A stretch of 64,000 bases of DNA. It comes from Thermoanaerobaculia bacterium. GTDB lineage: Bacteria > Acidobacteriota > Thermoanaerobaculia > UBA5066. A program made the position numbers and the translations under genes. The stretch's first letter is position 1. Each line of letters begins with the position of its first letter. Location: contig JBBRRY010000003.1 in assembly GCA_038245905.1 (NCBI GenBank), positions 96,001-160,000 of the forward strand, written 5' to 3'. Shown here one piece after another: positions 1 through 64,000 of this stretch. Under the pieces are notes generated by a model that worked only from the letters and a program-made list of their open reading frames with translations, searched no databases and had not been told where the DNA came from.

Positions 1-1027
1 AGTGCGCGAGAAGGACGCCGCCGACGGGCACGAGGAGCCCGCCGAGAAGGAGCATGAAGTCCGCGTAGCGCTCGAGCCAGCCGGAGAAGAGGGAAAGCGC
101 CGCGCCGACGATCCCGATCATCCAGATGGACGCGTGGTCGCGCGCCTTGGGGACGAGGCTCTTCCAGGCGAGGGCGGACATGTAGATGTTGACGAAGTTG
201 GTCGTGAGCGTCGCGAGGGCGAGGAGGACGGCGCCGAGGCCGCCGATTCCCGCGGCCGCGAGCATCGCGCCGGGGTTCGTCGAGCCCGCCGCGCGCGCCG
301 CGACGAATCCGAGCGGGAGGAACCAGAGGCTCGTCAGCGCGAGCCCGAGGAAAACGGCGACTGCCGCTTTTCCGGGCGAGCGCGTGTAGCGCGGGTAGTC
401 GCCGAAGACGAGAAGCCATGAGACCTGATACCCGATGACGACGTCGAGGCCCCGGACGGCGGTCATCGACCCGTTGCCAGGCGCGGCGGTCAACGCGGCT
501 GGGAGGCGCAGGCACGCGAACGTCAGGACGCCGCCGACGAGGAGGAGAAGGGGAACGGCGACGCGGTCCGCGTGAGAGACGGCGCGCGGCCCGCCCACAA
601 CGACGGCGGCCGCAAGGAGGCCGAGGCCGAATGCCCAGAACCGCTCGCTGCCCGGCCCGCCGAAGAGGCGCGCGCACGCGGACGCGGCGATCACGTTGTT
701 GACGGCGATCCACGCGAAGTTCGTGACATAGAGAATGAGCGAGACGAGGGCGCCGCCGCGAAGGCCGAGCGCGGCCCGGCACGCGACGACCGAAGGTACG
801 CCGAGGCGGGGCCCGAGCGGCGTGAGCGCCGCGACCAGCCCGCTCCCGAGGACGACGCCGCCCATGACGAGAAGAGCGGCCTGTTTGAGGCCGAACGCGG
901 GTGCGAGGCTCGCACCTGTCTGGAGCGTCGTCGCGACGAGGTTAGCCCCCGCGATGATGAGGAAAAGGTCGACGGGCGACTGCGTCTTCCCGGAGTCGGG
1001 GACCGGCCCGAGATCGGCGGCCTGCAT
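1..1027 (-). CDS. NCS1-family (cytosine/purine/HMP permease-like) transporter, 3' end outside window
   Basis: Not in ORF track because no stop lies in the window. Manual translation from ATG 1027: MQAADLGPVP...DLFLIIAGANLVATTLQTG...RAALGLRG...NFAWIAVNN...GYQVSWLLVFGDYPRY...TTNFVNIY. Multi-TM with NCS1-type motifs. Confidence 0.8.
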   Translation of the reverse strand, partial: MQAADLGPVPDSGKTQSPVDLFLIIAGANLVATTLQTGASLAPAFGLKQAALLVMGGVVLGSGLVAALTPLGPRLGVPSVVACRAALGLRGGALVSLILYVTNFAWIAVNNVIAASACARLFGGPGSERFWAFGLGLLAAAVVVGGPRAVSHADRVAVPLLLLVGGVLTFACLRLPAALTAAPGNGSMTAVRGLDVVIGYQVSWLLVFGDYPRYTRSPGKAAVAVFLGLALTSLWFLPLGFVAARAAGSTNPGAMLAAAGIGGLGAVLLALATLTTNFVNIYMSALAWKSLVPKARDHASIWMIGIVGAALSLFSGWLERYADFMLLLGGLLVPVGGVLLAH

Positions 1028-1039
1028 GCGAGGCCGAGC

Positions 1040-2155
1040 CTACGCGCTCCCTTCGGCGTCGGGGGAATCCTTTCCCCCGGCCTGGCGCGCGAGGAACGCG
1101 AGGATCGCTTCCTCGGCCCAGTACACGGGCGTGAGCCCCCGGGCCCCGACGAAGCCCGCGTGCCCGCCCTTCTCCGTCACGACGAAACGCACCGCGGACG
1201 ACGCGGCGTCCCGCGCGCGAAGAGTCGCTTCCGGCGGCAGGAACGGATCGTCGAGCGCCGAGATGCAGAGAGTCGGGACCGTGATGCGCGAAAGGAAGGG
1301 GAGGGAGCTCGAGCGCGCGTAGTAGTCGTCCGCGTTCGCGAAGCCGTGGAGCGGCGCCGTCGCGGCGTCGTCAAGCTCGCGAAACGTCCAGGCGCGTCGC
1401 GCACGCGGGAGATCGACCCGGGCGACCGCGTCGGGAAAGCGGCGCGCGAGATCGGCCATCTTCCTCGCGAGCGTCTTCACGAAGGCCCGGACGTAAAGCC
1501 GCGTCGGGAACGAAGCCATGTAGCGGTCGCCGGCGGCGAGATCGTATGGGACGGACAGGGTCGCGGCGGCCGCGACGATCGGGTCGTTCGGGTGCTCCCC
1601 GAGCCACTTCAGGAGCGCGTTTCCTCCGAGGGAAACACCCGCCGCGATCAGGGGCCGGCCGTCGCGGGCCGCGAGAGTGCGCGCCACGAAATCGAGGTCG
1701 GTGGTCTCGCCCGAGTGGTAGAGGCGCGGGCGTGCGTTCGGGAGAGGGACGCGAGGGTCCGCGGCGTCCCGCGCGCAGTACCGGAAGTTGAGGACGCTCG
1801 CGCTCCATCCGGCCCGCGCCGCGAGGGCGAGGAGGCCCTGGGCGTAGACCGAGTTCGAGCTGCCTTCGAGGCCGTGGAGGACGAGGAGGTGTGGAGCGGT
1901 CCGCGCGGCCGCGGGGCCCTCCCGATCGAGGTGGTCGACGTAGAGCGTGTCGCCATCGGGAGCCGTCAGCGCCTCGCGGCGCATCTTCACCATCCCCCTC
2001 GAGCGCGCGAGTCGGCCCCAGGTCGTCTGCGCGTGACGGCCTCTCAACCACCACGCGGGCGTGAAGTCCGCCAGTTTCTCGTCCGTGTGCGTTCGCGTTT
2101 CGTCCCTCGGCGCGGCGCCTTCGTCCCCTCGCTTCACCCTCGGGGCCGCGGACAT
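1040..2155 (-). CDS. YheT/ABHD-type alpha/beta hydrolase
   Basis: HAQT, LHGLEGSS, YHSG.T.D, GVSLGG nucleophile elbow, DDPF, GGHAGF. Exact start uncertain. Confidence 0.88.
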   Translation of the reverse strand: MSAAPRVKRGDEGAAPRDETRTHTDEKLADFTPAWWLRGRHAQTTWGRLARSRGMVKMRREALTAPDGDTLYVDHLDREGPAAARTAPHLLVLHGLEGSSNSVYAQGLLALAARAGWSASVLNFRYCARDAADPRVPLPNARPRLYHSGETTDLDFVARTLAARDGRPLIAAGVSLGGNALLKWLGEHPNDPIVAAAATLSVPYDLAAGDRYMASFPTRLYVRAFVKTLARKMADLARRFPDAVARVDLPRARRAWTFRELDDAATAPLHGFANADDYYARSSSLPFLSRITVPTLCISALDDPFLPPEATLRARDAASSAVRFVVTEKGGHAGFVGARGLTPVYWAEEAILAFLARQAGGKDSPDAEGSA

Positions 2156-2177
2156 TCTATTGTCCGGGGAGGACGTG

Positions 2178-2549
2178 ATGAGAGAGATCGATTTCGACCG
2201 GCGGCGTTTTCGGACCGTACGGAATTCGGACGCGGGCGAGACGTCTTCCGAGACCGTCTTCCACTACCGGCAGAAAGGCAGTGTCGTCTGGGCGACGTAC
2301 ATCGGGGGAAACGTGGCCTTCGGGACGCTCCTCGCGCGGGTGGACGGGAGGGGCCGGCTCGACATGGTGTACCAGCACCTGAACAAGAACGGCGATTTCA
2401 GGGCCGGGTCCTGCCACGCGCGGACCGAGGTTCTCCCGGACGGCAGGTACCGCCTCCACGAAACATGGGAGCGGACGTCCGGAGCCACCGGGAAGGGCCG
2501 ATCCATTTCCGAGGAGGTTCCGCGCCGCAGGACGCCGGCCCGTCCCTAA
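2178..2549 (+). CDS. Small conserved beta-rich protein (family often labelled 'N-acetylglutamate synthase'); function unclear
   Basis: GGAGG then ATG 2178; T.FHYRQ.G..VWATY.GG.V..G.L pattern, LHETW. Confidence 0.7.
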   Translation: MREIDFDRRRFRTVRNSDAGETSSETVFHYRQKGSVVWATYIGGNVAFGTLLARVDGRGRLDMVYQHLNKNGDFRAGSCHARTEVLPDGRYRLHETWERTSGATGKGRSISEEVPRRRTPARP

Positions 2550-2624
2550 GAAATGTGCTTTCGGCGACGGCGCGGGCCCCGTCGTCCCGAACCCGTCGCG
2601 GAATTCGCCGCGCCTCCCCACCTT
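2539..2624 (+). promoter_or_regulatory. Putative LytTR-activated promoter A (three boxes plus -10)
   Basis: CCCGTCCC 2539, TTCGGCGA 2560, GTCGTCCC 2581 (21-bp period); CACCTT at 2619, 38 nt after the last box start. Confidence 0.6.
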
Positions 2625-2695
2625 TGCCTCGCTCGGACAACCTCATTCCGGCGGCGAGCCGGAGACACGGGGTGTCTGCAAAGGAGGAGATCGAC

Positions 2696-5659
2696 ATGCG
2701 CCGGCCTTCACTCAGAATCGTTCTCGTCCTGCTCCTTCTCGGAAGTGCCGGGGCGGCTCTCGCCCAGGGACTCACGAGCGCGACCCTGAGAGGACGCGTC
2801 TCGAACGAGGGGCAGGGCCTTCCCGGAGTCACCGTGACGATCGCGTCGAAGAGCCTGCAGGGCTCGCGCACGTCTGTGACGACTTCGAACGGGGATTACG
2901 CGTTCGCGGGCGTCCCGCCCGGAGAGTATTCCGTGACCTTCGCGATCCAGGCGTTCAAGACCGTCACGCAAACTGTGGCGCTCTCGGCCGCCCAGGAAAC
3001 GCGCGTCGACACGGTCCTCAGCCTGACAGGCGTCGAAGCCGCGGCGACTGTCGTCGGAAGATCCGAACTCGTCTCGACGTCGTCCCCCCAGGCCTCGCAG
3101 ACGTTCACGAAAGAGCTCACCGACACGCTCCCGGTCGCGCGGACGCTCCTGTCGTCCGTGGCCCTCTCGGCCGGCGTGAACACGAACGGCCCCGGCTCGA
3201 GCGACCGGATCGGCAACGGCACCTCGCCCACCGTCACGATCTCGGGCGGCCAGTCGTTCGACAACCTGTTCACGGTGGACGGCGCGGTCATCACGGACAA
3301 CCTCCGCGGCACGCCGAACAACCTCTTCATCGAGGACGCGATCGCCGAGACGACGACGTCGACCTCGACGGTCTCGGCGGAGTTCGGGCGCTTCACGGGA
3401 GGCGTGGTGAACACCGTCACGAAGTCCGGCGGCAACACGTTCAGCGGCTCGTTCCGCACGACGTTCACGAACGCCGCGTGGTCCGCGACGACCCCCAAGA
3501 ACGAAGTCACGCCCCAGAAGCTCGACCCGCAGTACGAGGCGACTCTCGGCGGTCCGATCTGGAAGGACCACGTTTGGTTCTTCGGCTCCGGCCGCTACTT
3601 CGACCAGACGACCTCGGGCCAGACGACGTTCACGAACCTATCGTACCCGGTCGGCGACACCGAGAAGCGCTATCAGGGCAAGCTCACCCTCACGCCGGTG
3701 CCGAACCACTCTGTGACGGGGAACTACCTCCACGTCGACGAGGAGCAGACGAACTCGTCGTTCTGCCCGACCGGCTGCCTCGACCTCGACAGTCTCGTCG
3801 CGGCCCGCCAGCTTCCTCAGGACATCCTGACCCTCAACTACAACGGCGTCCTCTCGAACTCGTTCTTCATCGAGGGCCTCTATTCCCGCCGCAAGTTCAC
3901 GTTCGAGAACGGGGGATCCCCGTACACGGACCTCATCAAGGGGACGCTCCTGCGCGACCAGTCGCGGAGCAACGCCCGTTACAACTCCCCGACGTTCGGC
4001 AGCGACCCGGAGTCGCGCGACAACCGGGACTACCTCGTCAAGGGGACCTGGTTCCTCTCGACCGACAAGATCGGTTCCCACAACGTGGTGCTCGGGTACG
4101 ACAACTTCAGCGGCTCGCGAAAGGCCCAGAACCACCAGTCGGGAAGCGACTACCGCATCTTCGGGACGTCCGCGATCATCGCGAACGGCGACATTTATCC
4201 GGTTTTCGACGAGAGCACCTTCTTTTACTATCAGCCAATCACGAACCTGAGCCAGGGGTCGGACGCGCTCACGCACTCCGTGTTCCTGAACGATTCGTGG
4301 CGCCTCAGCGACCGACTCTCGTTCAACCTCGGCGTGCGCTGGGACAAGAACCACGCCAAGGACAGCATCGGCGTCGTCCGTGCGGACGACAGCGCCTTCA
4401 GCCCTCGCCTCGCGGCAACTTTCGACGTCACAGGCAAAGGCGCGCTCCGGGTCGGCGCGAGCTACGCCAAGTACGTCGGCGCGATTCAGGACAACCTCGT
4501 GGACTCCGCCTCGGACGGGGGCCAGGCCTCCACGTTCGTGTGGTACTACTCCGGGCCCGGCGCCACGCCCATCAACGTGAACCCCGCTTCGGGCGCGCCC
4601 CTCGTGACCCGCGCCCAGGCCCTCCAGCAGTTCTTCGGCTGGTTCTCCGCGCAGGGCTGCCCGAACCTCGCAACCTGCAAGGTTCCGCTCGCGGGCGCGA
4701 ACATCCCGGGCCTCACGACCCTGATCAACCAGTCGCTCGACTCCCCGTCCAACCTCGAGTACGTCGCGACGGTCTCCGGCAACGTCGGGTCGTCCTTCGC
4801 CTACCGGATGGACTTCGTGCGCCGTGAGGGCCGCGACTTCTACAACAACGTGATCGACGGAACGACGGGCTCGGGCTCGGACGCGTTCGGGAACACGTTC
4901 GACATCGGCACCATTAACAACTCGAACACCGTGAAGCGCAACTACACCGGGCTCCACACGAGCCTGTCGTACCGCCAGGGCGGGTTCAACGGGGGCGTCA
5001 ACTGGACGTGGTCGCACACGCTCGGGAACCTCAACGGCGAGACGACCGCGAGCGGACCCGTGCCGAACACGAGCGACACGTACCCGGAGTACGTGAACCC
5101 GGCCTGGAACAACCCGTACGGGTCCCTCGGGACGGACGAGCGCCACCGGGTCAAACTCTTTGCGTCCTACAACCTTCCTTTCATCCCCGCGCGCGACGGC
5201 TCGCTCAATATCAGCGGCGTTCAGTCGCTCGATACGGGAGTTCCGTACGGCGCGGTGGGCACGGTGGACTCGGGCCGTTACGTGACGGGCGCGCCGGCGT
5301 ACATCACACCGCCGACCTCGGTGGCCTACTACTTCACCGCCCGCGACGCCTTCCGGACGGACACGATCTACCGGACCGACCTGGCCCTCAACTTCGCGAC
5401 GAAGATCGCCAACACGGTCGAGATCTTCGTGCAGCCCCAGGTTCTAAACGTCTTCAACGGTCAGGGATTGAGGGGCGTGAGCACCTCAGTCCGGACCGCG
5501 GTCAACGCGTCGAAGCTCTACACCCGCTTCAACCCCTTCACGACGCAGCCCGTTCAGGGCGTCAACTGGGACTACGCCTCGACCTTCGGCAATGCCCGCA
5601 ACAACCTCGACTACCAGCTCCCACGGACGTTCACGATCGCGGCAGGCGTCCGCTTCTGA
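2696..5659 (+). CDS. TonB-dependent receptor, Oar-like, with N-terminal carboxypeptidase-regulatory-like domain
   Basis: AGGAGG RBS at 2682, ATG 2696, signal peptide, LPGVTVT, SAEFGRFTGGVVNTVTKSGGN plug, C-terminal F. The ORF-track extension to 572 is antisense to real genes. Confidence 0.92.
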   Translation: MRRPSLRIVLVLLLLGSAGAALAQGLTSATLRGRVSNEGQGLPGVTVTIASKSLQGSRTSVTTSNGDYAFAGVPPGEYSVTFAIQAFKTVTQTVALSAAQETRVDTVLSLTGVEAAATVVGRSELVSTSSPQASQTFTKELTDTLPVARTLLSSVALSAGVNTNGPGSSDRIGNGTSPTVTISGGQSFDNLFTVDGAVITDNLRGTPNNLFIEDAIAETTTSTSTVSAEFGRFTGGVVNTVTKSGGNTFSGSFRTTFTNAAWSATTPKNEVTPQKLDPQYEATLGGPIWKDHVWFFGSGRYFDQTTSGQTTFTNLSYPVGDTEKRYQGKLTLTPVPNHSVTGNYLHVDEEQTNSSFCPTGCLDLDSLVAARQLPQDILTLNYNGVLSNSFFIEGLYSRRKFTFENGGSPYTDLIKGTLLRDQSRSNARYNSPTFGSDPESRDNRDYLVKGTWFLSTDKIGSHNVVLGYDNFSGSRKAQNHQSGSDYRIFGTSAIIANGDIYPVFDESTFFYYQPITNLSQGSDALTHSVFLNDSWRLSDRLSFNLGVRWDKNHAKDSIGVVRADDSAFSPRLAATFDVTGKGALRVGASYAKYVGAIQDNLVDSASDGGQASTFVWYYSGPGATPINVNPASGAPLVTRAQALQQFFGWFSAQGCPNLATCKVPLAGANIPGLTTLINQSLDSPSNLEYVATVSGNVGSSFAYRMDFVRREGRDFYNNVIDGTTGSGSDAFGNTFDIGTINNSNTVKRNYTGLHTSLSYRQGGFNGGVNWTWSHTLGNLNGETTASGPVPNTSDTYPEYVNPAWNNPYGSLGTDERHRVKLFASYNLPFIPARDGSLNISGVQSLDTGVPYGAVGTVDSGRYVTGAPAYITPPTSVAYYFTARDAFRTDTIYRTDLALNFATKIANTVEIFVQPQVLNVFNGQGLRGVSTSVRTAVNASKLYTRFNPFTTQPVQGVNWDYASTFGNARNNLDYQLPRTFTIAAGVRF

Positions 5660-5687
5660 GGATCTGAACGTCGAATTCCCCTCTTTT

Positions 5688-5718
5688 AAGGGCTCCGGCA
5701 TCGCGCCGGAGCCCTTTT
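5688..5718 (+). terminator. Rho-independent terminator
   Basis: AAGGGCTCCGGC-loop-GCCGGAGCCCTT followed by TT. Confidence 0.8.
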
Positions 5719-5740
5719 CGGGGTCGTCGCCTTGCCCCGC

Positions 5741-5769
5741 GGCAACCCCGGCCCTCGCCGCGCCGTATC
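5741..5769 (+). promoter_or_regulatory. Putative ECF (SigW-like) promoter
   Basis: GGCAAC-N17-CGTATC upstream of the kinase gene. Confidence 0.45.
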
Positions 5770-5788
5770 CCACCCCGTGGAGAGCGGT

Positions 5789-5853
5789 TTCGTCCCCGTT
5801 TACAAGGCACCCGTCCCGGAGATGCCTCGTCCCGGTGCTCCGCCGGAGAAGAT
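5789..5853 (+). promoter_or_regulatory. Putative LytTR-activated promoter B
   Basis: TTCGTCCC 5789, CCCGTCCC 5810; GAAGAT at 5848 (+38). Confidence 0.55.
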
Positions 5854-5869
5854 CGGTGGAGACTCGTTC

Positions 5870-6967
5870 ATGAGTTCCTTCTGGAAGAGAACCTCGGTGA
5901 ATGTCGCGGCGTGGACCGTGGCCGGGTTCTTCTTCGCGAGCCAGCTCTACTTCCTCTACCCGATCGCGTCCGGTCGCGAGATGTCCTTCGCGCGGGCCCT
6001 CCTCATCAACCTGCCCTTCTACTACCTCTGGGCGCTCGTGACGCCCGCCATCCTCTCCCTCGCGCGGCGCTTCCCCATCGAGAGGGCGCACTGGAGAAAG
6101 CCGCTCGTCATTCACCTCGTCGCGAGCACGGCTCTTTCCGCGCTCCAGCTCTTCCTGGCCGGGGCATTTCTCCACCGGCTGACCGCCGTGACCGCGAGCC
6201 GCGCGGAGACCTTCTGGATGTCGCTCGCGCAGTTCTTCCGGCTGAACTTCCATGCGAACGTCCTCACGTACTGGGCTCTCGTGGGCCTCGCGTGGGGAGC
6301 GGACACGTACGCGAAGTACCGGGACCGCGAGCTCGCCGCTTCCCAGCTCGAGACCCAGCTCGCGCAGGCGGAGCTGGGAGCGCTGAAGATGCAGCTCCAG
6401 CCGCACTTCCTCTTCAACACGTTGAATGCGATCGCCGCGCTCCTGAAGTCGAAGCCGGATGCCGCCGAATGCATGATCCTGCAGCTCTCCGAGTTCCTGC
6501 GGCTGACATTGAGAAATACGGGGCGGCCGGACGTCTCGCTGCGCGAGGAGCTGGAGTTTCTGGAGCGCTACCTCGCCATCGAGAAGACGCGCTTTCAGGA
6601 CCGGTTGTCGACGCGCTTCCACATTCGTTCCGAAGTGCTCGACGTGCGCGTCCCGAACCTGCTCCTGCAGCCTCTCGTCGAGAACGCCATCCGCCACGGT
6701 ATCGCGCGGGAGAGCCGGGCGGGCCGGCTCGAGGTGAGCGCAAGCCACGAGCGCGGCCGTCTGCTTCTGCGCGTGACGGACGACGGGCCGGGCGCGCCGC
6801 CCGGGCCCGTCACCGAGGGCATTGGTCTCACGAACACGCGCGAACGCCTGCGACATCTCTTCGGCGACGCGTACACCCTTGAGTACGGAAACGCACCGGG
6901 CGGAGGTTTCCGCGTTTCGCTGACGCTCCCGCTCGTGTCCCCCGAAAGCGCGCCGTCGTCCCCGTAG
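5870..6967 (+). CDS. LytS/YehU-type membrane sensor histidine kinase
   Basis: About 4 N-terminal TM helices, LKMQLQPHFLFNTLN, LLQPLVENAIRHG, DDGPG, GIGL.N. Confidence 0.93.
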   Translation: MSSFWKRTSVNVAAWTVAGFFFASQLYFLYPIASGREMSFARALLINLPFYYLWALVTPAILSLARRFPIERAHWRKPLVIHLVASTALSALQLFLAGAFLHRLTAVTASRAETFWMSLAQFFRLNFHANVLTYWALVGLAWGADTYAKYRDRELAASQLETQLAQAELGALKMQLQPHFLFNTLNAIAALLKSKPDAAECMILQLSEFLRLTLRNTGRPDVSLREELEFLERYLAIEKTRFQDRLSTRFHIRSEVLDVRVPNLLLQPLVENAIRHGIARESRAGRLEVSASHERGRLLLRVTDDGPGAPPGPVTEGIGLTNTRERLRHLFGDAYTLEYGNAPGGGFRVSLTLPLVSPESAPSSP

Positions 6968-7027
6968 CACGGGAAGCCATCACGAAGTTCGAGACGCGCG
7001 GCGCCGCACGGACGAGATTGCGTCTCG

Positions 7028-7552
7028 ATGGCATCGGCCGCGCTCGCCTCGTTCTTTCGCCCCTCACCGGAGCTCGTTCTCGCGCTCACACTTCTCGAGG
7101 GCTCGCTCCGGGCCCCCGCGTACCGCCTCTGGGAGGCGGCGCGCTTCGGCCAGGAGGTCAGCGAGCGCGCGGCCTGGGTCCTGAAGGACGACGCGGGCCG
7201 CCTGCGCTGGCTGGCCTGGCCCGCCGAGTACCGGTACCGCCGCGCACAGTGGGAGGGTCCCGTCCCCGCGGACGCGGTCGCGATTGCCCACACCCACCCG
7301 ACGGCGGGCGATCCGAGGCCCTCGGAGCAGGACGTCGCAACCGCCCGCCGTCTCGGCGTGCCCGTCTACACGGTTTCCAGGAGCGGGATCTGGAAGGCCG
7401 TGCCGGACGGATCCGTCGTTTCGGTCGACGACGCGCAGTGGTGGAGCGCCTGCCGGGCGGGCGTCTGCGAGGAAACGCGTCATCCAGAATCCAGGAGCGC
7501 CGCGAGACCCACTGAATTGCGAAACCTCCGATCGGAATCCGCGTATCCCTGA
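7028..7552 (+). CDS. JAB/MPN+ (JAMM)-like metalloprotease domain protein
   Basis: E(RAAWV)...AIAHTHPTAGDPRPSEQD, matching E-xn-HxH-x8-SxxD; lies between kinase and regulator on the same strand. Confidence 0.7.
   Translation: MASAALASFFRPSPELVLALTLLEGSLRAPAYRLWEAARFGQEVSERAAWVLKDDAGRLRWLAWPAEYRYRRAQWEGPVPADAVAIAHTHPTAGDPRPSEQDVATARRLGVPVYTVSRSGIWKAVPDGSVVSVDDAQWWSACRAGVCEETRHPESRSAARPTELRNLRSESAYP
7520..7547 (+). promoter_or_regulatory. Putative internal ECF (SigW-like) promoter for the LytTR regulator
   Basis: CGAAAC-N16-CGTATC, ending 8 nt before ATG 7556. Confidence 0.55.
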
Positions 7553-7555
7553 GAA

Positions 7556-8338
7556 ATGAAGGGAATAATTCGCACGCTCATCGTCGACGACGAGCCCCTC
7601 TCGCGTGAGCGGCTCCGGGGACTCCTGGCGGACGAGCCGGAGGTCGAGGTCGTGGGGGAGTGCGGGGACGGCTGCCAGGCCGTCCTCGCGATCGAGGAAC
7701 TCAGGCCCGACCTTGTCTTTCTGGACGTCCAGGTGCCGAACCTCGACGGCTTCCACATCCTCGAGAGCGTCGGTCCGGACCGGATCCCGGCCGTCGTCTT
7801 CGTCACGGCCTACGACCAGTACGCCCTGCGTGCCTTCGACGTCCGCGCCGTCGACTACGTGCTCAAGCCGTTCGGCCGCGAGCGCCTGCAGAAGGCTCTC
7901 GAGCACGCGCGGGCCCAGATCATGCGAGAGAAGTCGAGCGATCTCTCGGGTCAGATCGTGGCCCTTCTCGAGGAGATGCGCCCGCCGCAGCATCGCTACC
8001 TGAGGCGGATCATGATCAAGGAAAGCGGGCGCCTGTTCTTCCTGAGGACGCCGGACGTCGACTGGGTCGAGGCGTCGGGGAACTACGTCCGCCTTCACGT
8101 GGGGGCCGAGTCGCACCTCCTCCGGGAGACGATGAACGGCCTCGAAGGCCGCCTCGATCCGGAGCGTTTCCTTCGGATCCATCGCTCGACGATCGTGAAC
8201 ATCGAGCGCATCAAGGAACTGCAGCCGTGGTTCCACGGGGACTACATCGTGATCCTCCGCGACGATCGGCAGCTCACGATGAGCGCGACCTATCGCGAGA
8301 AGCTCGACGAGCTGCGCGGGCGTACGCTGGCGTCCTGA
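7556..8338 (+). CDS. LytTR-family DNA-binding response regulator
   Basis: IVDDEPL, FLDVQ, FVTAYD, DYVLKP, FLRIHRSTIVN. Confidence 0.95.
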   Translation: MKGIIRTLIVDDEPLSRERLRGLLADEPEVEVVGECGDGCQAVLAIEELRPDLVFLDVQVPNLDGFHILESVGPDRIPAVVFVTAYDQYALRAFDVRAVDYVLKPFGRERLQKALEHARAQIMREKSSDLSGQIVALLEEMRPPQHRYLRRIMIKESGRLFFLRTPDVDWVEASGNYVRLHVGAESHLLRETMNGLEGRLDPERFLRIHRSTIVNIERIKELQPWFHGDYIVILRDDRQLTMSATYREKLDELRGRTLAS

Positions 8339-8385
8339 CCCTCGCGCCGAGGGATCGCCGTCCGGAATACCGTATCCAATCGCCG

Positions 8386-8471
8386 TCCGTCCGCCCGGCG
8401 GCGCCCTCCGTCCCCGGCGAAGCAGTGTCCGTCACAACTTAGTTGTTCGCGCGGAACGCCGACCGCACCGT
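8386..8471 (+). promoter_or_regulatory. Putative LytTR-activated promoter C (three boxes plus -10)
   Basis: TCCGTC at 8386, 8407 and 8428 (exact 21-bp period); CACCGT at 8466 (+38). Confidence 0.7.
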
Positions 8472-8532
8472 GAACCACACGATCCAGACCATCGACAGGT
8501 CCGGAATTTCCCTTTTTTTGAGGAGGACGGTG

Positions 8533-11500
8533 ATGCGCTCTTTTCGATGTCTGCTTTTCGTTCTGTTCGCCGTCGTGTCTCGCTGCTGGGGCGGCGAGGC
8601 CCTCGCGCAGACCACGGGTGACCTCGACGGCACCGTCGTGGACCAGTCCGGAGCGCCGTTGCCCGGCGTCTCCGTCGAGCTCCGGTCACCTCAGCTGCAG
8701 GGCTCGAGGACGGCGGTGACCGACGCCGCGGGCCGGTTCCGGTTCCCCGTGCTCGGCCCGGGCGTCTACTCCTTGTCGGCGCAGCTTTCGGGCTTCTCCA
8801 GGGTCGAGCGATCGAACCAGCGGGTCGCGCTGGGGGCGACGACGACGGTTCCGATCACGATGGGCATCTCGCTCAAGGAAGAGATCGTCGTGACGTCCGA
8901 GGCTCCCGTTGTCGACACGTCGAAGACGACGATCGGGACGAGCGCGACCCTCGAGAGCATCCAGCGCCTTCCGCTCGGACGGAACTTCGCCTCGATCGCG
9001 AGCACGGTCGCCGGGACCGGCACGGACGTGTCCGGGAACGTTACCGTGTACGGCGCGACGGGCCTCGAAAACGCCTACATCATCGACGGCGTCAACACGA
9101 CGGGCGTCAAGACGGGCGGGCAGGCCAAGCAGCTCAACAACGAATTCGTGCAGGAGGTCGAGGTCAAGACGGGCGGCTACGAAGCCGAGTTCGGACGCGT
9201 CCTCGGCGGCACGATCAACGTCGTGACGAAATCGGGCGGCAACGAATTCAAGGGCGACGCGTTCGGTTACTACGATTCCGGTTCGCTGGCCTCCAGCGAC
9301 GCGCGCACCGCGGAGCGGGTCGCTTCGAACCAGGGCGAGTACTTCTCGCCCAAGCGCGTCGACTTCGGAGTGGATCTCGGCGGCTACTTCGTGAAGGACC
9401 GCCTCTGGTTCTTCGGCGCGTTCGACCGTGTCACCCAGGACCAGGACTACACGCGCACCCTCGCGGTCCTGCGCGACGCGAACCAAACGCAGGTCTTGAC
9501 GAGCAATATGGACACGTACCGCAACAGTCTCTACTCGGGGAAGCTCACGTTCCGCCTCGGGGAGTCGAACACGATCGCGGCGTCCCTCTTCGGCGATCCG
9601 GGCACGTTCAGCGGCCGGTACAACCTGTCGCAGATCTCCGTGATGGTCGGGGCCGACGCCGCGTGGCTCGTCGACCGGAACCTGGGCGGGACAGACCTCT
9701 CGACGCGCTGGGACGGGCTCTTCGGCACGCAGTTCCTCGGGCAGGCCCAGCTCGGTTTCCACACCGAGAAGCAGCAGGACACGAGCCCGTTCTCGAACCT
9801 GCCGTACCTCGAAAAGCAGCAGGCCGGCTTCACGACCGAGGCGCTCCAGGGAACGGGCCCGATCTACCTCGTGGACGAGAAGTACCAGCGCTATCACTAC
9901 CGCCTGGGCGGCTCGCTGTTCACGGGCGCGCACGAGGTCAAGGCGGGCCTCGACTGGGAGCACCTGAGCTCCGATTTCTCGGAGTCCTACGGCGGCACGG
10001 ACCGCATCCGCACGCGGCTGACGGCGGGCGGGGCCCTCCGCAACTATCAGCACCGCTACTACGCCCAGACGCCGCTTTCGGGCGCGAACTGCCTGGGCAA
10101 GATCGACCCGACGATGCCGGCGGCGTTCCCGAACTGCACGGGCTACACGATCGCTCCAACCGTCGACAACAGGCCGATTACGGACAACGTCGGCCTGTTC
10201 GCGCAGGACACGTTCAAGGCCGCGAAGAACCTCACGATCAACGCTGGGATCCGCTACGAGCAGCAGCGCCTTCAGGACTACACGGGGAAGACCCTCGTGT
10301 CGATCGACGGCGAATGGTCGCCGCGCCTCGGAATCGTCTGGGACTTCCTCGGGAACGGGAAGTCGAAGGCGTACGCGAACGTCGGCCGCTTCTACGAAGT
10401 GATCCCGCAGGACATCCAGACCCGTGCGCTCGGAAACGAGTACATCATCTTCGCCCGCAACAACAGCGCGACGCCCGATCCCGTCGATCTCTTCTTCGGC
10501 GCCCCCATCGTCCAGGGCGGCGAGCTCACCCAGAGCGACCTCAAGGGCATGTACCAGGATGAAGCGATCCTGGGCTTCGAGGTCGAGGTCGCGAAGAACT
10601 GGGCGATCGGCGTCAAGGGCATCTACCGGTCTCTCGGCCGCGTCGTCGAGGACCGCTGCGACCTCGCGATCAACCCGGACATCGCGTCCTACTTCAACCC
10701 CTCGAGCCCGGCAACCTGCGCGCTCATCAACCCGGGCCAGGGAAACTCCCTCGGCACGATCAAGGACCCCTTCGACACGACCTGCTACCCGAACGGCGAG
10801 ACGGACGCGGCGGGCAACCTCGTCGCGGGGTCGCCCTGCGATTCGACGCAGCCGCGCCGTTACTTCCGCGGCCTGGAGCTCACCGCGTCCCACCGCTTCT
10901 CCGACCGCTTCTACCTTCTCGCCTCCTACCTCTACTCGAAGCTGGAAGGGAATTACTCGGGCAACCTCTCGCAGACGCGGGAAGGCGGCCAGTCGGATCC
11001 CAACATCAACGCCGACTTCGACTACCCGGGGCTCGTCACGAACGCCTTCGGCCGGCTCCGCAACGACCGGACTCACCAGTTCAAGCTCTCGGGTTACTAC
11101 GCGTTCCCGTTCGGCCTGACGGTGGGCGCGAACGGCTTCTACAACACGGGCCGCCCGTACTCGATCCGGGGCTGCGCCTCCGACTCGATCGCATGCGACG
11201 CAGGCTACAGCCAGGAGGGCTACCTCGTGCCGCGCGGCTCGGCGGGCGACCTTCCCGCCGCGTACGAGGCGGACCTGCACCTCGAGTGGGGCCTCCGCTT
11301 CGGCAACGTCTCGATCACGCCCATCCTCGACGTCTTCAACGCGCTCAACCGGCAGGGCGTCCTGAGCCGGGAAGAGCTCTTCAACAACACGGCAGCGCTG
11401 CCCGGAAACGATCCCAGGAGCGGCATCGGCCAGCCCGGCTGCACGGCGCAGAACGCGAGCCTGAGCAACGCCGCGTGCGCCTCGAATCCCACCTACGGAA

Positions 11501-11559
11501 AGGACATCGGCTTCCAAAACCCGCGGGTCGTGCGTCTCGGCGCCCGCGTGTCTTTCTGA
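8533..11559 (+). CDS. TonB-dependent receptor, Oar-like
   Basis: AGGAGG RBS at 8521, signal peptide ending ALAQ, LPGVSV, EAEFGRVLGGTINVVTKSGGN, C-terminal F. Confidence 0.92.
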   Translation: MRSFRCLLFVLFAVVSRCWGGEALAQTTGDLDGTVVDQSGAPLPGVSVELRSPQLQGSRTAVTDAAGRFRFPVLGPGVYSLSAQLSGFSRVERSNQRVALGATTTVPITMGISLKEEIVVTSEAPVVDTSKTTIGTSATLESIQRLPLGRNFASIASTVAGTGTDVSGNVTVYGATGLENAYIIDGVNTTGVKTGGQAKQLNNEFVQEVEVKTGGYEAEFGRVLGGTINVVTKSGGNEFKGDAFGYYDSGSLASSDARTAERVASNQGEYFSPKRVDFGVDLGGYFVKDRLWFFGAFDRVTQDQDYTRTLAVLRDANQTQVLTSNMDTYRNSLYSGKLTFRLGESNTIAASLFGDPGTFSGRYNLSQISVMVGADAAWLVDRNLGGTDLSTRWDGLFGTQFLGQAQLGFHTEKQQDTSPFSNLPYLEKQQAGFTTEALQGTGPIYLVDEKYQRYHYRLGGSLFTGAHEVKAGLDWEHLSSDFSESYGGTDRIRTRLTAGGALRNYQHRYYAQTPLSGANCLGKIDPTMPAAFPNCTGYTIAPTVDNRPITDNVGLFAQDTFKAAKNLTINAGIRYEQQRLQDYTGKTLVSIDGEWSPRLGIVWDFLGNGKSKAYANVGRFYEVIPQDIQTRALGNEYIIFARNNSATPDPVDLFFGAPIVQGGELTQSDLKGMYQDEAILGFEVEVAKNWAIGVKGIYRSLGRVVEDRCDLAINPDIASYFNPSSPATCALINPGQGNSLGTIKDPFDTTCYPNGETDAAGNLVAGSPCDSTQPRRYFRGLELTASHRFSDRFYLLASYLYSKLEGNYSGNLSQTREGGQSDPNINADFDYPGLVTNAFGRLRNDRTHQFKLSGYYAFPFGLTVGANGFYNTGRPYSIRGCASDSIACDAGYSQEGYLVPRGSAGDLPAAYEADLHLEWGLRFGNVSITPILDVFNALNRQGVLSREELFNNTAALPGNDPRSGIGQPGCTAQNASLSNAACASNPTYGKDIGFQNPRVVRLGARVSF

Positions 11560-11584
11560 GATCGCGCGAGACCTCCTGAATCAC

Positions 11585-11614
11585 GGGGCCGGCCGGGGGT
11601 CGGCCCCTTTTTTT
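11585..11614 (+). terminator. Rho-independent terminator
   Basis: GGGGCCGGCC-GGG-GGTCGGCCCC followed by T7. Confidence 0.88.
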
Positions 11615-11624
11615 CTACGCGTCC

Positions 11625-14600
11625 TCACTTCGGAAGCGGGACGACGGCGAACCCCCCTTCGAGGTCCGCGACGAAGAGGCGCTTCTTCGGCAGCAGGGCG
11701 AGCCCCGAGGGCTTCTGGAACCGCTGCCCTTCCGGAAGGTCCTTCCCGCGCAGCGTCGTCACGAGGCGGCCTTCGGTCGTGTAGCCGCGCACTTCGCCCG
11801 CGAGCGGTACCGACGCCCAGAGGAGCCCGCCCGCATCCAGCGCGAGATAGGGTTCGGAGAACGTGGTGCGACTCCAGCCCGCGACGTCCCAGGCGCGCAC
11901 GAAGGTTCCGTTCCTGTCGAAGACGGCGATTCTTCCGTTTCCGTTGTCGGCCACGTAGACCTTGCCGTCTTTGGAAACGACGAGGCCCTGCGGGTCGGCG
12001 AGCTTCCCCGGAGCGGCCCCCTTGCCCCACTCGGCCTCCTGGTGGCCGGAGGCGTCGAAGCGCACGATCCGGCCGTTGCCCGTGTCCGCAACGAAGATCG
12101 ATCCGCTGGAATCCACCGCGATGCCACGCGGCCCGAAGAAGCCGCCGTCCCACTCGCGCTGCCAGGCGCCCTTCCCGTCGAAGACCTGCACGCGGCCGTT
12201 CCACGTGTCGGCCACGAAGACGAGGCCCGACGGAGCGACCGCGATCCCGCACGGGTCGTTGAACTGCCCGGGCCCGCTGCCGCGCGCTCCGAGCTGGAGA
12301 GCCGGAGATCCGTCCGCCGCGAAGAGCTGGATCCGCTGGTTTCCGAAGTCGGCGACCCAGACGCGGCCGGTGGCGTCCGAGGCCGCGCCCCGAGGCTGTC
12401 GGAGTCGGCCGGGGGCGTCGGCGGGCGGTTGCAGGGCGGCGTCCGCCTTCCGCGGCGAAGTGGGAAGCTCCTCCACGCGCACGGGAGCCGCAGCAACGCC
12501 AGGCGAAAAGACGCCCTTCACGGCGAAGAGGACGATCTCGGGATTGCGGTAGACGGGCGTCAGGAGATCCGTCCACTCTTCGAAGTGCGCGAGATTTCCG
12601 CCGGCGTACGTCTTACGCTCGAGATTCCCGACGGCGACGAGCGCGACGTGTGTGCGGAAAAGGATGCGCTTGACGACGGCTTCGTCGGCCGACGTGTAGG
12701 CCGTTACGATGTCCTCCTTGCGGCGGTCGATCTCCGCCTGCGTGTGGCCGCGCTGCGACACGTGGTAGTCCCACCCGAGCACGCTCGGGAGTCCCGTGAA
12801 GACCGAGAGACGCGTGAACTGCTGGTACGAGGGCCCGTGGGCTTCGAGGAGCACGGGCAGGCCCGTCACGTTCGCGTTGATCCACTCGACAGCGCCGCGA
12901 TCTCCGGGGTTCTGCTTCTCGAGGTAGGCGGTCCCGTCCAGTGTGAAGCGCGGCCAGCCGCCGCGATCAGTGCGCAGGAAACCCGTGAACGCCGTGACGA
13001 GCGTATAGAGCGCGGCGAGTCCCGTGACCGCGATGGCGACGCGCCACGCGATGCTTCGTGACCGGCGCAACGTCTCCCACGCGAGCGCTCCCGCCACGGA
13101 GAAGAGGAGCCACGTCTCGAGGTGAAACTTGAAGATCGTGTTCATGCGGTCCCAGACGTAGACGATCTCCGCGCCTGTCAGGATGGCGAAACCCAGGGCC
13201 ACGAGAGCGAGCGCGGGCCGCAGGCGCGCCTCCGTCGCTCCGCGGAGCGCCGCCCCGAGCGCGACGAGAAAGGCGATCGCCGTGAAGGTGCGGATCGAAG
13301 GAGCCTGCGCGAGCCGAAGCGGATGGAACGAGAGAGAGAGGAGAGAGACGGCAAGCCCGAGCGCCGCGAGAAAGAGAAACACGCGCGCAACGCGTCCGCG
13401 GGGCACGAGGCCGGTCTTCCACGCCGCGAACGCGAACGGGAGGAGAAGCGCGACGAAGAACGCCCACACATTGAAAAAGTCCCATGGCGCGGCCCACGGC
13501 CCGACCTCGCGCCCCCAGTTTCGCGGCGGAGGAGAGAAATGCGCCCAGAACGGCCTCTCCAGAAGAAACGCGATGAGGGCGACTCCCGCGGCCGGGAGGA
13601 GGACGTCTTTCGCGAGGCTCGCGGCGAGAGGGACCCCGCGCGCCCGGCCGCCGAGCCACACGACGCCGGGCAGAAAGAGGAGAAGACAGGCGTAGACGGG
13701 CGTCGACCAACCGCTCGTGATCGGAATCGCGGCGAGGAAAAGGCCGCCGAGTGCGATGAGGCTTGCCGCCTGGCGCGTCGAGGAGGGGCCCTCCTGATTC
13801 CTTGTCACGAAGAGGAGGAGAACCGCTATGAAGGCTGTCGTGAAGGGAAGGACGAAAACGTGCGCGTGGAGATCCGCGAAGAGAAACGTCCAGAACGGGT
13901 ATTCGCTGATGCCGTTCGGGGGGATGACCCGCGACGTTGCCCAGAAGTAGTGCCAGTCGAGGGGACGGCCGGCCTGGTGAAAGTGGAAATCGAAGGCAGT
14001 TCGGGGGCCGGATGGCGGCGCGAGGAAGGCGAGGACGAGCGCGACCCCGCCCGCCCGGAGACGGCCACCGATGGCCGAGCCAGCGGCGAGCATGGCCGAC
14101 GCGAAGAGCGCGGCCGTCATGGCGAGCGCGAGATTGAAGATGAGCCCCGGATGAATCCCGAGGAGCTTGGCCGCGGCGGCCGCGAGGAAGTGGCCGAAGT
14201 ACGTGTAGGAAAGGGTTGTGCCGGCGAGCCACGGCTCGGGCGGCGGCAAGGCGGTTGCTCGAAGGAGCGTGTTGAGGAAATCGAAGTCCATGGGCTTTTC
14301 ACCCGAGTGAATCTCGGGGTTGAGGGCGCGGACGGCCAGGAAGAAGAGGAACGTTCCCCAGAACACGAGCGCCGTCTTCCATCGCTCGGGTGCGGGCGTC
14401 GCCACGCCCGCGCGGCGCGCGCACAGGAAGCCGGCCGCGAGAAGCGCGGTCGTCGTGACGACGAGGAGGCTGCGGGTGAATGGCGCCCAGTGCCAGGAGA
14501 CGACGAGCCACGGCAGGAACGCGAAGAGGAGAACGCCGGTCACGCGCCCGAGCGCGTCACGGCCGGGCCGCGCGGGGAGGAGGACGGCGAGGATTCCAGC

Positions 14601-16427
14601 GCCCGCACGCCCCACGGCTTCCAGCCACGCGGCGAAGAGAAGCAGGGCCAGAAAGGACGACCTGAGAGCCGGAGCCCGGGCCGGCTCCGCGGGCTCGGCC
14701 CCCCCGGCCGCCGCGGGGGTCGGGCGCGCGAGAAGGAGGTCGTTCCGCGACAGGGTCTTCGACGGCGTCGCAGAAAGGAGGGCCTTCTCGAGCTCCTCGG
14801 CGTGGAGGCGCTTCGTGTTCTCGAAGAACAGGACCTTCGGGTGGTCGTAGACGGTGAACGACTCGTCGGCGAGCTCGTCGGGCACCTGAATTCCGAGGAG
14901 GGACGGGCGGGACGCGACTTCCCGGACGAGTGTGTATCCAAGATCGCCGGCGAAGAGGAGTCGGAATGCCCGGTTCGTGAATGGAAACTTCTCGGGGGCC
15001 CGCGTGACGGCGCCGTAGAGGCGCTTCGTCTGGAGGACGACCCAGTCCGAGTCGGCGAGGCCCCGTGCGAGCTTCGCCATCTTCTCCGGCGAGTCGGGCT
15101 CGTAAAAACCGAAGTTGACGATCCTGTAACGTTCTGCCGGGCGGCCGGGAAAACTGAACGGGAATCCCTCGTCCCAGTCCTGCTCGAGAACCCGCGCGCC
15201 TTCCGGAACGTGGTCGTGAAACCACAGCGAGGCCGTGACGGAGCTGTGCGGGCGCGTGTAGATGCCGGCGAACGCGAGGACCCACACGGCGGTGCCGCCC
15301 ACGACCACGGCACGGAGGACCCGGCCCGCGCGCCCGCGCTCGGCCCTCTCCGTGAGCCAGGCCGCCGCCCACAAGGCGAGAAGCGGGTAGACGGGCAGGA
15401 GGTACCGCGGGAACTTCACCTCGAACGTGCATGTCAGGAGGATGTAGGGCGCGAAAAACGAGACGAGCACCCACTCGACGTCCGTGAGCTTCCGGACGAA
15501 GGCGAGACGGCGGGCCGAGGCCCACAGCGCGACCACTCCGAGCAGCGGACCGAGACCCCAGAGCACGATCTCCCGGGCCTCGTACAGGAAGTTCGGGACG
15601 CCGACGTACTGGTTCGTGAACGGCAGGAGGCCCGCGTGCCGGACCATCGCACCCTGTTCCGAGAGGGACCGCCAGAACTCGTGGAAGTCCAGGAACGCGT
15701 AGGGTTCGCCGAGGAAGAACGCGACGAGGGCGGCGCCGCCGCCGGCCGCGAGAAGAAGCATCCCGCGGCCCCAGGCGCGCGATGGCCGGCAGGCGAAGAA
15801 GACCGCGACGGCGAGGGGAAGGACGAGAGGGGCCGCGCTCGCTTTCGTCGCGAGCGCGAAGCCCGTGAGCGCACCGGCGAGAAGGGCATCCCGGAGACGG
15901 CCTCGCCGCGCGAGACGACCCGAGGCGGCGAGCGCGAGGAGGACGAGAAGCGTGAGCGTCACGTCCGTGGCGGCGAAGTGCGAAGTCTGGACGTGGAGGA
16001 CCGCGAGGGCGAGGAAGAGCCCGGCGAGGAGGCCCGTCTTCGGACCGTAGAGGCGGCGGCCCACGGCTGCGAGGAGCGCGACGGTCAGCGCGCCCGCGAG
16101 AGCCGACAGAAAGCGGCCCACGTGGATGACGCCGTCGTAGGAGAAGAACCAGTCGCGGCCCGAGAGCGACCCCATGAGCGAGGAGAGGCCCCGGGTGAGG
16201 TAGAAAGGAAGGGAGCCGTAGGCGAAGAAGTGAGGGTTGAGCTGGAGAGGTCGGAACGACAGCTTGAGGATCGCGTCGCCGATCGCCCGCTCGTCTGGAT
16301 GGAAGAAATGATTCTGGTCGAAATCGAGGCCGATGACCCGAATGGCGAGAGCGAACAGGGCGAGAAGGAGCAGGAGTCCGCGAAACGCTCGCGACGAGGC
16401 AAGTCCCGCGGGTCGCGGCGGAGTTAT
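11625..16427 (-). CDS. ~1600-aa membrane protein: PMT/ArnT-like GT-C + DUF2298 (YYY-type) GT-C + C-terminal NHL repeats
   Basis: HFFHPDER and NPHFFAYGSLP; GEKPMD...PPPEPWLAG...SYTYFGH, ADLHAH; repeated P.GIAV...VADT.NGR. Start uncertain (ATA 16427 or TTG 16463). Confidence 0.8.
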   Translation of the reverse strand: MTPPRPAGLASSRAFRGLLLLLALFALAIRVIGLDFDQNHFFHPDERAIGDAILKLSFRPLQLNPHFFAYGSLPFYLTRGLSSLMGSLSGRDWFFSYDGVIHVGRFLSALAGALTVALLAAVGRRLYGPKTGLLAGLFLALAVLHVQTSHFAATDVTLTLLVLLALAASGRLARRGRLRDALLAGALTGFALATKASAAPLVLPLAVAVFFACRPSRAWGRGMLLLAAGGGAALVAFFLGEPYAFLDFHEFWRSLSEQGAMVRHAGLLPFTNQYVGVPNFLYEAREIVLWGLGPLLGVVALWASARRLAFVRKLTDVEWVLVSFFAPYILLTCTFEVKFPRYLLPVYPLLALWAAAWLTERAERGRAGRVLRAVVVGGTAVWVLAFAGIYTRPHSSVTASLWFHDHVPEGARVLEQDWDEGFPFSFPGRPAERYRIVNFGFYEPDSPEKMAKLARGLADSDWVVLQTKRLYGAVTRAPEKFPFTNRAFRLLFAGDLGYTLVREVASRPSLLGIQVPDELADESFTVYDHPKVLFFENTKRLHAEELEKALLSATPSKTLSRNDLLLARPTPAAAGGAEPAEPARAPALRSSFLALLLFAAWLEAVGRAGAGILAVLLPARPGRDALGRVTGVLLFAFLPWLVVSWHWAPFTRSLLVVTTTALLAAGFLCARRAGVATPAPERWKTALVFWGTFLFFLAVRALNPEIHSGEKPMDFDFLNTLLRATALPPPEPWLAGTTLSYTYFGHFLAAAAAKLLGIHPGLIFNLALAMTAALFASAMLAAGSAIGGRLRAGGVALVLAFLAPPSGPRTAFDFHFHQAGRPLDWHYFWATSRVIPPNGISEYPFWTFLFADLHAHVFVLPFTTAFIAVLLLFVTRNQEGPSSTRQAASLIALGGLFLAAIPITSGWSTPVYACLLLFLPGVVWLGGRARGVPLAASLAKDVLLPAAGVALIAFLLERPFWAHFSPPPRNWGREVGPWAAPWDFFNVWAFFVALLLPFAFAAWKTGLVPRGRVARVFLFLAALGLAVSLLSLSFHPLRLAQAPSIRTFTAIAFLVALGAALRGATEARLRPALALVALGFAILTGAEIVYVWDRMNTIFKFHLETWLLFSVAGALAWETLRRSRSIAWRVAIAVTGLAALYTLVTAFTGFLRTDRGGWPRFTLDGTAYLEKQNPGDRGAVEWINANVTGLPVLLEAHGPSYQQFTRLSVFTGLPSVLGWDYHVSQRGHTQAEIDRRKEDIVTAYTSADEAVVKRILFRTHVALVAVGNLERKTYAGGNLAHFEEWTDLLTPVYRNPEIVLFAVKGVFSPGVAAAPVRVEELPTSPRKADAALQPPADAPGRLRQPRGAASDATGRVWVADFGNQRIQLFAADGSPALQLGARGSGPGQFNDPCGIAVAPSGLVFVADTWNGRVQVFDGKGAWQREWDGGFFGPRGIAVDSSGSIFVADTGNGRIVRFDASGHQEAEWGKGAAPGKLADPQGLVVSKDGKVYVADNGNGRIAVFDRNGTFVRAWDVAGWSRTTFSEPYLALDAGGLLWASVPLAGEVRGYTTEGRLVTTLRGKDLPEGQRFQKPSGLALLPKKRLFVADLEGGFAVVPLPK

Positions 16428-16450
16428 TTCGCTTAAGATAGCGGGAGCAA

Positions 16451-17650
16451 GTGTACGACACAAATCCAGGGTCGAGCCGGCGCAGGGTCGCCCTAAACCT
16501 CGCCCTTTTTTTCGGCTCGACACTCGTCGCCATCGCGCTCTGCGAGGTCGGCGCGCGCCTCCTCCTGCCGGCACCTCAGACCGTGAACGTCCACGAGAAG
16601 CAGGACACGTACGAGGCGCCGACCGGCTTCGAAAGGCTCGACACGAAGGCGGAGAAGTCGATCGACTCCGTCGTCCTTTTCGGCGGGCCTCATGGTGTGA
16701 GGCTGCGCCCGAACACGCGCGGCGAGATCCAAAAGCACGTCCTGAGCGGACGCGACGTCGTTATCGAGGTCAACTCCCTTGGTCTCCGGTACGCCGAGCT
16801 CGGCCCGAAGTCTGAAGACGAGTTTCGCGTGCTCGTGCTGGGGGACTCGATCACATTCGGCGACTTCGTCCTCGAAGGCGAGACGTGGACCCGGCAGATG
16901 GAAACCCTGACCGCAGGAAGGAAGAAGGCGGTCCGCTTCATCAACGCGGGCCTGCCGGGAGCCGGGACGGCGGAGGAGCTGGCGCTTTTCCGCGAGATCG
17001 GCGAGCGCGTGAAGCCCGACCTCGTTCTCGTCGGGATGTATCTCAACGACGCGCAGACGGGAAGCCTCTTCTTCTCGAAGAAGCTTCCGGGCTCATGGGC
17101 GAAGAGCCGCTTCTTGTCCTGGGTGGCCGACCGCTTCCAGCGCCTCGACATGCGCTTTTTCCGGAGCGCGCCTCCCGGAGAGATCGATCCGAGCTGGCGC
17201 GAGACGTTCCGCGCGGGGCGGCAGCTGAAGACGGCCGACATGCTCGGAACACGCGACGGATTCGACTTCGAGATCTACAACGCCTACATGGATTTCGGTC
17301 TCGGCTGGAATCGGAAAGCCTGGACGATCATCGAGACGATCACGTCCGCGTTGCGTGACGCGGCGAGCGCCGAGAGCGCGCGTCTCGCCGTCGTGCTCTT
17401 CCCCGTGCACATCCAGGTGCTGGGGACGGTCGAGAACTTCGAGCCGCAGGAGAGCTGCGAGAAGATGTGCGCGCGGCTTCACGTCCCGTTCGACAACCCC
17501 GTCCCCACCCTTCGGCGGACTTGGCAGTCGAACCACGAAAAGCTCTTCTACGATCACTGCCACTACACGCCGAAAGGGTACGCGGTTCTGGCGAGGCAGA
17601 CGGTGGAGTTTCTGGACTCCGAAAAACTGATTCCTCCGCCGGTTCGATAG
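16451..17650 (+). CDS. Membrane-anchored SGNH/GDSL hydrolase-family protein
   Basis: N-terminal TM, NSLGLR, LGDSITFG, INAG, LND, DHCH. Confidence 0.85.
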   Translation: MYDTNPGSSRRRVALNLALFFGSTLVAIALCEVGARLLLPAPQTVNVHEKQDTYEAPTGFERLDTKAEKSIDSVVLFGGPHGVRLRPNTRGEIQKHVLSGRDVVIEVNSLGLRYAELGPKSEDEFRVLVLGDSITFGDFVLEGETWTRQMETLTAGRKKAVRFINAGLPGAGTAEELALFREIGERVKPDLVLVGMYLNDAQTGSLFFSKKLPGSWAKSRFLSWVADRFQRLDMRFFRSAPPGEIDPSWRETFRAGRQLKTADMLGTRDGFDFEIYNAYMDFGLGWNRKAWTIIETITSALRDAASAESARLAVVLFPVHIQVLGTVENFEPQESCEKMCARLHVPFDNPVPTLRRTWQSNHEKLFYDHCHYTPKGYAVLARQTVEFLDSEKLIPPPVR

Positions 17651-17653
17651 AGC

Positions 17654-20600
17654 ATGAATAGGGCAGGTGTTCGGGCCGGGAAAGGCGTGCGAGAGGCTCT
17701 TCGCGCTTCCCTCCCGCTTCTTTCGGCGGGGTCCTTATCTCTCGCAGCACTTCTCGGCGTGGTGTTTCACGGCCGAACCGAAGGCGCGCGGGGTGACCGG
17801 GTCCTGTCCGCGCTCGATCCTCTCGCGTTTGGCTTCCGGGCGTGGGCGGCCGTGGCTCTCACGTGGCTGTTCGAGCATCGCGCGGGGCTGGCGCTTTTCG
17901 CGACGCTCCTTCTCGTGGCGGCCGCGGCGGTCGCATGCGTGAGAGGGGGCCGGCGCGGCCTTCCGGCGGCACTCCTGTCCGCGGCGGCGGTCGCCGCCAC
18001 GTGGGCCGAAATCCTCCTTCTCGCGGACGCGCGTCCCGGCGGCGGGGCCCTCTTCGCGGCCGCCGTGCTCATGGCGGCGGCCGCTGCATGGATGCGGCCG
18101 CTCCCTCTTACGCCCGGGTTTCCCACGCTGACTCGGGAATCCGCTCCGGAGTCTTCCGCGAGCAGGTCGCTGCCGGGTTGGACCGAGTCCATGGGCCTTT
18201 GCGCACTCTTTTTCCTTGCCCTTGTCACGCGCGCCTGGGCCGTCAATCAGCTTCCGTCGAACTTCGACGAGGAGATGATCTCCGTGCAGACGGAGAGCCG
18301 GACGGCTTACGGCCTCCGGCAGTTCACCGCGACGGAGTTCGTCGGAACGAGCAACGGCCTCGCGACGCCCGTGACGAACCGGCTCGTGTTCTGGGCGCTC
18401 GGCGTTTCGCTCTATGCGTCGCGCGTGACGGCTCTCCTCTGGGGGCTTGCCGCGGTTCCCCTTTTCTGGGGCCTCGTCCGGCGCCTTTGCGGAGGCGGGC
18501 TCGCGACGTTTGGCGCGACTCTCCTTTTCGTCTGTGCTCCCGAGCAGCTTTTCTGGTCGAGGAGCGAGGTCTCGGTCTTCGCGCCCGTCGCGGCCCTCGG
18601 CCTTCTCTTCGCTCACGTGGGCCTGTCGATGGTCGCGCGCTTCGGAATCGCACCCGTCCTTCTCGCCGCCTGCATGACTCCTCTCTGCCGGTTCTTCTAT
18701 ACGGCCGGCCACGTGCTCTTCGTATACCCGGCTCTTCTCGCCGCGCACGCGGCTCTCTTCGCGAGGGGAGTCGCGCGCCGTGCGTTAACAGCTCTGCCGG
18801 TCCTCCTGATCGGGATCGCCGTCTGGGTAGCGAGCGTCTCGATCGCCGTCGCCGCTGCGGGCGGCGGAAGGCGCTTCGTCGATCCGGCACGGGTACGCGG
18901 TGAGTCTGCGTGGCGGGCGGGTTTTCCCTCCACTGCGTCCTCCCTGGAGGTCCTGCGCGGACAGGCGGCGCGCGTCGCCGGGAATCTCGCAAGCGTGGGT
19001 GCGAGCCTGACGTCCCGCCAGGCGTATGCGACGCATTGGTACGAGCGTTTCGTAGTCGTGCCCGCGCGTAACCCGATGGTGTGCGTGGGGCTGACGATCC
19101 TCGCGGCCGTCGGCCTCGGCTATCTCCTCGGCCAGATCGCGGAACGACGAGCCGTCCTCGTCCTCTTCTGGCTGGGCCTCGGCCTCCTGCCCGGAGTCCT
19201 TTCCGACGAGCCGGACGCGCGGCGGCTCTCGCTCATCTTTGTCCCGATTCTCCTCCTCGCCGCGCTCGTCGTGACGGCCTGGGTTCGCCTCGTGAGGGAG
19301 GCAGGCGGCCGCCTCGCGGGCAACCTCGCGAGGGCGGGCGCGGGCCTCGCGTTCGCGGGCGTTTCGACGTGCGGTCTTGCCTCGAATCTGTTGCTGCCGA
19401 TCGCGCCGATCGTGCGGGACGAACAGATCCGCTTCGCCCGCCCGCTCGTCGAGCGGAGCGACGTCCTCCTGCACAATCTCTTCTACCGGCACGGCAAGAC
19501 GCTCGAGTTCGGCGTCCTCGACCGGCTCCTCTCGCCGGCCGGGCCGTGCATGCAGTTCGTCGATCGGGGCGACGAGCTGCTCTCGCTCCTCCGGCCCTCG
19601 TGCGATTTCAGGGAGGAGGTCTACGGTCTGACGTTGGCACCGGCTGAGATCGAGGCCCGGCGCCGCGCTCTTCAAGCCCTTCCTTCGGCCCGCGTCTCGT
19701 ATCTCTTTCGCGATGGGTCCTCGAGCCGGCGGGCGGTGTCCGTTCTTCTCGCGTTCGATCCGGGCGCACGCGTGTTCGAACGCGACTGGCCTGCCATGGC
19801 GGAGAAGCTCCTGGCTTTCGAGGTGAATCCCGAGGCGCTCCGCGCCGCGACTTCGCCCGAGGCGTCGCCAGGCGGCGTGCGCGGCGGTTTCCTGGTGCCG
19901 AAGCCGGGATGGTACCGGCTCGTGCTCGACCCGCCCTGCCCGGGCGCCCGCATCACGGCGGGTGCCGCGCGGTGGAACGGAGAGGACGAACGGCCGCTCC
20001 TTCCGGGAATCTTCCCCTTCGAGACCTCGGGGCCCGCGGGCTGCGTCTCGCCGGCTCGGCCGCTGCTCGTGGCCTCGGGCGCCGCCGGGACCTTCGCGCC
20101 TGCCTTGACGGCGCCGGCGCTCGCCCTTCTTCCCGAGACGGTGGGCGTCGAGCCCGTCTCCTTCGCGGGCTGGCCCCGCGCGCGAGAGGTCCTGCGCACG
20201 ACCGATCGGATCTCGGATTTCGGCGTGGACCGCGAGGGACGCATTTACGCGCTATTCCTGCGCGACCAGGCGTGGGAGGTCCGCCGATACTCGCGGGGCG
20301 GGGTCGAGACGGAGCGGGTTCGCGCGGAGCTGCCGCTCGACGCGAGCACCGGGACCCTTCTCGTCGAGCCCGAGGGCGGATGCGTCGCCTTTTCGCTGCG
20401 GGCTTTCGAACGCTTCGACAGGAACCTCGTACGCCAGGCACGCTGGGAGCTGCCGGGCGGCCTCGTCGGCTCACACGCGGCACGTCTTCCGGGCGGGCAC
20501 CTCGCCGTCCTGACCGGGAGCTTCGTCCACATCCTCGGCGCGGACGGGCGGGTCGAGAGCGTCTGGGGATCGGAAGGGAAGATGCGCGGAGCGTTCGAGC

Positions 20601-20986
20601 TACCGATCGCCGTGGCCTACGAAGCGAACCGGCTCGCGGTGGTCGAGGAGTCGGGCCGCGTATACGTGTTCCGGCTCGACGAGAACCCGATCGCTCTTCG
20701 GCCCGAGAGCCGCTTCAAGCTCGCGTTCGCACGTGAGCCCCATCCCGAGTATCTCCGCGGCGCCGCATTCGACGGCGGGAGGCTTCTGGTTCCCTACAGC
20801 CCCGACGAGGCGCCGCTCATCGTCGATGTTCTTGGAACCCGCCTGATGCCGGGGCACTTTTCGAGCGATCTCCGGCGCAAGGATCTCGCCTCGCCCTATC
20901 GCTTTTCGCACGCGCCTGGCGAGCTCCTTGTTCTCGACGGGGCCGAGCCGGCGATCCACGCCTTGACGCCCGGAGAGTCCCCGTGA
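17654..20986 (+). CDS. GT-C (PMT_2/ArnT-like) membrane glycosyltransferase with C-terminal beta-propeller-like region
   Basis: Many TM helices, luminal NFDEE acidic motif, C-terminal DFGVDREG.IY and PIAVA repeats. Confidence 0.7.
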   Translation: MNRAGVRAGKGVREALRASLPLLSAGSLSLAALLGVVFHGRTEGARGDRVLSALDPLAFGFRAWAAVALTWLFEHRAGLALFATLLLVAAAAVACVRGGRRGLPAALLSAAAVAATWAEILLLADARPGGGALFAAAVLMAAAAAWMRPLPLTPGFPTLTRESAPESSASRSLPGWTESMGLCALFFLALVTRAWAVNQLPSNFDEEMISVQTESRTAYGLRQFTATEFVGTSNGLATPVTNRLVFWALGVSLYASRVTALLWGLAAVPLFWGLVRRLCGGGLATFGATLLFVCAPEQLFWSRSEVSVFAPVAALGLLFAHVGLSMVARFGIAPVLLAACMTPLCRFFYTAGHVLFVYPALLAAHAALFARGVARRALTALPVLLIGIAVWVASVSIAVAAAGGGRRFVDPARVRGESAWRAGFPSTASSLEVLRGQAARVAGNLASVGASLTSRQAYATHWYERFVVVPARNPMVCVGLTILAAVGLGYLLGQIAERRAVLVLFWLGLGLLPGVLSDEPDARRLSLIFVPILLLAALVVTAWVRLVREAGGRLAGNLARAGAGLAFAGVSTCGLASNLLLPIAPIVRDEQIRFARPLVERSDVLLHNLFYRHGKTLEFGVLDRLLSPAGPCMQFVDRGDELLSLLRPSCDFREEVYGLTLAPAEIEARRRALQALPSARVSYLFRDGSSSRRAVSVLLAFDPGARVFERDWPAMAEKLLAFEVNPEALRAATSPEASPGGVRGGFLVPKPGWYRLVLDPPCPGARITAGAARWNGEDERPLLPGIFPFETSGPAGCVSPARPLLVASGAAGTFAPALTAPALALLPETVGVEPVSFAGWPRAREVLRTTDRISDFGVDREGRIYALFLRDQAWEVRRYSRGGVETERVRAELPLDASTGTLLVEPEGGCVAFSLRAFERFDRNLVRQARWELPGGLVGSHAARLPGGHLAVLTGSFVHILGADGRVESVWGSEGKMRGAFELPIAVAYEANRLAVVEESGRVYVFRLDENPIALRPESRFKLAFAREPHPEYLRGAAFDGGRLLVPYSPDEAPLIVDVLGTRLMPGHFSSDLRRKDLASPYRFSHAPGELLVLDGAEPAIHALTPGESP

Positions 20987-23877
20987 GCGCGGCATCGCTC
21001 CCGGCGTCCGGCAAACGCCGCGACGGGCCGCTCCGGACGTTTGCCCTCCTTTCTGTCGGCCTGGCTCTTCTAGGAGAGGGTTTGATCCGGACGGGTCGTT
21101 CTCCGTGGGCGGGAATCGCCGCGCAGATCGTTGCGTCTTTCCTCTTCGCATGGGGCGCGTGGCCGCGGCCCGCACCTCCCGCGGTGCCTGTCTTCGTGGC
21201 GCCAGCGCGTTGGAAGCGCGCGGGGCGGCTTGGGTGGCCTCTCGCGTTCGCCGTCGCGGCGTCTTGCGCGATCGCGTCGATCGTCTGGTGCCTGCGGCTC
21301 TATGCCGGGCGCCGCGAGGTGGCGGCGGAGGGCCCGTGGTTCGCGGCGATCTTCCTGATCGCGGCGGCCGGCTTTTTCGGAGGACGGCTCACGGCCTTTG
21401 CACCGCGTTGGGACGCGGCTCCTCCTCTTGGAAGCAGGACGCGCCGCGCCCTCTTCGCGCTCGCGGTTGTCCTCGTCCTCGGCCTCGCGGCCGCGACGCG
21501 TCTCCCGGCGCTCGACCGGATTCCCTTCGGCATCAACGCGGACGAAGGCGATCAGGCGGCCGTGTCGCTCTCGATCCTGCGCGGCCACAACACGACCCCT
21601 CTTTTCGGGGTCGGCTGGTACCACATCAGCATCGTGTACTTCCGGCTCCTCGCGCTCGTCATGGGCGTGGCGGGCGCGACCGTCGCCGGGGCGCGGACGT
21701 TCGGCGCGCTCTCGGGAATCGTCACCGTCGGTCTCGTTCTCTGGCTCGGCGTGCGGCATTTCGGCCGGAGGGCGGGCCTGATCGCCGGCCTCTTCGCGGC
21801 GTCCCTGGGGCCGGCGCTGCAGTTCTCGCGGGAGACGACTTGCGCCGGCCCCACGGCCACGCTCTGGGCGGCGAGCGCGCTCCTGTTTCTGGAAGCGGCA
21901 CGCGGGGGACGCGCGTGGGCCTGGGTCCTCTCGGGGCTCGCGGGAGGCTTCTCGTTCTACTTCTATCCGACGGGGCGCCTCTGGAGCGTCTTCGCCCTCC
22001 TCGTCGTGATCTCATTCCTCGCGACCGCTCCTCGCGGCGCACGAAGGAAGATTTTCGCGGGCGCGATCCTCGCGGCGCTCGCGGCGCTCATCATCGGCGC
22101 GCCGTTTCTGTACCGCGCGTACGTCAACCCGGACTGGTTCGTCGTCCGCGCCCGGGAAACGAGCATCTTCGTCAGCTCGAATCTGTCGCGCCTGCCCTAC
22201 GTCCAACGCGATTGGCCGATGCCCCGCCTTCTTCTCGCGCAGATCGAGCGGTCGATCGGGATCTTCAACCGCTTTCCGGACGGCAACTACTTCTGGCCGA
22301 CGGGAAAGCCGATCCTGCCTGCCGTCTTCTCGGCGCTCACCGTCACCGGACTTCTTGCGAGCCTCTGGCGCGTCCGGGATCCGAGGCTCGCTCTTCTGAC
22401 GGCATGGTTCTGGACGGGTTTCGTCGGCGTCGTCGTCACGGTCGAGACACCGAACCTCCACCGCATGGCGACGGCCGTGCCCGTGCTCGCGATCTTCGCG
22501 GCGCTCGTTCTGGACGAAGGGGCGCGCCGATTCTCGGCGCCTCTCACGCGGCGTGGAGGCCGTGTCGCCGTCACCGCCCTCGTGGCGGCGGCCTCGCTCG
22601 CTCTCGCGGCGCGGGAGCTGGTCTTCTACTTCGGGGAATACGCGAAGCTCGACGCGTGGCCGTACCCGCGGATCGAGGGGGGCGCGATCGCGCAAGAAGG
22701 ACGCGACGCATGGGTCCTGAGCCTCGGCGGCCAGTTCCACATGGTCAACTCGGGCTGGGTCTATCACCTCGCGCCCGATTCCTTTCGAGCCGGGATCCTG
22801 TCCCCCGGCTTCCACCTTCCCCTGACGATGCCTGCGAGCCGCGATCTCGCGTTCCTCTTCTACCCCGGTCAGGAGGACTATCGGAATCTGGTCGAAACGA
22901 TCTATCCCGGCGGAAGTTTTCACCGTGTTCCCTCGGTGCCGGACCAATGGATCTTCGACGTCTATCGTTTGCCGCGGGCCGCGTGGCAGGCCACGCAGGG
23001 CGCGCTGGCACACATGCCTGGAGAGCCGCCTGTCCGCGTCCCGACTCTGTCGGACCCTGCGCCCGGGGCGCGCCCCGACGCCGTCATGAGATGGACGGCC
23101 GCGATGCGCGTGCCTCGCTTCGGCAACTACGCGTTCCGTCTCGGCCCCGGCCCGGCCCGTCTCGCGATCGACGGACACGAAGTCCTGTCGATCGCCGCGG
23201 GCGAGCAGGCGAAAGAGGAATCCCTGTGCCTGGCGCGCGGCGATCATTTCGTCGAGCTGGAGGGTTCGCTCGTGGGGGGCCTCCCGCGAGCACGCCTTCT
23301 TTGGGCCCCGTTCGCCAACGCGGGAGCAGGGCCGGTTTTCGAGACGATCCCGACCGCAATCCTGAGACCTCTCGCAAAGCCACCGGGCGGCCTCTTCGGC
23401 GTCGTGACGTTTCGCGGCGGGCGCCGGCAGGAGCGCCTCGACGGCACGCTCGCGACATGGAACCTCTCCGATGAGTTTGAGTTCGGGGGCGAACGCTTCG
23501 GCGCCGTTTGGACGGGATCGCTCGTCGCCCCTGCAACGGGGTCTTACGAAATGGGCCTTCTGGCTTCGGGGACGGCCGAGCTGAAGATCGACGGGCAAAC
23601 CGTTCTCAGGAGCGACGGAGCGCACGACAAGCCCGTCGCCTCGAGCGTCACGCTCGGCGCGGGTGAGCACGCCGTGGAGCTTTCCTTCAAGGAGTCGGTC
23701 GAGCCCGCGAGGCTCGAATGGACATGGACACCGCCCGGAGGGAGAAGCTCCATCGTTCCCCCGTCCGCGCTCCGGCCGCCGCGGGGCGCGGGCATGTCGC
23801 CGCCCTGCAAACAGGAAGACTTCGGCCCGCCCGACCGGCTCCCTCCCGTCGACCACCCCGTTTTTCTGAGGTGGTAG
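20983..23877 (+). CDS. GT-C (PMT_2-like) membrane glycosyltransferase with C-terminal PA14-like domains
   Basis: PFGINADEG; PA14 pattern FGAVWTGSLVAPATGSYEM...LKIDG...L.AGEH; GTGA overlap with upstream gene. Confidence 0.78.
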   Translation: MSAASLPASGKRRDGPLRTFALLSVGLALLGEGLIRTGRSPWAGIAAQIVASFLFAWGAWPRPAPPAVPVFVAPARWKRAGRLGWPLAFAVAASCAIASIVWCLRLYAGRREVAAEGPWFAAIFLIAAAGFFGGRLTAFAPRWDAAPPLGSRTRRALFALAVVLVLGLAAATRLPALDRIPFGINADEGDQAAVSLSILRGHNTTPLFGVGWYHISIVYFRLLALVMGVAGATVAGARTFGALSGIVTVGLVLWLGVRHFGRRAGLIAGLFAASLGPALQFSRETTCAGPTATLWAASALLFLEAARGGRAWAWVLSGLAGGFSFYFYPTGRLWSVFALLVVISFLATAPRGARRKIFAGAILAALAALIIGAPFLYRAYVNPDWFVVRARETSIFVSSNLSRLPYVQRDWPMPRLLLAQIERSIGIFNRFPDGNYFWPTGKPILPAVFSALTVTGLLASLWRVRDPRLALLTAWFWTGFVGVVVTVETPNLHRMATAVPVLAIFAALVLDEGARRFSAPLTRRGGRVAVTALVAAASLALAARELVFYFGEYAKLDAWPYPRIEGGAIAQEGRDAWVLSLGGQFHMVNSGWVYHLAPDSFRAGILSPGFHLPLTMPASRDLAFLFYPGQEDYRNLVETIYPGGSFHRVPSVPDQWIFDVYRLPRAAWQATQGALAHMPGEPPVRVPTLSDPAPGARPDAVMRWTAAMRVPRFGNYAFRLGPGPARLAIDGHEVLSIAAGEQAKEESLCLARGDHFVELEGSLVGGLPRARLLWAPFANAGAGPVFETIPTAILRPLAKPPGGLFGVVTFRGGRRQERLDGTLATWNLSDEFEFGGERFGAVWTGSLVAPATGSYEMGLLASGTAELKIDGQTVLRSDGAHDKPVASSVTLGAGEHAVELSFKESVEPARLEWTWTPPGGRSSIVPPSALRPPRGAGMSPPCKQEDFGPPDRLPPVDHPVFLRW

Positions 23878-23884
23878 GCGTGAC

Positions 23885-24685
23885 TCAGCGTGCGGGCGCT
23901 TCCGCGGGCGCCGTCCAGTAAGCCTGCTCCGCGATCTGCTCGAGCGCGGGGGAGCGATAGCGGCCCGAGTCCCACGCCCGGCGGAGGGAGGCGATGTGCC
24001 CCAGCATGCGCACGGAATCGAGGCCGAGACGGACGGTGGTCGGCTCGGAGCGGCGCAGCCGGACCGGGACGCGCTTGATCTCGAGGTTGTACTTGAGCGC
24101 CAGGTAGAGGAGCTCCACGTCTCCGGCGAAGCCGTTCTCTCTGAGGAGCGGGAAAAGCGCGTCCGCGACGTCGCCTCGAAAGGCTTTGAGACCGCACTGC
24201 GTGTCGAAGAGGCCGCCCGTCACGAGCAGCCTTACGAGCAGCGAGAACGCGGCGGAAGCCGTGTTGCGGCGTCGCGAGATGTGGGGCCGGTAGTCGGACC
24301 CGGCGAGAGTGCGGTCGCCGGTGACGACGTGGAACCCGCGGTCGTTCACGAGGCGGGCCATGTAGGGGACCGCGTCGAGGTCGAACGGGAGGTCGGCGTC
24401 CGTGAAGACGCGGCATCTCCCCCGGCTCGCCCGCATTCCCGCTTTTAACGCACCGAACTTCCCGAGGTTTCTCGGGAGGGAGACGATCGTGAGGTTCCCT
24501 TGGGGACGCGCGGCGAGGCGTTCCGCCGTGTCGTCCGTGCTCCCGTCGTCGACGGCGACGATCTCCCACGAAAGGGCCCCCCGGCGGAGGAACTCCTCTA
24601 TTTCGGCAAGACTTCTCTCCACGAAGAGCGCCGCGTTGAAGACCGGCAGGATGAGCGAGAGATCGGGAGGCGTCACGGTCGTCAC
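23885..24685 (-). CDS. GT2 polyprenol-phosphate glycosyltransferase (Dol-P-Glc/Man synthase-like)
   Basis: LILPVFN, VDDGSTD, NLGK, FTDAD, DTQCGLKAF, DVELL. GTG 24685 overlaps the upstream stop. Confidence 0.88.
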   Translation of the reverse strand: MTTVTPPDLSLILPVFNAALFVERSLAEIEEFLRRGALSWEIVAVDDGSTDDTAERLAARPQGNLTIVSLPRNLGKFGALKAGMRASRGRCRVFTDADLPFDLDAVPYMARLVNDRGFHVVTGDRTLAGSDYRPHISRRRNTASAAFSLLVRLLVTGGLFDTQCGLKAFRGDVADALFPLLRENGFAGDVELLYLALKYNLEIKRVPVRLRRSEPTTVRLGLDSVRMLGHIASLRRAWDSGRYRSPALEQIAEQAYWTAPAEAPAR

Positions 24686-25587
24686 GCCGCCCGGCTCCGG
24701 CGCGCCGTCACGAGCATGGAGCCTGAATTCGCATAGAGGGCGGCGTCGGCGTCGCCAGGGCGAAAAAGGTCCGCGACCGCGCGCAGCAAGCCTCCCCCGA
24801 AGGGAAGCGCGTCCCCGATCCGCCTGAGAAGGAAGTCGAGGGACACGTACTGGCCGCACGAAGAGACGTGCTCGATCTCGAACCCAGGCGCGAGCACTGC
24901 CGCGAGCGTCCGCGGCGAGAAGTACGACACATGTTCGGGAATCTTGTAGGACACCCACCGCCGCCCAGTCGCGCGCGCGAGGAGGCTCTTCACGTTCGGC
25001 GTCGCGACCAGAATGCGCCCCTCCGGCGCGAGGTGCCACGCGAGGTCCACGGCGAGCCGGCGGGGATCGTAGATGTGCTCGACGACATCGAAGAGCGTGA
25101 TGACGTCGAAGAAGCCCTGCGGAAAGAGGCGGTCCGAAAGGGTTCCGAGGCGGATGCGGTCCAGATGGCGCAAGGACGCGACCGCCACCGCGGTTGAGGA
25201 CACGTCGAGGCCCCACGCTTCGTATCCGCGCGAGAGGGCCGCCTCGAGGCCGGCGCCGGGGCCGCATCCCACGTCGAGGAGCCGGGCGCCGGCATGGCGC
25301 GAAGGAAGACGAGAGAGACGCCGGACGAATGTGCGGACGAGGAGAGGCTCCATGGCCGAATACGAGGAGTATCCGCTGTCGGGGCCACCCTCTTCCCAGT
25401 ACTCGGGTGCGCTATACAGGCGGGCCACGTCGTCCTCGTGAACGCGCGGGGAGAGATAGCGCATCGAGCAGGAATCGCAATCGACGACGCGGTACGGCGG
25501 AAACAACGCCCGCGCCTTCTCCGGGGGCGGTTCATCGCAGAGCGGGCACGCGCACGTTTCGAGGCGGAACGGAGCGGCCGCGATCAT
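24682..25587 (-). CDS. Class I SAM-dependent methyltransferase with N-terminal Zn-ribbon
   Basis: CPLC...CDSC, LLDVGCGPG, FDVITLFDVVEH, PEHVSYFS. Confidence 0.88.
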   Translation of the reverse strand: MIAAAPFRLETCACPLCDEPPPEKARALFPPYRVVDCDSCSMRYLSPRVHEDDVARLYSAPEYWEEGGPDSGYSSYSAMEPLLVRTFVRRLSRLPSRHAGARLLDVGCGPGAGLEAALSRGYEAWGLDVSSTAVAVASLRHLDRIRLGTLSDRLFPQGFFDVITLFDVVEHIYDPRRLAVDLAWHLAPEGRILVATPNVKSLLARATGRRWVSYKIPEHVSYFSPRTLAAVLAPGFEIEHVSSCGQYVSLDFLLRRIGDALPFGGGLLRAVADLFRPGDADAALYANSGSMLVTARRSRAA

Positions 25588-25682
25588 CCGGATCCCCCCG
25601 GTCCCTAGGATACCGGGGAGCGTGTGTGGGCGCGTCGCGCGCGCACTTGGTATCATCGTTCGAGCCCGTGAGGTGTACGACG

Positions 25683-26198
25683 ATGTGGGATAAGTGGCAC
25701 TGTCTTCCGATCGCTCTGTGCGTCCTTTCTCTCGGTTGCGGCGGGAAAAAGCCGGAGGCTCAGGTGAAGGGCGGCGCCGCCGCCGCCGAAAAGCCGGCCG
25801 AGGTCGTCGCGACCCCGGTTGTGGCCCAAGAGGCGCCGAAGGGCCCCTTCATTTCGAAGTTCCGTCTCGGCTCTTCGTCGGGTCCCGAGGGCGTCGTGAT
25901 CGCCGAAGCGCACGCCTTCGTGCCGGGAGAAAATGTCTTCGCCTCGTTCGAGATCCCGAATGCCGCCGCGGGGTCGAAAGTCCGCGTTTCCTGGGCCGCT
26001 TTGCCCGACAGGAAGATCCTTTCTCGCCAGGAAGCGGCGCTCCCGCCGGACAAGCCGGCGGTGGCCTTCAAGGGCGATTCGAAAAGCTGGCCGCTCGGGG
26101 ACTACGAGTTCCTCATCGTTCTCGCCGAGCCGGGGAAGGACGACGCGAGACCCTTGGGGAGCGCGACGTTCAAGATCGTCAAGGACAAGCCGAGATAG
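25683..26198 (+). CDS. Hypothetical lipoprotein
   Basis: Lipobox LSLGC, Ala/Pro linker, small beta domain (WPLGDY). Confidence 0.65.
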   Translation: MWDKWHCLPIALCVLSLGCGGKKPEAQVKGGAAAAEKPAEVVATPVVAQEAPKGPFISKFRLGSSSGPEGVVIAEAHAFVPGENVFASFEIPNAAAGSKVRVSWAALPDRKILSRQEAALPPDKPAVAFKGDSKSWPLGDYEFLIVLAEPGKDDARPLGSATFKIVKDKPR

Positions 26199-26233
26199 GT
26201 CTCGTTCGGGTCTTTCTCGATTGAGGCTGCGCC

Positions 26234-26731
26234 GTGGCAACCCGTAGGATCTTTCTCCTCACGGCGATTGGGACGGCCTTCGCTGCCGCGACCTCCGTCT
26301 CGGGGGCCGTGCTCGTCTTCGTTCTCGGTCCGCTCCGCCGGCGCGCTCGGCAAGAGCCTGTGCTCCTCGACGTCGGACCGGTGTCGGCCTTCGGGGCGCT
26401 GCGGGCGGGCGCGCCTCGGCCCGAAGAAATCCTCGTCGAGCGCACCGTCGAGGACGGCTACATGACGCGCCGCGTGAAGGAACGATTCGTCGTGGTGCGC
26501 GACGTCCGCGCCGCGTCGGGCCTCGCGGCGCTCGTCCCGACGTGCAGCCACCTCGGGTGCGGCGTCTCGTGGGACCAGGGCCGTAACGCGTTCCTCTGTC
26601 CCTGCCACGGCGGCGTCTACGGGCCCGATGGCGCCGTCCTGGCCGGCCCGCCGCCGAGGCCTCTCACGCGCCTGCCGCTCATGGCGGCCGGCGGACGCTT
26701 GCACCTCGACGCTTCGGCTCTCGACACGTGA
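26234..26731 (+). CDS. qcrA: Rieske 2Fe-2S subunit of cytochrome bc complex
   Basis: Tat-like TRRIFL, CSHLGC, CPCHGG, GPPPRPL. Confidence 0.9.
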   Translation: MATRRIFLLTAIGTAFAAATSVSGAVLVFVLGPLRRRARQEPVLLDVGPVSAFGALRAGAPRPEEILVERTVEDGYMTRRVKERFVVVRDVRAASGLAALVPTCSHLGCGVSWDQGRNAFLCPCHGGVYGPDGAVLAGPPPRPLTRLPLMAAGGRLHLDASALDT

Positions 26732-28344
26732 AGAGGTTTCTCGAATTCCTCGAGTCTCGGACGGGACTTACCGCGCTCTGGCGCGCGTTCGCGGACGAAC
26801 CGGTCTCCATCCGGCACGCGTGGCTGTTCACGCTGGGCTCGGCGGCGCTCGTCGCGCTCCTCGTCCAGTTCGCCACCGGCTTCGCGCTCGCGCTCGCTTA
26901 TGCCCCGACGCCGGACCACGCGTGGGAAAGCGTGAAGGCGATTCAGACACGGCTTCCGGCGGGAGCGCTCGTGCGCGGCCTCCATCACTGGGGCGCGTCC
27001 GCGATGGTGCTCTTCGCCCTGCTTCACATGGCCCGCACATTTCTCTTCGGCGCCTATCGCCGGCCGCGGGAGCTCAACTGGCTCGTGGGCGTCGCGCTCC
27101 TCCTCCTCGTGCTCGCATTCGGCTTCACGGGCTATCTTCTTCCGTGGGATCAGAAGGCCTACTGGGCGACGGTCGTCGGCACGAAGGTGCCGGCGGCGAT
27201 CCCGATCGCGGGAGCGGCCGTTTCACGTCTTATGGCCGGGGGAACCACCGTCGGCGCGGCGACGCTGACGCGCTTCTACGCGCTCCACGTCGTCCTGCTG
27301 CCGCTCCTGACTCTCGCGTTTGCCTTCGTCCACCTCCTCCTGATGCGCCGGCACGGGCACGCCGGGCCGACGGACGAACCGGACCCAAGACAGCCGTTCT
27401 TTCCCTATCAAGCCGCGCGGGACGGCGCCGTCGGGCTGGCGCTCGTTCTCGCGCTCTTCTGGCTCGCGGCGCGGCATCCGGCGCCGCTCGAACGGCTCGC
27501 GGATCCGACGGACAGCTCGTACGTGCCACGGCCCGAGTGGTATTTCCTCCCGCTCTTTCAGCTCCTGAAGCTCTTCAAGAGCCCGTTCGAGCCGATCGGC
27601 ACCGCAGTCCTTCCGGGGATCTCGATGTTCCTTCTCGCGCTCGTTCCGTGGCTCGACCGCGGGGCCTCCCGGCGGCCCCGTGACCGGCGGCTCGTCCTCG
27701 CGGCCGGCGGCGCGGCGGCGGCCCTGCTCCTCGGCCTGCTCTATTTCGGTGCCCTCGATTCCCCGAAGGGAAGTCCGTCGGGCCTCGACCCGGCCTCCCA
27801 GCCGCCGCCCGACGCGCGGTTTCTCGGCGGCCTCGCCTCGTACGAGAGGCGCGGTTGCACCTCGTGCCACGGGATCGACGGCCGGCCGGGCGCGCCGCCT
27901 GCGGCCGTGTCGATCGCTCTCGCGGCGCGCGGACACGCCCTCAAGGGCGATGGGCTGACCGCACACGTGAAGGAGAAGAGCGTCCGGGCGCTGGCGACCG
28001 ACGAGGACGGAGAGAGCCCCGACAAGGACATCCCGTCGCTCCTCGCATACGTCGAGGTGCTTGGGAAAGACGGGCCGCGTTTCTCCGCGCTGCCGCAGCC
28101 GATTCGCCTGGGCGGCGCCGCGATAGACCGAGAGGATTGCCGGCAGTGCCATCAGCTATACGGAGAGGGCGGCCGCCGCGGGCCCGTGCTTGCTCATCTT
28201 CTCGGCAAGCGTGACAAGGACTGGCTTGTCGCGCACTTCAAGGATCCGAAAGCGCTCGTGCCGGGCTCGAAGATGCCCTCGTTCAAGTTCCTGCCCGACG
28301 CCGAGCTCTCCGCGATGTCGGACTACCTGCTCGCGCTGCCGTAG
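26728..28344 (+). CDS. qcrB: Cytochrome b (b6 + subunit IV) fused to two c-type heme domains
   Basis: RGLHHWG, LHMAR, GYLLPWDQ, PEWY, CTSCH, CRQCH, KMP. Confidence 0.92.
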   Translation: MKRFLEFLESRTGLTALWRAFADEPVSIRHAWLFTLGSAALVALLVQFATGFALALAYAPTPDHAWESVKAIQTRLPAGALVRGLHHWGASAMVLFALLHMARTFLFGAYRRPRELNWLVGVALLLLVLAFGFTGYLLPWDQKAYWATVVGTKVPAAIPIAGAAVSRLMAGGTTVGAATLTRFYALHVVLLPLLTLAFAFVHLLLMRRHGHAGPTDEPDPRQPFFPYQAARDGAVGLALVLALFWLAARHPAPLERLADPTDSSYVPRPEWYFLPLFQLLKLFKSPFEPIGTAVLPGISMFLLALVPWLDRGASRRPRDRRLVLAAGGAAAALLLGLLYFGALDSPKGSPSGLDPASQPPPDARFLGGLASYERRGCTSCHGIDGRPGAPPAAVSIALAARGHALKGDGLTAHVKEKSVRALATDEDGESPDKDIPSLLAYVEVLGKDGPRFSALPQPIRLGGAAIDREDCRQCHQLYGEGGRRGPVLAHLLGKRDKDWLVAHFKDPKALVPGSKMPSFKFLPDAELSAMSDYLLALP

Positions 28345-28365
28345 AGCCGGCCGTCGACCGGGCGC

Positions 28366-30273
28366 TTACCTTTCGGTAAAAGTCTTCAGGTCGATGCGCT
28401 GCGTGAGGAACCGGCGGAACTCGTCGGGCGGAAGGGATGCGACCTGACGGCCCGTCGTATGCTCGATAGCCGAAAGGACCTTCTCCCAGAGGAACTCGCG
28501 GCGCGCGATCTCGTCGAGGTCGCGCACTTTTCCGAAATCCTGAACGAATTTGTTGTGGCGGCAGAGCATGCGGAACGCGTGCTCGGTGTTCGGACGTCGG
28601 ACCGGAAGGCCGAGAATGCGCACGTCGTTTCCTACGTCGTGGATGGGCTGGCCCCACTCGCCATACCCGCCGAAGATGGTCCCGAGCTTCTCGAGGGCGT
28701 TCGCGAGCTTAGGCTCTCCGCCCCTCTCGAGCGCCGCCTTCACGATCGGAAGCGTGATGTTGCGGAAAAGCGTGGGATCCGCGAGGCGAACGTCGATGCC
28801 GATCTCCTCGCGCGTTATGCGGGCGATGTCTTCGGAACGGATGCGGTTGTCCGTTGCGAGATGGATGCGCTCGCCGATCGACTCGGGCACGGTTAGAGCC
28901 GCGAGAATTCCTTGGACGACGCGGTCCACGGGAACGATATTCAGCTCAGCCGAGCGGTCGCCGGGGAAGCTCGACGCGATCGCGCCGATCAGCCACGCTT
29001 TCCCGCGGCCGACGACGTCTGCCTGCAGCGCGTCCATCACCTCCTTCGAGCGCCCGAAGGCGTTGATGGGCGCGTTCACGACCTTCGTGTCACCCCGATT
29101 GTTGCCGGTCCTGCTGTGGCCAATGACGATCGAGGGGAGAAGCTGCGACACGCGGAGGCCCTTGTCGACGAGCGTGTAATCCGTCTCGAGCGACGCCATC
29201 GCCTTCGTGAGCTCGTAGAAGTTGTTGTAGAAATTCCGGGGGAAGACGAGCGCGTTCTCCTGCGCGGTCGTCTTCTTCTTCCGCCCGTGGATGTAGGACG
29301 TCTCGATCGCGACGTGCTGAATGAACTTCGTGCCCTTTGCTTCCTGGATCCCCAGGGCGAACTGAAGCGCGTTGCGCGCCCCCTGCACGTTTGCGCGGAA
29401 GGAGTTCTCGTACGAGTCGTCGAAAGACACGCTCGCGGCGCAGTGGATGACGTGCGTGAGCGTCTTCTCGAGGCGCGCCATCTCGCGCGGCGCGACGCCG
29501 AGATTCGGCTTCTCGATGTCTCCGTCCACGAAAACGAATTTCTTCGCCTTCGCTCCCGTGATGCGAAGGCGCTTCAGGAGAAGCGCGCCTCGCTGGGCAG
29601 GCGACAGAATTTTCACGACCTCTTTCGTTTTGGCGTCGCGGATCTTCTCGGGCCGCACGACACAGACGAGGCGCTCGATCCGGCGGTCGCTCGAGGCCTG
29701 CGCGAGGAGCTCCTTGCCCAAAAAGCCGGTGGCGCCCGTCAGGAGAACGTGCAGTCGCGGGCTGCGCCCGCGCGCCCTCAAGAGGGTGCGTGCGTCGCGC
29801 TGCAGCTTTTCGATGCGCGCCTTGACCTCTTTCTCGGACAGGTGGGAGGCCTCGCGGAACTTGAAGAAGACATTCCGGTCCGTCACGCCGATCAGGCTCT
29901 TGGCGCTTCGTTCGACCGCTTTGCTTCCCGTCGCCGAACCGAGCGCCTCGGCGAGCTTGATCCCGAGGAGGTTCACCTTTCGGAGGCCATCCTTGACGGC
30001 ATTCTCATTGCCGGTCCACTCGATCAGCCGGCTCGCGAGATATTGAGCGGAGACGTCGATCGGGTTCTTGTCCCGGTGGGCGTGAACGAGCAGCTCGTCG
30101 GGGTCGATCGGCCGAAGGATCTCCTTGCCGGTCGCGAGGCTCACTTTCGCGATGTAGCGCGAGGGAGAGCTCTCCCAAAGCATCTCGCCCTTCGGGTTCA
30201 TCGTCGGCGTGAGTTCCTGCGTCGGGGCTCCTGCGGTCCCGCGCCGGGGCGGGGCCGTCGTGGAATTCAGCAT
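28366..30273 (-). CDS. Fatty acyl-CoA reductase-like extended SDR with an uncharacterised N-terminal domain
   Basis: TGATGFLG, IHCAASVSF, YELTK (YxxxK), PSIVIG, NIVPVD. GGAGG before ATG 30273; alternative start 30300. Confidence 0.75.
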   Translation of the reverse strand: MLNSTTAPPRRGTAGAPTQELTPTMNPKGEMLWESSPSRYIAKVSLATGKEILRPIDPDELLVHAHRDKNPIDVSAQYLASRLIEWTGNENAVKDGLRKVNLLGIKLAEALGSATGSKAVERSAKSLIGVTDRNVFFKFREASHLSEKEVKARIEKLQRDARTLLRARGRSPRLHVLLTGATGFLGKELLAQASSDRRIERLVCVVRPEKIRDAKTKEVVKILSPAQRGALLLKRLRITGAKAKKFVFVDGDIEKPNLGVAPREMARLEKTLTHVIHCAASVSFDDSYENSFRANVQGARNALQFALGIQEAKGTKFIQHVAIETSYIHGRKKKTTAQENALVFPRNFYNNFYELTKAMASLETDYTLVDKGLRVSQLLPSIVIGHSRTGNNRGDTKVVNAPINAFGRSKEVMDALQADVVGRGKAWLIGAIASSFPGDRSAELNIVPVDRVVQGILAALTVPESIGERIHLATDNRIRSEDIARITREEIGIDVRLADPTLFRNITLPIVKAALERGGEPKLANALEKLGTIFGGYGEWGQPIHDVGNDVRILGLPVRRPNTEHAFRMLCRHNKFVQDFGKVRDLDEIARREFLWEKVLSAIEHTTGRQVASLPPDEFRRFLTQRIDLKTFTER

Positions 30274-30317
30274 GGTTTCCTCCGAAATCCGGAGAGGCAT
30301 TGTAGTCCCGGGCCGCG

Positions 30318-30971
30318 TTAACCCAGGGCCGCGATGAAGTCGTCCGCCGCGAGCGCGACGGCGAGAGCCGCTTCGTTGCCGGCTTCGAGATAGAGAGTCG
30401 CCGAGGGATCGGCGACCCGCGCGAGCGTACCAGCGCGGACTTCCTTCACGTCGTCTCCGTCGAACGCGGCGAAGCGTCCGGAGAAGACGGCGAACGCGCG
30501 GACGCCGCGAAAGACCCACCGGGCGCCCGGAGGCGGGCCGAGCCGGAGCACGGCGAGTCCGGCCTCGGGCAGCCGTGCGAGCACGCGGAGGCCCGTGATC
30601 CCGGGAAAGGCCGCCCCCGCGACACCATCGCGCTTGATGTGACGGAGCGGCGCTGGAGACGGTCTGCGAATGACGACAACGTCACCGGGTTCCACGTTGG
30701 ATCCGCCGCGGCCGGAGGAGAGCGCGATCAGCGCCGAGGCGCCGCCATCCCCCTCTTCCCCTCCAAAGAAAAAACCACCGTGACCCTCACTGAGGCACAG
30801 GAGATGCTGAGAGGGTATTCGCTCGAACGCGTAAACCGAGACGCCGGGCGCTTGCACCGTGCGCGGCGGTGGCGGCACGGGGCCGCGCCGGTCGTCGTTC
30901 TTCGGAATGTCCTTTGTAGCGGCCGGCGGCTCGCCCGGCTTCCTTCTTCCGAAGAGCCACTTCACGTTCAC
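30318..30971 (-). CDS. Hypothetical protein
   Basis: Fills the gap between two minus-strand genes; no family recognised. Confidence 0.55.
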   Translation of the reverse strand: MNVKWLFGRRKPGEPPAATKDIPKNDDRRGPVPPPPRTVQAPGVSVYAFERIPSQHLLCLSEGHGGFFFGGEEGDGGASALIALSSGRGGSNVEPGDVVVIRRPSPAPLRHIKRDGVAGAAFPGITGLRVLARLPEAGLAVLRLGPPPGARWVFRGVRAFAVFSGRFAAFDGDDVKEVRAGTLARVADPSATLYLEAGNEAALAVALAADDFIAALG

Positions 30972-30990
30972 GGCGCGACTCGCGGCCCTG

Positions 30991-31746
30991 TCACGGCGAC
31001 CCGAGAAGCGTGCGGAGGCGCTGGGCGCCCGCGCGGCTGACCGGAAGGCGGGACTCGTCGACGAGGACGGCGGTGGAGGCGCCCGTCGCGGAGCCCTCGA
31101 CGCGTTGAAGGCAATCGAGATTGAGGAGATAGGACCGGTGGATTCTCACGAAGTGCTCCTTGGGGAGCGCGTCTTCCAGGCTCGCGAGCGTCTGCTTCTT
31201 GATGTGATTCCGGCCGCCCGAGGACAGCAGAACGTAGTCGTCCTCGGCCTTCACGTAGTCGATCTTCTCGACGGGCAGCACCGTCACCGTGACGCCGTCC
31301 TTCACGACGACGCGTGAGAGCGGCGCGCCGCGGGGCCCGAGAGGCAGCGCGGACGGCACGCCGCCCGCGGCGAGCCGGGTGCGCGCCCTTTCGAGCGCCC
31401 GGTCGAAACGCGCGCGGTCGAACGGCTTCAAGAGGTAGTCCACGGCGTTCGCGTCGAACGCCTTCAGCGCGTACTGGTCGTAAGCGGTGACGAAGATGAC
31501 GGCCGGGCGGCCCGTGGCGTCGCGGTCGATGAGCTCGAGCACTTCGAGCCCGTCGAGCTCGGGCATCTGGACGTCGAGGAAGAGAAGGTCCGGCTTCGTC
31601 TCGGCGACGGCCCGAACCGCCTCGAACCCGTTCGCGCACTCGGCCAGGACCCGGATGTCCGGGTGGGCGGCGAGAAGCTGGCGCACGAGGGAGCGTGCGA
31701 GCGCCTCGTCGTCCACGAGCACGGCGCCGAGAAGAGGGGCTGGCAT
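30991..31746 (-). CDS. LytTR-family response regulator
   Basis: VDDEALAR, FLDVQMP, FVTAYD, FVRIHRSY; TACCAT-N6-ATG suggests a leaderless start. Confidence 0.95.
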   Translation of the reverse strand: MPAPLLGAVLVDDEALARSLVRQLLAAHPDIRVLAECANGFEAVRAVAETKPDLLFLDVQMPELDGLEVLELIDRDATGRPAVIFVTAYDQYALKAFDANAVDYLLKPFDRARFDRALERARTRLAAGGVPSALPLGPRGAPLSRVVVKDGVTVTVLPVEKIDYVKAEDDYVLLSSGGRNHIKKQTLASLEDALPKEHFVRIHRSYLLNLDCLQRVEGSATGASTAVLVDESRLPVSRAGAQRLRTLLGSP

Positions 31747-31780
31747 GAACCGATGGTAGCGCCGTGCCCGCGAGGTGGCG

Positions 31781-32836
31781 TCAGGGTCCCGCGGGCAGCT
31801 CGATCTCGACTCGGAAGCGGCCGTTGGAAAGGCCGGCGCCGACGTGCCCGGCGTCGCCCCAGTGCGCGGCCACGCGGCGTCTCACGTTTGCGAGCCCGAC
31901 CCCCGCGCCGGCGGGCTTTTCCGATCCGGCGTCGGCGGGATTCTCGACGACGATCGATACGCGGTCTCCCCGGCGTTTCGTCACGAGTGAGAGGGTCCCG
32001 CCCTCGAGGCGCGCCCCGATGCCGTGCTTGACGGCATTCTCGACGAGCGGCTGCAGGAGAAGGGGCGGAACGGCCACGTCGAGCACGGAGTCGTCGAGGT
32101 CTTCGGCCATCGTGAGCCGGTCTCCGAACCTCACTTGCTCGATCGCGAGATAGCGATGCGCGAGAGCGAGCTCCTCGCGGAGCGAGATCGACGAGCGTTC
32201 CGACATGCCGAGCGTCGTCCTCAGGAAATCGGACAGGAGGGCGCACATCGAGCGGGCCTCCTCGGGGCGGACGGCGACGAGCGCCGCGATCGAGTTCAGG
32301 CTGTTGAAGAGAAAATGGGGGTTGAGCCTTTCCCTGAGAACCTGAAGCTCGGCCTCGCGGGCCAGCGTCCGGAGCTCCGCCGCGCGGCGCTCCTGGTCGC
32401 GCGCGGCCTCCGAGGCTTCGAGCACGTAGTGCATCGCGAGGACGAGCAGGTAGAGGAGGACGCCGAGCAGAAAAACCACGGGGCCGGCGTGCGCGAGCCG
32501 GTCCGGCAGCGTTTCGAACACGGGCAGGAGCGCGAGCCCCCACGCCAGCGTCGTTCCGGAAAGAAGCCAGAGCGAGGCGGCCACGATCGAAGCGACCGCG
32601 AGGGCGGACGCGGTCGCGAGGAGCCTGGCCGAGTCGACGGGAAAGGCCCGGCAGAGATACCAGGACGAGAGGCACAGGAACGCGTAGAGAAGCCCGAGCG
32701 GCGCCGCGAGGGCCGCCGCCTCGAGAAGAGAGAGCCCCCCCGCGAGCATGAGCAGTCCGCCGAGAATCGCGGTCAGCGGAATCCAGCCGAGAAGGTAGAC
32801 GCCGAGGCGTCCCGACTGCGTGAAGAAGGGGTGCAT
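31781..32836 (-). CDS. LytS-type sensor histidine kinase
   Basis: TM N-terminus, LNPHFLFNSLNSI, LQPLVENAVKHG, GVGLANV. Confidence 0.93.
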   Translation of the reverse strand: MHPFFTQSGRLGVYLLGWIPLTAILGGLLMLAGGLSLLEAAALAAPLGLLYAFLCLSSWYLCRAFPVDSARLLATASALAVASIVAASLWLLSGTTLAWGLALLPVFETLPDRLAHAGPVVFLLGVLLYLLVLAMHYVLEASEAARDQERRAAELRTLAREAELQVLRERLNPHFLFNSLNSIAALVAVRPEEARSMCALLSDFLRTTLGMSERSSISLREELALAHRYLAIEQVRFGDRLTMAEDLDDSVLDVAVPPLLLQPLVENAVKHGIGARLEGGTLSLVTKRRGDRVSIVVENPADAGSEKPAGAGVGLANVRRRVAAHWGDAGHVGAGLSNGRFRVEIELPAGP

Positions 32837-32845
32837 CGCGCGCCC

Positions 32846-33565
32846 CTAGTTCTTGATGCCGAGGCCGCCGAAGAGGATGAAGCCGGTGACGAGAAGCTCT
32901 TTCTGGGGGCCCGTGGATTCGCGGAGGACGTGGCGGCTCCTGTCGTCCGTGCCGCCGAAGATCGGGACGACCTTCAGGATCACGTTCCAGTCCTCGGGCA
33001 CGCGGAGATCGCCCCCGCCGCAGAAGCAGAAGACGTCGATGACCGCGCGATCCCCCGCCATCTTCGAATCGCGAAGGTCCAGCTTGAACCCGCCGAAGAC
33101 GGCGTTTGCCTGCCCGCCCTGGAAGGCGGGGGAGATGATCCGGCGCTCGCCGCCGCCGAAAACCGCCCACTCGTTCAACGTGCCGCCGGGGTTTGCGGAC
33201 GCGTCCCACGAGCGTGCGCCCGGGCGCTGCGCGAAGACGAGGCGAAGGCCGATGAACACGAAGATGAGCGGAAGGAGGTAGCTGAGCCGGAAATGCAGGC
33301 CGCCGAAGTTCCGCGCGAGGAAGAGCCCCCCCGCCGTGATGAGCGCGAGGCCCGTCAGGAACGAGCGAGCGTAGAGCTTCGTCACGCCGACGGCGACGAG
33401 GACGAGCGGCCAGAACTTCCAGAAGCTTCTGATCTCGATGACGCCGAAGTTGTCGAGCGTGAAGAGCACGCCCGCGGCGATGAACGAAACGCCGATGATG
33501 AGGCGGGACATCGTGTCGGAACGGGGGCTGGTGTCCGGGTTTCCTCTGGGCTCCGTGCTTTCCAT
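32846..33565 (-). CDS. LiaF-like (DUF5668/DUF2154) envelope-stress membrane protein
   Basis: FWKFWPLVLV TM region, AVFGG...GG..NAVFGG.KLDL, VPEDW, FGG. Confidence 0.85.
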   Translation of the reverse strand: MESTEPRGNPDTSPRSDTMSRLIIGVSFIAAGVLFTLDNFGVIEIRSFWKFWPLVLVAVGVTKLYARSFLTGLALITAGGLFLARNFGGLHFRLSYLLPLIFVFIGLRLVFAQRPGARSWDASANPGGTLNEWAVFGGGERRIISPAFQGGQANAVFGGFKLDLRDSKMAGDRAVIDVFCFCGGGDLRVPEDWNVILKVVPIFGGTDDRSRHVLRESTGPQKELLVTGFILFGGLGIKN

Positions 33566-33584
33566 ATCCATGTCTCCCAGGATC

Positions 33585-33649
33585 AAGATACGACGCCCGG
33601 GGGAGTTCAGCCCGGCCTTTTCGGCGAATCGACTTCCTGGGGCGGCGAG
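33585..33649 (-). promoter_or_regulatory. Putative LytTR-activated promoter D
   Basis: Minus strand CTCGCCGC (33649), TTCGCCGA (33628); TATCTT starts at 33590 (+38). Confidence 0.6.
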
Positions 33650-33722
33650 TGGCCTCCCAGCCTCCTGACCGGCTACGTGACGCAGCGCTACGGGAGGCCC
33701 CTCGCGGCGGCGTGAGTCTTCG

Positions 33723-36700
33723 TCAGCGCGCGGCCGCGGCCGGCACGTCCGCACGCGCGGGCTCGTATCCGAGATTCGGCGACAGCCACCGCTCGACGTC
33801 GGCGACGGGCATACCCTTGCGCCGGGCGTAGTCCTCGACCTGATCGCGTGCGAGGCGGCCGACTCCGAAGTAGTGCGCCTCGGGATTCCCGAAGTAGAAC
33901 CCGCTCACGGAGCTCGCGGGCGTCATGGCGAAGCTCTCCGTGAGCGAGATCCCTGCCGCCGCCTCTGCATCGAGGAGCGCGAAGAGCGTGCGCTTCTCGG
34001 TGTGGTCGGGGCACGCGGGATAGCCGGGCGCGGGCCGGATGCCGCGGTAGCGCTCGCGAAGGAGGTCGTCCGCCGTGAGGCTCTCGTTCCGGCCGTAACC
34101 CCAGTCCCGGCGCGCGCGCTGATGCAGCATCTCGGCGAAGGCCTCGGCGAGGCGGTCGGCGAGCGCCTTCACGAGGATCGAGGAATAGTCGTCGTGGTCC
34201 TTCTCGAACGCCTGGCAGAGCGCGTCGACGCCGATGCCGGTTGTCACGGCGAAGGCGCCGAGAAAATCCGTGAGGCCGCTCCCGAGGGGGGCCACGAAGT
34301 CGGCTAGGGCCTCCAGGGGCTGGCCCTCCGGCTTTTCCATCTGCTGCCGGAGAGTGTGAAGAGTCGCGAGCGGCCGTGCCCGAGGCGCGTCCGCGAAGAG
34401 GCGGATGTCGTCGCCGTCCGCGTTCGCCGGAAAAAATCCGTAGACGCCGTGCGCCGTGAGAAGGCGCTCGCTCACGATCCGGTCGAGGAGGGCCCGCGCG
34501 TCCTGGAAGAGCTCTTTCGCCTTCTCGCCGACGACGGGATCCTCCAGGATTTGCGGATACCGCCCCCGCAGCTCCCACGCGTGGAAGAACGGCGACCAGT
34601 CGATGAAGGGGACGAGGTCGGCGAGGGGCACGTCGCGGAGGACGCGCGCGCCGGTGAAGGAGGGCACGGCGAGGTCCGCGCCGGCCCAGTCGAAGCGCGG
34701 CCTGCGGGCGCGGGCGGCGGCGAGAGACACGAGCGGCTTGGCCGTTCGCTTTTCATGCTCGGCGACGAGCAGCGTCTGTTTCTTCCGGTTGAGGTCGGCA
34801 AACGCGGCCGCGCCGGCGCCGAGAAGGCCGCTGACCGCGCCGACGGCCCGCGACGCGTCCAGGACGTGGACGACAGGCGGCCCATAGGCGGGTGCGATCT
34901 TGACGGCGGTGTGGATGGGACTCGTCGTGGCTCCGCCGATCAGGAGAGGAAGGGCAAAACCCGAGCGCTCCATCTCGCGGGCCACGTGGACCATTTCGTC
35001 GAGGGACGGCGTGATGAGGCCGGAGAGGCCGATCACGCGCGCTCCGTGCTCCCTCGCGGCCGCGAGGATGCGGTCGGCGGGCACCATGACGCCGAGGTCG
35101 ACGACGGCGTAGCCGTTGCATTGCAGGACGACGCCCACGATGTTCTTCCCGATGTCGTGGACGTCGCCCTTCACGGTCGCGAGAAGCACCGTGACCTGCG
35201 AGGACACTGCGCCCGCTTTCTTCTCGGCCTCGAGGTAGGGCTGGAGGTACGCGACGGCCTTCTTCATGACGCGCGCGCTCTTGACGACCTGCGGAAGGAA
35301 CATCTTCCCGGCCCCGAAGAGATCGCCAACCACGTTCATGCCGGCCATCAGCGGCCCCTCGATGACGGCGAGCGGTGCGCCGTACTTCCGTCGCGCCTCT
35401 TCGACGTCGGCGTCGATGAAGTCGACTATGCCCTTGACGAGCGCGTGCGACAGGCGCTCCTCGACGGGGCCGCTCCTCCAGGCGTCGGCCATGGCCACGA
35501 CCTCGGCCTTGTCCGCCTTCTTCACGGACTCGGCGAACGTGACGAGGCGCTCCGTGGCGTCCGGACGCCGGTTCAGGAGGACATCCTCGACGAGGGCGAG
35601 TAGGTTCTTCGGGATCTCCTCGTAGACCGCGAGCTGGCCCGCGTTCACGATGCCCATGTCGAGGCCGGCCCCGATCGCGTGATAGAGGAACGCCGCGTGC
35701 ATGGCCTCGCGGACCGTGTTGTTGCCGCGGAACGAGAAGGAGATGTTGGACACGCCGCCCGAGACCTTCGCGTGCAGGAGCGTCGCCTTGATTCTCCGCG
35801 TGGCCTCGAGGAAATTCAGCGCATAGGCGTCGTGCTCCTCGATGCCGGTCGCGACCGTGAGGATGTTCGGATCGAAGACGACGTCTTCGGGTGGGAAGCC
35901 GATCTCCTCGGTGAGGATGCGATAGGCGCGCGCGGCGATCGCGACCTTGCGCTCCACGGTCGTCGCCTGTCCGTCCTCGTCGAATGCCATGACGATGACC
36001 GCGGCCCCGTAGCGGCGCACGAGGCGCGCGTGACTCCGGAAGGAATCCTCGCCCTCCTTCAGGCTGATCGAGTTCACGATGGACTTGCCCTGGAGGCACT
36101 TCAGTCCGGCCTCGATCACGTCCCACTTCGAGCTGTCGAGCATGATCGGAAGCTTCGCGATGTCGGGCTCGGCCGAGAGGAGGTTCAGGAAGCGCGTCAT
36201 CGCCGCCTTCCCGTCCAGCATTCCCTCGTCCATGTTGACGTCGAGGACGTTCGCTCCCCCCTCGACCTGCTGCCGCGCGACCGTGAGCGCCCCCTCGTAG
36301 TCGCCCGACAGGACGAGCTTCGCGAACTTCGGAGATCCGGTGACGTTCGTGCGCTCTCCGACGACGGTGAACACCTCGGGCCGGAACGTGTAGGGCTCGA
36401 GACCCGAGAGGCGCGTCGCGCGCCCGGGCACAGGAAGCTGCCGCGGAGGCAGCCCTTTCACGGCGTCCGCGATCGCGCGGATGTGCGCCGGCGTCGTGCC
36501 GCAGCAGCCCCCCACGATGTTCACCCAGCCCTCGCGCGCGAAGGCGCCGATATCTCCGCACATGATCTCGGGCGTCTCGTCGAAGCCGCCAAAGGCGTTG
36601 GGCAGTCCTGCATTGGGGTACGCGCTCAGGAACACCGGCGCGAGGCCGGACAGCTCCTCGATGTAGGGCCGCATCTCCTTCGCGCCGAGCGCGCAGTTGA

Positions 36701-37442
36701 TGCCGACCGACAGGAGCGGCGCGTGCAAAACGGAATTCCAGAACGCCTCGACCATCTGGCCCGAGAGCGTCCGCCCCGACTTGTCCGTGATCGTGACGGA
36801 GACCATGAGCGGAACGCTCCGGCCGGCCGCTTCGAAATGCTGAAGCGCGGCAAACAGGGCCGCCTTCAGGACGAGCGTGTCGAAGACCGTCTCGAAGAGC
36901 AGGAAGTCGACCCCGCCGTCGAGGAGCCCCCGGATCTGCTCGGTGTACGCCGCGACGAACTCGTCGAAGACGTGGGTTCTCTTCCCCGGGTCGTTGACGT
37001 CCACGGCGAGCGACAGCGTCCGGTTCGAGGGGCCGATCGCGCCCGCGACGAAGGCGTCCCTACCGCTCGCCGCGCGATGCGCATCGACGGCGCGGCGGGC
37101 GGCGCCCGCGGCCGCGACGTTCATCTCGTACGCAAGACTCTCCAGGCCGTAGTCGGAGAGCGAGATCGCCTGCGCGTTGAACGTATTCGTCTCGAGGATG
37201 TCGGCGCCCGCCTCGAGGTACAGCCGGTGGATGTCCTCGATGATCGCGGGCTGCGTCAGGACGAGGAGGTCGTTCGCGCCCTTGAGGTCCTTCGGGTGGT
37301 TCCGAAAACGCGCGCCACGATAACCCGCCTCGTCCAGAGAGTGCGCCTGGATCATGGTCCCCATCGCCCCGTCGATGACGGCGATGCGCTGCTTCAGGAG
37401 CGCGCGCAGGCGGGCTTCGGCGGTCATGAGCGACGGGCTCAT
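33723..37442 (-). CDS. metH: Cobalamin-dependent methionine synthase
   Basis: [47 protein letters not shown]; ATGA overlap with yitJ. Confidence 0.97.
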
Positions 37443-39316
37443 GAAGGCTTCGCCTCGGTGCCGAGCGCCTCGAGGATCCTCTTCACGGCGTCGTAGCGCG
37501 CCATCGGCATGATGTGGACGCCGCGCGCCCTCTCGGCGATCGCGCGAGCGAGCTCGACGCCGATCGCGAGCCCTTCCTCCTCTTCGAACGCCGGGCCCTT
37601 GTCCGCCGCGTGGCGCATCCGCGCGAGGATCTCCTCGGGCACGACCATTCCGGGGACCTCGTTCGCGAAGTAGAGGGCCTGCTTCAGGCTCTTCGGCGGG
37701 ATGAGGCCGATGAGGATCGGAATCGTCCGGGCTTCGGGACGCGCATAGAAACGGTCCAGCGCCGCCACGTCGTAGACGGGCTGAGTCTGGGCGAACGTCG
37801 CACCCGCCTCGATCTTGGCGGAGAGCTTCGAGATCTCGACGTCGAGGTCCTTGGCCGCCGGATTCGCCGCACACGCGATCGCGAACGACGTAGCCGAGCC
37901 GATCGCGCCGCCCGCGAGGTCGGTGCCCCCGTTCAGGCCCCGCACGATGCGAAGGAGGCCGAGGGTGTCCACCTCGCCGACGGGCTTCGCCTGCGGGTAA
38001 TCCCCGATCTTCAGCGGGTCACCGCCCACGACGAGGAGCGCCTTGATGCCGAGACCCGCGGCGCCGAGGAGATCCGACTGGATCCCGAGGACGTTCCGGT
38101 CGCGCGGCGAGAAGTGGAAGATCGTCTCGGCACCCGTTTCCGTGCGGATGAGGTGCGCGACGGCAATGGACGACATCCGGAGGCGCGCCATCGGGTTGTC
38201 GGTGATGTTGATTGCGTCGACGCCGAGGGCGCGCAGCGTGCGGGCGCCGTCCACCGCGACCGAGGCGTCGATGCCCTTCGGGGGCTCGACTTCGGCGGTC
38301 ACGACGAGGGCGCTGGGATCGGCGAGCTTGCGTTTCAGGGCGGACGTCTCGAGCGAGGAATCGGGAGAGGCCTCGCGCGGGCGGGCGGAACGGACTTCGA
38401 CGACGGCCGCGCGCGTCGAGGGGGCCGGAGCGCTGCGGGCCTTGCCCAGGGCCTCACGCGCCATCGCGGCCACGTGCTCCGGCGCGGTGCCGCAGCATCC
38501 GCCCACGAGCGCGGCCCCCGCGCGGAGGAGGTCGCGCGCGCTCTGACGGAAGTAGTCCGGCGTCGCGGGATAAACCGTGCGCCCGGAGACGACCCACGGG
38601 TAACCGGCGTTCGGCCGGACGGAAACTGGCACGGACACGGAGCCGGCCGCCCGCGAGAAGATCTCGAAGGCCTCCTGGGGTCCGACGGTGCAGTTGATCC
38701 CGACGACGTCGGCGCCGGCCGCGACGAGCGCCGGGAGCGCGTCTTCCACGTCCTCTCCGAAGCTCGTCTTGCCGTCCGCGAGGAACGTCATCGACGCGAG
38801 GATCGGGATCTCGAGGGACAGCGCGCGCGCCGCGCGCAGCGCCTCCGTGGCCTCGAGCGTCGACGAGAACGTCTCGAAGGACAGGAGGTCGACCCCTTCC
38901 TCGAGGAGAATCCGGATCTGCTCCGTGAACAGTTCGCGGACGTGGAGGCGCGTGAGCGGCCCGTACGGCTTCACGAGCTGCCCGAGCGGGCCGACGGCGC
39001 CCGCCACGTAGACGTATTCCCCGGCAGCCGCCGTTCGCGCGAGGCGCACGGCCTCCCGGTTGATCTTCTCGAGGGAGTCGGCCCAGTCGAACTTGGAAAG
39101 CTTCGAGCGGTTCGCGTCCCATGTGTTCGTGGAGAGCATCTGCGCGCCGGCGGAGACGTAGTCGTCGTGGATCTCCTTCACGAGCTCGGGGGCCGTGAGG
39201 GCGTTCGGCGAGCGCGGACCGTCCGGGGGCGCGCCACGTGACACGAGCAACGTCCCCATTGCCCCATCGGCGAGGAGAACATCGGCCCGTAGCCGCTCCC
39301 GAATGTCTCTCTTCAT
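37439..39316 (-). CDS. yitJ: Bifunctional homocysteine S-methyltransferase / methylenetetrahydrofolate reductase
   Basis: DGAMGT, GINC, PNAG, GGCCGT, then an MTHFR half ([23 protein letters not shown]). Confidence 0.9.
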
Positions 39317-39330
39317 GAAAAGAGCCACAT
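39313..39330 (-). other. Putative leaderless uORF MWLFS whose stop overlaps the yitJ start
   Basis: ATG TGG CTC TTT TCA TGA; the TGA overlaps yitJ ATG (ATGA). Confidence 0.5.
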
Positions 39331-39336
39331 GAAAAA

Positions 39337-39366
39337 AGGGTACGGCGCGGCGCCCGCAGACGTCAA
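39337..39366 (-). promoter_or_regulatory. Sigma70-type promoter of yitJ-metH
   Basis: TTGACG-N18-TACCCT, 6 nt before the uORF ATG. Confidence 0.6.
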
Positions 39367-39399
39367 GCCGTCGGTCGGTTAAACTCGCGCACTGACCAG

Positions 39400-40710
39400 A
39401 TGAGGATCCTCGTCGTCGGTTCGGGTGGTCGCGAGCACGCGCTCGTGTGGAAGCTCGCGCAGGCGCCGGGCGTGACCGACATTTTCTGCGCGCCGGGGAA
39501 CCCGGGAATCGCGTCGCTCGCGACCTGTATTCCCATCGGCGTCGAGAACGTCGTCGAGCTCGCGGACTTCGCCGAGTCGATGAAGGTCGATCTCACGGTC
39601 GTCGGGCCCGAGCTCCCGCTCACGCTGGGCCTTGTGGATGAATTCTCGCGACGCTCTCTTCTCGCCTTCGGGCCGAACCGCCTCGCCGCCGAGCTCGAAG
39701 GCTCGAAGGTCTTCTCGAAGCTGTTCATGAAGAAGTACGGCATCCCGACGCCGGACGCGGAGGTCTGCCAGACGCGCGCCGAGGCCGAGCGGGCGCTCAA
39801 GTCGTTCGGCCTGCCGTGCGTGTTCAAGGCAGATGGCCTCGCGGGCGGCAAGGGCGTCGTCGTGGCGCAGGAGCCGGAAGAAGCCGAGCGCGCGCTCAAG
39901 CTCTTCTTCGAGGATCGCGTCTTCGGGTCGGCGGCTGATCGCGTTCTCGTGGAGCGCTTCATCGCGGGAGACGAGGTCAGCTTCATGGTCCTGTGCGACG
40001 GGGAGCGGGCGCTGCCGCTCGCGACCGCGATGGACTACAAGAGGATCTACGACGGCGAACGCGGCCCGAACACGGGCGGGATGGGCGCGCACAGCCCGTC
40101 GGTCCTCCTCGACGCGTCCACGTCGTCCGATGTCCTCGCCTTCGTCGTGCAGCCGACGCTCAAGGGCATGGCGGACGAAGGCCGCCCGTTTCGCGGCGTC
40201 CTCTTCGTGGGCCTCATTCTCGAGAAGGGGCTGAACCCCTACGTGCTCGAGTACAACGTCAGGTTCGGAGACCCCGAGACGCAGGCGGTCATGCTGCGTC
40301 TCGACGGCGACCTGCTGCCGTTCCTGATGGGCTCAGCTCGCGGCCGTTTCGACGAGGGCGCCCAGCTCGCCTGGCGGCGCGAGGCGACCGCCGCCCTCGT
40401 GATGACCGCCGAAGGCTATCCGGGACCCTTCGAGCGCGGGCGGCTGATCACCGGCCTCGACGAGGCCGAAGCGATGGAAGGGGTGTTCGTGTTCCACGCC
40501 GGGACCGCCCGCGGTGCGGACGGACGCCTCGTCACGTCGGGCGGCCGCGTCCTCAACGTGTGTGCCCGCGGGCGCGGCCTGTCTCAGGCGCTCCGGACGG
40601 CAAAAGACGCGGCGGCGAAGATCCGGTACGAAGGCGCCCATTTCCGGCATGACATCGGGCACAAGGCGCTCGGGATCCTCATGGAGCGCTCGGGATCGAT
40701 GCTCCGGTGA
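39400..40710 (+). CDS. purD: Phosphoribosylamine-glycine ligase
   Basis: MRILVVGSGGREHAL, LEGSK, KADGLAGGKGV, GPNTGGMGA, EYNVRFGDPE. Confidence 0.97.
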   Translation: MRILVVGSGGREHALVWKLAQAPGVTDIFCAPGNPGIASLATCIPIGVENVVELADFAESMKVDLTVVGPELPLTLGLVDEFSRRSLLAFGPNRLAAELEGSKVFSKLFMKKYGIPTPDAEVCQTRAEAERALKSFGLPCVFKADGLAGGKGVVVAQEPEEAERALKLFFEDRVFGSAADRVLVERFIAGDEVSFMVLCDGERALPLATAMDYKRIYDGERGPNTGGMGAHSPSVLLDASTSSDVLAFVVQPTLKGMADEGRPFRGVLFVGLILEKGLNPYVLEYNVRFGDPETQAVMLRLDGDLLPFLMGSARGRFDEGAQLAWRREATAALVMTAEGYPGPFERGRLITGLDEAEAMEGVFVFHAGTARGADGRLVTSGGRVLNVCARGRGLSQALRTAKDAAAKIRYEGAHFRHDIGHKALGILMERSGSMLR

Positions 40711-41437
40711 AGTCTGCGAGCACGGGGCCCGGCCCCGGTGCCTCGAGAAGCGCGAATGCAGCGCGCAGGATCCGGGTCTGGAGCTCGACGTCTCCCGGTT
40801 TCCCGAGCGGATAGCCGAGCGCGAAGGGCACCGCGAGCGCCCGCGGAGTACGGACCTTCGCCGTGATGTCCCGCAGCATCGTGACGGACGTCGTCGCGAT
40901 GCCGCGCCTTTCGAGCTCACCGGCGATCAGACCGACGGTCTGATGGCACATTGGTCAAAGCGGAACGAGGAGCGCGACGTCGACACCATCCGCCTCGAGG
41001 AGCGAGGCGGCGGCGGGCGCCGTGTCTTTCAGGAGGCGTCCGGGCGCCGTGATCGACCCCATGAACGAGAGAGCGCGCCCGTTCAGCGCCCCGATCTCGC
41101 CCCGCGTGGCCATCTCGCGCAAACGACCGAGTGGAAAGCCGAGGTTGCGGTCTGCCTGGAAACCCGTCTGGTCGAACGCGTCGGACTTGTGGGCGATCCC
41201 GAGCGTCTGGACATCCGTGGCGGCCGGGATCTCGCGAAACGACGAGTCGCCGCCCTTCCTCGCGTCGTCGAACGGCTCCTGGGACGGCAGGTAGACACCT
41301 CCCGTCGTGACGAGCGCGACGCGCGCCTTCTCGAGGGTCTTTCGGGGGCGCGCGAACGGGACGGGATCCAGCGCGCGGTAGCGGTACGTCGCCATGAAGA
41401 GCCGGTTCTTGAGCGAAAGATCCGAGAGGCTCGCCAC
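40679..41437 (-). CDS. PrdB/GrdB-like selenoprotein (252 aa, Sec161 at in-frame TGA 40957-40955)
   Basis: ORFs 40955-41437 and 40679-40951 are in frame and read [14 protein letters not shown] (UxxC). Also [35 protein letters not shown]. Confidence 0.88.
40926..40944 (-). promoter_or_regulatory. Putative bacterial SECIS hairpin
   Basis: ATCAGACC-GTC-GGTCTGAT perfect 8-bp stem starting 10 nt after UGA, with G at the loop start. Confidence 0.75.
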
Positions 41438-41801
41438 GGCTGGCAGTATGCCGAATTATGATGGCGGGCATGCAGGTTCCCGCCACCGCCGCGCTCCTTG
41501 GACTTCTTGCTCAGCTCATGTCGTCCCACGGCGGCCCGCCCGTCCTGGCTGCGCCCGCCGCCACGCCCGCACCCGCCTTTGCCGTGACGTCGGGCGGCGG
41601 CCTCTCGTGGACGGTGCCGAAGTCGTGGACGCCGGGTCCGTCCTCGGCCATGCGTCTTGCGACCTACTACCTTCCCGCCGCGGGAGGGGATGCGGACCGG
41701 CCCGAGCTCGCCGTCTTCTGGTTCGGACCGGGGAAGGGCGGGAGTATCGACGTGAACGTGGCGCGCTGGTTCTCCCAGTTCGAGGCGGGGTCCGGCGACC
41801 C
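41342..41801. repeat. Imperfect direct repeat copy 1 (~460 bp)
   Basis: Aligns by eye with 43204-43662; covers 32 codons of the selenoprotein gene, the divergent promoter and the 5' part of the exported-protein gene. Confidence 0.92.
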
Positions 41802-41832
41802 TTCAGAAAAAGGGTCGCTTGCTCGAACCTAA
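41470..41832 (+). pseudogene. 3'-truncated paralog of the 43331-43906 protein
   Basis: Homology ends at FEAGSGDP, followed by an unrelated tail SEKGSLART*. Confidence 0.8.
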
Positions 41833-43203
41833 ATGCCCGAGGGAGGTGCCCCTGGTCTCTAGGCGCCACCCCCCGCAATTCCCGTTACACGCCCGCGGGG
41901 GCCGCCCGCCGATTACACACCGGCAAACCGCATGCCGAGGATCCGTGATGCGCGCGAGCGCTGGGCGTAAACACGCACGAATGCAAAGCGCCCTGGCTCG
42001 CTTCCGCGGACGGCTCGGGCTACCTCGGCAAAGAGGTACTCGCAGTCTTTGGAGGTGTATAGCCGGCATAGAACTGATACAGCTTGTCGATAATGCCGCG
42101 ATCCCCCTCTCGAAAGGTCTTTCTCATCATTGCCTGCTCCCGCAGGGTGTCTAAAGACAACGTCGTCGTGGGAACCTCCCGACTCGGCGATGGCACAGAC
42201 AGGACCTCCACCCCGGGATCCAGGGGGGCCGCCAGATAGTCCTCTAAAGTGCCGACGTCCTTTAGCGCCGCCGCAAACAGTGCTTCCGAACTCAGAGGCA
42301 CGGCGCCAACCACAAACACCGGCACTATAACGATATCCCTAACAGTATAGAAGTCGACAAGCGTCAACGTAGACAGACTCTTCGTAATCTTCTCTCGAGT
42401 CCAGCCTTTCTTCTCCAGCGCAATTCTCTCCTCGTCGTTGGCCGGAAAGCACGGCGTCGGTCGTCTTGGGTATATCCGCAAAAGTCCGACCCCTGGCAGT
42501 CTTCCGCTACTAGCGTGAAACTCTGCCGCGTGGCGCGGGCTAAGATCCAGAGTGTCAGTCGAGCCGTCAGCGATGCTAGCGACGGTCACCGGCGTCGGCA
42601 TTTCCAGGCCAGGATTCGAGCTAATCGCTCGCCAGCCTGCAGGTGTCTGGAGAGCGAGGTCGGGCGCCACAATCGCAAGCATGAAAGCGGTTCGCGTTGC
42701 ATTTGGAAGCAACTCCACACGCCACTGATAGCGGAAGGCGCCATCAACCTCATTGACCATACTTATCGCGCGACTCGCAAACCCCGGCCCCTGGTCGGGT
42801 TCGTCCACGCACGATCCGGGCTGAAACTGAGCGCACACGCTCCCAGAGACGAACAAAGCTCCGACCGCTGTTCGCAGGTAACGACTGCTCATTGGGAACC
42901 CAACTGAACATGATCGTGGTCGTCTTCAATCCAGGTCCGCAGCGAGACAAACCCCGGTTGGCTCTGCTCAAGTGCAAAGTATTGCACAGCGACGAGCCAG
43001 TTGAAGCGATCAAAAGGCCAGCCGGTAGCGTCGTTAACCCCTGCCTGCCGACAGGAGTTCACGGCAACGCCTTCATAGCAGCCCCAAAAACTAACATCGA
43101 CGCTGTGACCCTCGCGATGATACTGGTGGTTTCCCTCGTTGTCCCAGTCCGCCTGCCAGTCAAAGGGCCCGCCGTTCGGCAAAGACTGATCATTCCATCT
43201 AAG
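41802..43203. other. Low-GC foreign insert (~1.4 kb) between the repeats
   Basis: Visibly more AT-rich with atypical codons; no integrase or transposase visible. Confidence 0.75.
42020..42892 (-). CDS. Hypothetical exported protein of the insert
   Basis: 290 aa, signal-like N-terminus (SVCA-Q), ATGA-coupled to the upstream ORF. Confidence 0.65.
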   Translation of the reverse strand: MSSRYLRTAVGALFVSGSVCAQFQPGSCVDEPDQGPGFASRAISMVNEVDGAFRYQWRVELLPNATRTAFMLAIVAPDLALQTPAGWRAISSNPGLEMPTPVTVASIADGSTDTLDLSPRHAAEFHASSGRLPGVGLLRIYPRRPTPCFPANDEERIALEKKGWTREKITKSLSTLTLVDFYTVRDIVIVPVFVVGAVPLSSEALFAAALKDVGTLEDYLAAPLDPGVEVLSVPSPSREVPTTTLSLDTLREQAMMRKTFREGDRGIIDKLYQFYAGYTPPKTASTSLPR

Positions 43204-43299
43204 TCGGGGGCGCGCGAACGGGACGGGATCGAGCGTGCGGTAGCGGTACGTCGCCATGAAGAGCCGATTCTTGAGCGAAAGATCCGAGAGGCTCGCCAC
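42889..43299 (-). CDS. Chimeric ORF: 32 N-terminal codons of the selenoprotein gene + LAS/MepA-like peptidase C-terminal fragment
   Basis: [14 protein letters not shown]...FARPR joined to LRWNDQSLPNGGPFD...HQYHREGHSVD...HDH. Confidence 0.55.
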   Translation of the reverse strand: MASLSDLSLKNRLFMATYRYRTLDPVPFARPRLRWNDQSLPNGGPFDWQADWDNEGNHQYHREGHSVDVSFWGCYEGVAVNSCRQAGVNDATGWPFDRFNWLVAVQYFALEQSQPGFVSLRTWIEDDHDHVQLGSQ

Positions 43300-43662
43300 G
43301 GGGTCAGTATGCCGAATTATGATCGCGCGTATGCAAGTTCTCGGTGCCGCCGTGCTTCTCGCCCAGCTCATGTCCTCTCACGGCAGCGCCCCGCCGCCGG
43401 GCGCAATGGCCGCGCCCGCGGCAACGCCCGCGCCCGCCTTTCCCGTGACGTCGGGAGGCGGCCTTGCGTGGACCGTGCCGAAGGCGTGGACGCCGGGGCC
43501 GTCCTCGGCCATGCGTCTTGCGACTTACTATCTTCCGGCCACTGCCGGTGATGCGGACCGGCCCGAGCTCGCGGTCTTTTGGTTCGGACCGGGGAAGGGC
43601 GGGACTATCGACGCGAACGTGGCGCGCTGGTTCTCCCAGTTCGAGGCGGGGCCGGGCGATCC
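43204..43662. repeat. Imperfect direct repeat copy 2
   Basis: See copy 1. Confidence 0.92.
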
Positions 43663-43906
43663 GAAACCAACGCGCAGCCTTACCCGCATCGGCACGATCC
43701 CTGTCACGCTCGTGACGGCGGCGGGGAGCTACTCCGCGGGGACGGGGATGGGCGCGGCGCCCGCGCCGAAGGCCGGCACCGTACTCCGGGGCGCGATGGC
43801 CGAAGGACCGAACGGAGCGGTGTTCTTCAAGCTCACGGGCCCGCGCCGGAGCGTCGCAGCCGCCGGAAAGGACTTCGACGCGCTCGTGGCGAGCCTCAAG
43901 CCCTGA
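43331..43906 (+). CDS. Conserved hypothetical exported protein (W..P..W / MRLA / GG...NV.RW..QF type)
   Basis: TATGAT-N7-ATG; full-length copy ending FFKLTGP...LVASLKP. Confidence 0.75.
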   Translation: MQVLGAAVLLAQLMSSHGSAPPPGAMAAPAATPAPAFPVTSGGGLAWTVPKAWTPGPSSAMRLATYYLPATAGDADRPELAVFWFGPGKGGTIDANVARWFSQFEAGPGDPKPTRSLTRIGTIPVTLVTAAGSYSAGTGMGAAPAPKAGTVLRGAMAEGPNGAVFFKLTGPRRSVAAAGKDFDALVASLKP

Positions 43907-43937
43907 ACCGGGGCGGGTTTCCCGCCGTAATACGACC

Positions 43938-45494
43938 GTGCGCGCCCCGCCGGCCCGACCGCTCCCCGCCGTCGCATGGAATCTCGTCGCGCTGGCGGCC
44001 GCGTTGCGCGTCGCGGCCGAGCTCTTCGCGATCACGTCGTACGGCTACTTCCGGGACGAGCTCTACTACCTTGCCTGCGCCGATCACCCGGCGGCGGGGT
44101 ACGTCGACCAGCCGCCGTTCTCGATTCTCTTCCTCTCCGCGTGGAAGGCGGTTTTCGGGACCTCGCTCTCCGCGCTCCGGACCCCGCCGATTCTGCTCGG
44201 CACCGCCACGATCGTCCTGACGGCGCTCCTCGCACGCCGGCTCTCTGGGGGCCGAATCGCGCAGGGGCTCGCGGCGTGCGCCGCGGCCAGTGCCCCGATC
44301 TGGCTCGGTATGTCCCGTTACTACTCGATGAACGCTTTCGACATCTTCTTCTGGACGCTCGCGGCCCTCCTCGTCGCGGAGATCCTGGAGGCAGCGCCCG
44401 GGAGCGGCGCCACGAGGCTCTGGCTGCTCCTTGGGATCCTTTTGGGGCTCGGCCTCCTGAACAAGATCAGCGTTCTCTGGCTCGGTTGCGGGCTCTTCCT
44501 GGGCCTCGTCCTCACGCCGGCCCGCCGGTTGCTGGCGACGAGGGGCCCGTGGCTGGCCGGAGCGATCGCGACACTGCTTTTTCTTCCCCACGTTCTGTGG
44601 CAGGTCGCGAACGGCTGGCCGACGCTGGAGTTCATGCGTAACGCCACGCAGGGGAAGTACAAGTCGTTCCCCCTAGGGTCTCTCCTCGCGGAAGTCGTCC
44701 TCCACTTCAACCTCCTCGCCGCGCCCCTCTGGATCGCGGGCCTCGTCTGGCTCCTCGCCTCGCGGGACGGGCGGCGGTTCGCCGCTCTCGGAGTCGTCTG
44801 GATCACGACGCTCGTGATCCTCGCGGCAGCCGGAAACGCCAAGCCCGAATACCTCTCGCCGGCGTTCGCGCCGCTCCTCGCCGCGGGAGGCGTCGCCTGC
44901 GAGCGGCTGCTGCACCGCGGGCGAAGCACGTGGCCGGCCGTCTTCTACGCCGGCGCAATCGTCCTCAACGCCGCGCTCGTTGCACCCTTCGTTCTCCCGA
45001 TCCTGCCCGTCCCGCGATACCTCGCTTACGCAAAGGCGCTCGGCGTCGCGCCATCGACCCCCGAGAAGAAGACCCTCGGCACCCTGCCGCAGCACTACGC
45101 CGACATGTTCGGGTGGCCCGAGATGGCCGAAACCATTGCGGGCGTCTGGCGCTCCCTGCCCGAAGAGGACCGCAGGAAGACGGCCGTCTATGTCTACAAC
45201 TACGGCGAGGCCGGCGCGATCGATCTCTTCGGGAGAAAGCTCGGCCTCCCGCCCGCCATCTGCGCGCACAACAACTACTTTCTCTGGGGCATGCGCGGGC
45301 AGACGCCGGAGATCTTTCTCGTCTATGGGGGGAAAAGGGAGAGACCTCTTCGCGTCTTCGAGAGTGTCGAGGCGGGCGCGGTCTTCACGCATCCCTGGGT
45401 CATGCCCTACGAGAACGACCGCACCGTCTGGATCTGCCGACGGCTCAAGCTGCCCTTCGCCGAAATCTGGCCGGGCGAGAAAAATTTCAACTAG
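43938..45494 (+). CDS. ArnT/PMT_2-family (GT-C) membrane glycosyltransferase
   Basis: YGYFRDELYYLACA, GYVDQPP, many TM helices, NYGEAGAI, HNNY.LWG. Confidence 0.85.
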   Translation: MRAPPARPLPAVAWNLVALAAALRVAAELFAITSYGYFRDELYYLACADHPAAGYVDQPPFSILFLSAWKAVFGTSLSALRTPPILLGTATIVLTALLARRLSGGRIAQGLAACAAASAPIWLGMSRYYSMNAFDIFFWTLAALLVAEILEAAPGSGATRLWLLLGILLGLGLLNKISVLWLGCGLFLGLVLTPARRLLATRGPWLAGAIATLLFLPHVLWQVANGWPTLEFMRNATQGKYKSFPLGSLLAEVVLHFNLLAAPLWIAGLVWLLASRDGRRFAALGVVWITTLVILAAAGNAKPEYLSPAFAPLLAAGGVACERLLHRGRSTWPAVFYAGAIVLNAALVAPFVLPILPVPRYLAYAKALGVAPSTPEKKTLGTLPQHYADMFGWPEMAETIAGVWRSLPEEDRRKTAVYVYNYGEAGAIDLFGRKLGLPPAICAHNNYFLWGMRGQTPEIFLVYGGKRERPLRVFESVEAGAVFTHPWVMPYENDRTVWICRRLKLPFAEIWPGEKNFN

Positions 45495-45500
45495 ACGGCG

Positions 45501-47111
45501 TCACGCGATCCCGAACGATCCAAGAAAGTACGTAGGCCCCGCGCGGCGCGCGACGCCGTGATCGGGATTGGCTGCCAGGTGCTCGAGAATCTTGAAGACG
45601 GTCTCGGTCTCCTCGGGAGCGCCGAGCGAGGCCGCGATGCGCTCGGCGGTCCGGAACGCGCCCTTCTCTTTTCCGAGGTCGGCGAGCACCTTCGCCTGTA
45701 GTGCGAGCACGGCGGCCGCGGCCTTCTTTCCGGCCTCGACGCCGGGCTGGTGGTACGCATTGACGCCGACGAGCTGCGCGTACAGACCGACCGCACGCTC
45801 GTAAAGCGCGATCAGCACTCCGATCGACCGCGCGGAGGCGTCGGGGATCGTGAGCGTAATCGAGCCGCGCCCATTGTCGTGGAGCGCCTTCCGCGTCCCG
45901 AGGAGGAAGCCGTGCAGGTAGTCCCCCGACGTGACGCCGGGTTCGACGGCGAGAGACGCCTCCCCCTTCTCGCGGTCGCTCGCGACCTCCACGAACGTCA
46001 CGAAGAAGTTCGGCACGCCCTCGCGCAGCTGCTGAACGTACGCGTGCTGGTCCGTAGACCCCTTGTTCCCGTACACGGCGATGCCCTGGTGCACGACGTT
46101 TCCTGAAAGGTCCTTCTCCTTGCCGAGGGACTCCATGACGAGCTGCTGGAGGTAGCGCGAGAAGAGGAGGAGCCGGTCGCGGTAGGGGAGGACGACCATG
46201 TCCTTCTCGCCCTTTCCACCCGTCTCCCGGAACCATGCGAGGGCAAGCATCGCCGCCGGATTTTTCGCGACGTCCTTCTGGCGCGTCACGGCGTCGCAGG
46301 CGGCGGCGCCCGCGAGAAGACCGTCCACGTCGAGACCCTGAAGCGCCGCGGGCACGAGCCCGACGGCGGACAGCTCTGACATGCGCCCGCCGACCCAATC
46401 CCACATGGAGAATCGCTGGAGCCAGCGATCCTTCACCGCCACGGCGTCGAGCTCGCTCCCGTCGCCGGTGACGGCGACCGCGTGCTTCGCGAAGTCGAGG
46501 CCGGCCAGGCGGTACGCGTCGGCGGCTTCCAGCATGCCGTTGCGCGTCTCCTTCGTGCCGCCGGACTTCGAGATGACGACGGTGAGAGTCGCCTTGAGAC
46601 CGCCTTTCGTCGCCGCGATACGCGCGAGCTCGCGCGCCATGCCGTCGGGGTCCGTGTTGTCGAAGAAGAACGGGTGCAGGGGATCGGACGGCGCGCCGAG
46701 GGCGTCCGCGACGAACTGCGGCCCCAGTGTCGAACCGCCGATGCCGACGACGAGGACGTTCGAGAAGAGCGGCGCCGTCTCGGGTGCGACGCGGCCTGCA
46801 TGAACGTCCGCCGCGAAGGCCTTCACCCGCGCGAGCGTCGTCTCGATCGCGCTTCGGGTCCCGGCATCGGGCGCTCGTTCGGGAGCGCGCAGCCAGTAGT
46901 GGCCGACGCGCCGGTTCTCGTCGGGATTCGCGATCGCGCCCGCCTCGAGGGCCTCCATGGCAAGGAAGGCGGCGGGGAAGGCGCCGTCGACGAGGGGATC
47001 GCGCGCGAGCGCGTCGTCCGCCAGCGACGTCTTCGAGAGGTCGACGAGGAGCGAGAGCGACGGCACGTGAAGGGAGAGGGCCTGAAAGCGCTGCCACGGA
47101 CGGAGTGTCAT
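45501..47111 (-). CDS. pgi: Glucose-6-phosphate isomerase
   Basis: [38 protein letters not shown]. Confidence 0.96.
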
Positions 47112-47150
47112 GCCGCGAGACTATCCTTCCCGGCAGAAGCGGAGGTCAAG

Positions 47151-48122
47151 ATGGCTCCTCGCATTCCCGGCAAGTTCGCGCTCGGGATCGATCTCGGCGG
47201 TACGAAGGTCCTCGCGGGCGTCGTCGACGGCGCCGGAAAAATCGTCGGTCGCGGCAAGCTCAAGACTCCGTTCCGGGACGGCACGAACGCGATCGGCGAG
47301 GTCCTGGTCGCCGCCGCGGAGCTCGCCCTCCGGGAAGCGGGTGTCGCGCGCGGGAGGGTCGACGCGATCGCGCTCGCGGCCCCGGGAGCGGTCGACGCGG
47401 AGAAGGGCATCCTCCTCCAGGCGGGGAACCTCTCCGCGAAGAACTGGAAGATCCTCGACGTCCTCCGCTCGCCGTTTCCCTCGGCGCGTCTCCGGCTCGA
47501 GAACGACGTCCGCCTGGCCGCGCTCGGCGAGGCGCGACTCGGTGCGGGCCAGGGAGCGGCAACGATGGTCGCCGTCTGGGTCGGCACCGGCATCGGCGGG
47601 GCGGTCATCCGGGGCGGGAAGATCCAGTCGGGCCACAATCGCAACGCCGGAGAAATCGGGTGGACCCGCATCGACTTTCGCCGCGTGAAGCCCGATTCCG
47701 CCGACGGGACGCTCGAGTCGATCGCCGCGAAAGTCGGGATCACGGCCTGGCTGAGGGGCAAGATCGAAGAAGGTGGCAAGACCTGCCTCGCGAAAGCCGT
47801 GTCGAAGAAGGGCGCGCGGCTGAAAGGCTCGCAGCTCCGAGCGGCGTGCGACGCCGGGGACGCCCTGGCTCTTCGGGCGGTCGCCCGGTCCGCGAAGGCC
47901 GTCGGGCTCGCGATGGCGAACGTCTTCAACGTCCTCTCGCCCGATCTCTTCGTGCTCGGGGGCGGTGTCGCGACGGACGTCGGCGCGCCGTATCTCGCGG
48001 ACGTGAGGAAGTGGGCGGCCGCGTTCGCGTTTTCCGAGCAGCTCGGAAGGCTGCGCGTCAAACCCGCCGCCCTGGGAGACGACGCGGGGGTGCTCGGGGC
48101 CGCGCTCTACGCTCGGGAATAG
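47151..48122 (+). CDS. ROK-family sugar kinase
   Basis: GGAGG RBS; IDLGGTK, LENDV, VGTGIGG, AGEIG, LGGG, AGVLGAA. Confidence 0.9.
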   Translation: MAPRIPGKFALGIDLGGTKVLAGVVDGAGKIVGRGKLKTPFRDGTNAIGEVLVAAAELALREAGVARGRVDAIALAAPGAVDAEKGILLQAGNLSAKNWKILDVLRSPFPSARLRLENDVRLAALGEARLGAGQGAATMVAVWVGTGIGGAVIRGGKIQSGHNRNAGEIGWTRIDFRRVKPDSADGTLESIAAKVGITAWLRGKIEEGGKTCLAKAVSKKGARLKGSQLRAACDAGDALALRAVARSAKAVGLAMANVFNVLSPDLFVLGGGVATDVGAPYLADVRKWAAAFAFSEQLGRLRVKPAALGDDAGVLGAALYARE

Positions 48123-48144
48123 GCTCTCTGGCACAATCCTGAGA

Positions 48145-48924
48145 ATGAGTTGCACGGGTTGCTCCCTCGGAACCTCCGCGAACCCGGGCGGGAACTACGT
48201 CGGCGTGCGCGTCGCCGACGCGATGGACGGGCGCACCGTCCTCGTCTTCACGGGGGAGATCGCCGTCAAGCCGGGGGAGCGCGTCATCGTGGAAGCCGAG
48301 AACGGCCCGGAGTTCGCCGAAGTCACGACGACGACGCCCGTTCTGGGCAAAGCGTGCTCCTCGAAGAAGGCCAAGCGTTTCCTGAGGCTTGCATCCGACT
48401 CCGAGTACGCCGACTACATCGAGAGGATCGAGCTGCAGGACGCGGCGCGCCTCTTCGCCGACGGGACCGTGGAAGAGCTGAAGCTGGACGTCCACGTCGT
48501 CAAGTGCGCGGTCGGCTTCGATCGGCGGCGCATGACCGTGCTCTACACGTCCGAGAAGAAGCCCGAGACGCGCGAGCTCCAACGCCGGATCGGCGACCGC
48601 TTCGAGATCCGCGTCGAGATGAAGACGATCGGCGTCCGGGACGAGACGAAGATGATCGGCGGCATCGGCTCATGTGGCCTGACGCTGTGCTGCTCGACCT
48701 GGCTCAAGACCTTCCACCCCGTGGCCATCAAGATGGCGAAGATGCAGGGCCTCACCCCGAATCCCTCGAAGCTCACCGGTCAATGCGGACGCCTGAAGTG
48801 CTGCGTGGCCTACGAGCTCGAAGGCGGGATCGAAGCCGCGCGCCGCATGAGCCACGGGGGAGACCGGGACCGGGGACGCGCCGCCCCGCCCCACCCTTCC
48901 GCTCCTCCCCAGCCCGCGGCCTGA
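48145..48924 (+). CDS. ricT: PSP1-domain / RicT (YaaT)-like protein
   Basis: IGVRDE, GGIGSCGLTLCCSTW, KMAKMQ, GQCGRLKCC..YE. Confidence 0.85.
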   Translation: MSCTGCSLGTSANPGGNYVGVRVADAMDGRTVLVFTGEIAVKPGERVIVEAENGPEFAEVTTTTPVLGKACSSKKAKRFLRLASDSEYADYIERIELQDAARLFADGTVEELKLDVHVVKCAVGFDRRRMTVLYTSEKKPETRELQRRIGDRFEIRVEMKTIGVRDETKMIGGIGSCGLTLCCSTWLKTFHPVAIKMAKMQGLTPNPSKLTGQCGRLKCCVAYELEGGIEAARRMSHGGDRDRGRAAPPHPSAPPQPAA

Positions 48925-49052
48925 GCGCTTTCCGGGGGCTCCGCCTCCGAGATCCGTTTCTTTCCGGTTCTGGCTTTTCCTGGAGCACGCGGAATAGACT
49001 CCCCCTCAAGTTCGTTTCCCTTCGCATGGGTCCCTCCAGAGGAGTCCTCGAC

Positions 49053-49475
49053 ATGGCCTCGGTGAAAAAGCCACCGTCCGGAGCAGAGCCTTCCGCGGAC
49101 GACCCGACGGCCGAGCTGGGCCCGCGCAAGCTCATCCGGCCGTCGCTGGCTCACGTCCTCAGGGATCAGGGTGTCTCGCGCGGCTCCTCGTCGCGGAAAA
49201 TGGTTCCTCCGGAGCAGACGAACGCCGAGGCGTACTACTACCTCAAGCAGATGCAGAGCAGGACGCCGATCGTCGTCCGCCTCGTGGACGGCGAGGAGCT
49301 GCGGGGCTGGATCGAGTGGTACGACAAGGACGTCATCAAGCTGAACCGTGAGCACGCCCCGAACCTGCTCATCCCGAAGCGGTCGATCAAGTACCTCTTC
49401 AAGGAAGAGGAGGAGCGCATGCATAAGAGAAAGCGCCGGCCCGGGCCGCCCGCTTCCGAAGGCGCCTCCGGCTGA
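49053..49475 (+). CDS. Hfq-like Sm-fold RNA chaperone with disordered tails
   Basis: AGGAG RBS; YLKQM...PIVVRLVDGEELRGWIEWYD..IKL....NLLIPKRSIKY. Confidence 0.72.
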   Translation: MASVKKPPSGAEPSADDPTAELGPRKLIRPSLAHVLRDQGVSRGSSSRKMVPPEQTNAEAYYYLKQMQSRTPIVVRLVDGEELRGWIEWYDKDVIKLNREHAPNLLIPKRSIKYLFKEEEERMHKRKRRPGPPASEGASG

Positions 49476-49522
49476 CATTTCCTCCCGGACACGGGGCCCC
49501 TCGGCAGAGCTAGACTCGGGGG

Positions 49523-50935
49523 ATGAATACCTCTGCCCTCACCAGGGACGCCCTCACTTCCTTCGCCCGTTCGAACCGTACCCGGTTCGAGGGATTGCTC
49601 CGCGACTTCGTCGAGTGCCCGACCGTTTCGGTCGATTCCACGCGGAAGGGCGCGATCGCGGACGGCGTGAAGCTGGCCACAGACACCATCCGCGCCTTCG
49701 GCGGTTCCGCCTCCGTCCACGAGTCGGGGGGTAACCCGATCGTCAACGGCCAGTGGGGCCACGATGCCTCCCGCCCGACGGTCACGGTCTACAACCATCT
49801 GGACGTCCAGCCGGCCTCGATGGAGACCGAGCCCTGGGAATCGGATCCCTTCGTTTTCACGAAGAAGGGGGACCGCTACTTCGGCCGCGGCACGACCGAC
49901 GACAAGGGGCCCGCTCTCTCGGCGCTCTTCGGAGCGAAGGCGGCCGTGGACGCGGGCGTGCCGGCGAACGTGAAGGTCCTGTGGGAGTTCGAGGAGGAGA
50001 TCGGCTCGCCGAACTTCGCGAAGGGTGTCGCGGGCGCCGTCGATGCTCTCGCGACGGACTCCGTCATCGTCTCCGACACGATCTGGATCGCGCGCGGCAA
50101 GCCGGCGGCGCCGGCCGGCCTTCGCGGCATGCAGGGAATGCTGTTCACGCTCGAGACGGGCACCACGGACCAGCACTCGGGCACCACGGGCGGCGCCGCC
50201 CGCAACCCGCTCGCGGAGCTCATGCAGCTCGTCGCCGAATGCTTCGACGCGAAGACGGGGCGGGTGAAGATTCCCGGTTTCTACGAAGACGTCGTCGCGC
50301 CCACGAAGACCGAGCTCGAGGATTTCCGCCGGTCGGGGTTCACGGTCTCGGGATTCAAGAAGGACCACCTCTTGAAGTCCCTCCGCACGAACGACGCGCT
50401 CGAGGTCATGAAGCGCATCTGGGCAATGCCCACGTTCGAGATCCACGGAGTCGTCGGCGGCTACACGGGACCGGGCGTGAAGACGGTCATCCCGCCGCGC
50501 GCGGAGGTGAAGGTCTCGTGCCGGCTCGTTCCGAACCAGACTGGCGCGAAGATCGCGAAGCTCATCACGGCATTCGTGAAGAAGAAGAATCCAGACGTGA
50601 AGGTGCACCTCGAGGGGCGGCTCGACCCGTACCAGGGCACCACGACGGGTCCGCTCGCGGACGCGGTGCGGTCCTCGATGAAGTTCGCGTTCGGCAGGGA
50701 GCCCGTGTTCGTGCGTGAGGGCGGCTCGATCGGCGCCATCGTCACGATGGAGAAGCTCCTGAAAGTGCCGGTGCTCTTCCTCGGGCTCTCGCTGCCCGAG
50801 CACGGCTATCACGCGCCGAACGAGAACTACGACTGGGAGCAGGCCGAGGGCGGCATGATCGCCTTCGCGAAATACTTCGAGAGAATCGGAGAGCTCGGAA
50901 AGGTCGGCGCCCGGGGGTACCGCCCGAAGAAGTAG
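49523..50935 (+). CDS. M20/M25/M40 metallopeptidase (dipeptidase-like)
   Basis: YNHLDVQP, GRGTTDDKG, EEEIGS, HSG..GG, EGGSI, HAPNE. Confidence 0.92.
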   Translation: MNTSALTRDALTSFARSNRTRFEGLLRDFVECPTVSVDSTRKGAIADGVKLATDTIRAFGGSASVHESGGNPIVNGQWGHDASRPTVTVYNHLDVQPASMETEPWESDPFVFTKKGDRYFGRGTTDDKGPALSALFGAKAAVDAGVPANVKVLWEFEEEIGSPNFAKGVAGAVDALATDSVIVSDTIWIARGKPAAPAGLRGMQGMLFTLETGTTDQHSGTTGGAARNPLAELMQLVAECFDAKTGRVKIPGFYEDVVAPTKTELEDFRRSGFTVSGFKKDHLLKSLRTNDALEVMKRIWAMPTFEIHGVVGGYTGPGVKTVIPPRAEVKVSCRLVPNQTGAKIAKLITAFVKKKNPDVKVHLEGRLDPYQGTTTGPLADAVRSSMKFAFGREPVFVREGGSIGAIVTMEKLLKVPVLFLGLSLPEHGYHAPNENYDWEQAEGGMIAFAKYFERIGELGKVGARGYRPKK

Positions 50936-50956
50936 CCGGGTCCCCGGCAGCACGGA

Positions 50957-51568
50957 TCAGCGGGCGATGTCGAGGGCGAGAACGCCGGAGTAGAAGCTGA
51001 GGCCGGGATTGTCGGGCCCGACGGTGCCGAGGTTCGACAGGTGAGTCCGCCGTAGGCCGCCCGAGATCGAGATGCCGTCCGAGAGGCGCACGCGGACGCG
51101 CCCGCCGAGGATATCGAGAAAATTGAACCGTGAGCCCTCGGCGGGCACGGGCGAGAACGCCCAGGCGAGGCCGACACTCGCCTCGAGGCGCAGAGAGACG
51201 GTGCTCTTCTTGAACGCGTCGAACGCGAGGTACGGAGCGGCGGCGACGACGAAGCGATCTTCGCGCGGGCGGCCCGGAAGATCGACGCGCGTCAGGTTCA
51301 CGAAGAAAAGCGGCGTCAGCTCGACGCCCCACGAGAACCCGGAGCCAAGCGGGAAGTCGCGAGCGACCGAGAGCGACGCACCCTCCGCGAATCCCTGCGA
51401 CGTCGGCGCGGACGCTTGGCCGTAAGAAGAAATGAGATGCCAGGCCTGCGCGGACGGAGCCACGGGCGCCGCCCCTGCCTGTGCGAGGGTGTATTCACCG
51501 TCTAAGAAAGTCAGCGTGACAGCGAGTTTCGCCGCCGCACGCAGCGCACGGGTCTTTCTCCCCCTCAA
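50957..51568 (-). CDS. PagL-like (lipid A 3-O-deacylase / acyloxyacyl hydrolase) outer-membrane beta-barrel
   Basis: FNF, THLSNLG...NPGL. Probable TTG start overlapping the upstream stop; start uncertain. Confidence 0.7.
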   Translation of the reverse strand: MRGRKTRALRAAAKLAVTLTFLDGEYTLAQAGAAPVAPSAQAWHLISSYGQASAPTSQGFAEGASLSVARDFPLGSGFSWGVELTPLFFVNLTRVDLPGRPREDRFVVAAAPYLAFDAFKKSTVSLRLEASVGLAWAFSPVPAEGSRFNFLDILGGRVRVRLSDGISISGGLRRTHLSNLGTVGPDNPGLSFYSGVLALDIAR

Positions 51569-52890
51569 TCGGGTTTCTTGACGACCTTGCCGCGCGAGAT
51601 CACCGCGACCGTCTTCTCCATCACCTTGATGTCCGAAAGCGGGTCGCCGGCCACCGCGACGAGGTCCGCGACGCAGCCCGCGTCGAGGCAGCCGAGCTTC
51701 CCGTCCTTGTGCGGCCCGAGGAGATCCGCGGCGACCGTCGTTGCGGAGCGTAGCGCGTCCCACGGCGTCATCCCCCACGCGACCATGAAGGAGAATTCCT
51801 CGGCCTGGTTGCGCTTGTCCCAGTCGAATCCTCCCGCGTCCGTTCCGAACGCGATCGCGACTCCCGCCTTGTACGCGCGCTTGAACGACTCCTCGGACGC
51901 GGTCCAGAGCTGGTCCCAGATCGGGTTCGTCTTGCTGCGCGGGCCCTTCACGAAGTCCGCGACCGTGATCGTCGGGCAGTACGCAACCTTCTTCGCGACC
52001 ATCGCCTTGACGGTCTCGTCGTCGAGGACGTCGCCGTGCTCGAGCGAGTCGACGCCCGCGGCGAGCGCGATCCGGTGTCCCGTCGGCGTCATCGAGTGCG
52101 CCGCGACCTTTTTCCGGAGGCGGTGCGCCTCGTCCACAATCGCGTTCATCTCGTCCTGCGTGAAGTTCGGGATCGACGCCCAGCCGCCATCGGGCGTCCG
52201 GTAGTAAGACCCGTCCGCGTAGACCTTGATCCAGTCGACGCCGTACTGGGCCTGAAAGCGGACGCCCTTGCGGCAGTCGTCCGCCCCGTCGCACTTGAGG
52301 ACGCCGTCGGGCATCTTCCGTTCCCACGAGAAGCCGAGGAGCGGGTAGCGGCCGGTCGGCGTCATCGCGGGGCCTGAAGTGATCACGCGCGGTCCGGGCA
52401 CGATCCCGAGGGCGAACGCCTTCCGGAGGTCGACGTCCGTGAAGCCCGCGCCCTCGGTTCCGAGATCGCGCACGGTCGTGAAACCGTGGTCGAGTGCGAT
52501 GCGTGCGGCGGCGGCGGCACGGAGCGCGCGGTATGGAGTCGATTCCTTGAGGACCTGCTCGTCGTACTCCTCCGCGGTCGCGTCGCCCTGCAAGAGAAGG
52601 TGTGTGTGCGCGTCGATGAGGCCGGGGAGGCAGGTGTATGCCGAGAGGTCGAGGACCTGGGGGGAAGATGAAGATTCGGATTTCTTTGAAGGCGAAGAGG
52701 GCATGGGCGCCGACGCCGCGCCCGAGTCGAGGCGCGTCACTCTTCCACCTTCTAAGAAAATTTTGATATTCGTCTTCGTCGAGCGGCTTCCGGGATCGAG
52801 CAGCTTCCCGCACGTCACGGTCAGCGGCTGGGCAGCGAGCGGGAGCGCAAAGGCGGCGGCAAGCGTGAGGAGCGCGAGGCGAGGGTTCAT
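51565..52890 (-). CDS. Exported metal-dependent amidohydrolase (Xaa-Pro dipeptidase-like)
   Basis: Signal peptide, PGLIDAHTH, GFTTVRDLG, WIK, VAAH, SLEHG, FGTDAG. Confidence 0.9.
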   Translation of the reverse strand: MNPRLALLTLAAAFALPLAAQPLTVTCGKLLDPGSRSTKTNIKIFLEGGRVTRLDSGAASAPMPSSPSKKSESSSSPQVLDLSAYTCLPGLIDAHTHLLLQGDATAEEYDEQVLKESTPYRALRAAAAARIALDHGFTTVRDLGTEGAGFTDVDLRKAFALGIVPGPRVITSGPAMTPTGRYPLLGFSWERKMPDGVLKCDGADDCRKGVRFQAQYGVDWIKVYADGSYYRTPDGGWASIPNFTQDEMNAIVDEAHRLRKKVAAHSMTPTGHRIALAAGVDSLEHGDVLDDETVKAMVAKKVAYCPTITVADFVKGPRSKTNPIWDQLWTASEESFKRAYKAGVAIAFGTDAGGFDWDKRNQAEEFSFMVAWGMTPWDALRSATTVAADLLGPHKDGKLGCLDAGCVADLVAVAGDPLSDIKVMEKTVAVISRGKVVKKPD

Positions 52891-52929
52891 TTGACGGAGA
52901 CTCCCTTCCCGATCAGGATGCCGGGGATT

Positions 52930-53484
52930 ATGAGCCGCGCCGAAGACCTCCAGAACGCCCGCAGCCGAATGGAAGCGGTCCGGGCGGAGATATACGCCGC
53001 CGTGGACGGGAAGTCTGACGCGGAGCTCCTCGCGCTGCCTGCCGATGGCGGCTGGTCGGCCGCCGAGGTGCTCGACCACATTGCCACGGCCGAGCGCACG
53101 CTCGTCAAGGCGCTCGCGAAGCACGAGAAGGGCGAGCCGACACGCGTCCCGAGGCGCGCGTGGTGGTACCGCCTCCCGATGTCGCCCGTGTTCTGGAAGA
53201 TCAAGTTCCGGGCGCCGAAGCTCGTCCGCCCGCGCCCGCGCGCCGAGGTGAACCCGGCGGAAGTTCTCACGGGGCTCCGGGAATCGCGCGCGGCTCTCCT
53301 CGCGCTCGCGGACCGCATGGGTGAGGAGCGTTTCGCGGCGATGATTTTCCCGCATTTCCTCCTCGGGCGCTTCAGCGGCCTCGACTGGTTCACGTTCATC
53401 GCGCTCCACGAGGGCAAGCACCTCGGCCAGATCCGCCGCGGCCTCGACGAGTCGAAGGTCCTGCGCCTGACCGCGCGCGCCTGA
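52930..53484 (+). CDS. DinB-family protein
   Basis: WSAAEVLDH, PHFLLG, HEGKH..QI. Confidence 0.85.
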   Translation: MSRAEDLQNARSRMEAVRAEIYAAVDGKSDAELLALPADGGWSAAEVLDHIATAERTLVKALAKHEKGEPTRVPRRAWWYRLPMSPVFWKIKFRAPKLVRPRPRAEVNPAEVLTGLRESRAALLALADRMGEERFAAMIFPHFLLGRFSGLDWFTFIALHEGKHLGQIRRGLDESKVLRLTARA

Positions 53485-53490
53485 TTCTCC

Positions 53491-54096
53491 TCAGCGGTCG
53501 AGGAGCACGGCGATCCGGAAGCTCGCGTATGCGAAGACCGGCGCGGCGAGGACGTCGATCGTATAGTGGACGTGCTGCCAGAGGACACTGATTCCCACGG
53601 CCGCGGTCGAGACGAGGAACAGAGCCTTCCATCGCCGGCCCGGTACCACGCAGGCGAGCAGGAAGAGCGTCGACGTGTGTCCCGAGAAGAAGAGATCCTT
53701 CGTCAGGAGCGCTCCCGGCCCGAAGAGGCGGACGAGCGGATCGTGGAGCGGGATCATTCCCGGCGGCGCCTCGAGCGGCGTGACGCCCATGGCGGCGATC
53801 CTGAAGAGGACCATCAGGACATAGGCCTGGAGCGCGACGACGAGACGGCGTGGCTCCGTCCCGAGCCGCGCCACGCCGAAGAGGAGGCCGAGATAGATGA
53901 GGCCGAACGTGAGCCCGGTCAGATCGCGCGGAGGGAGGAGCGCGAGGACGGGATCTCTCAACACGGCGCCGGGCCGCGCCTCGTTCCACGTGAGGAAGCG
54001 GGCGAGGACGAGGAGGGCGGCGACGAGCGCCGGGACGGTGAGAAGGATGCGAAGCCGGAAGCGCGGATCCTGCCAGGCGGCGGTCCACGCGTCCAT
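53491..54096 (-). CDS. Sphingomyelin-synthase-like PAP2_C membrane phosphotransferase
   Basis: DLFFSGHT and HYTIDV motifs, several TM helices. Confidence 0.8.
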   Translation of the reverse strand: MDAWTAAWQDPRFRLRILLTVPALVAALLVLARFLTWNEARPGAVLRDPVLALLPPRDLTGLTFGLIYLGLLFGVARLGTEPRRLVVALQAYVLMVLFRIAAMGVTPLEAPPGMIPLHDPLVRLFGPGALLTKDLFFSGHTSTLFLLACVVPGRRWKALFLVSTAAVGISVLWQHVHYTIDVLAAPVFAYASFRIAVLLDR

Positions 54097-54100
54097 CGCC

Positions 54101-55537
54101 CTACCGCGCGCCGCGGCCCGTGAGGACCGTGGGAATCGTCCGCAGCAATATCTTTGCGTCGAGGCCGAGGCTCCAGTTGTCGATGTAGGCGAGGTCGAGG
54201 TTCATCCATTCGTTGAACAGCGCGATCTCGCTGCGGCCGGAGACCTGCCAGAGCCCGGTGACGCCGGGCTTCATCGACAGCCGCCGCCGCTGCCATCTCT
54301 CGTAGCGTGCGACCTCGTCGGGGAGCGGAGGGCGCGGTCCGACGAGCGACATCTCGCCCCGCAGGACGTTCCAAAGCTGGGGCAGCTCGTCGAAGGAGAA
54401 GCGGCGGATGAGGCGCCCGAACGCCGTGAGGCGGGGATCGTTCGCGGCCTTGAAGACCGGACCGTCGTGCTCGTTGAGGTGCTGGACGCCCGACATGAGC
54501 TCCTCGGCGCCGTCGACCATCGTCCGGAGCTTGACGAGCGTGAAGGGGCGGCCGTTCAGCCCGCAGCGCGTCTGCCGGAAGAGGACGGGACCCCGCGACG
54601 TGAGCTTGATGACGAGGGCGGCGAGCGTGACCGGCACGAGGGACACGACGCCGATGAGGACCGAGAGGAAAATGTCGACGACACGTTTCAGGAGGAGCGA
54701 GACGCCTTCGCCGGGCGTGGTCGAGAACGTGAGGAGCGGCGTCCCGTCGAGCTCCTCGAGCTCCACGCGCGCGAGGACGTGCGGGAAGAAGTCCAGCACG
54801 AGCCGTGTCTTCACGCCCATCTCCTCGCAGAGCAGGAAGATGTCTTCGAGCTTCGGCAGGTCGCCGCGGTCCACGGCGAGGACGACCTCGTCGACCGTGA
54901 ATTCCGTGAGGATCTTCGGAAAGTCCAGAAGTGAGCCGAGAAGGGGCACTCCGTTCGCGGTCGTCGTCTGGCCGTCCTCGGCGGGCTTCTCGCGCACGAG
55001 GCCGAGGAGCTTCAGACCCCACCACGGGTGCTCGTGGATGAGCCGGGCCATCGACGCGGCGCGCGGCGTGTCGCCCACGAGGACGACCGTGCGGAAGTTG
55101 AACCCGAGCGACCGCACGCGCCGGGCCACGAGGCGGACCGTCACCCGTTCGGCGACGAGGAAGAGGATGTTCACGACAAAGAAAATGGCGAGGAACGGTC
55201 GCGAGATGAAGTCCCACCGTGCGCCGAACACGACGAGCGCGAGAAGGAGGCTCCCGAAGAAGGACGTGCGCGTCATGAGCGCGACTTCGTTCTTCAGGCG
55301 CAGCGTACGGTGGCTGCGATACGCGCCCTCGAGGAAGAGGAGACCCGAGAAGATGAGGACCGTGGGCGCGACGAGGACGAGATAGATGTTGAATTCGTAC
55401 AGCGGCGTGAGCCGGCTGAAGAGACGGGGAAGGATCTCGCTCCGAAGCGCGTAAGCCACGGGCAGCGTCGCGAGCGTGACGCTGAGGTCGGCCGCGTACA
55501 GGAGTGCGGCGATTGACCGGGCCTGTTGCTTCAGCAT
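54101..55537 (-). CDS. Polyprenyl-phosphate glycosylphosphotransferase (WcaJ/GumD-like priming transferase)
   Basis: KRVVDI, KLRTM, DPR, DELPQLWNVLRGEMSLVGPRP, KPGVTGLWQV. Confidence 0.93.
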   Translation of the reverse strand: MLKQQARSIAALLYAADLSVTLATLPVAYALRSEILPRLFSRLTPLYEFNIYLVLVAPTVLIFSGLLFLEGAYRSHRTLRLKNEVALMTRTSFFGSLLLALVVFGARWDFISRPFLAIFFVVNILFLVAERVTVRLVARRVRSLGFNFRTVVLVGDTPRAASMARLIHEHPWWGLKLLGLVREKPAEDGQTTTANGVPLLGSLLDFPKILTEFTVDEVVLAVDRGDLPKLEDIFLLCEEMGVKTRLVLDFFPHVLARVELEELDGTPLLTFSTTPGEGVSLLLKRVVDIFLSVLIGVVSLVPVTLAALVIKLTSRGPVLFRQTRCGLNGRPFTLVKLRTMVDGAEELMSGVQHLNEHDGPVFKAANDPRLTAFGRLIRRFSFDELPQLWNVLRGEMSLVGPRPPLPDEVARYERWQRRRLSMKPGVTGLWQVSGRSEIALFNEWMNLDLAYIDNWSLGLDAKILLRTIPTVLTGRGAR

Positions 55538-55558
55538 TCGGAGCCGGGACGCTTCCCG

Positions 55559-56665
55559 CTACCCCCGGATGCTAGCAAGGAGGGCTTCGTACTCGTCCGC
55601 GACGGCGTCCCAGCGGTAGAGAGAACGGGCGCGCGCGTGCGCCGCCCGGCCGGATGTCTCCCGCGCCGCGGGATCCGAAAGGAGAGCGGTCAAACCGGCG
55701 GCGAGGCTCTCCGTGCGGCGGGCGTCCACGTAGAGCGCGGCCTCCCCGGCCGCCTCACGGTTCTCCGGCGTGTCGTGGACGACGAGAGGCCTGCCGAACC
55801 CCATCGCCTCGACGAGCGCGGGGTGCGTGCCGCCGACCTCGGTCGCGTGAACGTAGACCGACGCGTTCGCGAGAAGCTCGCGATACGGCTCGCCGTAAAT
55901 CGCCCCGGGCAGGAGGACGCGCGGATCGCCCGCGGCGTCCGCCCGAATGCCGGCGAGAAACGCGTCCGCATACGGGGCCGCCCCCACGAGGACCAGCTTC
56001 GCGTCGCCGGGGACGAGGCGATACGCCCTGATCACGGCGTCGGCGTTGTTCTCGGGCTCGAAGCGCGAGACATAGAGGACATAGCCTCCCGGGACGAGAC
56101 CGAGCCGATCGAGCGCCGCGCGCCCGGCCGGTGAGGCCAGGTCGGAGCCATACGCGATGTAAGAGGACTCCTTGCCGTAGGTCTCCCTGTAGTAGGTCTC
56201 GATCGAGCGCGCATCCGTCACGACGGAATCCGGCATCACGCACGACAGTCGCTCCGAAAGCGCGTAGGCGAGCTTTCCGAGGGCGCTCCATTTCCGGCGG
56301 TTCCGTTCGAGGCCATCCACGTTCAGGACGATCCGCGTCGGCGCCCCGAGGAGGCGGGGCAGCCGGCAGAGAAGGGCGTTCACACCGTTGCACACGAGGA
56401 CCGCGTCGTAACCCTGCGTCGCGGCGTGGAGGCCCGACAGGGCCGCGTGGACGACGGTGTCGAGGTACTTCGTCCTGAGCGTGGGAATGTGGACGACGCG
56501 TGCGCCGCGATGGGCCGGGACGACGGAGGCGACTCCGTGGGCCCGGGAGTACACGGTGATGTCGTGCCCCCGGGCGGCAAGACGCGCGGAGAGCTCCTCG
56601 GCGAGCGTCTCGAATCCTCCGTAGGCGGCGGGCACGCCGCGCGTCCCGAGAATCGCAAGCTTCAT
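55559..56665 (-). CDS. GT4 glycosyltransferase (DUF1972-type)
   Basis: GTRGVPAAYGGFET, RFEPENN, GGTHPALVEAM. Confidence 0.9.
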   Translation of the reverse strand: MKLAILGTRGVPAAYGGFETLAEELSARLAARGHDITVYSRAHGVASVVPAHRGARVVHIPTLRTKYLDTVVHAALSGLHAATQGYDAVLVCNGVNALLCRLPRLLGAPTRIVLNVDGLERNRRKWSALGKLAYALSERLSCVMPDSVVTDARSIETYYRETYGKESSYIAYGSDLASPAGRAALDRLGLVPGGYVLYVSRFEPENNADAVIRAYRLVPGDAKLVLVGAAPYADAFLAGIRADAAGDPRVLLPGAIYGEPYRELLANASVYVHATEVGGTHPALVEAMGFGRPLVVHDTPENREAAGEAALYVDARRTESLAAGLTALLSDPAARETSGRAAHARARSLYRWDAVADEYEALLASIRG

Positions 56666-57702
56666 GGGCCGGCGCGGCGCGCCCCCTCCTCGGACGACGT
56701 GAACCACGGAAGGAGCGCGCGGTCGGGGACCAGCCTTGCCGCGGCGATCGCGGCGCGCTTCGCGAGGAGGCGGTCGCGATTCGCCGAGAGCCAGCGGAGG
56801 GCCGGCAGCGACGTGCGCTCCACGGTGAAGCACGCACCCACGACGACAAGGTCGCGCACGAAGGTGCCGGGAAACGTCGCGCGGAGATGATCCCCGCCCG
56901 CGTTGTTGATCCGGAGAAGGAAACGGTTTTTCACGGAATGAAGGTTCGCCGCCGGCGACATCTCCCGCCGCCGCTCCGGAAGATTGCGCCGCCGGTGCCA
57001 GGCGCGGGCGGCGGGCACGCAGCGGGCGGTCCAGCCGCGGCCGCGGAGCCGCCACGCGAGGTCGACGTCCTCGCGGTAGAGAAAGAAGTCGTTGTCGAAA
57101 AAGCCCGTCTCGATGCGGACGTCCGAGAGCGCGGCCGTCCGGTAGAGCGCGACGCAGCCCGAAACTCCGAAGACCTCCGCCGTGTCGTCATAGCGCCCGT
57201 CGTCCCTTACGCCCGCCCCGATGTCGAAGTGTCTTCCGTTCGCCGTCATGCGGATTCCGACCGTGTCGAGCACGTCCGTGGGCACGAGGTCGGCGCCGTC
57301 CGCCCGGAAGATCTTTCCGGTGAACGCGCCGACGCGCGCGTACTCCGGGCGGCCCGCCTCGGCGAGCAGCCGCTCGAGGTAATCGGGCGCGAGGACGACG
57401 TCGGAATTGAGAACCAGAACCCACGGACTTCCGGCTTCGACGGCGCGACCGATCGCGACGTTGTGGCCTCCCGTGTAGCCGAGATTCTCGCGCGACGCCA
57501 CGACTGCGAGCGGCACCGGCGTCACTTTCTCGAACGCCGCGAACGTCGAGCGCGTGCCGTCCTCGGACGCGTTGTCCACGGCGACGATCGCGAAATCGCG
57601 GAACGTCTGCGCGAAGAGGGACGGAAGAAGCCGCTCGACGTCGCGGGACTCGTTGTGCGTGACGATCGAAACGAGGACGGCGGGGGCTCCGGGGTCCGTC
57701 AC
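56662..57702 (-). CDS. GT2 glycosyltransferase
   Basis: VDNASEDG, NLGY, LNSD, FFLYREDVDL. Confidence 0.9.
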   Translation of the reverse strand: MTDPGAPAVLVSIVTHNESRDVERLLPSLFAQTFRDFAIVAVDNASEDGTRSTFAAFEKVTPVPLAVVASRENLGYTGGHNVAIGRAVEAGSPWVLVLNSDVVLAPDYLERLLAEAGRPEYARVGAFTGKIFRADGADLVPTDVLDTVGIRMTANGRHFDIGAGVRDDGRYDDTAEVFGVSGCVALYRTAALSDVRIETGFFDNDFFLYREDVDLAWRLRGRGWTARCVPAARAWHRRRNLPERRREMSPAANLHSVKNRFLLRINNAGGDHLRATFPGTFVRDLVVVGACFTVERTSLPALRWLSANRDRLLAKRAAIAAARLVPDRALLPWFTSSEEGARRAGP

Positions 57703-58649
57703 GCGGCGCCTCTCCCCGGCAGGAGCCCCGAGCGCCAGCCGAGACCGAGGAGCCCCCGAACGACCCGCGCGTGCGCGGCGGCGGCGTCCGATCGGGGATG
57801 GTCGGGCCGCACGACCGGGAGGAGCGCGAGTCTCAGGATCGCTCCGAGGAGCGTCGAGAGCCGTGCGACGGCGCGGAAGCCGGGGGAGGCATGGCGCGCG
57901 AGGTACAGGAAGAGGTTCCGGACATACGCGGGACGGAAGTCGCGGTAGGGAAGCGCGTTCATCGTGACGCCGCCCACGTGCGTTGCGCGGCCTTCCGGAA
58001 CGTACCGGATCCGCCGGCCCGATTCCAGGAGGCGCGCGCAGAAGTCCACGTCCTCGAACCAGGCGGGCACGAACACGGGATCGAAGCCGCCGAGCGACTC
58101 GAATGCCTCGCGCCTCATGAGGAGGGCGGCGGCCGCGGGCTGCTCAACGTCGAAGGCCGTGTCGCGATCCCGGTCGAGGTAGCGGTCGCGCCGGAATCCC
58201 GGATTCCCGGGGAAAAGACGGTCGACGAGGAACGCCTCGCGGACCAGTGAGCCAATCGACGGGAGCCGGCGGAGCTGAAAGCGCTCTTGCCCGTCGCCCG
58301 TGAGCCTCGGCGCGACGGCGGCGACCGCCGGATCGGCATCGAGAGTCTCGAGGAGGGCGTCGAGCGTCCGGCGGCCGTCCACGAGCGCGGCGTCCGGGTT
58401 CAGGAAGAGGATCGTCTCGGAGGGGGCTCCTTCCCGCGCGGCCCGGTTGCACGCGGGCCCGAACCCGAGATTCACGCCGGCTTCGACCACGCGTGCGCCT
58501 GCCGCGCGGGCCGCCGCCACGGAGCCGTCCGTCGACGCGTTGTCCACGACCACGACCGGCACGCCCTCTGGCACCGACTTCACGGCGGCCGCGAGGTGCG
58601 CGGCCGAGTTCCAGGAGACGATGGCGACGAGGACGCGCGGGGTGCTCAA
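57699..58649 (-). CDS. GT2 glycosyltransferase (rhamnosyltransferase-like)
   Basis: VDNASTDG, NLGFG, LNPDA, WFEDVD. Confidence 0.9.
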   Translation of the reverse strand: MSTPRVLVAIVSWNSAAHLAAAVKSVPEGVPVVVVDNASTDGSVAAARAAGARVVEAGVNLGFGPACNRAAREGAPSETILFLNPDAALVDGRRTLDALLETLDADPAVAAVAPRLTGDGQERFQLRRLPSIGSLVREAFLVDRLFPGNPGFRRDRYLDRDRDTAFDVEQPAAAALLMRREAFESLGGFDPVFVPAWFEDVDFCARLLESGRRIRYVPEGRATHVGGVTMNALPYRDFRPAYVRNLFLYLARHASPGFRAVARLSTLLGAILRLALLPVVRPDHPRSDAAAAHARVVRGLLGLGWRSGLLPGRGAA

Positions 58650-58698
58650 ACGACAGGATGATAGTGCGGCGCGGCGCGGCGCTTAGAATCCGCGAGCG

Positions 58699-59974
<1,276 letters not shown>

Positions 59975-59988
<14 letters not shown>

Positions 59989-60145
59989 TTCGGCCGTTCG
60001 TGCGGATTTCCGCCAGCAGATCGCCCACGCCGCGCGCGGCCGCGAGTTTCTCGAGTGTCGCGAAATCGAGCTTTTCGTCCTGCGCGGCGAGGAGCGCGCG
60101 GACATCGCGCACGTGCTTCGAAGAACCGCCTTCGGAGTCAGTCAC
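59975..60145 (-). pseudogene. Probable internally deleted nucleotidyltransferase (MNT/DUF6036-like) remnant
   Basis: GTG start overlaps the end of the upstream gene; VTDS joins directly to a C-terminal-like EGGSSKHVRDV...LD...L. Confidence 0.5.
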
Positions 60146-60380
60146 CCAGAAGGCACACTCGGAGTAACTGCTGGCGCACTTCTTCGAGGACCTGCTCGTC
60201 GCTCCAATCGGGATGTTCGGCCCGCACACCCGCGTGTTTGACCTCCCGCGCCGTTCGCTGGAGAGACTGCGCGACCGCCCACCTCTCGTCCGGCGTCATC
60301 GCGGAAAAGAGACGCATCTGCTCGGGATCCGGTGCGTCGTCGGGGAGCCCGGGAGCCCTCTTGTCCTCGTGCGACGTCAT
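60138..60380 (-). CDS. Small helical protein (MTP.ER...G.R..HP.W type), of a kind often found upstream of nucleotidyltransferases
   Basis: 80 aa; TAGACT-N8-ATG. Confidence 0.65.
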
Positions 60381-60417
60381 CGGCCAGCAGTCTATCGCCT
60401 GAGTCCAGGGTCGGGGT

Positions 60418-60505
60418 TGGAGGAGGAGGAGGGATTCGAACCCCCGGAACCTTTCGGTTCAACGGTTTTCAAGACCGCCGCCTTAAACCACTCGGCCACT
60501 CCTCC
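60418..60505 (-). tRNA. tRNA-Ser(UGA)
   Basis: GGAGGAG acceptor, CTTGAAA anticodon loop, long variable arm, GTTCGAATC, encoded CCA. Confidence 0.96.
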
Positions 60506-60579
60506 GCGCATCCTCCGGTCGGGCTGCCGGGCGCGATTATCCTCTCTCCCTGCTAGACTTCGCGGCCCGGCGGCGCCAC

Positions 60580-60673
60580 GGACAGGTGGGTGAGTGGCTG
60601 AAACCAGCGGTTTGCTAAACCGCCGTAGGGCTTTAAAACCTTACCGGGGGTTCGAATCCCCCCCTGTCCGCCA
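60580..60673 (+). tRNA. tRNA-Ser(GCU)
   Basis: GGACAGG/CCTGTCC acceptor, TTGCTAA loop, long variable arm, GCCA end. Confidence 0.96.
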
Positions 60674-60702
60674 TTTCCAACGCGCCGCCGGACCGGGGGA
60701 AC

Positions 60703-60731
60703 GGAAACTTTCGTCCCCGAGAACCCGTATC
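60703..60731 (+). promoter_or_regulatory. Putative ECF (SigW-like) promoter of the exporter operon
   Basis: GGAAAC-N17-CGTATC, overlapping a hairpin downstream of the tRNA. Confidence 0.55.
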
Positions 60732-60775
60732 AGGCAGTGGGAATCAAGCGTTTTGAGCCGGAAGGGAGCCTTACC

Positions 60776-62077
60776 GTGACCACGCGGATCAAAGTTGCGA
60801 TCGGGGTGGGCACGGCGGTCGTGCTCGGCCTCGTCGTGTTCGCCTCGATCAAGAGCCGGGACAAGAGCATCGTCCGGGTCACGACGGCCAAGGTCGCGAA
60901 GGCTCCTCTCGTCGCGACCGTGAGCTGCAACGGCCGTGTGAGAGCGCGCGTCAAGGTCGACATCTCCTCGCAGGTGATGGGTCAGATCGTGACGCTCGCG
61001 GTCGTCGAGGGGGAACACGTGAAGAAAGGCGACCTTCTCCTCCAGATCGACAAGGTCCAGTACGACGCGGGCGCACAGGCGACGCAGGCCGGCCTCGATG
61101 CCCTTTTCGCCCAGCGCGAGTCCGACCGCGCGACGAAGGAGCAGGCCGAGCGTGACTACACACGCGAGCAGAAGAACTTCGAGGCGAAGATCACGTCCGT
61201 GCAGGTGCTCCAGAAGGCGAAGCTCGTGCTCGACGCGGCCGCCGCGAACGAGCGCGCGACCGAAAGTCGTATCGAGCAGGCGCGCGCAAACCTCCTCGCG
61301 AACAAGGACAGCCTGAAGAAGACGACGATCACGTCTCCGATCGACGGCATCGTCACGGCCAAGCCCGTGGAAGCCGGCGAGAACGCGATCATCGGCACCA
61401 TGAACAACGCGGGGACGGTGCTCCTCACGGTGTCGGACATGTCCGTCGTCGAGGGCGAGATGGAGGTTGACGAGACCGACATCCCGAACGTCAAGGTCGG
61501 GCAGAAGGCGAGCCTCACGTTCGACGCCTATCCCGATAAGAAGTTCGACGGCGTCGTCACGGAGATCGGGGGCAGCCCGATCCTGAAGTCCGCGCTCGGG
61601 ACCGATTCGTCCGCCGTGAACTTCAAGGTCAAGGTCCAGGTCGCGAAGCCGCCGTCGAACATCCGTCCCGGCTTCTCCGTCTCGGGGAAGATCGAGACCG
61701 ACCGGCGCGAAGCGGCCCTCGCGATTCCGATTCCCGCCCTCGTCGTCGCCGACCCGGCGTCGCTCGAGCGCACGAAGCCCGGCAAGAAGGCGACGCCGGC
61801 CGCCGCGACCACGGCGACAGCCACTGCCACGTCTGGCCTCGCCGAGAAGAAGAAGGACGTCGAAGGCGTCTTCGTCGTCAAGAAGGACGGGACAGTCGAG
61901 TTCCGCAAGGTCAAGACGGGGATCAATGCCGATCTCCAGACGGAGGTCCTCGAGGGACTCACGAACGGCGAGGAGATCGTCACGGGCCCGTTCAAGGCGC
62001 TCCGCCAGCTCAAGGTCGGCGACCGCGTGAAAGTGGACAATTCGGCCCCCGCTGCGGACGCCGCGAAGAAGTCCTGA
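60776..62077 (+). CDS. MacA/HlyD-like periplasmic adaptor
   Basis: N-terminal TM, VEGEHVKKGDLL, ITSPIDG, VDETDI..VKVGQ. Confidence 0.92.
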   Translation: MTTRIKVAIGVGTAVVLGLVVFASIKSRDKSIVRVTTAKVAKAPLVATVSCNGRVRARVKVDISSQVMGQIVTLAVVEGEHVKKGDLLLQIDKVQYDAGAQATQAGLDALFAQRESDRATKEQAERDYTREQKNFEAKITSVQVLQKAKLVLDAAAANERATESRIEQARANLLANKDSLKKTTITSPIDGIVTAKPVEAGENAIIGTMNNAGTVLLTVSDMSVVEGEMEVDETDIPNVKVGQKASLTFDAYPDKKFDGVVTEIGGSPILKSALGTDSSAVNFKVKVQVAKPPSNIRPGFSVSGKIETDRREAALAIPIPALVVADPASLERTKPGKKATPAAATTATATATSGLAEKKKDVEGVFVVKKDGTVEFRKVKTGINADLQTEVLEGLTNGEEIVTGPFKALRQLKVGDRVKVDNSAPAADAAKKS

Positions 62078-62092
62078 GGGCAGGGGAGCGAC

Positions 62093-63313
62093 ATGCTGTT
62101 CGGGGAGCTTCTGCGCGTCGCCTGGAAGGCGGTCACGGCCCAGAAGCTCCGCTCTCTCTTGACCTTGCTCGGCGTCATTATCGGCGTCATGACCGTCATC
62201 GCGGTCGTCGCCGTGATTTCAGGCCTGAACAACTACGTCGCGACGAAGATCTTCTCGCTCTCGCCCGACGTCTACGCGGTGACGCGCTGGGGAATCATCA
62301 CGTCGCGCGAGGGGTTCCTCGAGGCGCTCAAGAGAAAGCCCGTCAAGAAACCCGACTTCGAGCAGGTCGTCCGCCTCGCGCACCTTGCCGACAAGATCGG
62401 CGCCTCTTCAGGAACGACGCAGCTTGCCAAGTCCGGGAATAACCGCCTCTCGGACGTCCAGATCCAGGGGACGACGGCGAACATGAGCGAGATTCGCAAT
62501 CTCGACCTGGAATCGGGACGTTTCTTCAGCGAGATGGAGAACGAGCATCGCGCCTTCGTCGCCGTCATCGGCTCGGACGTGAGGGAGGAGCTTTTTCCGC
62601 GCGTGGATCCCGTTGGCCGCACCATGACGATCGGCGGGGCGTCGTTCGAAATCATCGGTCTTCTCGCCAAGCAGGGTTCCGTGATGGGGCAGAGCCAGGA
62701 CAAGGTCGCCTACATCCCGCGCGAGACGCTCTGCAAGGTCTGGGGAGCCAATCGCCAGCTCTCGATCTACGTCCAGGCAAAGGGCGGCGTGCCGGGCGTC
62801 CCCGCGTCGATGGACGAGATCCGGACGATCTTCAGGGCCATCCGCCACACGGACCCGAAGGCATCCGATCCGATCGTCTTCGTGAATGCGGACGCGATCC
62901 AGGTCGTGTGGAAGGCGATCACGGCGGCCGCCTTCGCGCTCCTCGTATTCATCAGCGGCATCTCCCTCGTTGTCGGCGCGATCGTGATCGCGAACATCAT
63001 GCTCGTGTCCGTGATCGAGAGGACGAAGGAGATCGGGCTCCGCCTCGCCGTGGGCGCGCGGAAACGCGACATCCTCTCGCAGTTCCTGCTCGAGGCCGGC
63101 CTCCTCGCGCTCGGAGGCGGCTGCCTCGGCGTGTTCTTTGGCTGGCTCATCGCGCTCCTGGTGGACGCCTTCACGCCGCTCCCGACGCTCGTGACGAGCG
63201 GGCTCATCGTGTCGGGACTCGTTCTCGCGACGATCACGGGCCTCATCGCCGGCGTCTTCCCGGCCATCAAGGCGAGCCGTCTCACGCCGATCGAAGCGCT
63301 CCGATATGAGTAA
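62093..63313 (+). CDS. MacB/FtsX-like ABC permease
   Basis: KLRSLLTLLGVIIG, NIMLVSVIERTKEIG, QFLLEA, PIEALRYE. Confidence 0.93.
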   Translation: MLFGELLRVAWKAVTAQKLRSLLTLLGVIIGVMTVIAVVAVISGLNNYVATKIFSLSPDVYAVTRWGIITSREGFLEALKRKPVKKPDFEQVVRLAHLADKIGASSGTTQLAKSGNNRLSDVQIQGTTANMSEIRNLDLESGRFFSEMENEHRAFVAVIGSDVREELFPRVDPVGRTMTIGGASFEIIGLLAKQGSVMGQSQDKVAYIPRETLCKVWGANRQLSIYVQAKGGVPGVPASMDEIRTIFRAIRHTDPKASDPIVFVNADAIQVVWKAITAAAFALLVFISGISLVVGAIVIANIMLVSVIERTKEIGLRLAVGARKRDILSQFLLEAGLLALGGGCLGVFFGWLIALLVDAFTPLPTLVTSGLIVSGLVLATITGLIAGVFPAIKASRLTPIEALRYE

Positions 63314-63325
63314 GGACCGCTCCTC

Positions 63326-64000
63326 ATGAGGAATCTCCTGGACTCGTTCCGCCGCGTCATCGCCGAGAACCTCCGGTTCGCGCTGACCGCGCTCCGCGCG
63401 CACAAGCTGCGCGCGTTTCTCACGATGGTCGGCATCGTCATCGGCGTCTGGACGGTCATCAGCATGGTCGCCCTCGTGACGGGCTTCGACCGCTCGCAGA
63501 CAGAGGCCTTCTCGTCGTTCGGCACGACGCTCGTGGTGTTCCAGAAGTTCGAGCCCCGTTTCGGGCACGGCCAGCGGTCGGAGGAGGAGCGCAAGCGCCA
63601 CGACCTCACGATCGAGGACGCGGAGGCCCTGCGCGCGCTCTGCCCGTCGATCCTCGCCGTCTCGCCCGAGAGGTACATGTGGGGCCAGTCGCAGGTCAAG
63701 GGGAACGGCAACGAGGCGAACGCCCCGCAGGTCGGCGGCATCAACCAGGACTACGCGATCTGCAACAACTGGGAGATCCAGGACGGCCGCAACATCACCG
63801 AGACCGACGTTCTCCACGCGACGGACGCCTGCGTCATCGGACAGGACGTCTCGGAAGCTCTCTTCAAGGGGAAGGACCCTCTCGGCCAGTCGATCTCCGT
63901 GAACGGAAAACGCCTTCAGGTCGTCGGCACCTTCAACAAGAAGGGCTCGTCCGGGTTCGGCGGCCAGCCAGACAACATCGTCATGATGCCGATCTCGACG
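63326..64000 (+). CDS. Second MacB-like ABC permease, runs off window end
   Basis: MRNLLDSF...HKLRAFLTMVGIVIG, LTIEDAEAL; no stop in window. Confidence 0.88.
   Translation, partial: MRNLLDSFRRVIAENLRFALTALRAHKLRAFLTMVGIVIGVWTVISMVALVTGFDRSQTEAFSSFGTTLVVFQKFEPRFGHGQRSEEERKRHDLTIEDAEALRALCPSILAVSPERYMWGQSQVKGNGNEANAPQVGGINQDYAICNNWEIQDGRNITETDVLHATDACVIGQDVSEALFKGKDPLGQSISVNGKRLQVVGTFNKKGSSGFGGQPDNIVMMPIST

What the first reader, a model, noticed from the sequence alone, without database searches (positions are those of the whole stretch)
2539..11614. Candidate signalling module: TonB receptor / LytS kinase / JAMM protease / LytTR regulator / TonB receptor
Seen: two Oar-like receptors, each with its own terminator, bracket a kinase and a regulator that are separated by a gene carrying E...HTHP...PSxxD. 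Both receptors and the kinase have the same upstream box architecture. Known: JAMM proteases usually accompany ubiquitin-like/E1 systems, CBASS or phage tails, none of which is visible here, and several LytTR systems respond to peptides. Inference: an autoregulated sense-and-import circuit in which the protease makes, trims or destroys the signal or clips a component. I know of no description of this arrangement.
Basis: partly seen in the sequence, partly recalled or inferred. Interest (0 to 1): 0.78.

Follow-up and report, generated by a model that had tools for sequence, protein, structure and literature searches.

The report
Signalling locus with embedded JAB peptidase
An uncultured acidobacterium carries a conserved, apparently self-regulating two-component gene cluster that controls two outer-membrane import receptors and a small zinc peptidase from an undescribed, mostly secreted JAB family; what that peptidase cuts is still unknown.

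Summary
On the + strand lie TBDR1 (2696-5659), a 4-TM His_kinase-type sensor kinase (5870-6967), a 174-aa JAB/MPN+ protein (7028-7552), a REC-LytTR regulator (7556-8338) and TBDR2 (8533-11559). A strong hairpin terminator follows each receptor. The JAB fold is supported by an AlphaFold model whose top 50 structural matches are all JAMM/MPN, and E46, H88, H90 and D102 are invariant in 94 relatives. The order kinase-JAB-regulator(-TBDR2) is kept in 12 of 12 orthologous Thermoanaerobaculia loci. It recurs rearranged, as kinase-regulator-JAB-TBDR, in eight Blastocatellia-type loci. Nine-bp direct repeats (YCGTCCC) with 12-bp spacers, the LytTR site geometry, precede the small ORF, TBDR1, the kinase, the JAB and TBDR2. 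Five of the genome's 20 strict matches fall in this 6.4-kb stretch. Paralogues of the JAB, mostly with signal peptides, sit beside Ser/Thr kinases with wHTH-FHA regulators, AraC, ECF/anti-sigma or Crp genes. The best reading is a LytTR-controlled regulon whose outputs are the receptors and an envelope-directed peptidase. The protease's substrate is inferred, not shown. The window's own JAB lacks a canonical signal peptide, which is unexplained. I found no description of this arrangement in the literature searched.

The parts
2079..2129 (+). Three 9-bp boxes (TCGTCCGTG / TCGTCCCTC / TCGTCCCCT) at 21-bp phasing. They lie between the divergent alpha/beta-hydrolase gene and the small ORF.
   Evidence: equivalent boxes lie 77-95 nt upstream of the small ORF in L002, L003 and L010
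2178..2549 (+). Small conserved ORF (123 aa). Homologues carry a precomputed PF26421 label and some sources call them 'n-acetylglutamate synthase'. It forms a variable cassette with TBDR1.
2540..2590 (+). Boxes CCGTCCCTA (2540) and TCGTCCCGA (2582), with a degenerate middle box TCGGCGACG (2561), upstream of TBDR1.
   Evidence: read; CGTCCCGAACCCGTCGCG is conserved in orthologues
2696..5659 (+). TonB-dependent receptor 1 (987 aa) with a signal peptide, an N-terminal CarboxypepD_reg domain and a barrel.
5688..5716 (+). Terminator hairpin after TBDR1 (12-bp stem, then UUUUC).
   Evidence: a compensatory stem change is visible in orthologues
5790..5819 (+). Box pair TCGTCCCCG / CCGTCCCGG upstream of the kinase.
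   Evidence: the same pair lies 80 nt upstream of the kinase in L002 and L005
5870..6967 (+). Sensor histidine kinase (365 aa from ATG 5870; ORF open from 5732). It has four predicted TM helices with short outer loops, His_kinase PF06580 (H179 invariant) and HATPase_c.
6956..6985 (+). Box pair TCGTCCCCG / CCATCACGA overlapping the kinase stop codon, 72 nt before the JAB start.
   Evidence: 1 mismatch; a strict pair sits at the same 72-nt distance in L003, L005, L009, L010 and L011
7028..7552 (+). JAB/MPN+ metallopeptidase (174 aa) with E46, H88-x-H90, S99 and D102. It has a Cys141/Cys147 pair and a disordered C-terminal tail ending in the conserved RNLxxESAYP. It lacks a canonical signal peptide.
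7556..8338 (+). Response regulator (REC + LytTR). Its start lies 3 nt after the JAB stop codon.
8387..8437 (+). Three boxes CCGTCCGCC / CCGTCCCCG / CCGTCACAA at 21-bp phasing, followed by the conserved GTTGTTC, upstream of TBDR2.
8533..11559 (+). TonB-dependent receptor 2 (1008 aa) with a signal peptide, CarboxypepD_reg, a weak Plug match and a barrel.
11585..11607 (+). Terminator hairpin after TBDR2 (10-bp stem, then U7).

Best explanation
The stretch is one conserved accessory gene module of a Thermoanaerobaculia genus. A membrane kinase of the His_kinase (LytS-like) family, with only short external loops, phosphorylates a LytTR response regulator. The regulator binds 9-bp direct repeats (YCGTCCC..) separated by 12 bp. 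These repeats stand in front of five transcription units: small ORF, TBDR1, kinase, JAB-regulator and TBDR2. The circuit therefore regulates itself and switches on two CarboxypepD_reg-type TonB-dependent receptors and a small JAB/MPN+ zinc peptidase.

The JAB is a working output or feedback part of the circuit. It is not a ubiquitin-like, CBASS or phage-tail JAB. It belongs to an Acidobacteriota-rich family of small, mostly secreted JABs. Most likely it is an envelope-directed hydrolase that cuts an extended peptide or isopeptide in the material the receptors handle or the kinase senses.

Shown by computation: the genes, the fold, the motif, the synteny, the repeats and their clustering. Inferred: regulator binding, activation, peptidase activity, compartment and substrate.
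For: Domains; the regulator is BtsR/LytR-like.

Fold: the AlphaFold model has pLDDT 78.8. The best Foldseek hits are PfJAMM1, AF2198 and Cap3 (best E 6e-4). VIA-align gives Z 9.1 to AMSH and 8.6 to PfJAMM1, and all 50 listed entries are JAMM/MPN. E46, H88, H90 and D102 are invariant and S99 is kept in at least 90% of 94 relatives.

Synteny: 12 of 12 orthologous loci keep kinase-JAB-regulator and, where flank exists, TBDR2. Eight Blastocatellia-type loci have regulator-JAB in that order, seven of them with an upstream kinase match and seven with a downstream TBDR match. Within 3 kb of the JAB against more than 5 kb away, in 80 loci: LytTR 21 v 0, kinase 18 v 0, TBDR 23 v 6.

Co-inheritance: 15 of 24 other genomes of the genus have the JAB, and 0 of 16 genomes from other families of the order do. 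In 5 of 5 JAB-less genus genomes the best kinase match is at most 43% identical or absent, against 69-93% in the orthologous loci.

Repeats: 6 matches against 1.06 expected in the window. Five of the genome's 20 strict matches lie in this locus. There are 24 strict matches in 11 of 12 orthologous loci (223 kb), where I reckon about 0.9 expected from the genome-wide rate. All are on the + strand and all are upstream of module genes, including the JAB in 5 loci. The Blastocatellia loci have the same triple-box layout before both the JAB and the TBDR. The geometry matches LytTR sites, 9-bp repeats with a 12-bp spacer (PMC6193735 and PMC4064291, passages read).

Secreted family: 69 of 80 sequences (the window's JAB plus 79 homologues) have an uncharged hydrophobic N-terminal 10-mer. 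Paralogues sit by dedicated regulators.

Selection: JAB dN/dS is 0.23-0.46.
Against: The window's JAB and its four nearest relatives (L002, L004, L005, L006) lack the roughly 30-residue signal-peptide segment of their sister forms. They fail the strict signal-peptide heuristic, so this copy may be cytoplasmic.

No inner-membrane transporter or obvious substrate gene lies in the module.

The 26 Ser/Thr-kinase-linked paralogue loci mostly have no TBDR within 3 kb, so the JAB is not tied to TonB transport as such.

The Pfam JAB match covers only 39 residues. The sequence-only search of solved structures was not significant (best E 0.56). Foldseek TM-scores are modest (0.36-0.62).

Zhang et al. 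2012 argued that the related toxin JABs may be nucleases rather than peptidases (PMC3482391, passages).

The JAB is far less conserved (63-72% identity) than the kinase, regulator and TBDR2 (82-97%) in the same loci.

All regulatory claims are computational. No binding, expression or activity data exist.
Confidence: 0.55

Rival explanations
1. The JAB is an accessory signalling component, not an output. It would bind or cleave the kinase, another envelope signalling protein or the ligand itself, and so set the kinase's activity. Known third components such as CpxP, QseG or DbfQ work this way, as do site-1 proteases in anti-sigma pathways.
For: The kinase has only short external loops between four TM helices and no Pfam sensor domain, so it may need a partner for input. 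The JAB is encoded between kinase and regulator, with a 3-nt gap to the regulator. The same family sits beside three other membrane-signalling types: Ser/Thr kinases with PD40 propellers, an ECF sigma locus (L075) and an RskA anti-sigma gene (L058). Small periplasmic third components next to two-component genes have precedent (titles and abstract starts only). Conserved C-terminal tails differ between subclades (RNLxxESAYP against RLRITE), as a docking motif might.
Against: The JAB also sits beside cytoplasmic one-component regulators (AraC in 5 loci, Crp), which need no periplasmic partner. It has its own LytTR-box promoter in both lineages, as a target gene would. The window's form lacks a canonical signal peptide.
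Confidence: 0.2
2. The JAB is a cell-wall (peptidoglycan stem-peptide or isopeptide) hydrolase. The module would be an envelope-remodelling or cell-wall-scavenging response, with receptors and hydrolase induced together.
For: Some paralogues lie next to peptidoglycan enzymes or binders: M23 peptidase (scanned in L025; related neighbours cluster in L018 and L033), Amidase_3 (L054), and three members of the kinase/regulator neighbour cluster that carry OmpA domains. Most family members are predicted to be exported. From recall only: the JAB domain of phage lambda tail protein K has been proposed to act on cell wall, and LytSR systems are named for control of autolysis.
Against: These neighbours are a minority of the 80 loci. 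No peptidoglycan gene lies in the window's module. No JAB has been shown to cut peptidoglycan in any paper I read. The window's form lacks a canonical signal peptide.
Confidence: 0.12
3. The JAB is exported by the flanking receptors. The Oar-type TonB-dependent transporters would act outward, as Oar does for the signal-peptide-less protease PopC in Myxococcus, and the JAB would work outside the cell.
For: The window's JAB lacks a canonical signal peptide yet keeps a conserved Cys pair. Oar-dependent secretion of PopC is published (PMC6434023; title and start of abstract only). That PopC lacks a signal peptide is my recall.
Against: Most relatives do have signal peptides, and many have no adjacent receptor. 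Orthology of these receptors to Oar was not tested. Outward transport by TBDTs is known from this single case.
Confidence: 0.05
4. The JAB is a toxin-type domain (Tox-JAB-2/DUF4329-like, possibly a nuclease) used against competitors, and the two-component system merely controls its release.
For: DUF4329 matches 25 of 94 family members at E <= 0.01 and the window's protein weakly (E 0.022). The ESM Atlas places DUF4329 clusters among the nearest. The H[ST]H motif matches Tox-JAB-2 as tabulated by Zhang et al.. One relative, P0063, carries an RHS-type ...DPLGL junction before the JAB domain.
Against: Neighbour clustering found no conserved small downstream (immunity-like) gene. The window's protein has no RHS or other trafficking domain. 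DUF4329 scores 15.2 bits against a cut-off of 28.6. A toxin without a signal peptide or carrier makes little sense.
Confidence: 0.04

Closest known systems
AlgZ(FimS)/AlgR and the LytS/LytR and BtsS/BtsR group of two-component systems
   Same: A His_kinase (PF06580)-type membrane kinase is paired with a REC-LytTR regulator. The regulator's best NCBIfam matches are BtsR (1e-50) and LytR (1.1e-40). The putative sites are CCGT/CGTC-rich 9-mers, reminiscent of AlgR's CCGTTCGTC, arranged as direct repeats with 12-bp spacers like other LytTR sites.
   Different: No 5TM-5TMR_LYT or GAF sensor domain was detected in the kinase. The regulator scores below the BtsR and LytR equivalog cut-offs (172 v 246 bits; 140 v 375 bits). 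None of the papers I read describes a JAB gene between kinase and regulator, or TonB receptors as targets.
Prok-JAB (PF14464) / JAMM-MPN+ metalloproteases such as PfJAMM1, AF2198, Cap3 and AMSH
   Same: The fold matches. The E, HxH, S and D motif is present. The Pfam score is above the cut-off (29.5 v 25 bits), and 83 of 94 family members match.
   Different: No ubiquitin-like protein, E1, CD-NTase or tail gene is nearby. Most members carry signal peptides, whereas Zhang et al. 2012 state that previously identified prokaryotic JABs are intracellular. There are 8 residues between the second His and the Ser; the canonical 7 is my recall.
Tox-JAB-2 / DUF4329 (PF14220) toxin domains of polymorphic toxin systems
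   Same: The H[ST]H variant of the motif is shared. There is weak profile similarity and nearest-neighbour status in the ESM Atlas. One fused RHS-type relative exists (P0063).
   Different: The score is below the Pfam cut-off. These are stand-alone small proteins with no trafficking domain or conserved immunity gene, and they are linked to regulators instead.
TonB-dependent cell-surface signalling (FecA/FecR/FecI type) and regulator-plus-TBDR substrate utilisation loci
   Same: A dedicated sensor/regulator is encoded with the TonB-dependent receptors it appears to control. One paralogue locus (L075) has ECF sigma - 158-aa gene - JAB - TBDR.
   Different: In the window a two-component system replaces the sigma/anti-sigma pair. 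No STN signalling domain was detected on the receptors. The only enzyme in the module is a JAB.
Small periplasmic third components of two-component systems (CpxP, QseG, DbfQ)
   Same: A small, usually exported protein is encoded inside or next to the kinase/regulator genes.
   Different: Those proteins are not JABs. I saw only titles and abstract starts. No binding of this JAB to the kinase has been shown.

Membership tests
JAB/MPN+ (JAMM) metallopeptidase superfamily | MPN fold | tested here: met
   AlphaFold model pLDDT 78.8. Foldseek top hits are JAMM proteins, best E 6e-4. VIA-align Z is 9.1 (rmsd 3.8 Å, 129 aligned) to AMSH and 8.6 (3.1 Å, 107 aligned) to PfJAMM1, and all 50 listed entries are JAMM/MPN.
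JAB/MPN+ (JAMM) metallopeptidase superfamily | Catalytic Glu plus the HxH...S..D metal/catalytic motif | tested here: met
   E46, H88, H90 and D102 are invariant and S99 is kept in at least 90% of 94 relatives. The spacer is 8 residues rather than the recalled 7. The Ser is replaced in several Blastocatellia-type members.
JAB/MPN+ (JAMM) metallopeptidase superfamily | Pfam Prok-JAB score above the gathering cut-off | tested here: met
   29.5 bits against 25, but over residues 81-119 only. 83 of 94 family members match at E <= 0.01.
JAB/MPN+ (JAMM) metallopeptidase superfamily | Zinc binding and hydrolytic activity | not testable with these tools
   Needs protein chemistry.
Ubl-, CBASS- or phage-tail-associated JABs | A neighbouring ubiquitin-like/E1, CD-NTase or tail gene | tested here: not met
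   The neighbours are a hydrolase, a small ORF, TBDRs, a kinase, a regulator and a DUF2298/NHL protein. The recurrent neighbours in 80 loci are signalling genes.
Tox-JAB-2 / DUF4329 | Pfam PF14220 above the cut-off | tested here: not met
   15.2 bits against 28.6, E 0.022. 25 of 94 members match at E <= 0.01.
Tox-JAB-2 / DUF4329 | C-terminal position on an RHS or other trafficking protein, with an immunity gene | tested here: not met
   The window's protein is a stand-alone 174 aa. No conserved downstream small gene was found. Only P0063 shows an RHS-type junction.
LytS/LytTR-type two-component system | Regulator with REC and LytTR domains | tested here: met
   Response_reg 3.4e-22 and LytTR 3.8e-25.
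LytS/LytTR-type two-component system | Kinase with His_kinase (PF06580) and HATPase_c | tested here: met
   1.3e-27 and 6.7e-11. The H-box His179 is invariant in 18 orthologues.
LytS/LytTR-type two-component system | 5TM-5TMR_LYT (and GAF) sensor region of LytS proper | tested here: not met
   No such Pfam match at E <= 0.01. Four TM helices were read from the sequence. The kinase is LytS-like by its kinase core only.
LytS/LytTR-type two-component system | Direct-repeat binding sites (9 bp + about 12 bp spacer) near regulated promoters | tested here: met
   compared with the literature. Binding itself was not tested.
BtsS/BtsR or LytS/LytR equivalogs (NCBIfam) | Score above the equivalog cut-off | tested here: not met
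   BtsR 172.4 bits against 246; LytR 140 against 375.
TonB-dependent receptor with Oar-type architecture | N-terminal CarboxypepD_reg domain plus a TonB-dependent barrel | tested here: met
   Both receptors.
TonB-dependent receptor with Oar-type architecture | Plug domain | tested here: inconclusive
   TBDR2 Plug scores 20.1 bits against a cut-off of 23.9. TBDR1 has no Plug match at E <= 0.01. The TonB box was not examined.
TonB-dependent receptor with Oar-type architecture | Orthology to Myxococcus Oar | not tested
   No Oar sequence was compared.
FecA-type cell-surface signalling | STN signalling domain on the receptor plus ECF sigma/anti-sigma genes | tested here: not met
   No STN match and no sigma/anti-sigma gene in the window's module. 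An ECF sigma is present in the paralogue locus L075.

The most novel reading that the evidence does not exclude
The small JAB is a signal-processing protease of a new kind of TonB-linked envelope signalling. The receptors would bring in (or expose) a peptide-bearing pro-signal. The JAB would cut it. The product, or its disappearance, would be read within the membrane by a sensor-domain-less LytS-type kinase. More broadly, this would be a large family of exported stand-alone JAB/MPN+ enzymes that serve as a shared module of bacterial envelope signalling systems: two-component, Ser/Thr kinase with FHA, and ECF.
Probability: 0.2. Interest if true: 0.8.

Novelty: new variant of a known kind. Interest (0 to 1): 0.6.

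Why it matters
In bacteria, JAB/MPN+ enzymes are known as cytoplasmic partners of ubiquitin-like systems, CBASS and phage tails, or as toxin domains. Here the profile search finds at least 1,047 clusters (50% identity) at E <= 1e-10 of small JABs. In the 80 sequences checked (the window's JAB plus 79 genome-derived homologues), most have signal-peptide-like N-termini. In 52 of 80 genome loci the JAB lies within 3 kb of a dedicated signalling system.

The window's version is the cleanest case. It is a compact, co-inherited module with readable regulator sites in front of each unit. This turns 'what does an exported JAB do?' into a testable question, using box-reporter fusions, a catalytic mutant and receptor cargo. 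It would also give a function to one of the many uncharacterised TonB-receptor loci of Acidobacteriota, and an example of TonB receptors under LytTR control.

Tried and rejected
Complex prediction (kinase dimer + JAB, both as alignments): 'no answer', score 0.00 in two runs, controls not folded. This is no evidence either way.

Expression: no RNA holder was listed for window 5700-8600. Only one run held at least half of the words, and it may be the source sample.

The sequence-only search of solved structures with the family profile gave nothing significant (best 2kcq, E 0.56). The small ORF gave no PDB, Pfam or NCBIfam match in the local libraries.

The looser box patterns are not specific on their own. 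CCGTC-N16-CCGTC gave 3 matches against 1.35 expected. Genome-wide, loose double boxes numbered 74 against 42-49 in 5 simulations, and triple boxes 12 against 3-6. Most of the 15 strict matches outside the locus lie inside long open frames.

My home-made gene caller mis-called the kinase in L002. Association counts were therefore made by tblastn, and neighbour clusters served only as leads.

The signal-peptide calls are crude hydrophobicity heuristics: 37 of 80 strict and 69 of 80 relaxed. The window's N-terminus passes the relaxed rule and fails the strict one. No SignalP was available.

Read-through of the kinase TAG into the in-frame JAB was considered. The same frame follows from a fixed 1158-nt start-to-start distance in eight loci and is not independent evidence. 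It was dropped.

Supplementary files (for example Additional File 1 of PMC3482391, which may list further JAB clades) were not seen.

Only window positions 1-16574 were studied.

In a note I wrote 28 box matches. The output shows 24.
Full report
WHAT IS THERE. The region is 63-72% G+C. On the + strand it holds, in order:
- TBDR1 at 2696-5659 (987 aa; RBS aaaggagga; signal peptide MRRPSLRIVLVLLLLGSAGAALAQG).
- A sensor kinase at 5870-6967 (ORF open from 5732).
- A 174-aa JAB protein at 7028-7552.
- A REC-LytTR regulator at 7556-8338, starting 3 nt after the JAB stop codon.
- TBDR2 at 8533-11559.

Pfam finds CarboxypepD_reg, OMP_b-brl_4 and TonB_dep_Rec_b-barrel in both receptors. It finds His_kinase PF06580 (1.3e-27) and HATPase_c in the kinase. 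It finds Prok-JAB (7.2e-07; 29.5 bits against a cut-off of 25; residues 81-119 only) in the middle gene, and Response_reg and LytTR in the regulator. NCBIfam puts the regulator nearest BtsR and LytR, but below both equivalog cut-offs.

Each receptor is followed by a strong hairpin and a U-tract: -25.7 kcal/mol with z -4.3, and -22.3 kcal/mol with z -2.9. The flanks are a divergent alpha/beta hydrolase (1040-2155, - strand), a small conserved ORF (2178-2549) and a 1649-aa DUF2298/PMT_2/NHL membrane protein (11625-16574, - strand). No ubiquitin-like, E1, CBASS or tail gene is present.

IS THE MIDDLE GENE A JAB? Sixty-three close relatives were found, and sources that name them say Thermoanaerobaculia or Acidobacteriota. 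In an alignment of 94 relatives, E46, A85, H88, H90, P91 and D102 are invariant, and T89, P98 and S99 are kept in at least 90%. An AlphaFold model built on that alignment has mean pLDDT 78.8. Residues 149-174 are disordered. Foldseek's best hits are PfJAMM1 (E 6e-4), an Rpn11 homologue, AF2198 and Cap3. VIA-align gives Z 9.1 to AMSH and 8.6 to PfJAMM1, and all 50 entries listed are JAMM/MPN proteins.

By profile the family lies between Prok-JAB (83 of 94 members match), DUF4329/Tox-JAB-2 (25 of 94) and RadC (18 of 94). The ESM Atlas agrees. The motif variant H-T-H is the one Zhang et al. tabulate for Tox-JAB-2 (PMC3482391, passages read). The window's protein itself is below the DUF4329 cut-off. 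A profile search of 1.84 billion representatives finds 1,767 clusters at E <= 1e-3 and 1,047 at 1e-10. Of the 150 listed, nearly all are 120-250 aa.

IS THE LINKAGE CONSERVED? A scan of one genome per species returned 80 loci. I compared them with the window's proteins by tblastn. All 12 loci whose JAB is at least 52% identical (L002-L013, Thermoanaerobaculia/Acidobacteriota MAGs) keep kinase-JAB-regulator and, where the contig allows, TBDR2. The exception is L006, which begins at the JAB.

TBDR1 and the small ORF form a cassette. It is present in the window, L002, L003, L005 and L009-L011, and absent in L004, L007, L008 and L012. The core module is therefore kinase-JAB-regulator-TBDR2.

Eight loci labelled Blastocatellia or, in two cases, 'Clostridia' MAGs (L053, L059, L067, L069, L070, L073, L078, L081) have regulator-JAB in that order. 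Seven of them have an upstream kinase match and seven a downstream TBDR match. Their kinase is 40-46% and their regulator 55-58% identical to the window's, but their JAB only 27-37%.

Counting distinct genes within 3 kb of the JAB (437 kb in all) against more than 5 kb away (534 kb) gives: LytTR 21 v 0, kinase 18 v 0, TBDR 23 v 6.

Within the window's genus, 15 of 24 other genomes have the JAB. None of 16 genomes from two other families of the order does. In five JAB-less genomes of the genus (96-99% complete), the best kinase match is 34-43% identical in four and absent in one, against 69-93% in the orthologous loci. The module is therefore gained and lost as a unit. The second refutation test ('homologues that show no linkage') is also not met for the orthologues.

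THE BOXES. Alignments of the upstream regions showed short conserved CGTCC-type words. The pattern YCGTCCC-N14-YCGTCMC with at most 1 mismatch occurs 6 times in the window against 1.06 expected, and 0 of 100 shuffles reach 6. All 6 are on the + strand, at 2079, 2100, 5790, 6956, 8387 and 8408. These resolve into five sets:
- A triple set at 2079/2100/2121, before the small ORF.
- A pair at 5790/5811, before the kinase.
- A pair at 6956/6977, 72 nt before the JAB start.
- A triple set at 8387/8408/8429, before TBDR2.
- Boxes at 2540 and 2582 flanking a degenerate one at 2561, before TBDR1.

A strict version has 20 matches in the 3.8-Mb genome, and 5 of them lie in this 6.4-kb stretch. Most of the rest lie inside long open frames.

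In the 12 orthologous loci (223 kb) the strict pattern occurs 24 times in 11 loci, always on the + strand. The positions are: 10 before TBDR2; 5 before the JAB, each 72 nt from its start; 2 within 80 nt of the kinase; 2 in the hydrolase-side set; and 5 before the small ORF/TBDR1 cassette. From the genome-wide rate I reckon about 0.9 would be expected.

The Blastocatellia-type loci carry the same layout with slightly different words: CTCGTCAC, then 21 bp on CCATCACAA, then 21 bp on TCATCCCAA, followed by GTTGTT. It stands in front of both the JAB and the TBDR.

Nine-bp direct repeats with a 12-bp spacer, placed just upstream of the -35, are the published signature of LytTR regulators. AlgR's 9-mer is CCGTTCGTC (PMC6193735 and PMC4064291, passages read). 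Binding itself remains an inference.

WHAT THE WIDER FAMILY SAYS. Nearly all relatives begin with a signal-peptide- or lipobox-like N-terminus. By crude rules, 37 of 80 sequences (the window's JAB plus 79 homologues) pass a strict test and 69 of 80 a relaxed one. Zhang et al. wrote that prokaryotic JABs known then were intracellular, so an exported stand-alone family is unusual.

Their neighbours are strikingly regulatory. A neighbour cluster of 49 proteins in 30 loci consists of Pkinase proteins (21), PD40 propellers (21), Trans_reg_C (20) and FHA (17). These include roughly 210-aa wHTH-FHA proteins, mostly divergent from the JAB. Near against far counts are wHTH-FHA 23 v 0, Ser/Thr kinase 22 v 5 and AraC 5 v 0.

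In all, 52 of 80 loci have a LytS/LytTR, Ser/Thr-kinase/FHA or AraC gene within 3 kb. Of the others scanned, L075 has ECF sigma - 158-aa gene - JAB - TBDR, L058 has an RskA anti-sigma gene and L037 a Crp regulator. A few have peptidases or cell-wall enzymes: M28, M29, M23 and Amidase_3.

A tree of 81 JABs splits, with 100% support, into a division that holds the Blastocatellia-type two-component-linked clade and one that holds the Thermoanaerobaculia clade. The two-component label needs 2 changes on the tree. The link to the LytTR system is therefore either ancient or was made twice.

HOW IT MOST LIKELY WORKS. The kinase shows four TM helices, short outer loops and very conserved membrane segments, so it has no obvious sensor domain. 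The regulator probably activates all five units from the direct repeats. The JAB has its own box pair in both lineages, and its paralogues sit next to one-component regulators as well as membrane sensors. Both points fit a tightly regulated enzyme, an output or feedback element, better than an obligatory sensor subunit.

JAB active sites accept an extended chain (PMC3239186, passages read), and the family is mostly exported. I therefore take it to be an envelope-directed peptide or isopeptide hydrolase acting on what the receptors handle or the kinase senses (confidence 0.55 for the whole statement). Rivals are an accessory or regulatory protease (0.2), a cell-wall hydrolase (0.12), export through the Oar-like receptors (0.05) and a toxin or nuclease (0.04).

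WHAT DOES NOT FIT. The window's JAB and four close relatives form one derived clade in which about 30 residues, including the signal peptide of sister forms such as L003, are missing. The kinase-start to JAB-start distance stays at 1158 nt. They keep the catalytic residues, the Cys141/Cys147 pair and the conserved tail RNLxxESAYP. Their dN/dS is 0.23-0.46, so they remain under selection, but their compartment is unknown.

The JAB is also the fastest-changing part of the module: 63-72% identity against 82-97% for the kinase, regulator and TBDR2.

There are no expression data, and the one complex prediction gave no verdict (see Tried and rejected).

NOVELTY. The full-text searches for JAB with LytTR and TonB-dependent receptors, for JAB domains with signal peptides and two-component systems, for secreted JAMM in Acidobacteria, and for JAB/MPN with periplasm, peptidoglycan and LytTR found nothing that describes this arrangement or family. 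DUF4329 appears only in toxin surveys. The parts are known kinds. The combination, and the exported, regulator-linked JAB family, appear to be undescribed, so I rate it a new variant of a known kind.

Noticed in passing
window 2178-2549 (+): A small 123-aa ORF with a triple LytTR-type box set 49 nt upstream of its start. Homologues are widespread, carry a precomputed PF26421 label, and some sources name them 'n-acetylglutamate synthase'. It had no match in the local Pfam or NCBIfam copies or in the PDB. It comes and goes together with TBDR1 in the orthologous loci.
   Followed up: partly
window 2150-2165: A perfect-armed palindrome, GGACA-TTCTAT-TGTCC, lies between the first box set and the small ORF. 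Similar words (..ATTCTATTGTC..) are conserved at the equivalent place in L004, L007, L008 and L013. It may be an operator for another regulator.
   Followed up: no
window 11625-16574 (-): A 1649-aa membrane protein with PMT_2, DUF2298 (TIGR03662 'chlor_Arch_YYY', 8.7e-118) and C-terminal NHL repeats. It is a syntenic neighbour in all 12 orthologous loci (63-82% identical).
   Followed up: partly
own genome G000:C2:181587 (+), outside the window: A strict box pair (TCGTCCC..N14..TCGTCCC) lies 47 nt upstream of an ABC-transporter ATPase-like ORF (181662-182444). It may be another target of this or a similar LytTR regulator.
   Followed up: no
L015, L019, L021-L023, L027, L032, L034-L036, L040, L045, L052, L056, L057, L062, L063, L066, L076, L077 and others: Paralogous small JABs sit 0-340 nt from a roughly 210-aa Trans_reg_C + FHA regulator gene, mostly divergent. 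A Ser/Thr kinase, often with PD40 propeller, OmpA or TPR domains, usually lies within 3 kb. I know of no description of this recurrent unit.
   Followed up: partly
L075:8451-13551: ECF sigma factor - 158-aa gene with no Pfam match - JAB (238 aa) - CarboxypepD_reg TBDR, all on one strand with gaps of 12-40 nt. It resembles a FecI/FecR/FecA layout with a JAB inserted.
   Followed up: partly
P0063; P0065 and P0132; L033 and L034: P0063 has an RHS-type ...DPLGL junction followed by the JAB domain, like a polymorphic toxin. P0065 (307 aa) matches the profile twice and P0132 (450 aa) has the JAB at its C-terminus. L033 and L034 each hold two JAB genes.
   Followed up: no
L053, L059, L069, L073, L078, L081: about 90-140 nt upstream of the JAB start: A conserved inverted repeat (GGCGCGCGTT...AACGCGCGC) lies in the presumed 5' leader of the Blastocatellia-type JAB genes. 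The JAB-TBDR spacers there are long (320-530 nt) and hold further conserved blocks.
   Followed up: no
window 7454-7552 (JAB residues 143-174): A disordered C-terminal tail ends in the conserved RNLxxESAY(P/R). The L010-L013 subclade instead ends in (A/G)RxLRIT(E/R). A Cys-x5-Cys pair (C141/C147) is kept in both the short and the long forms.
   Followed up: partly
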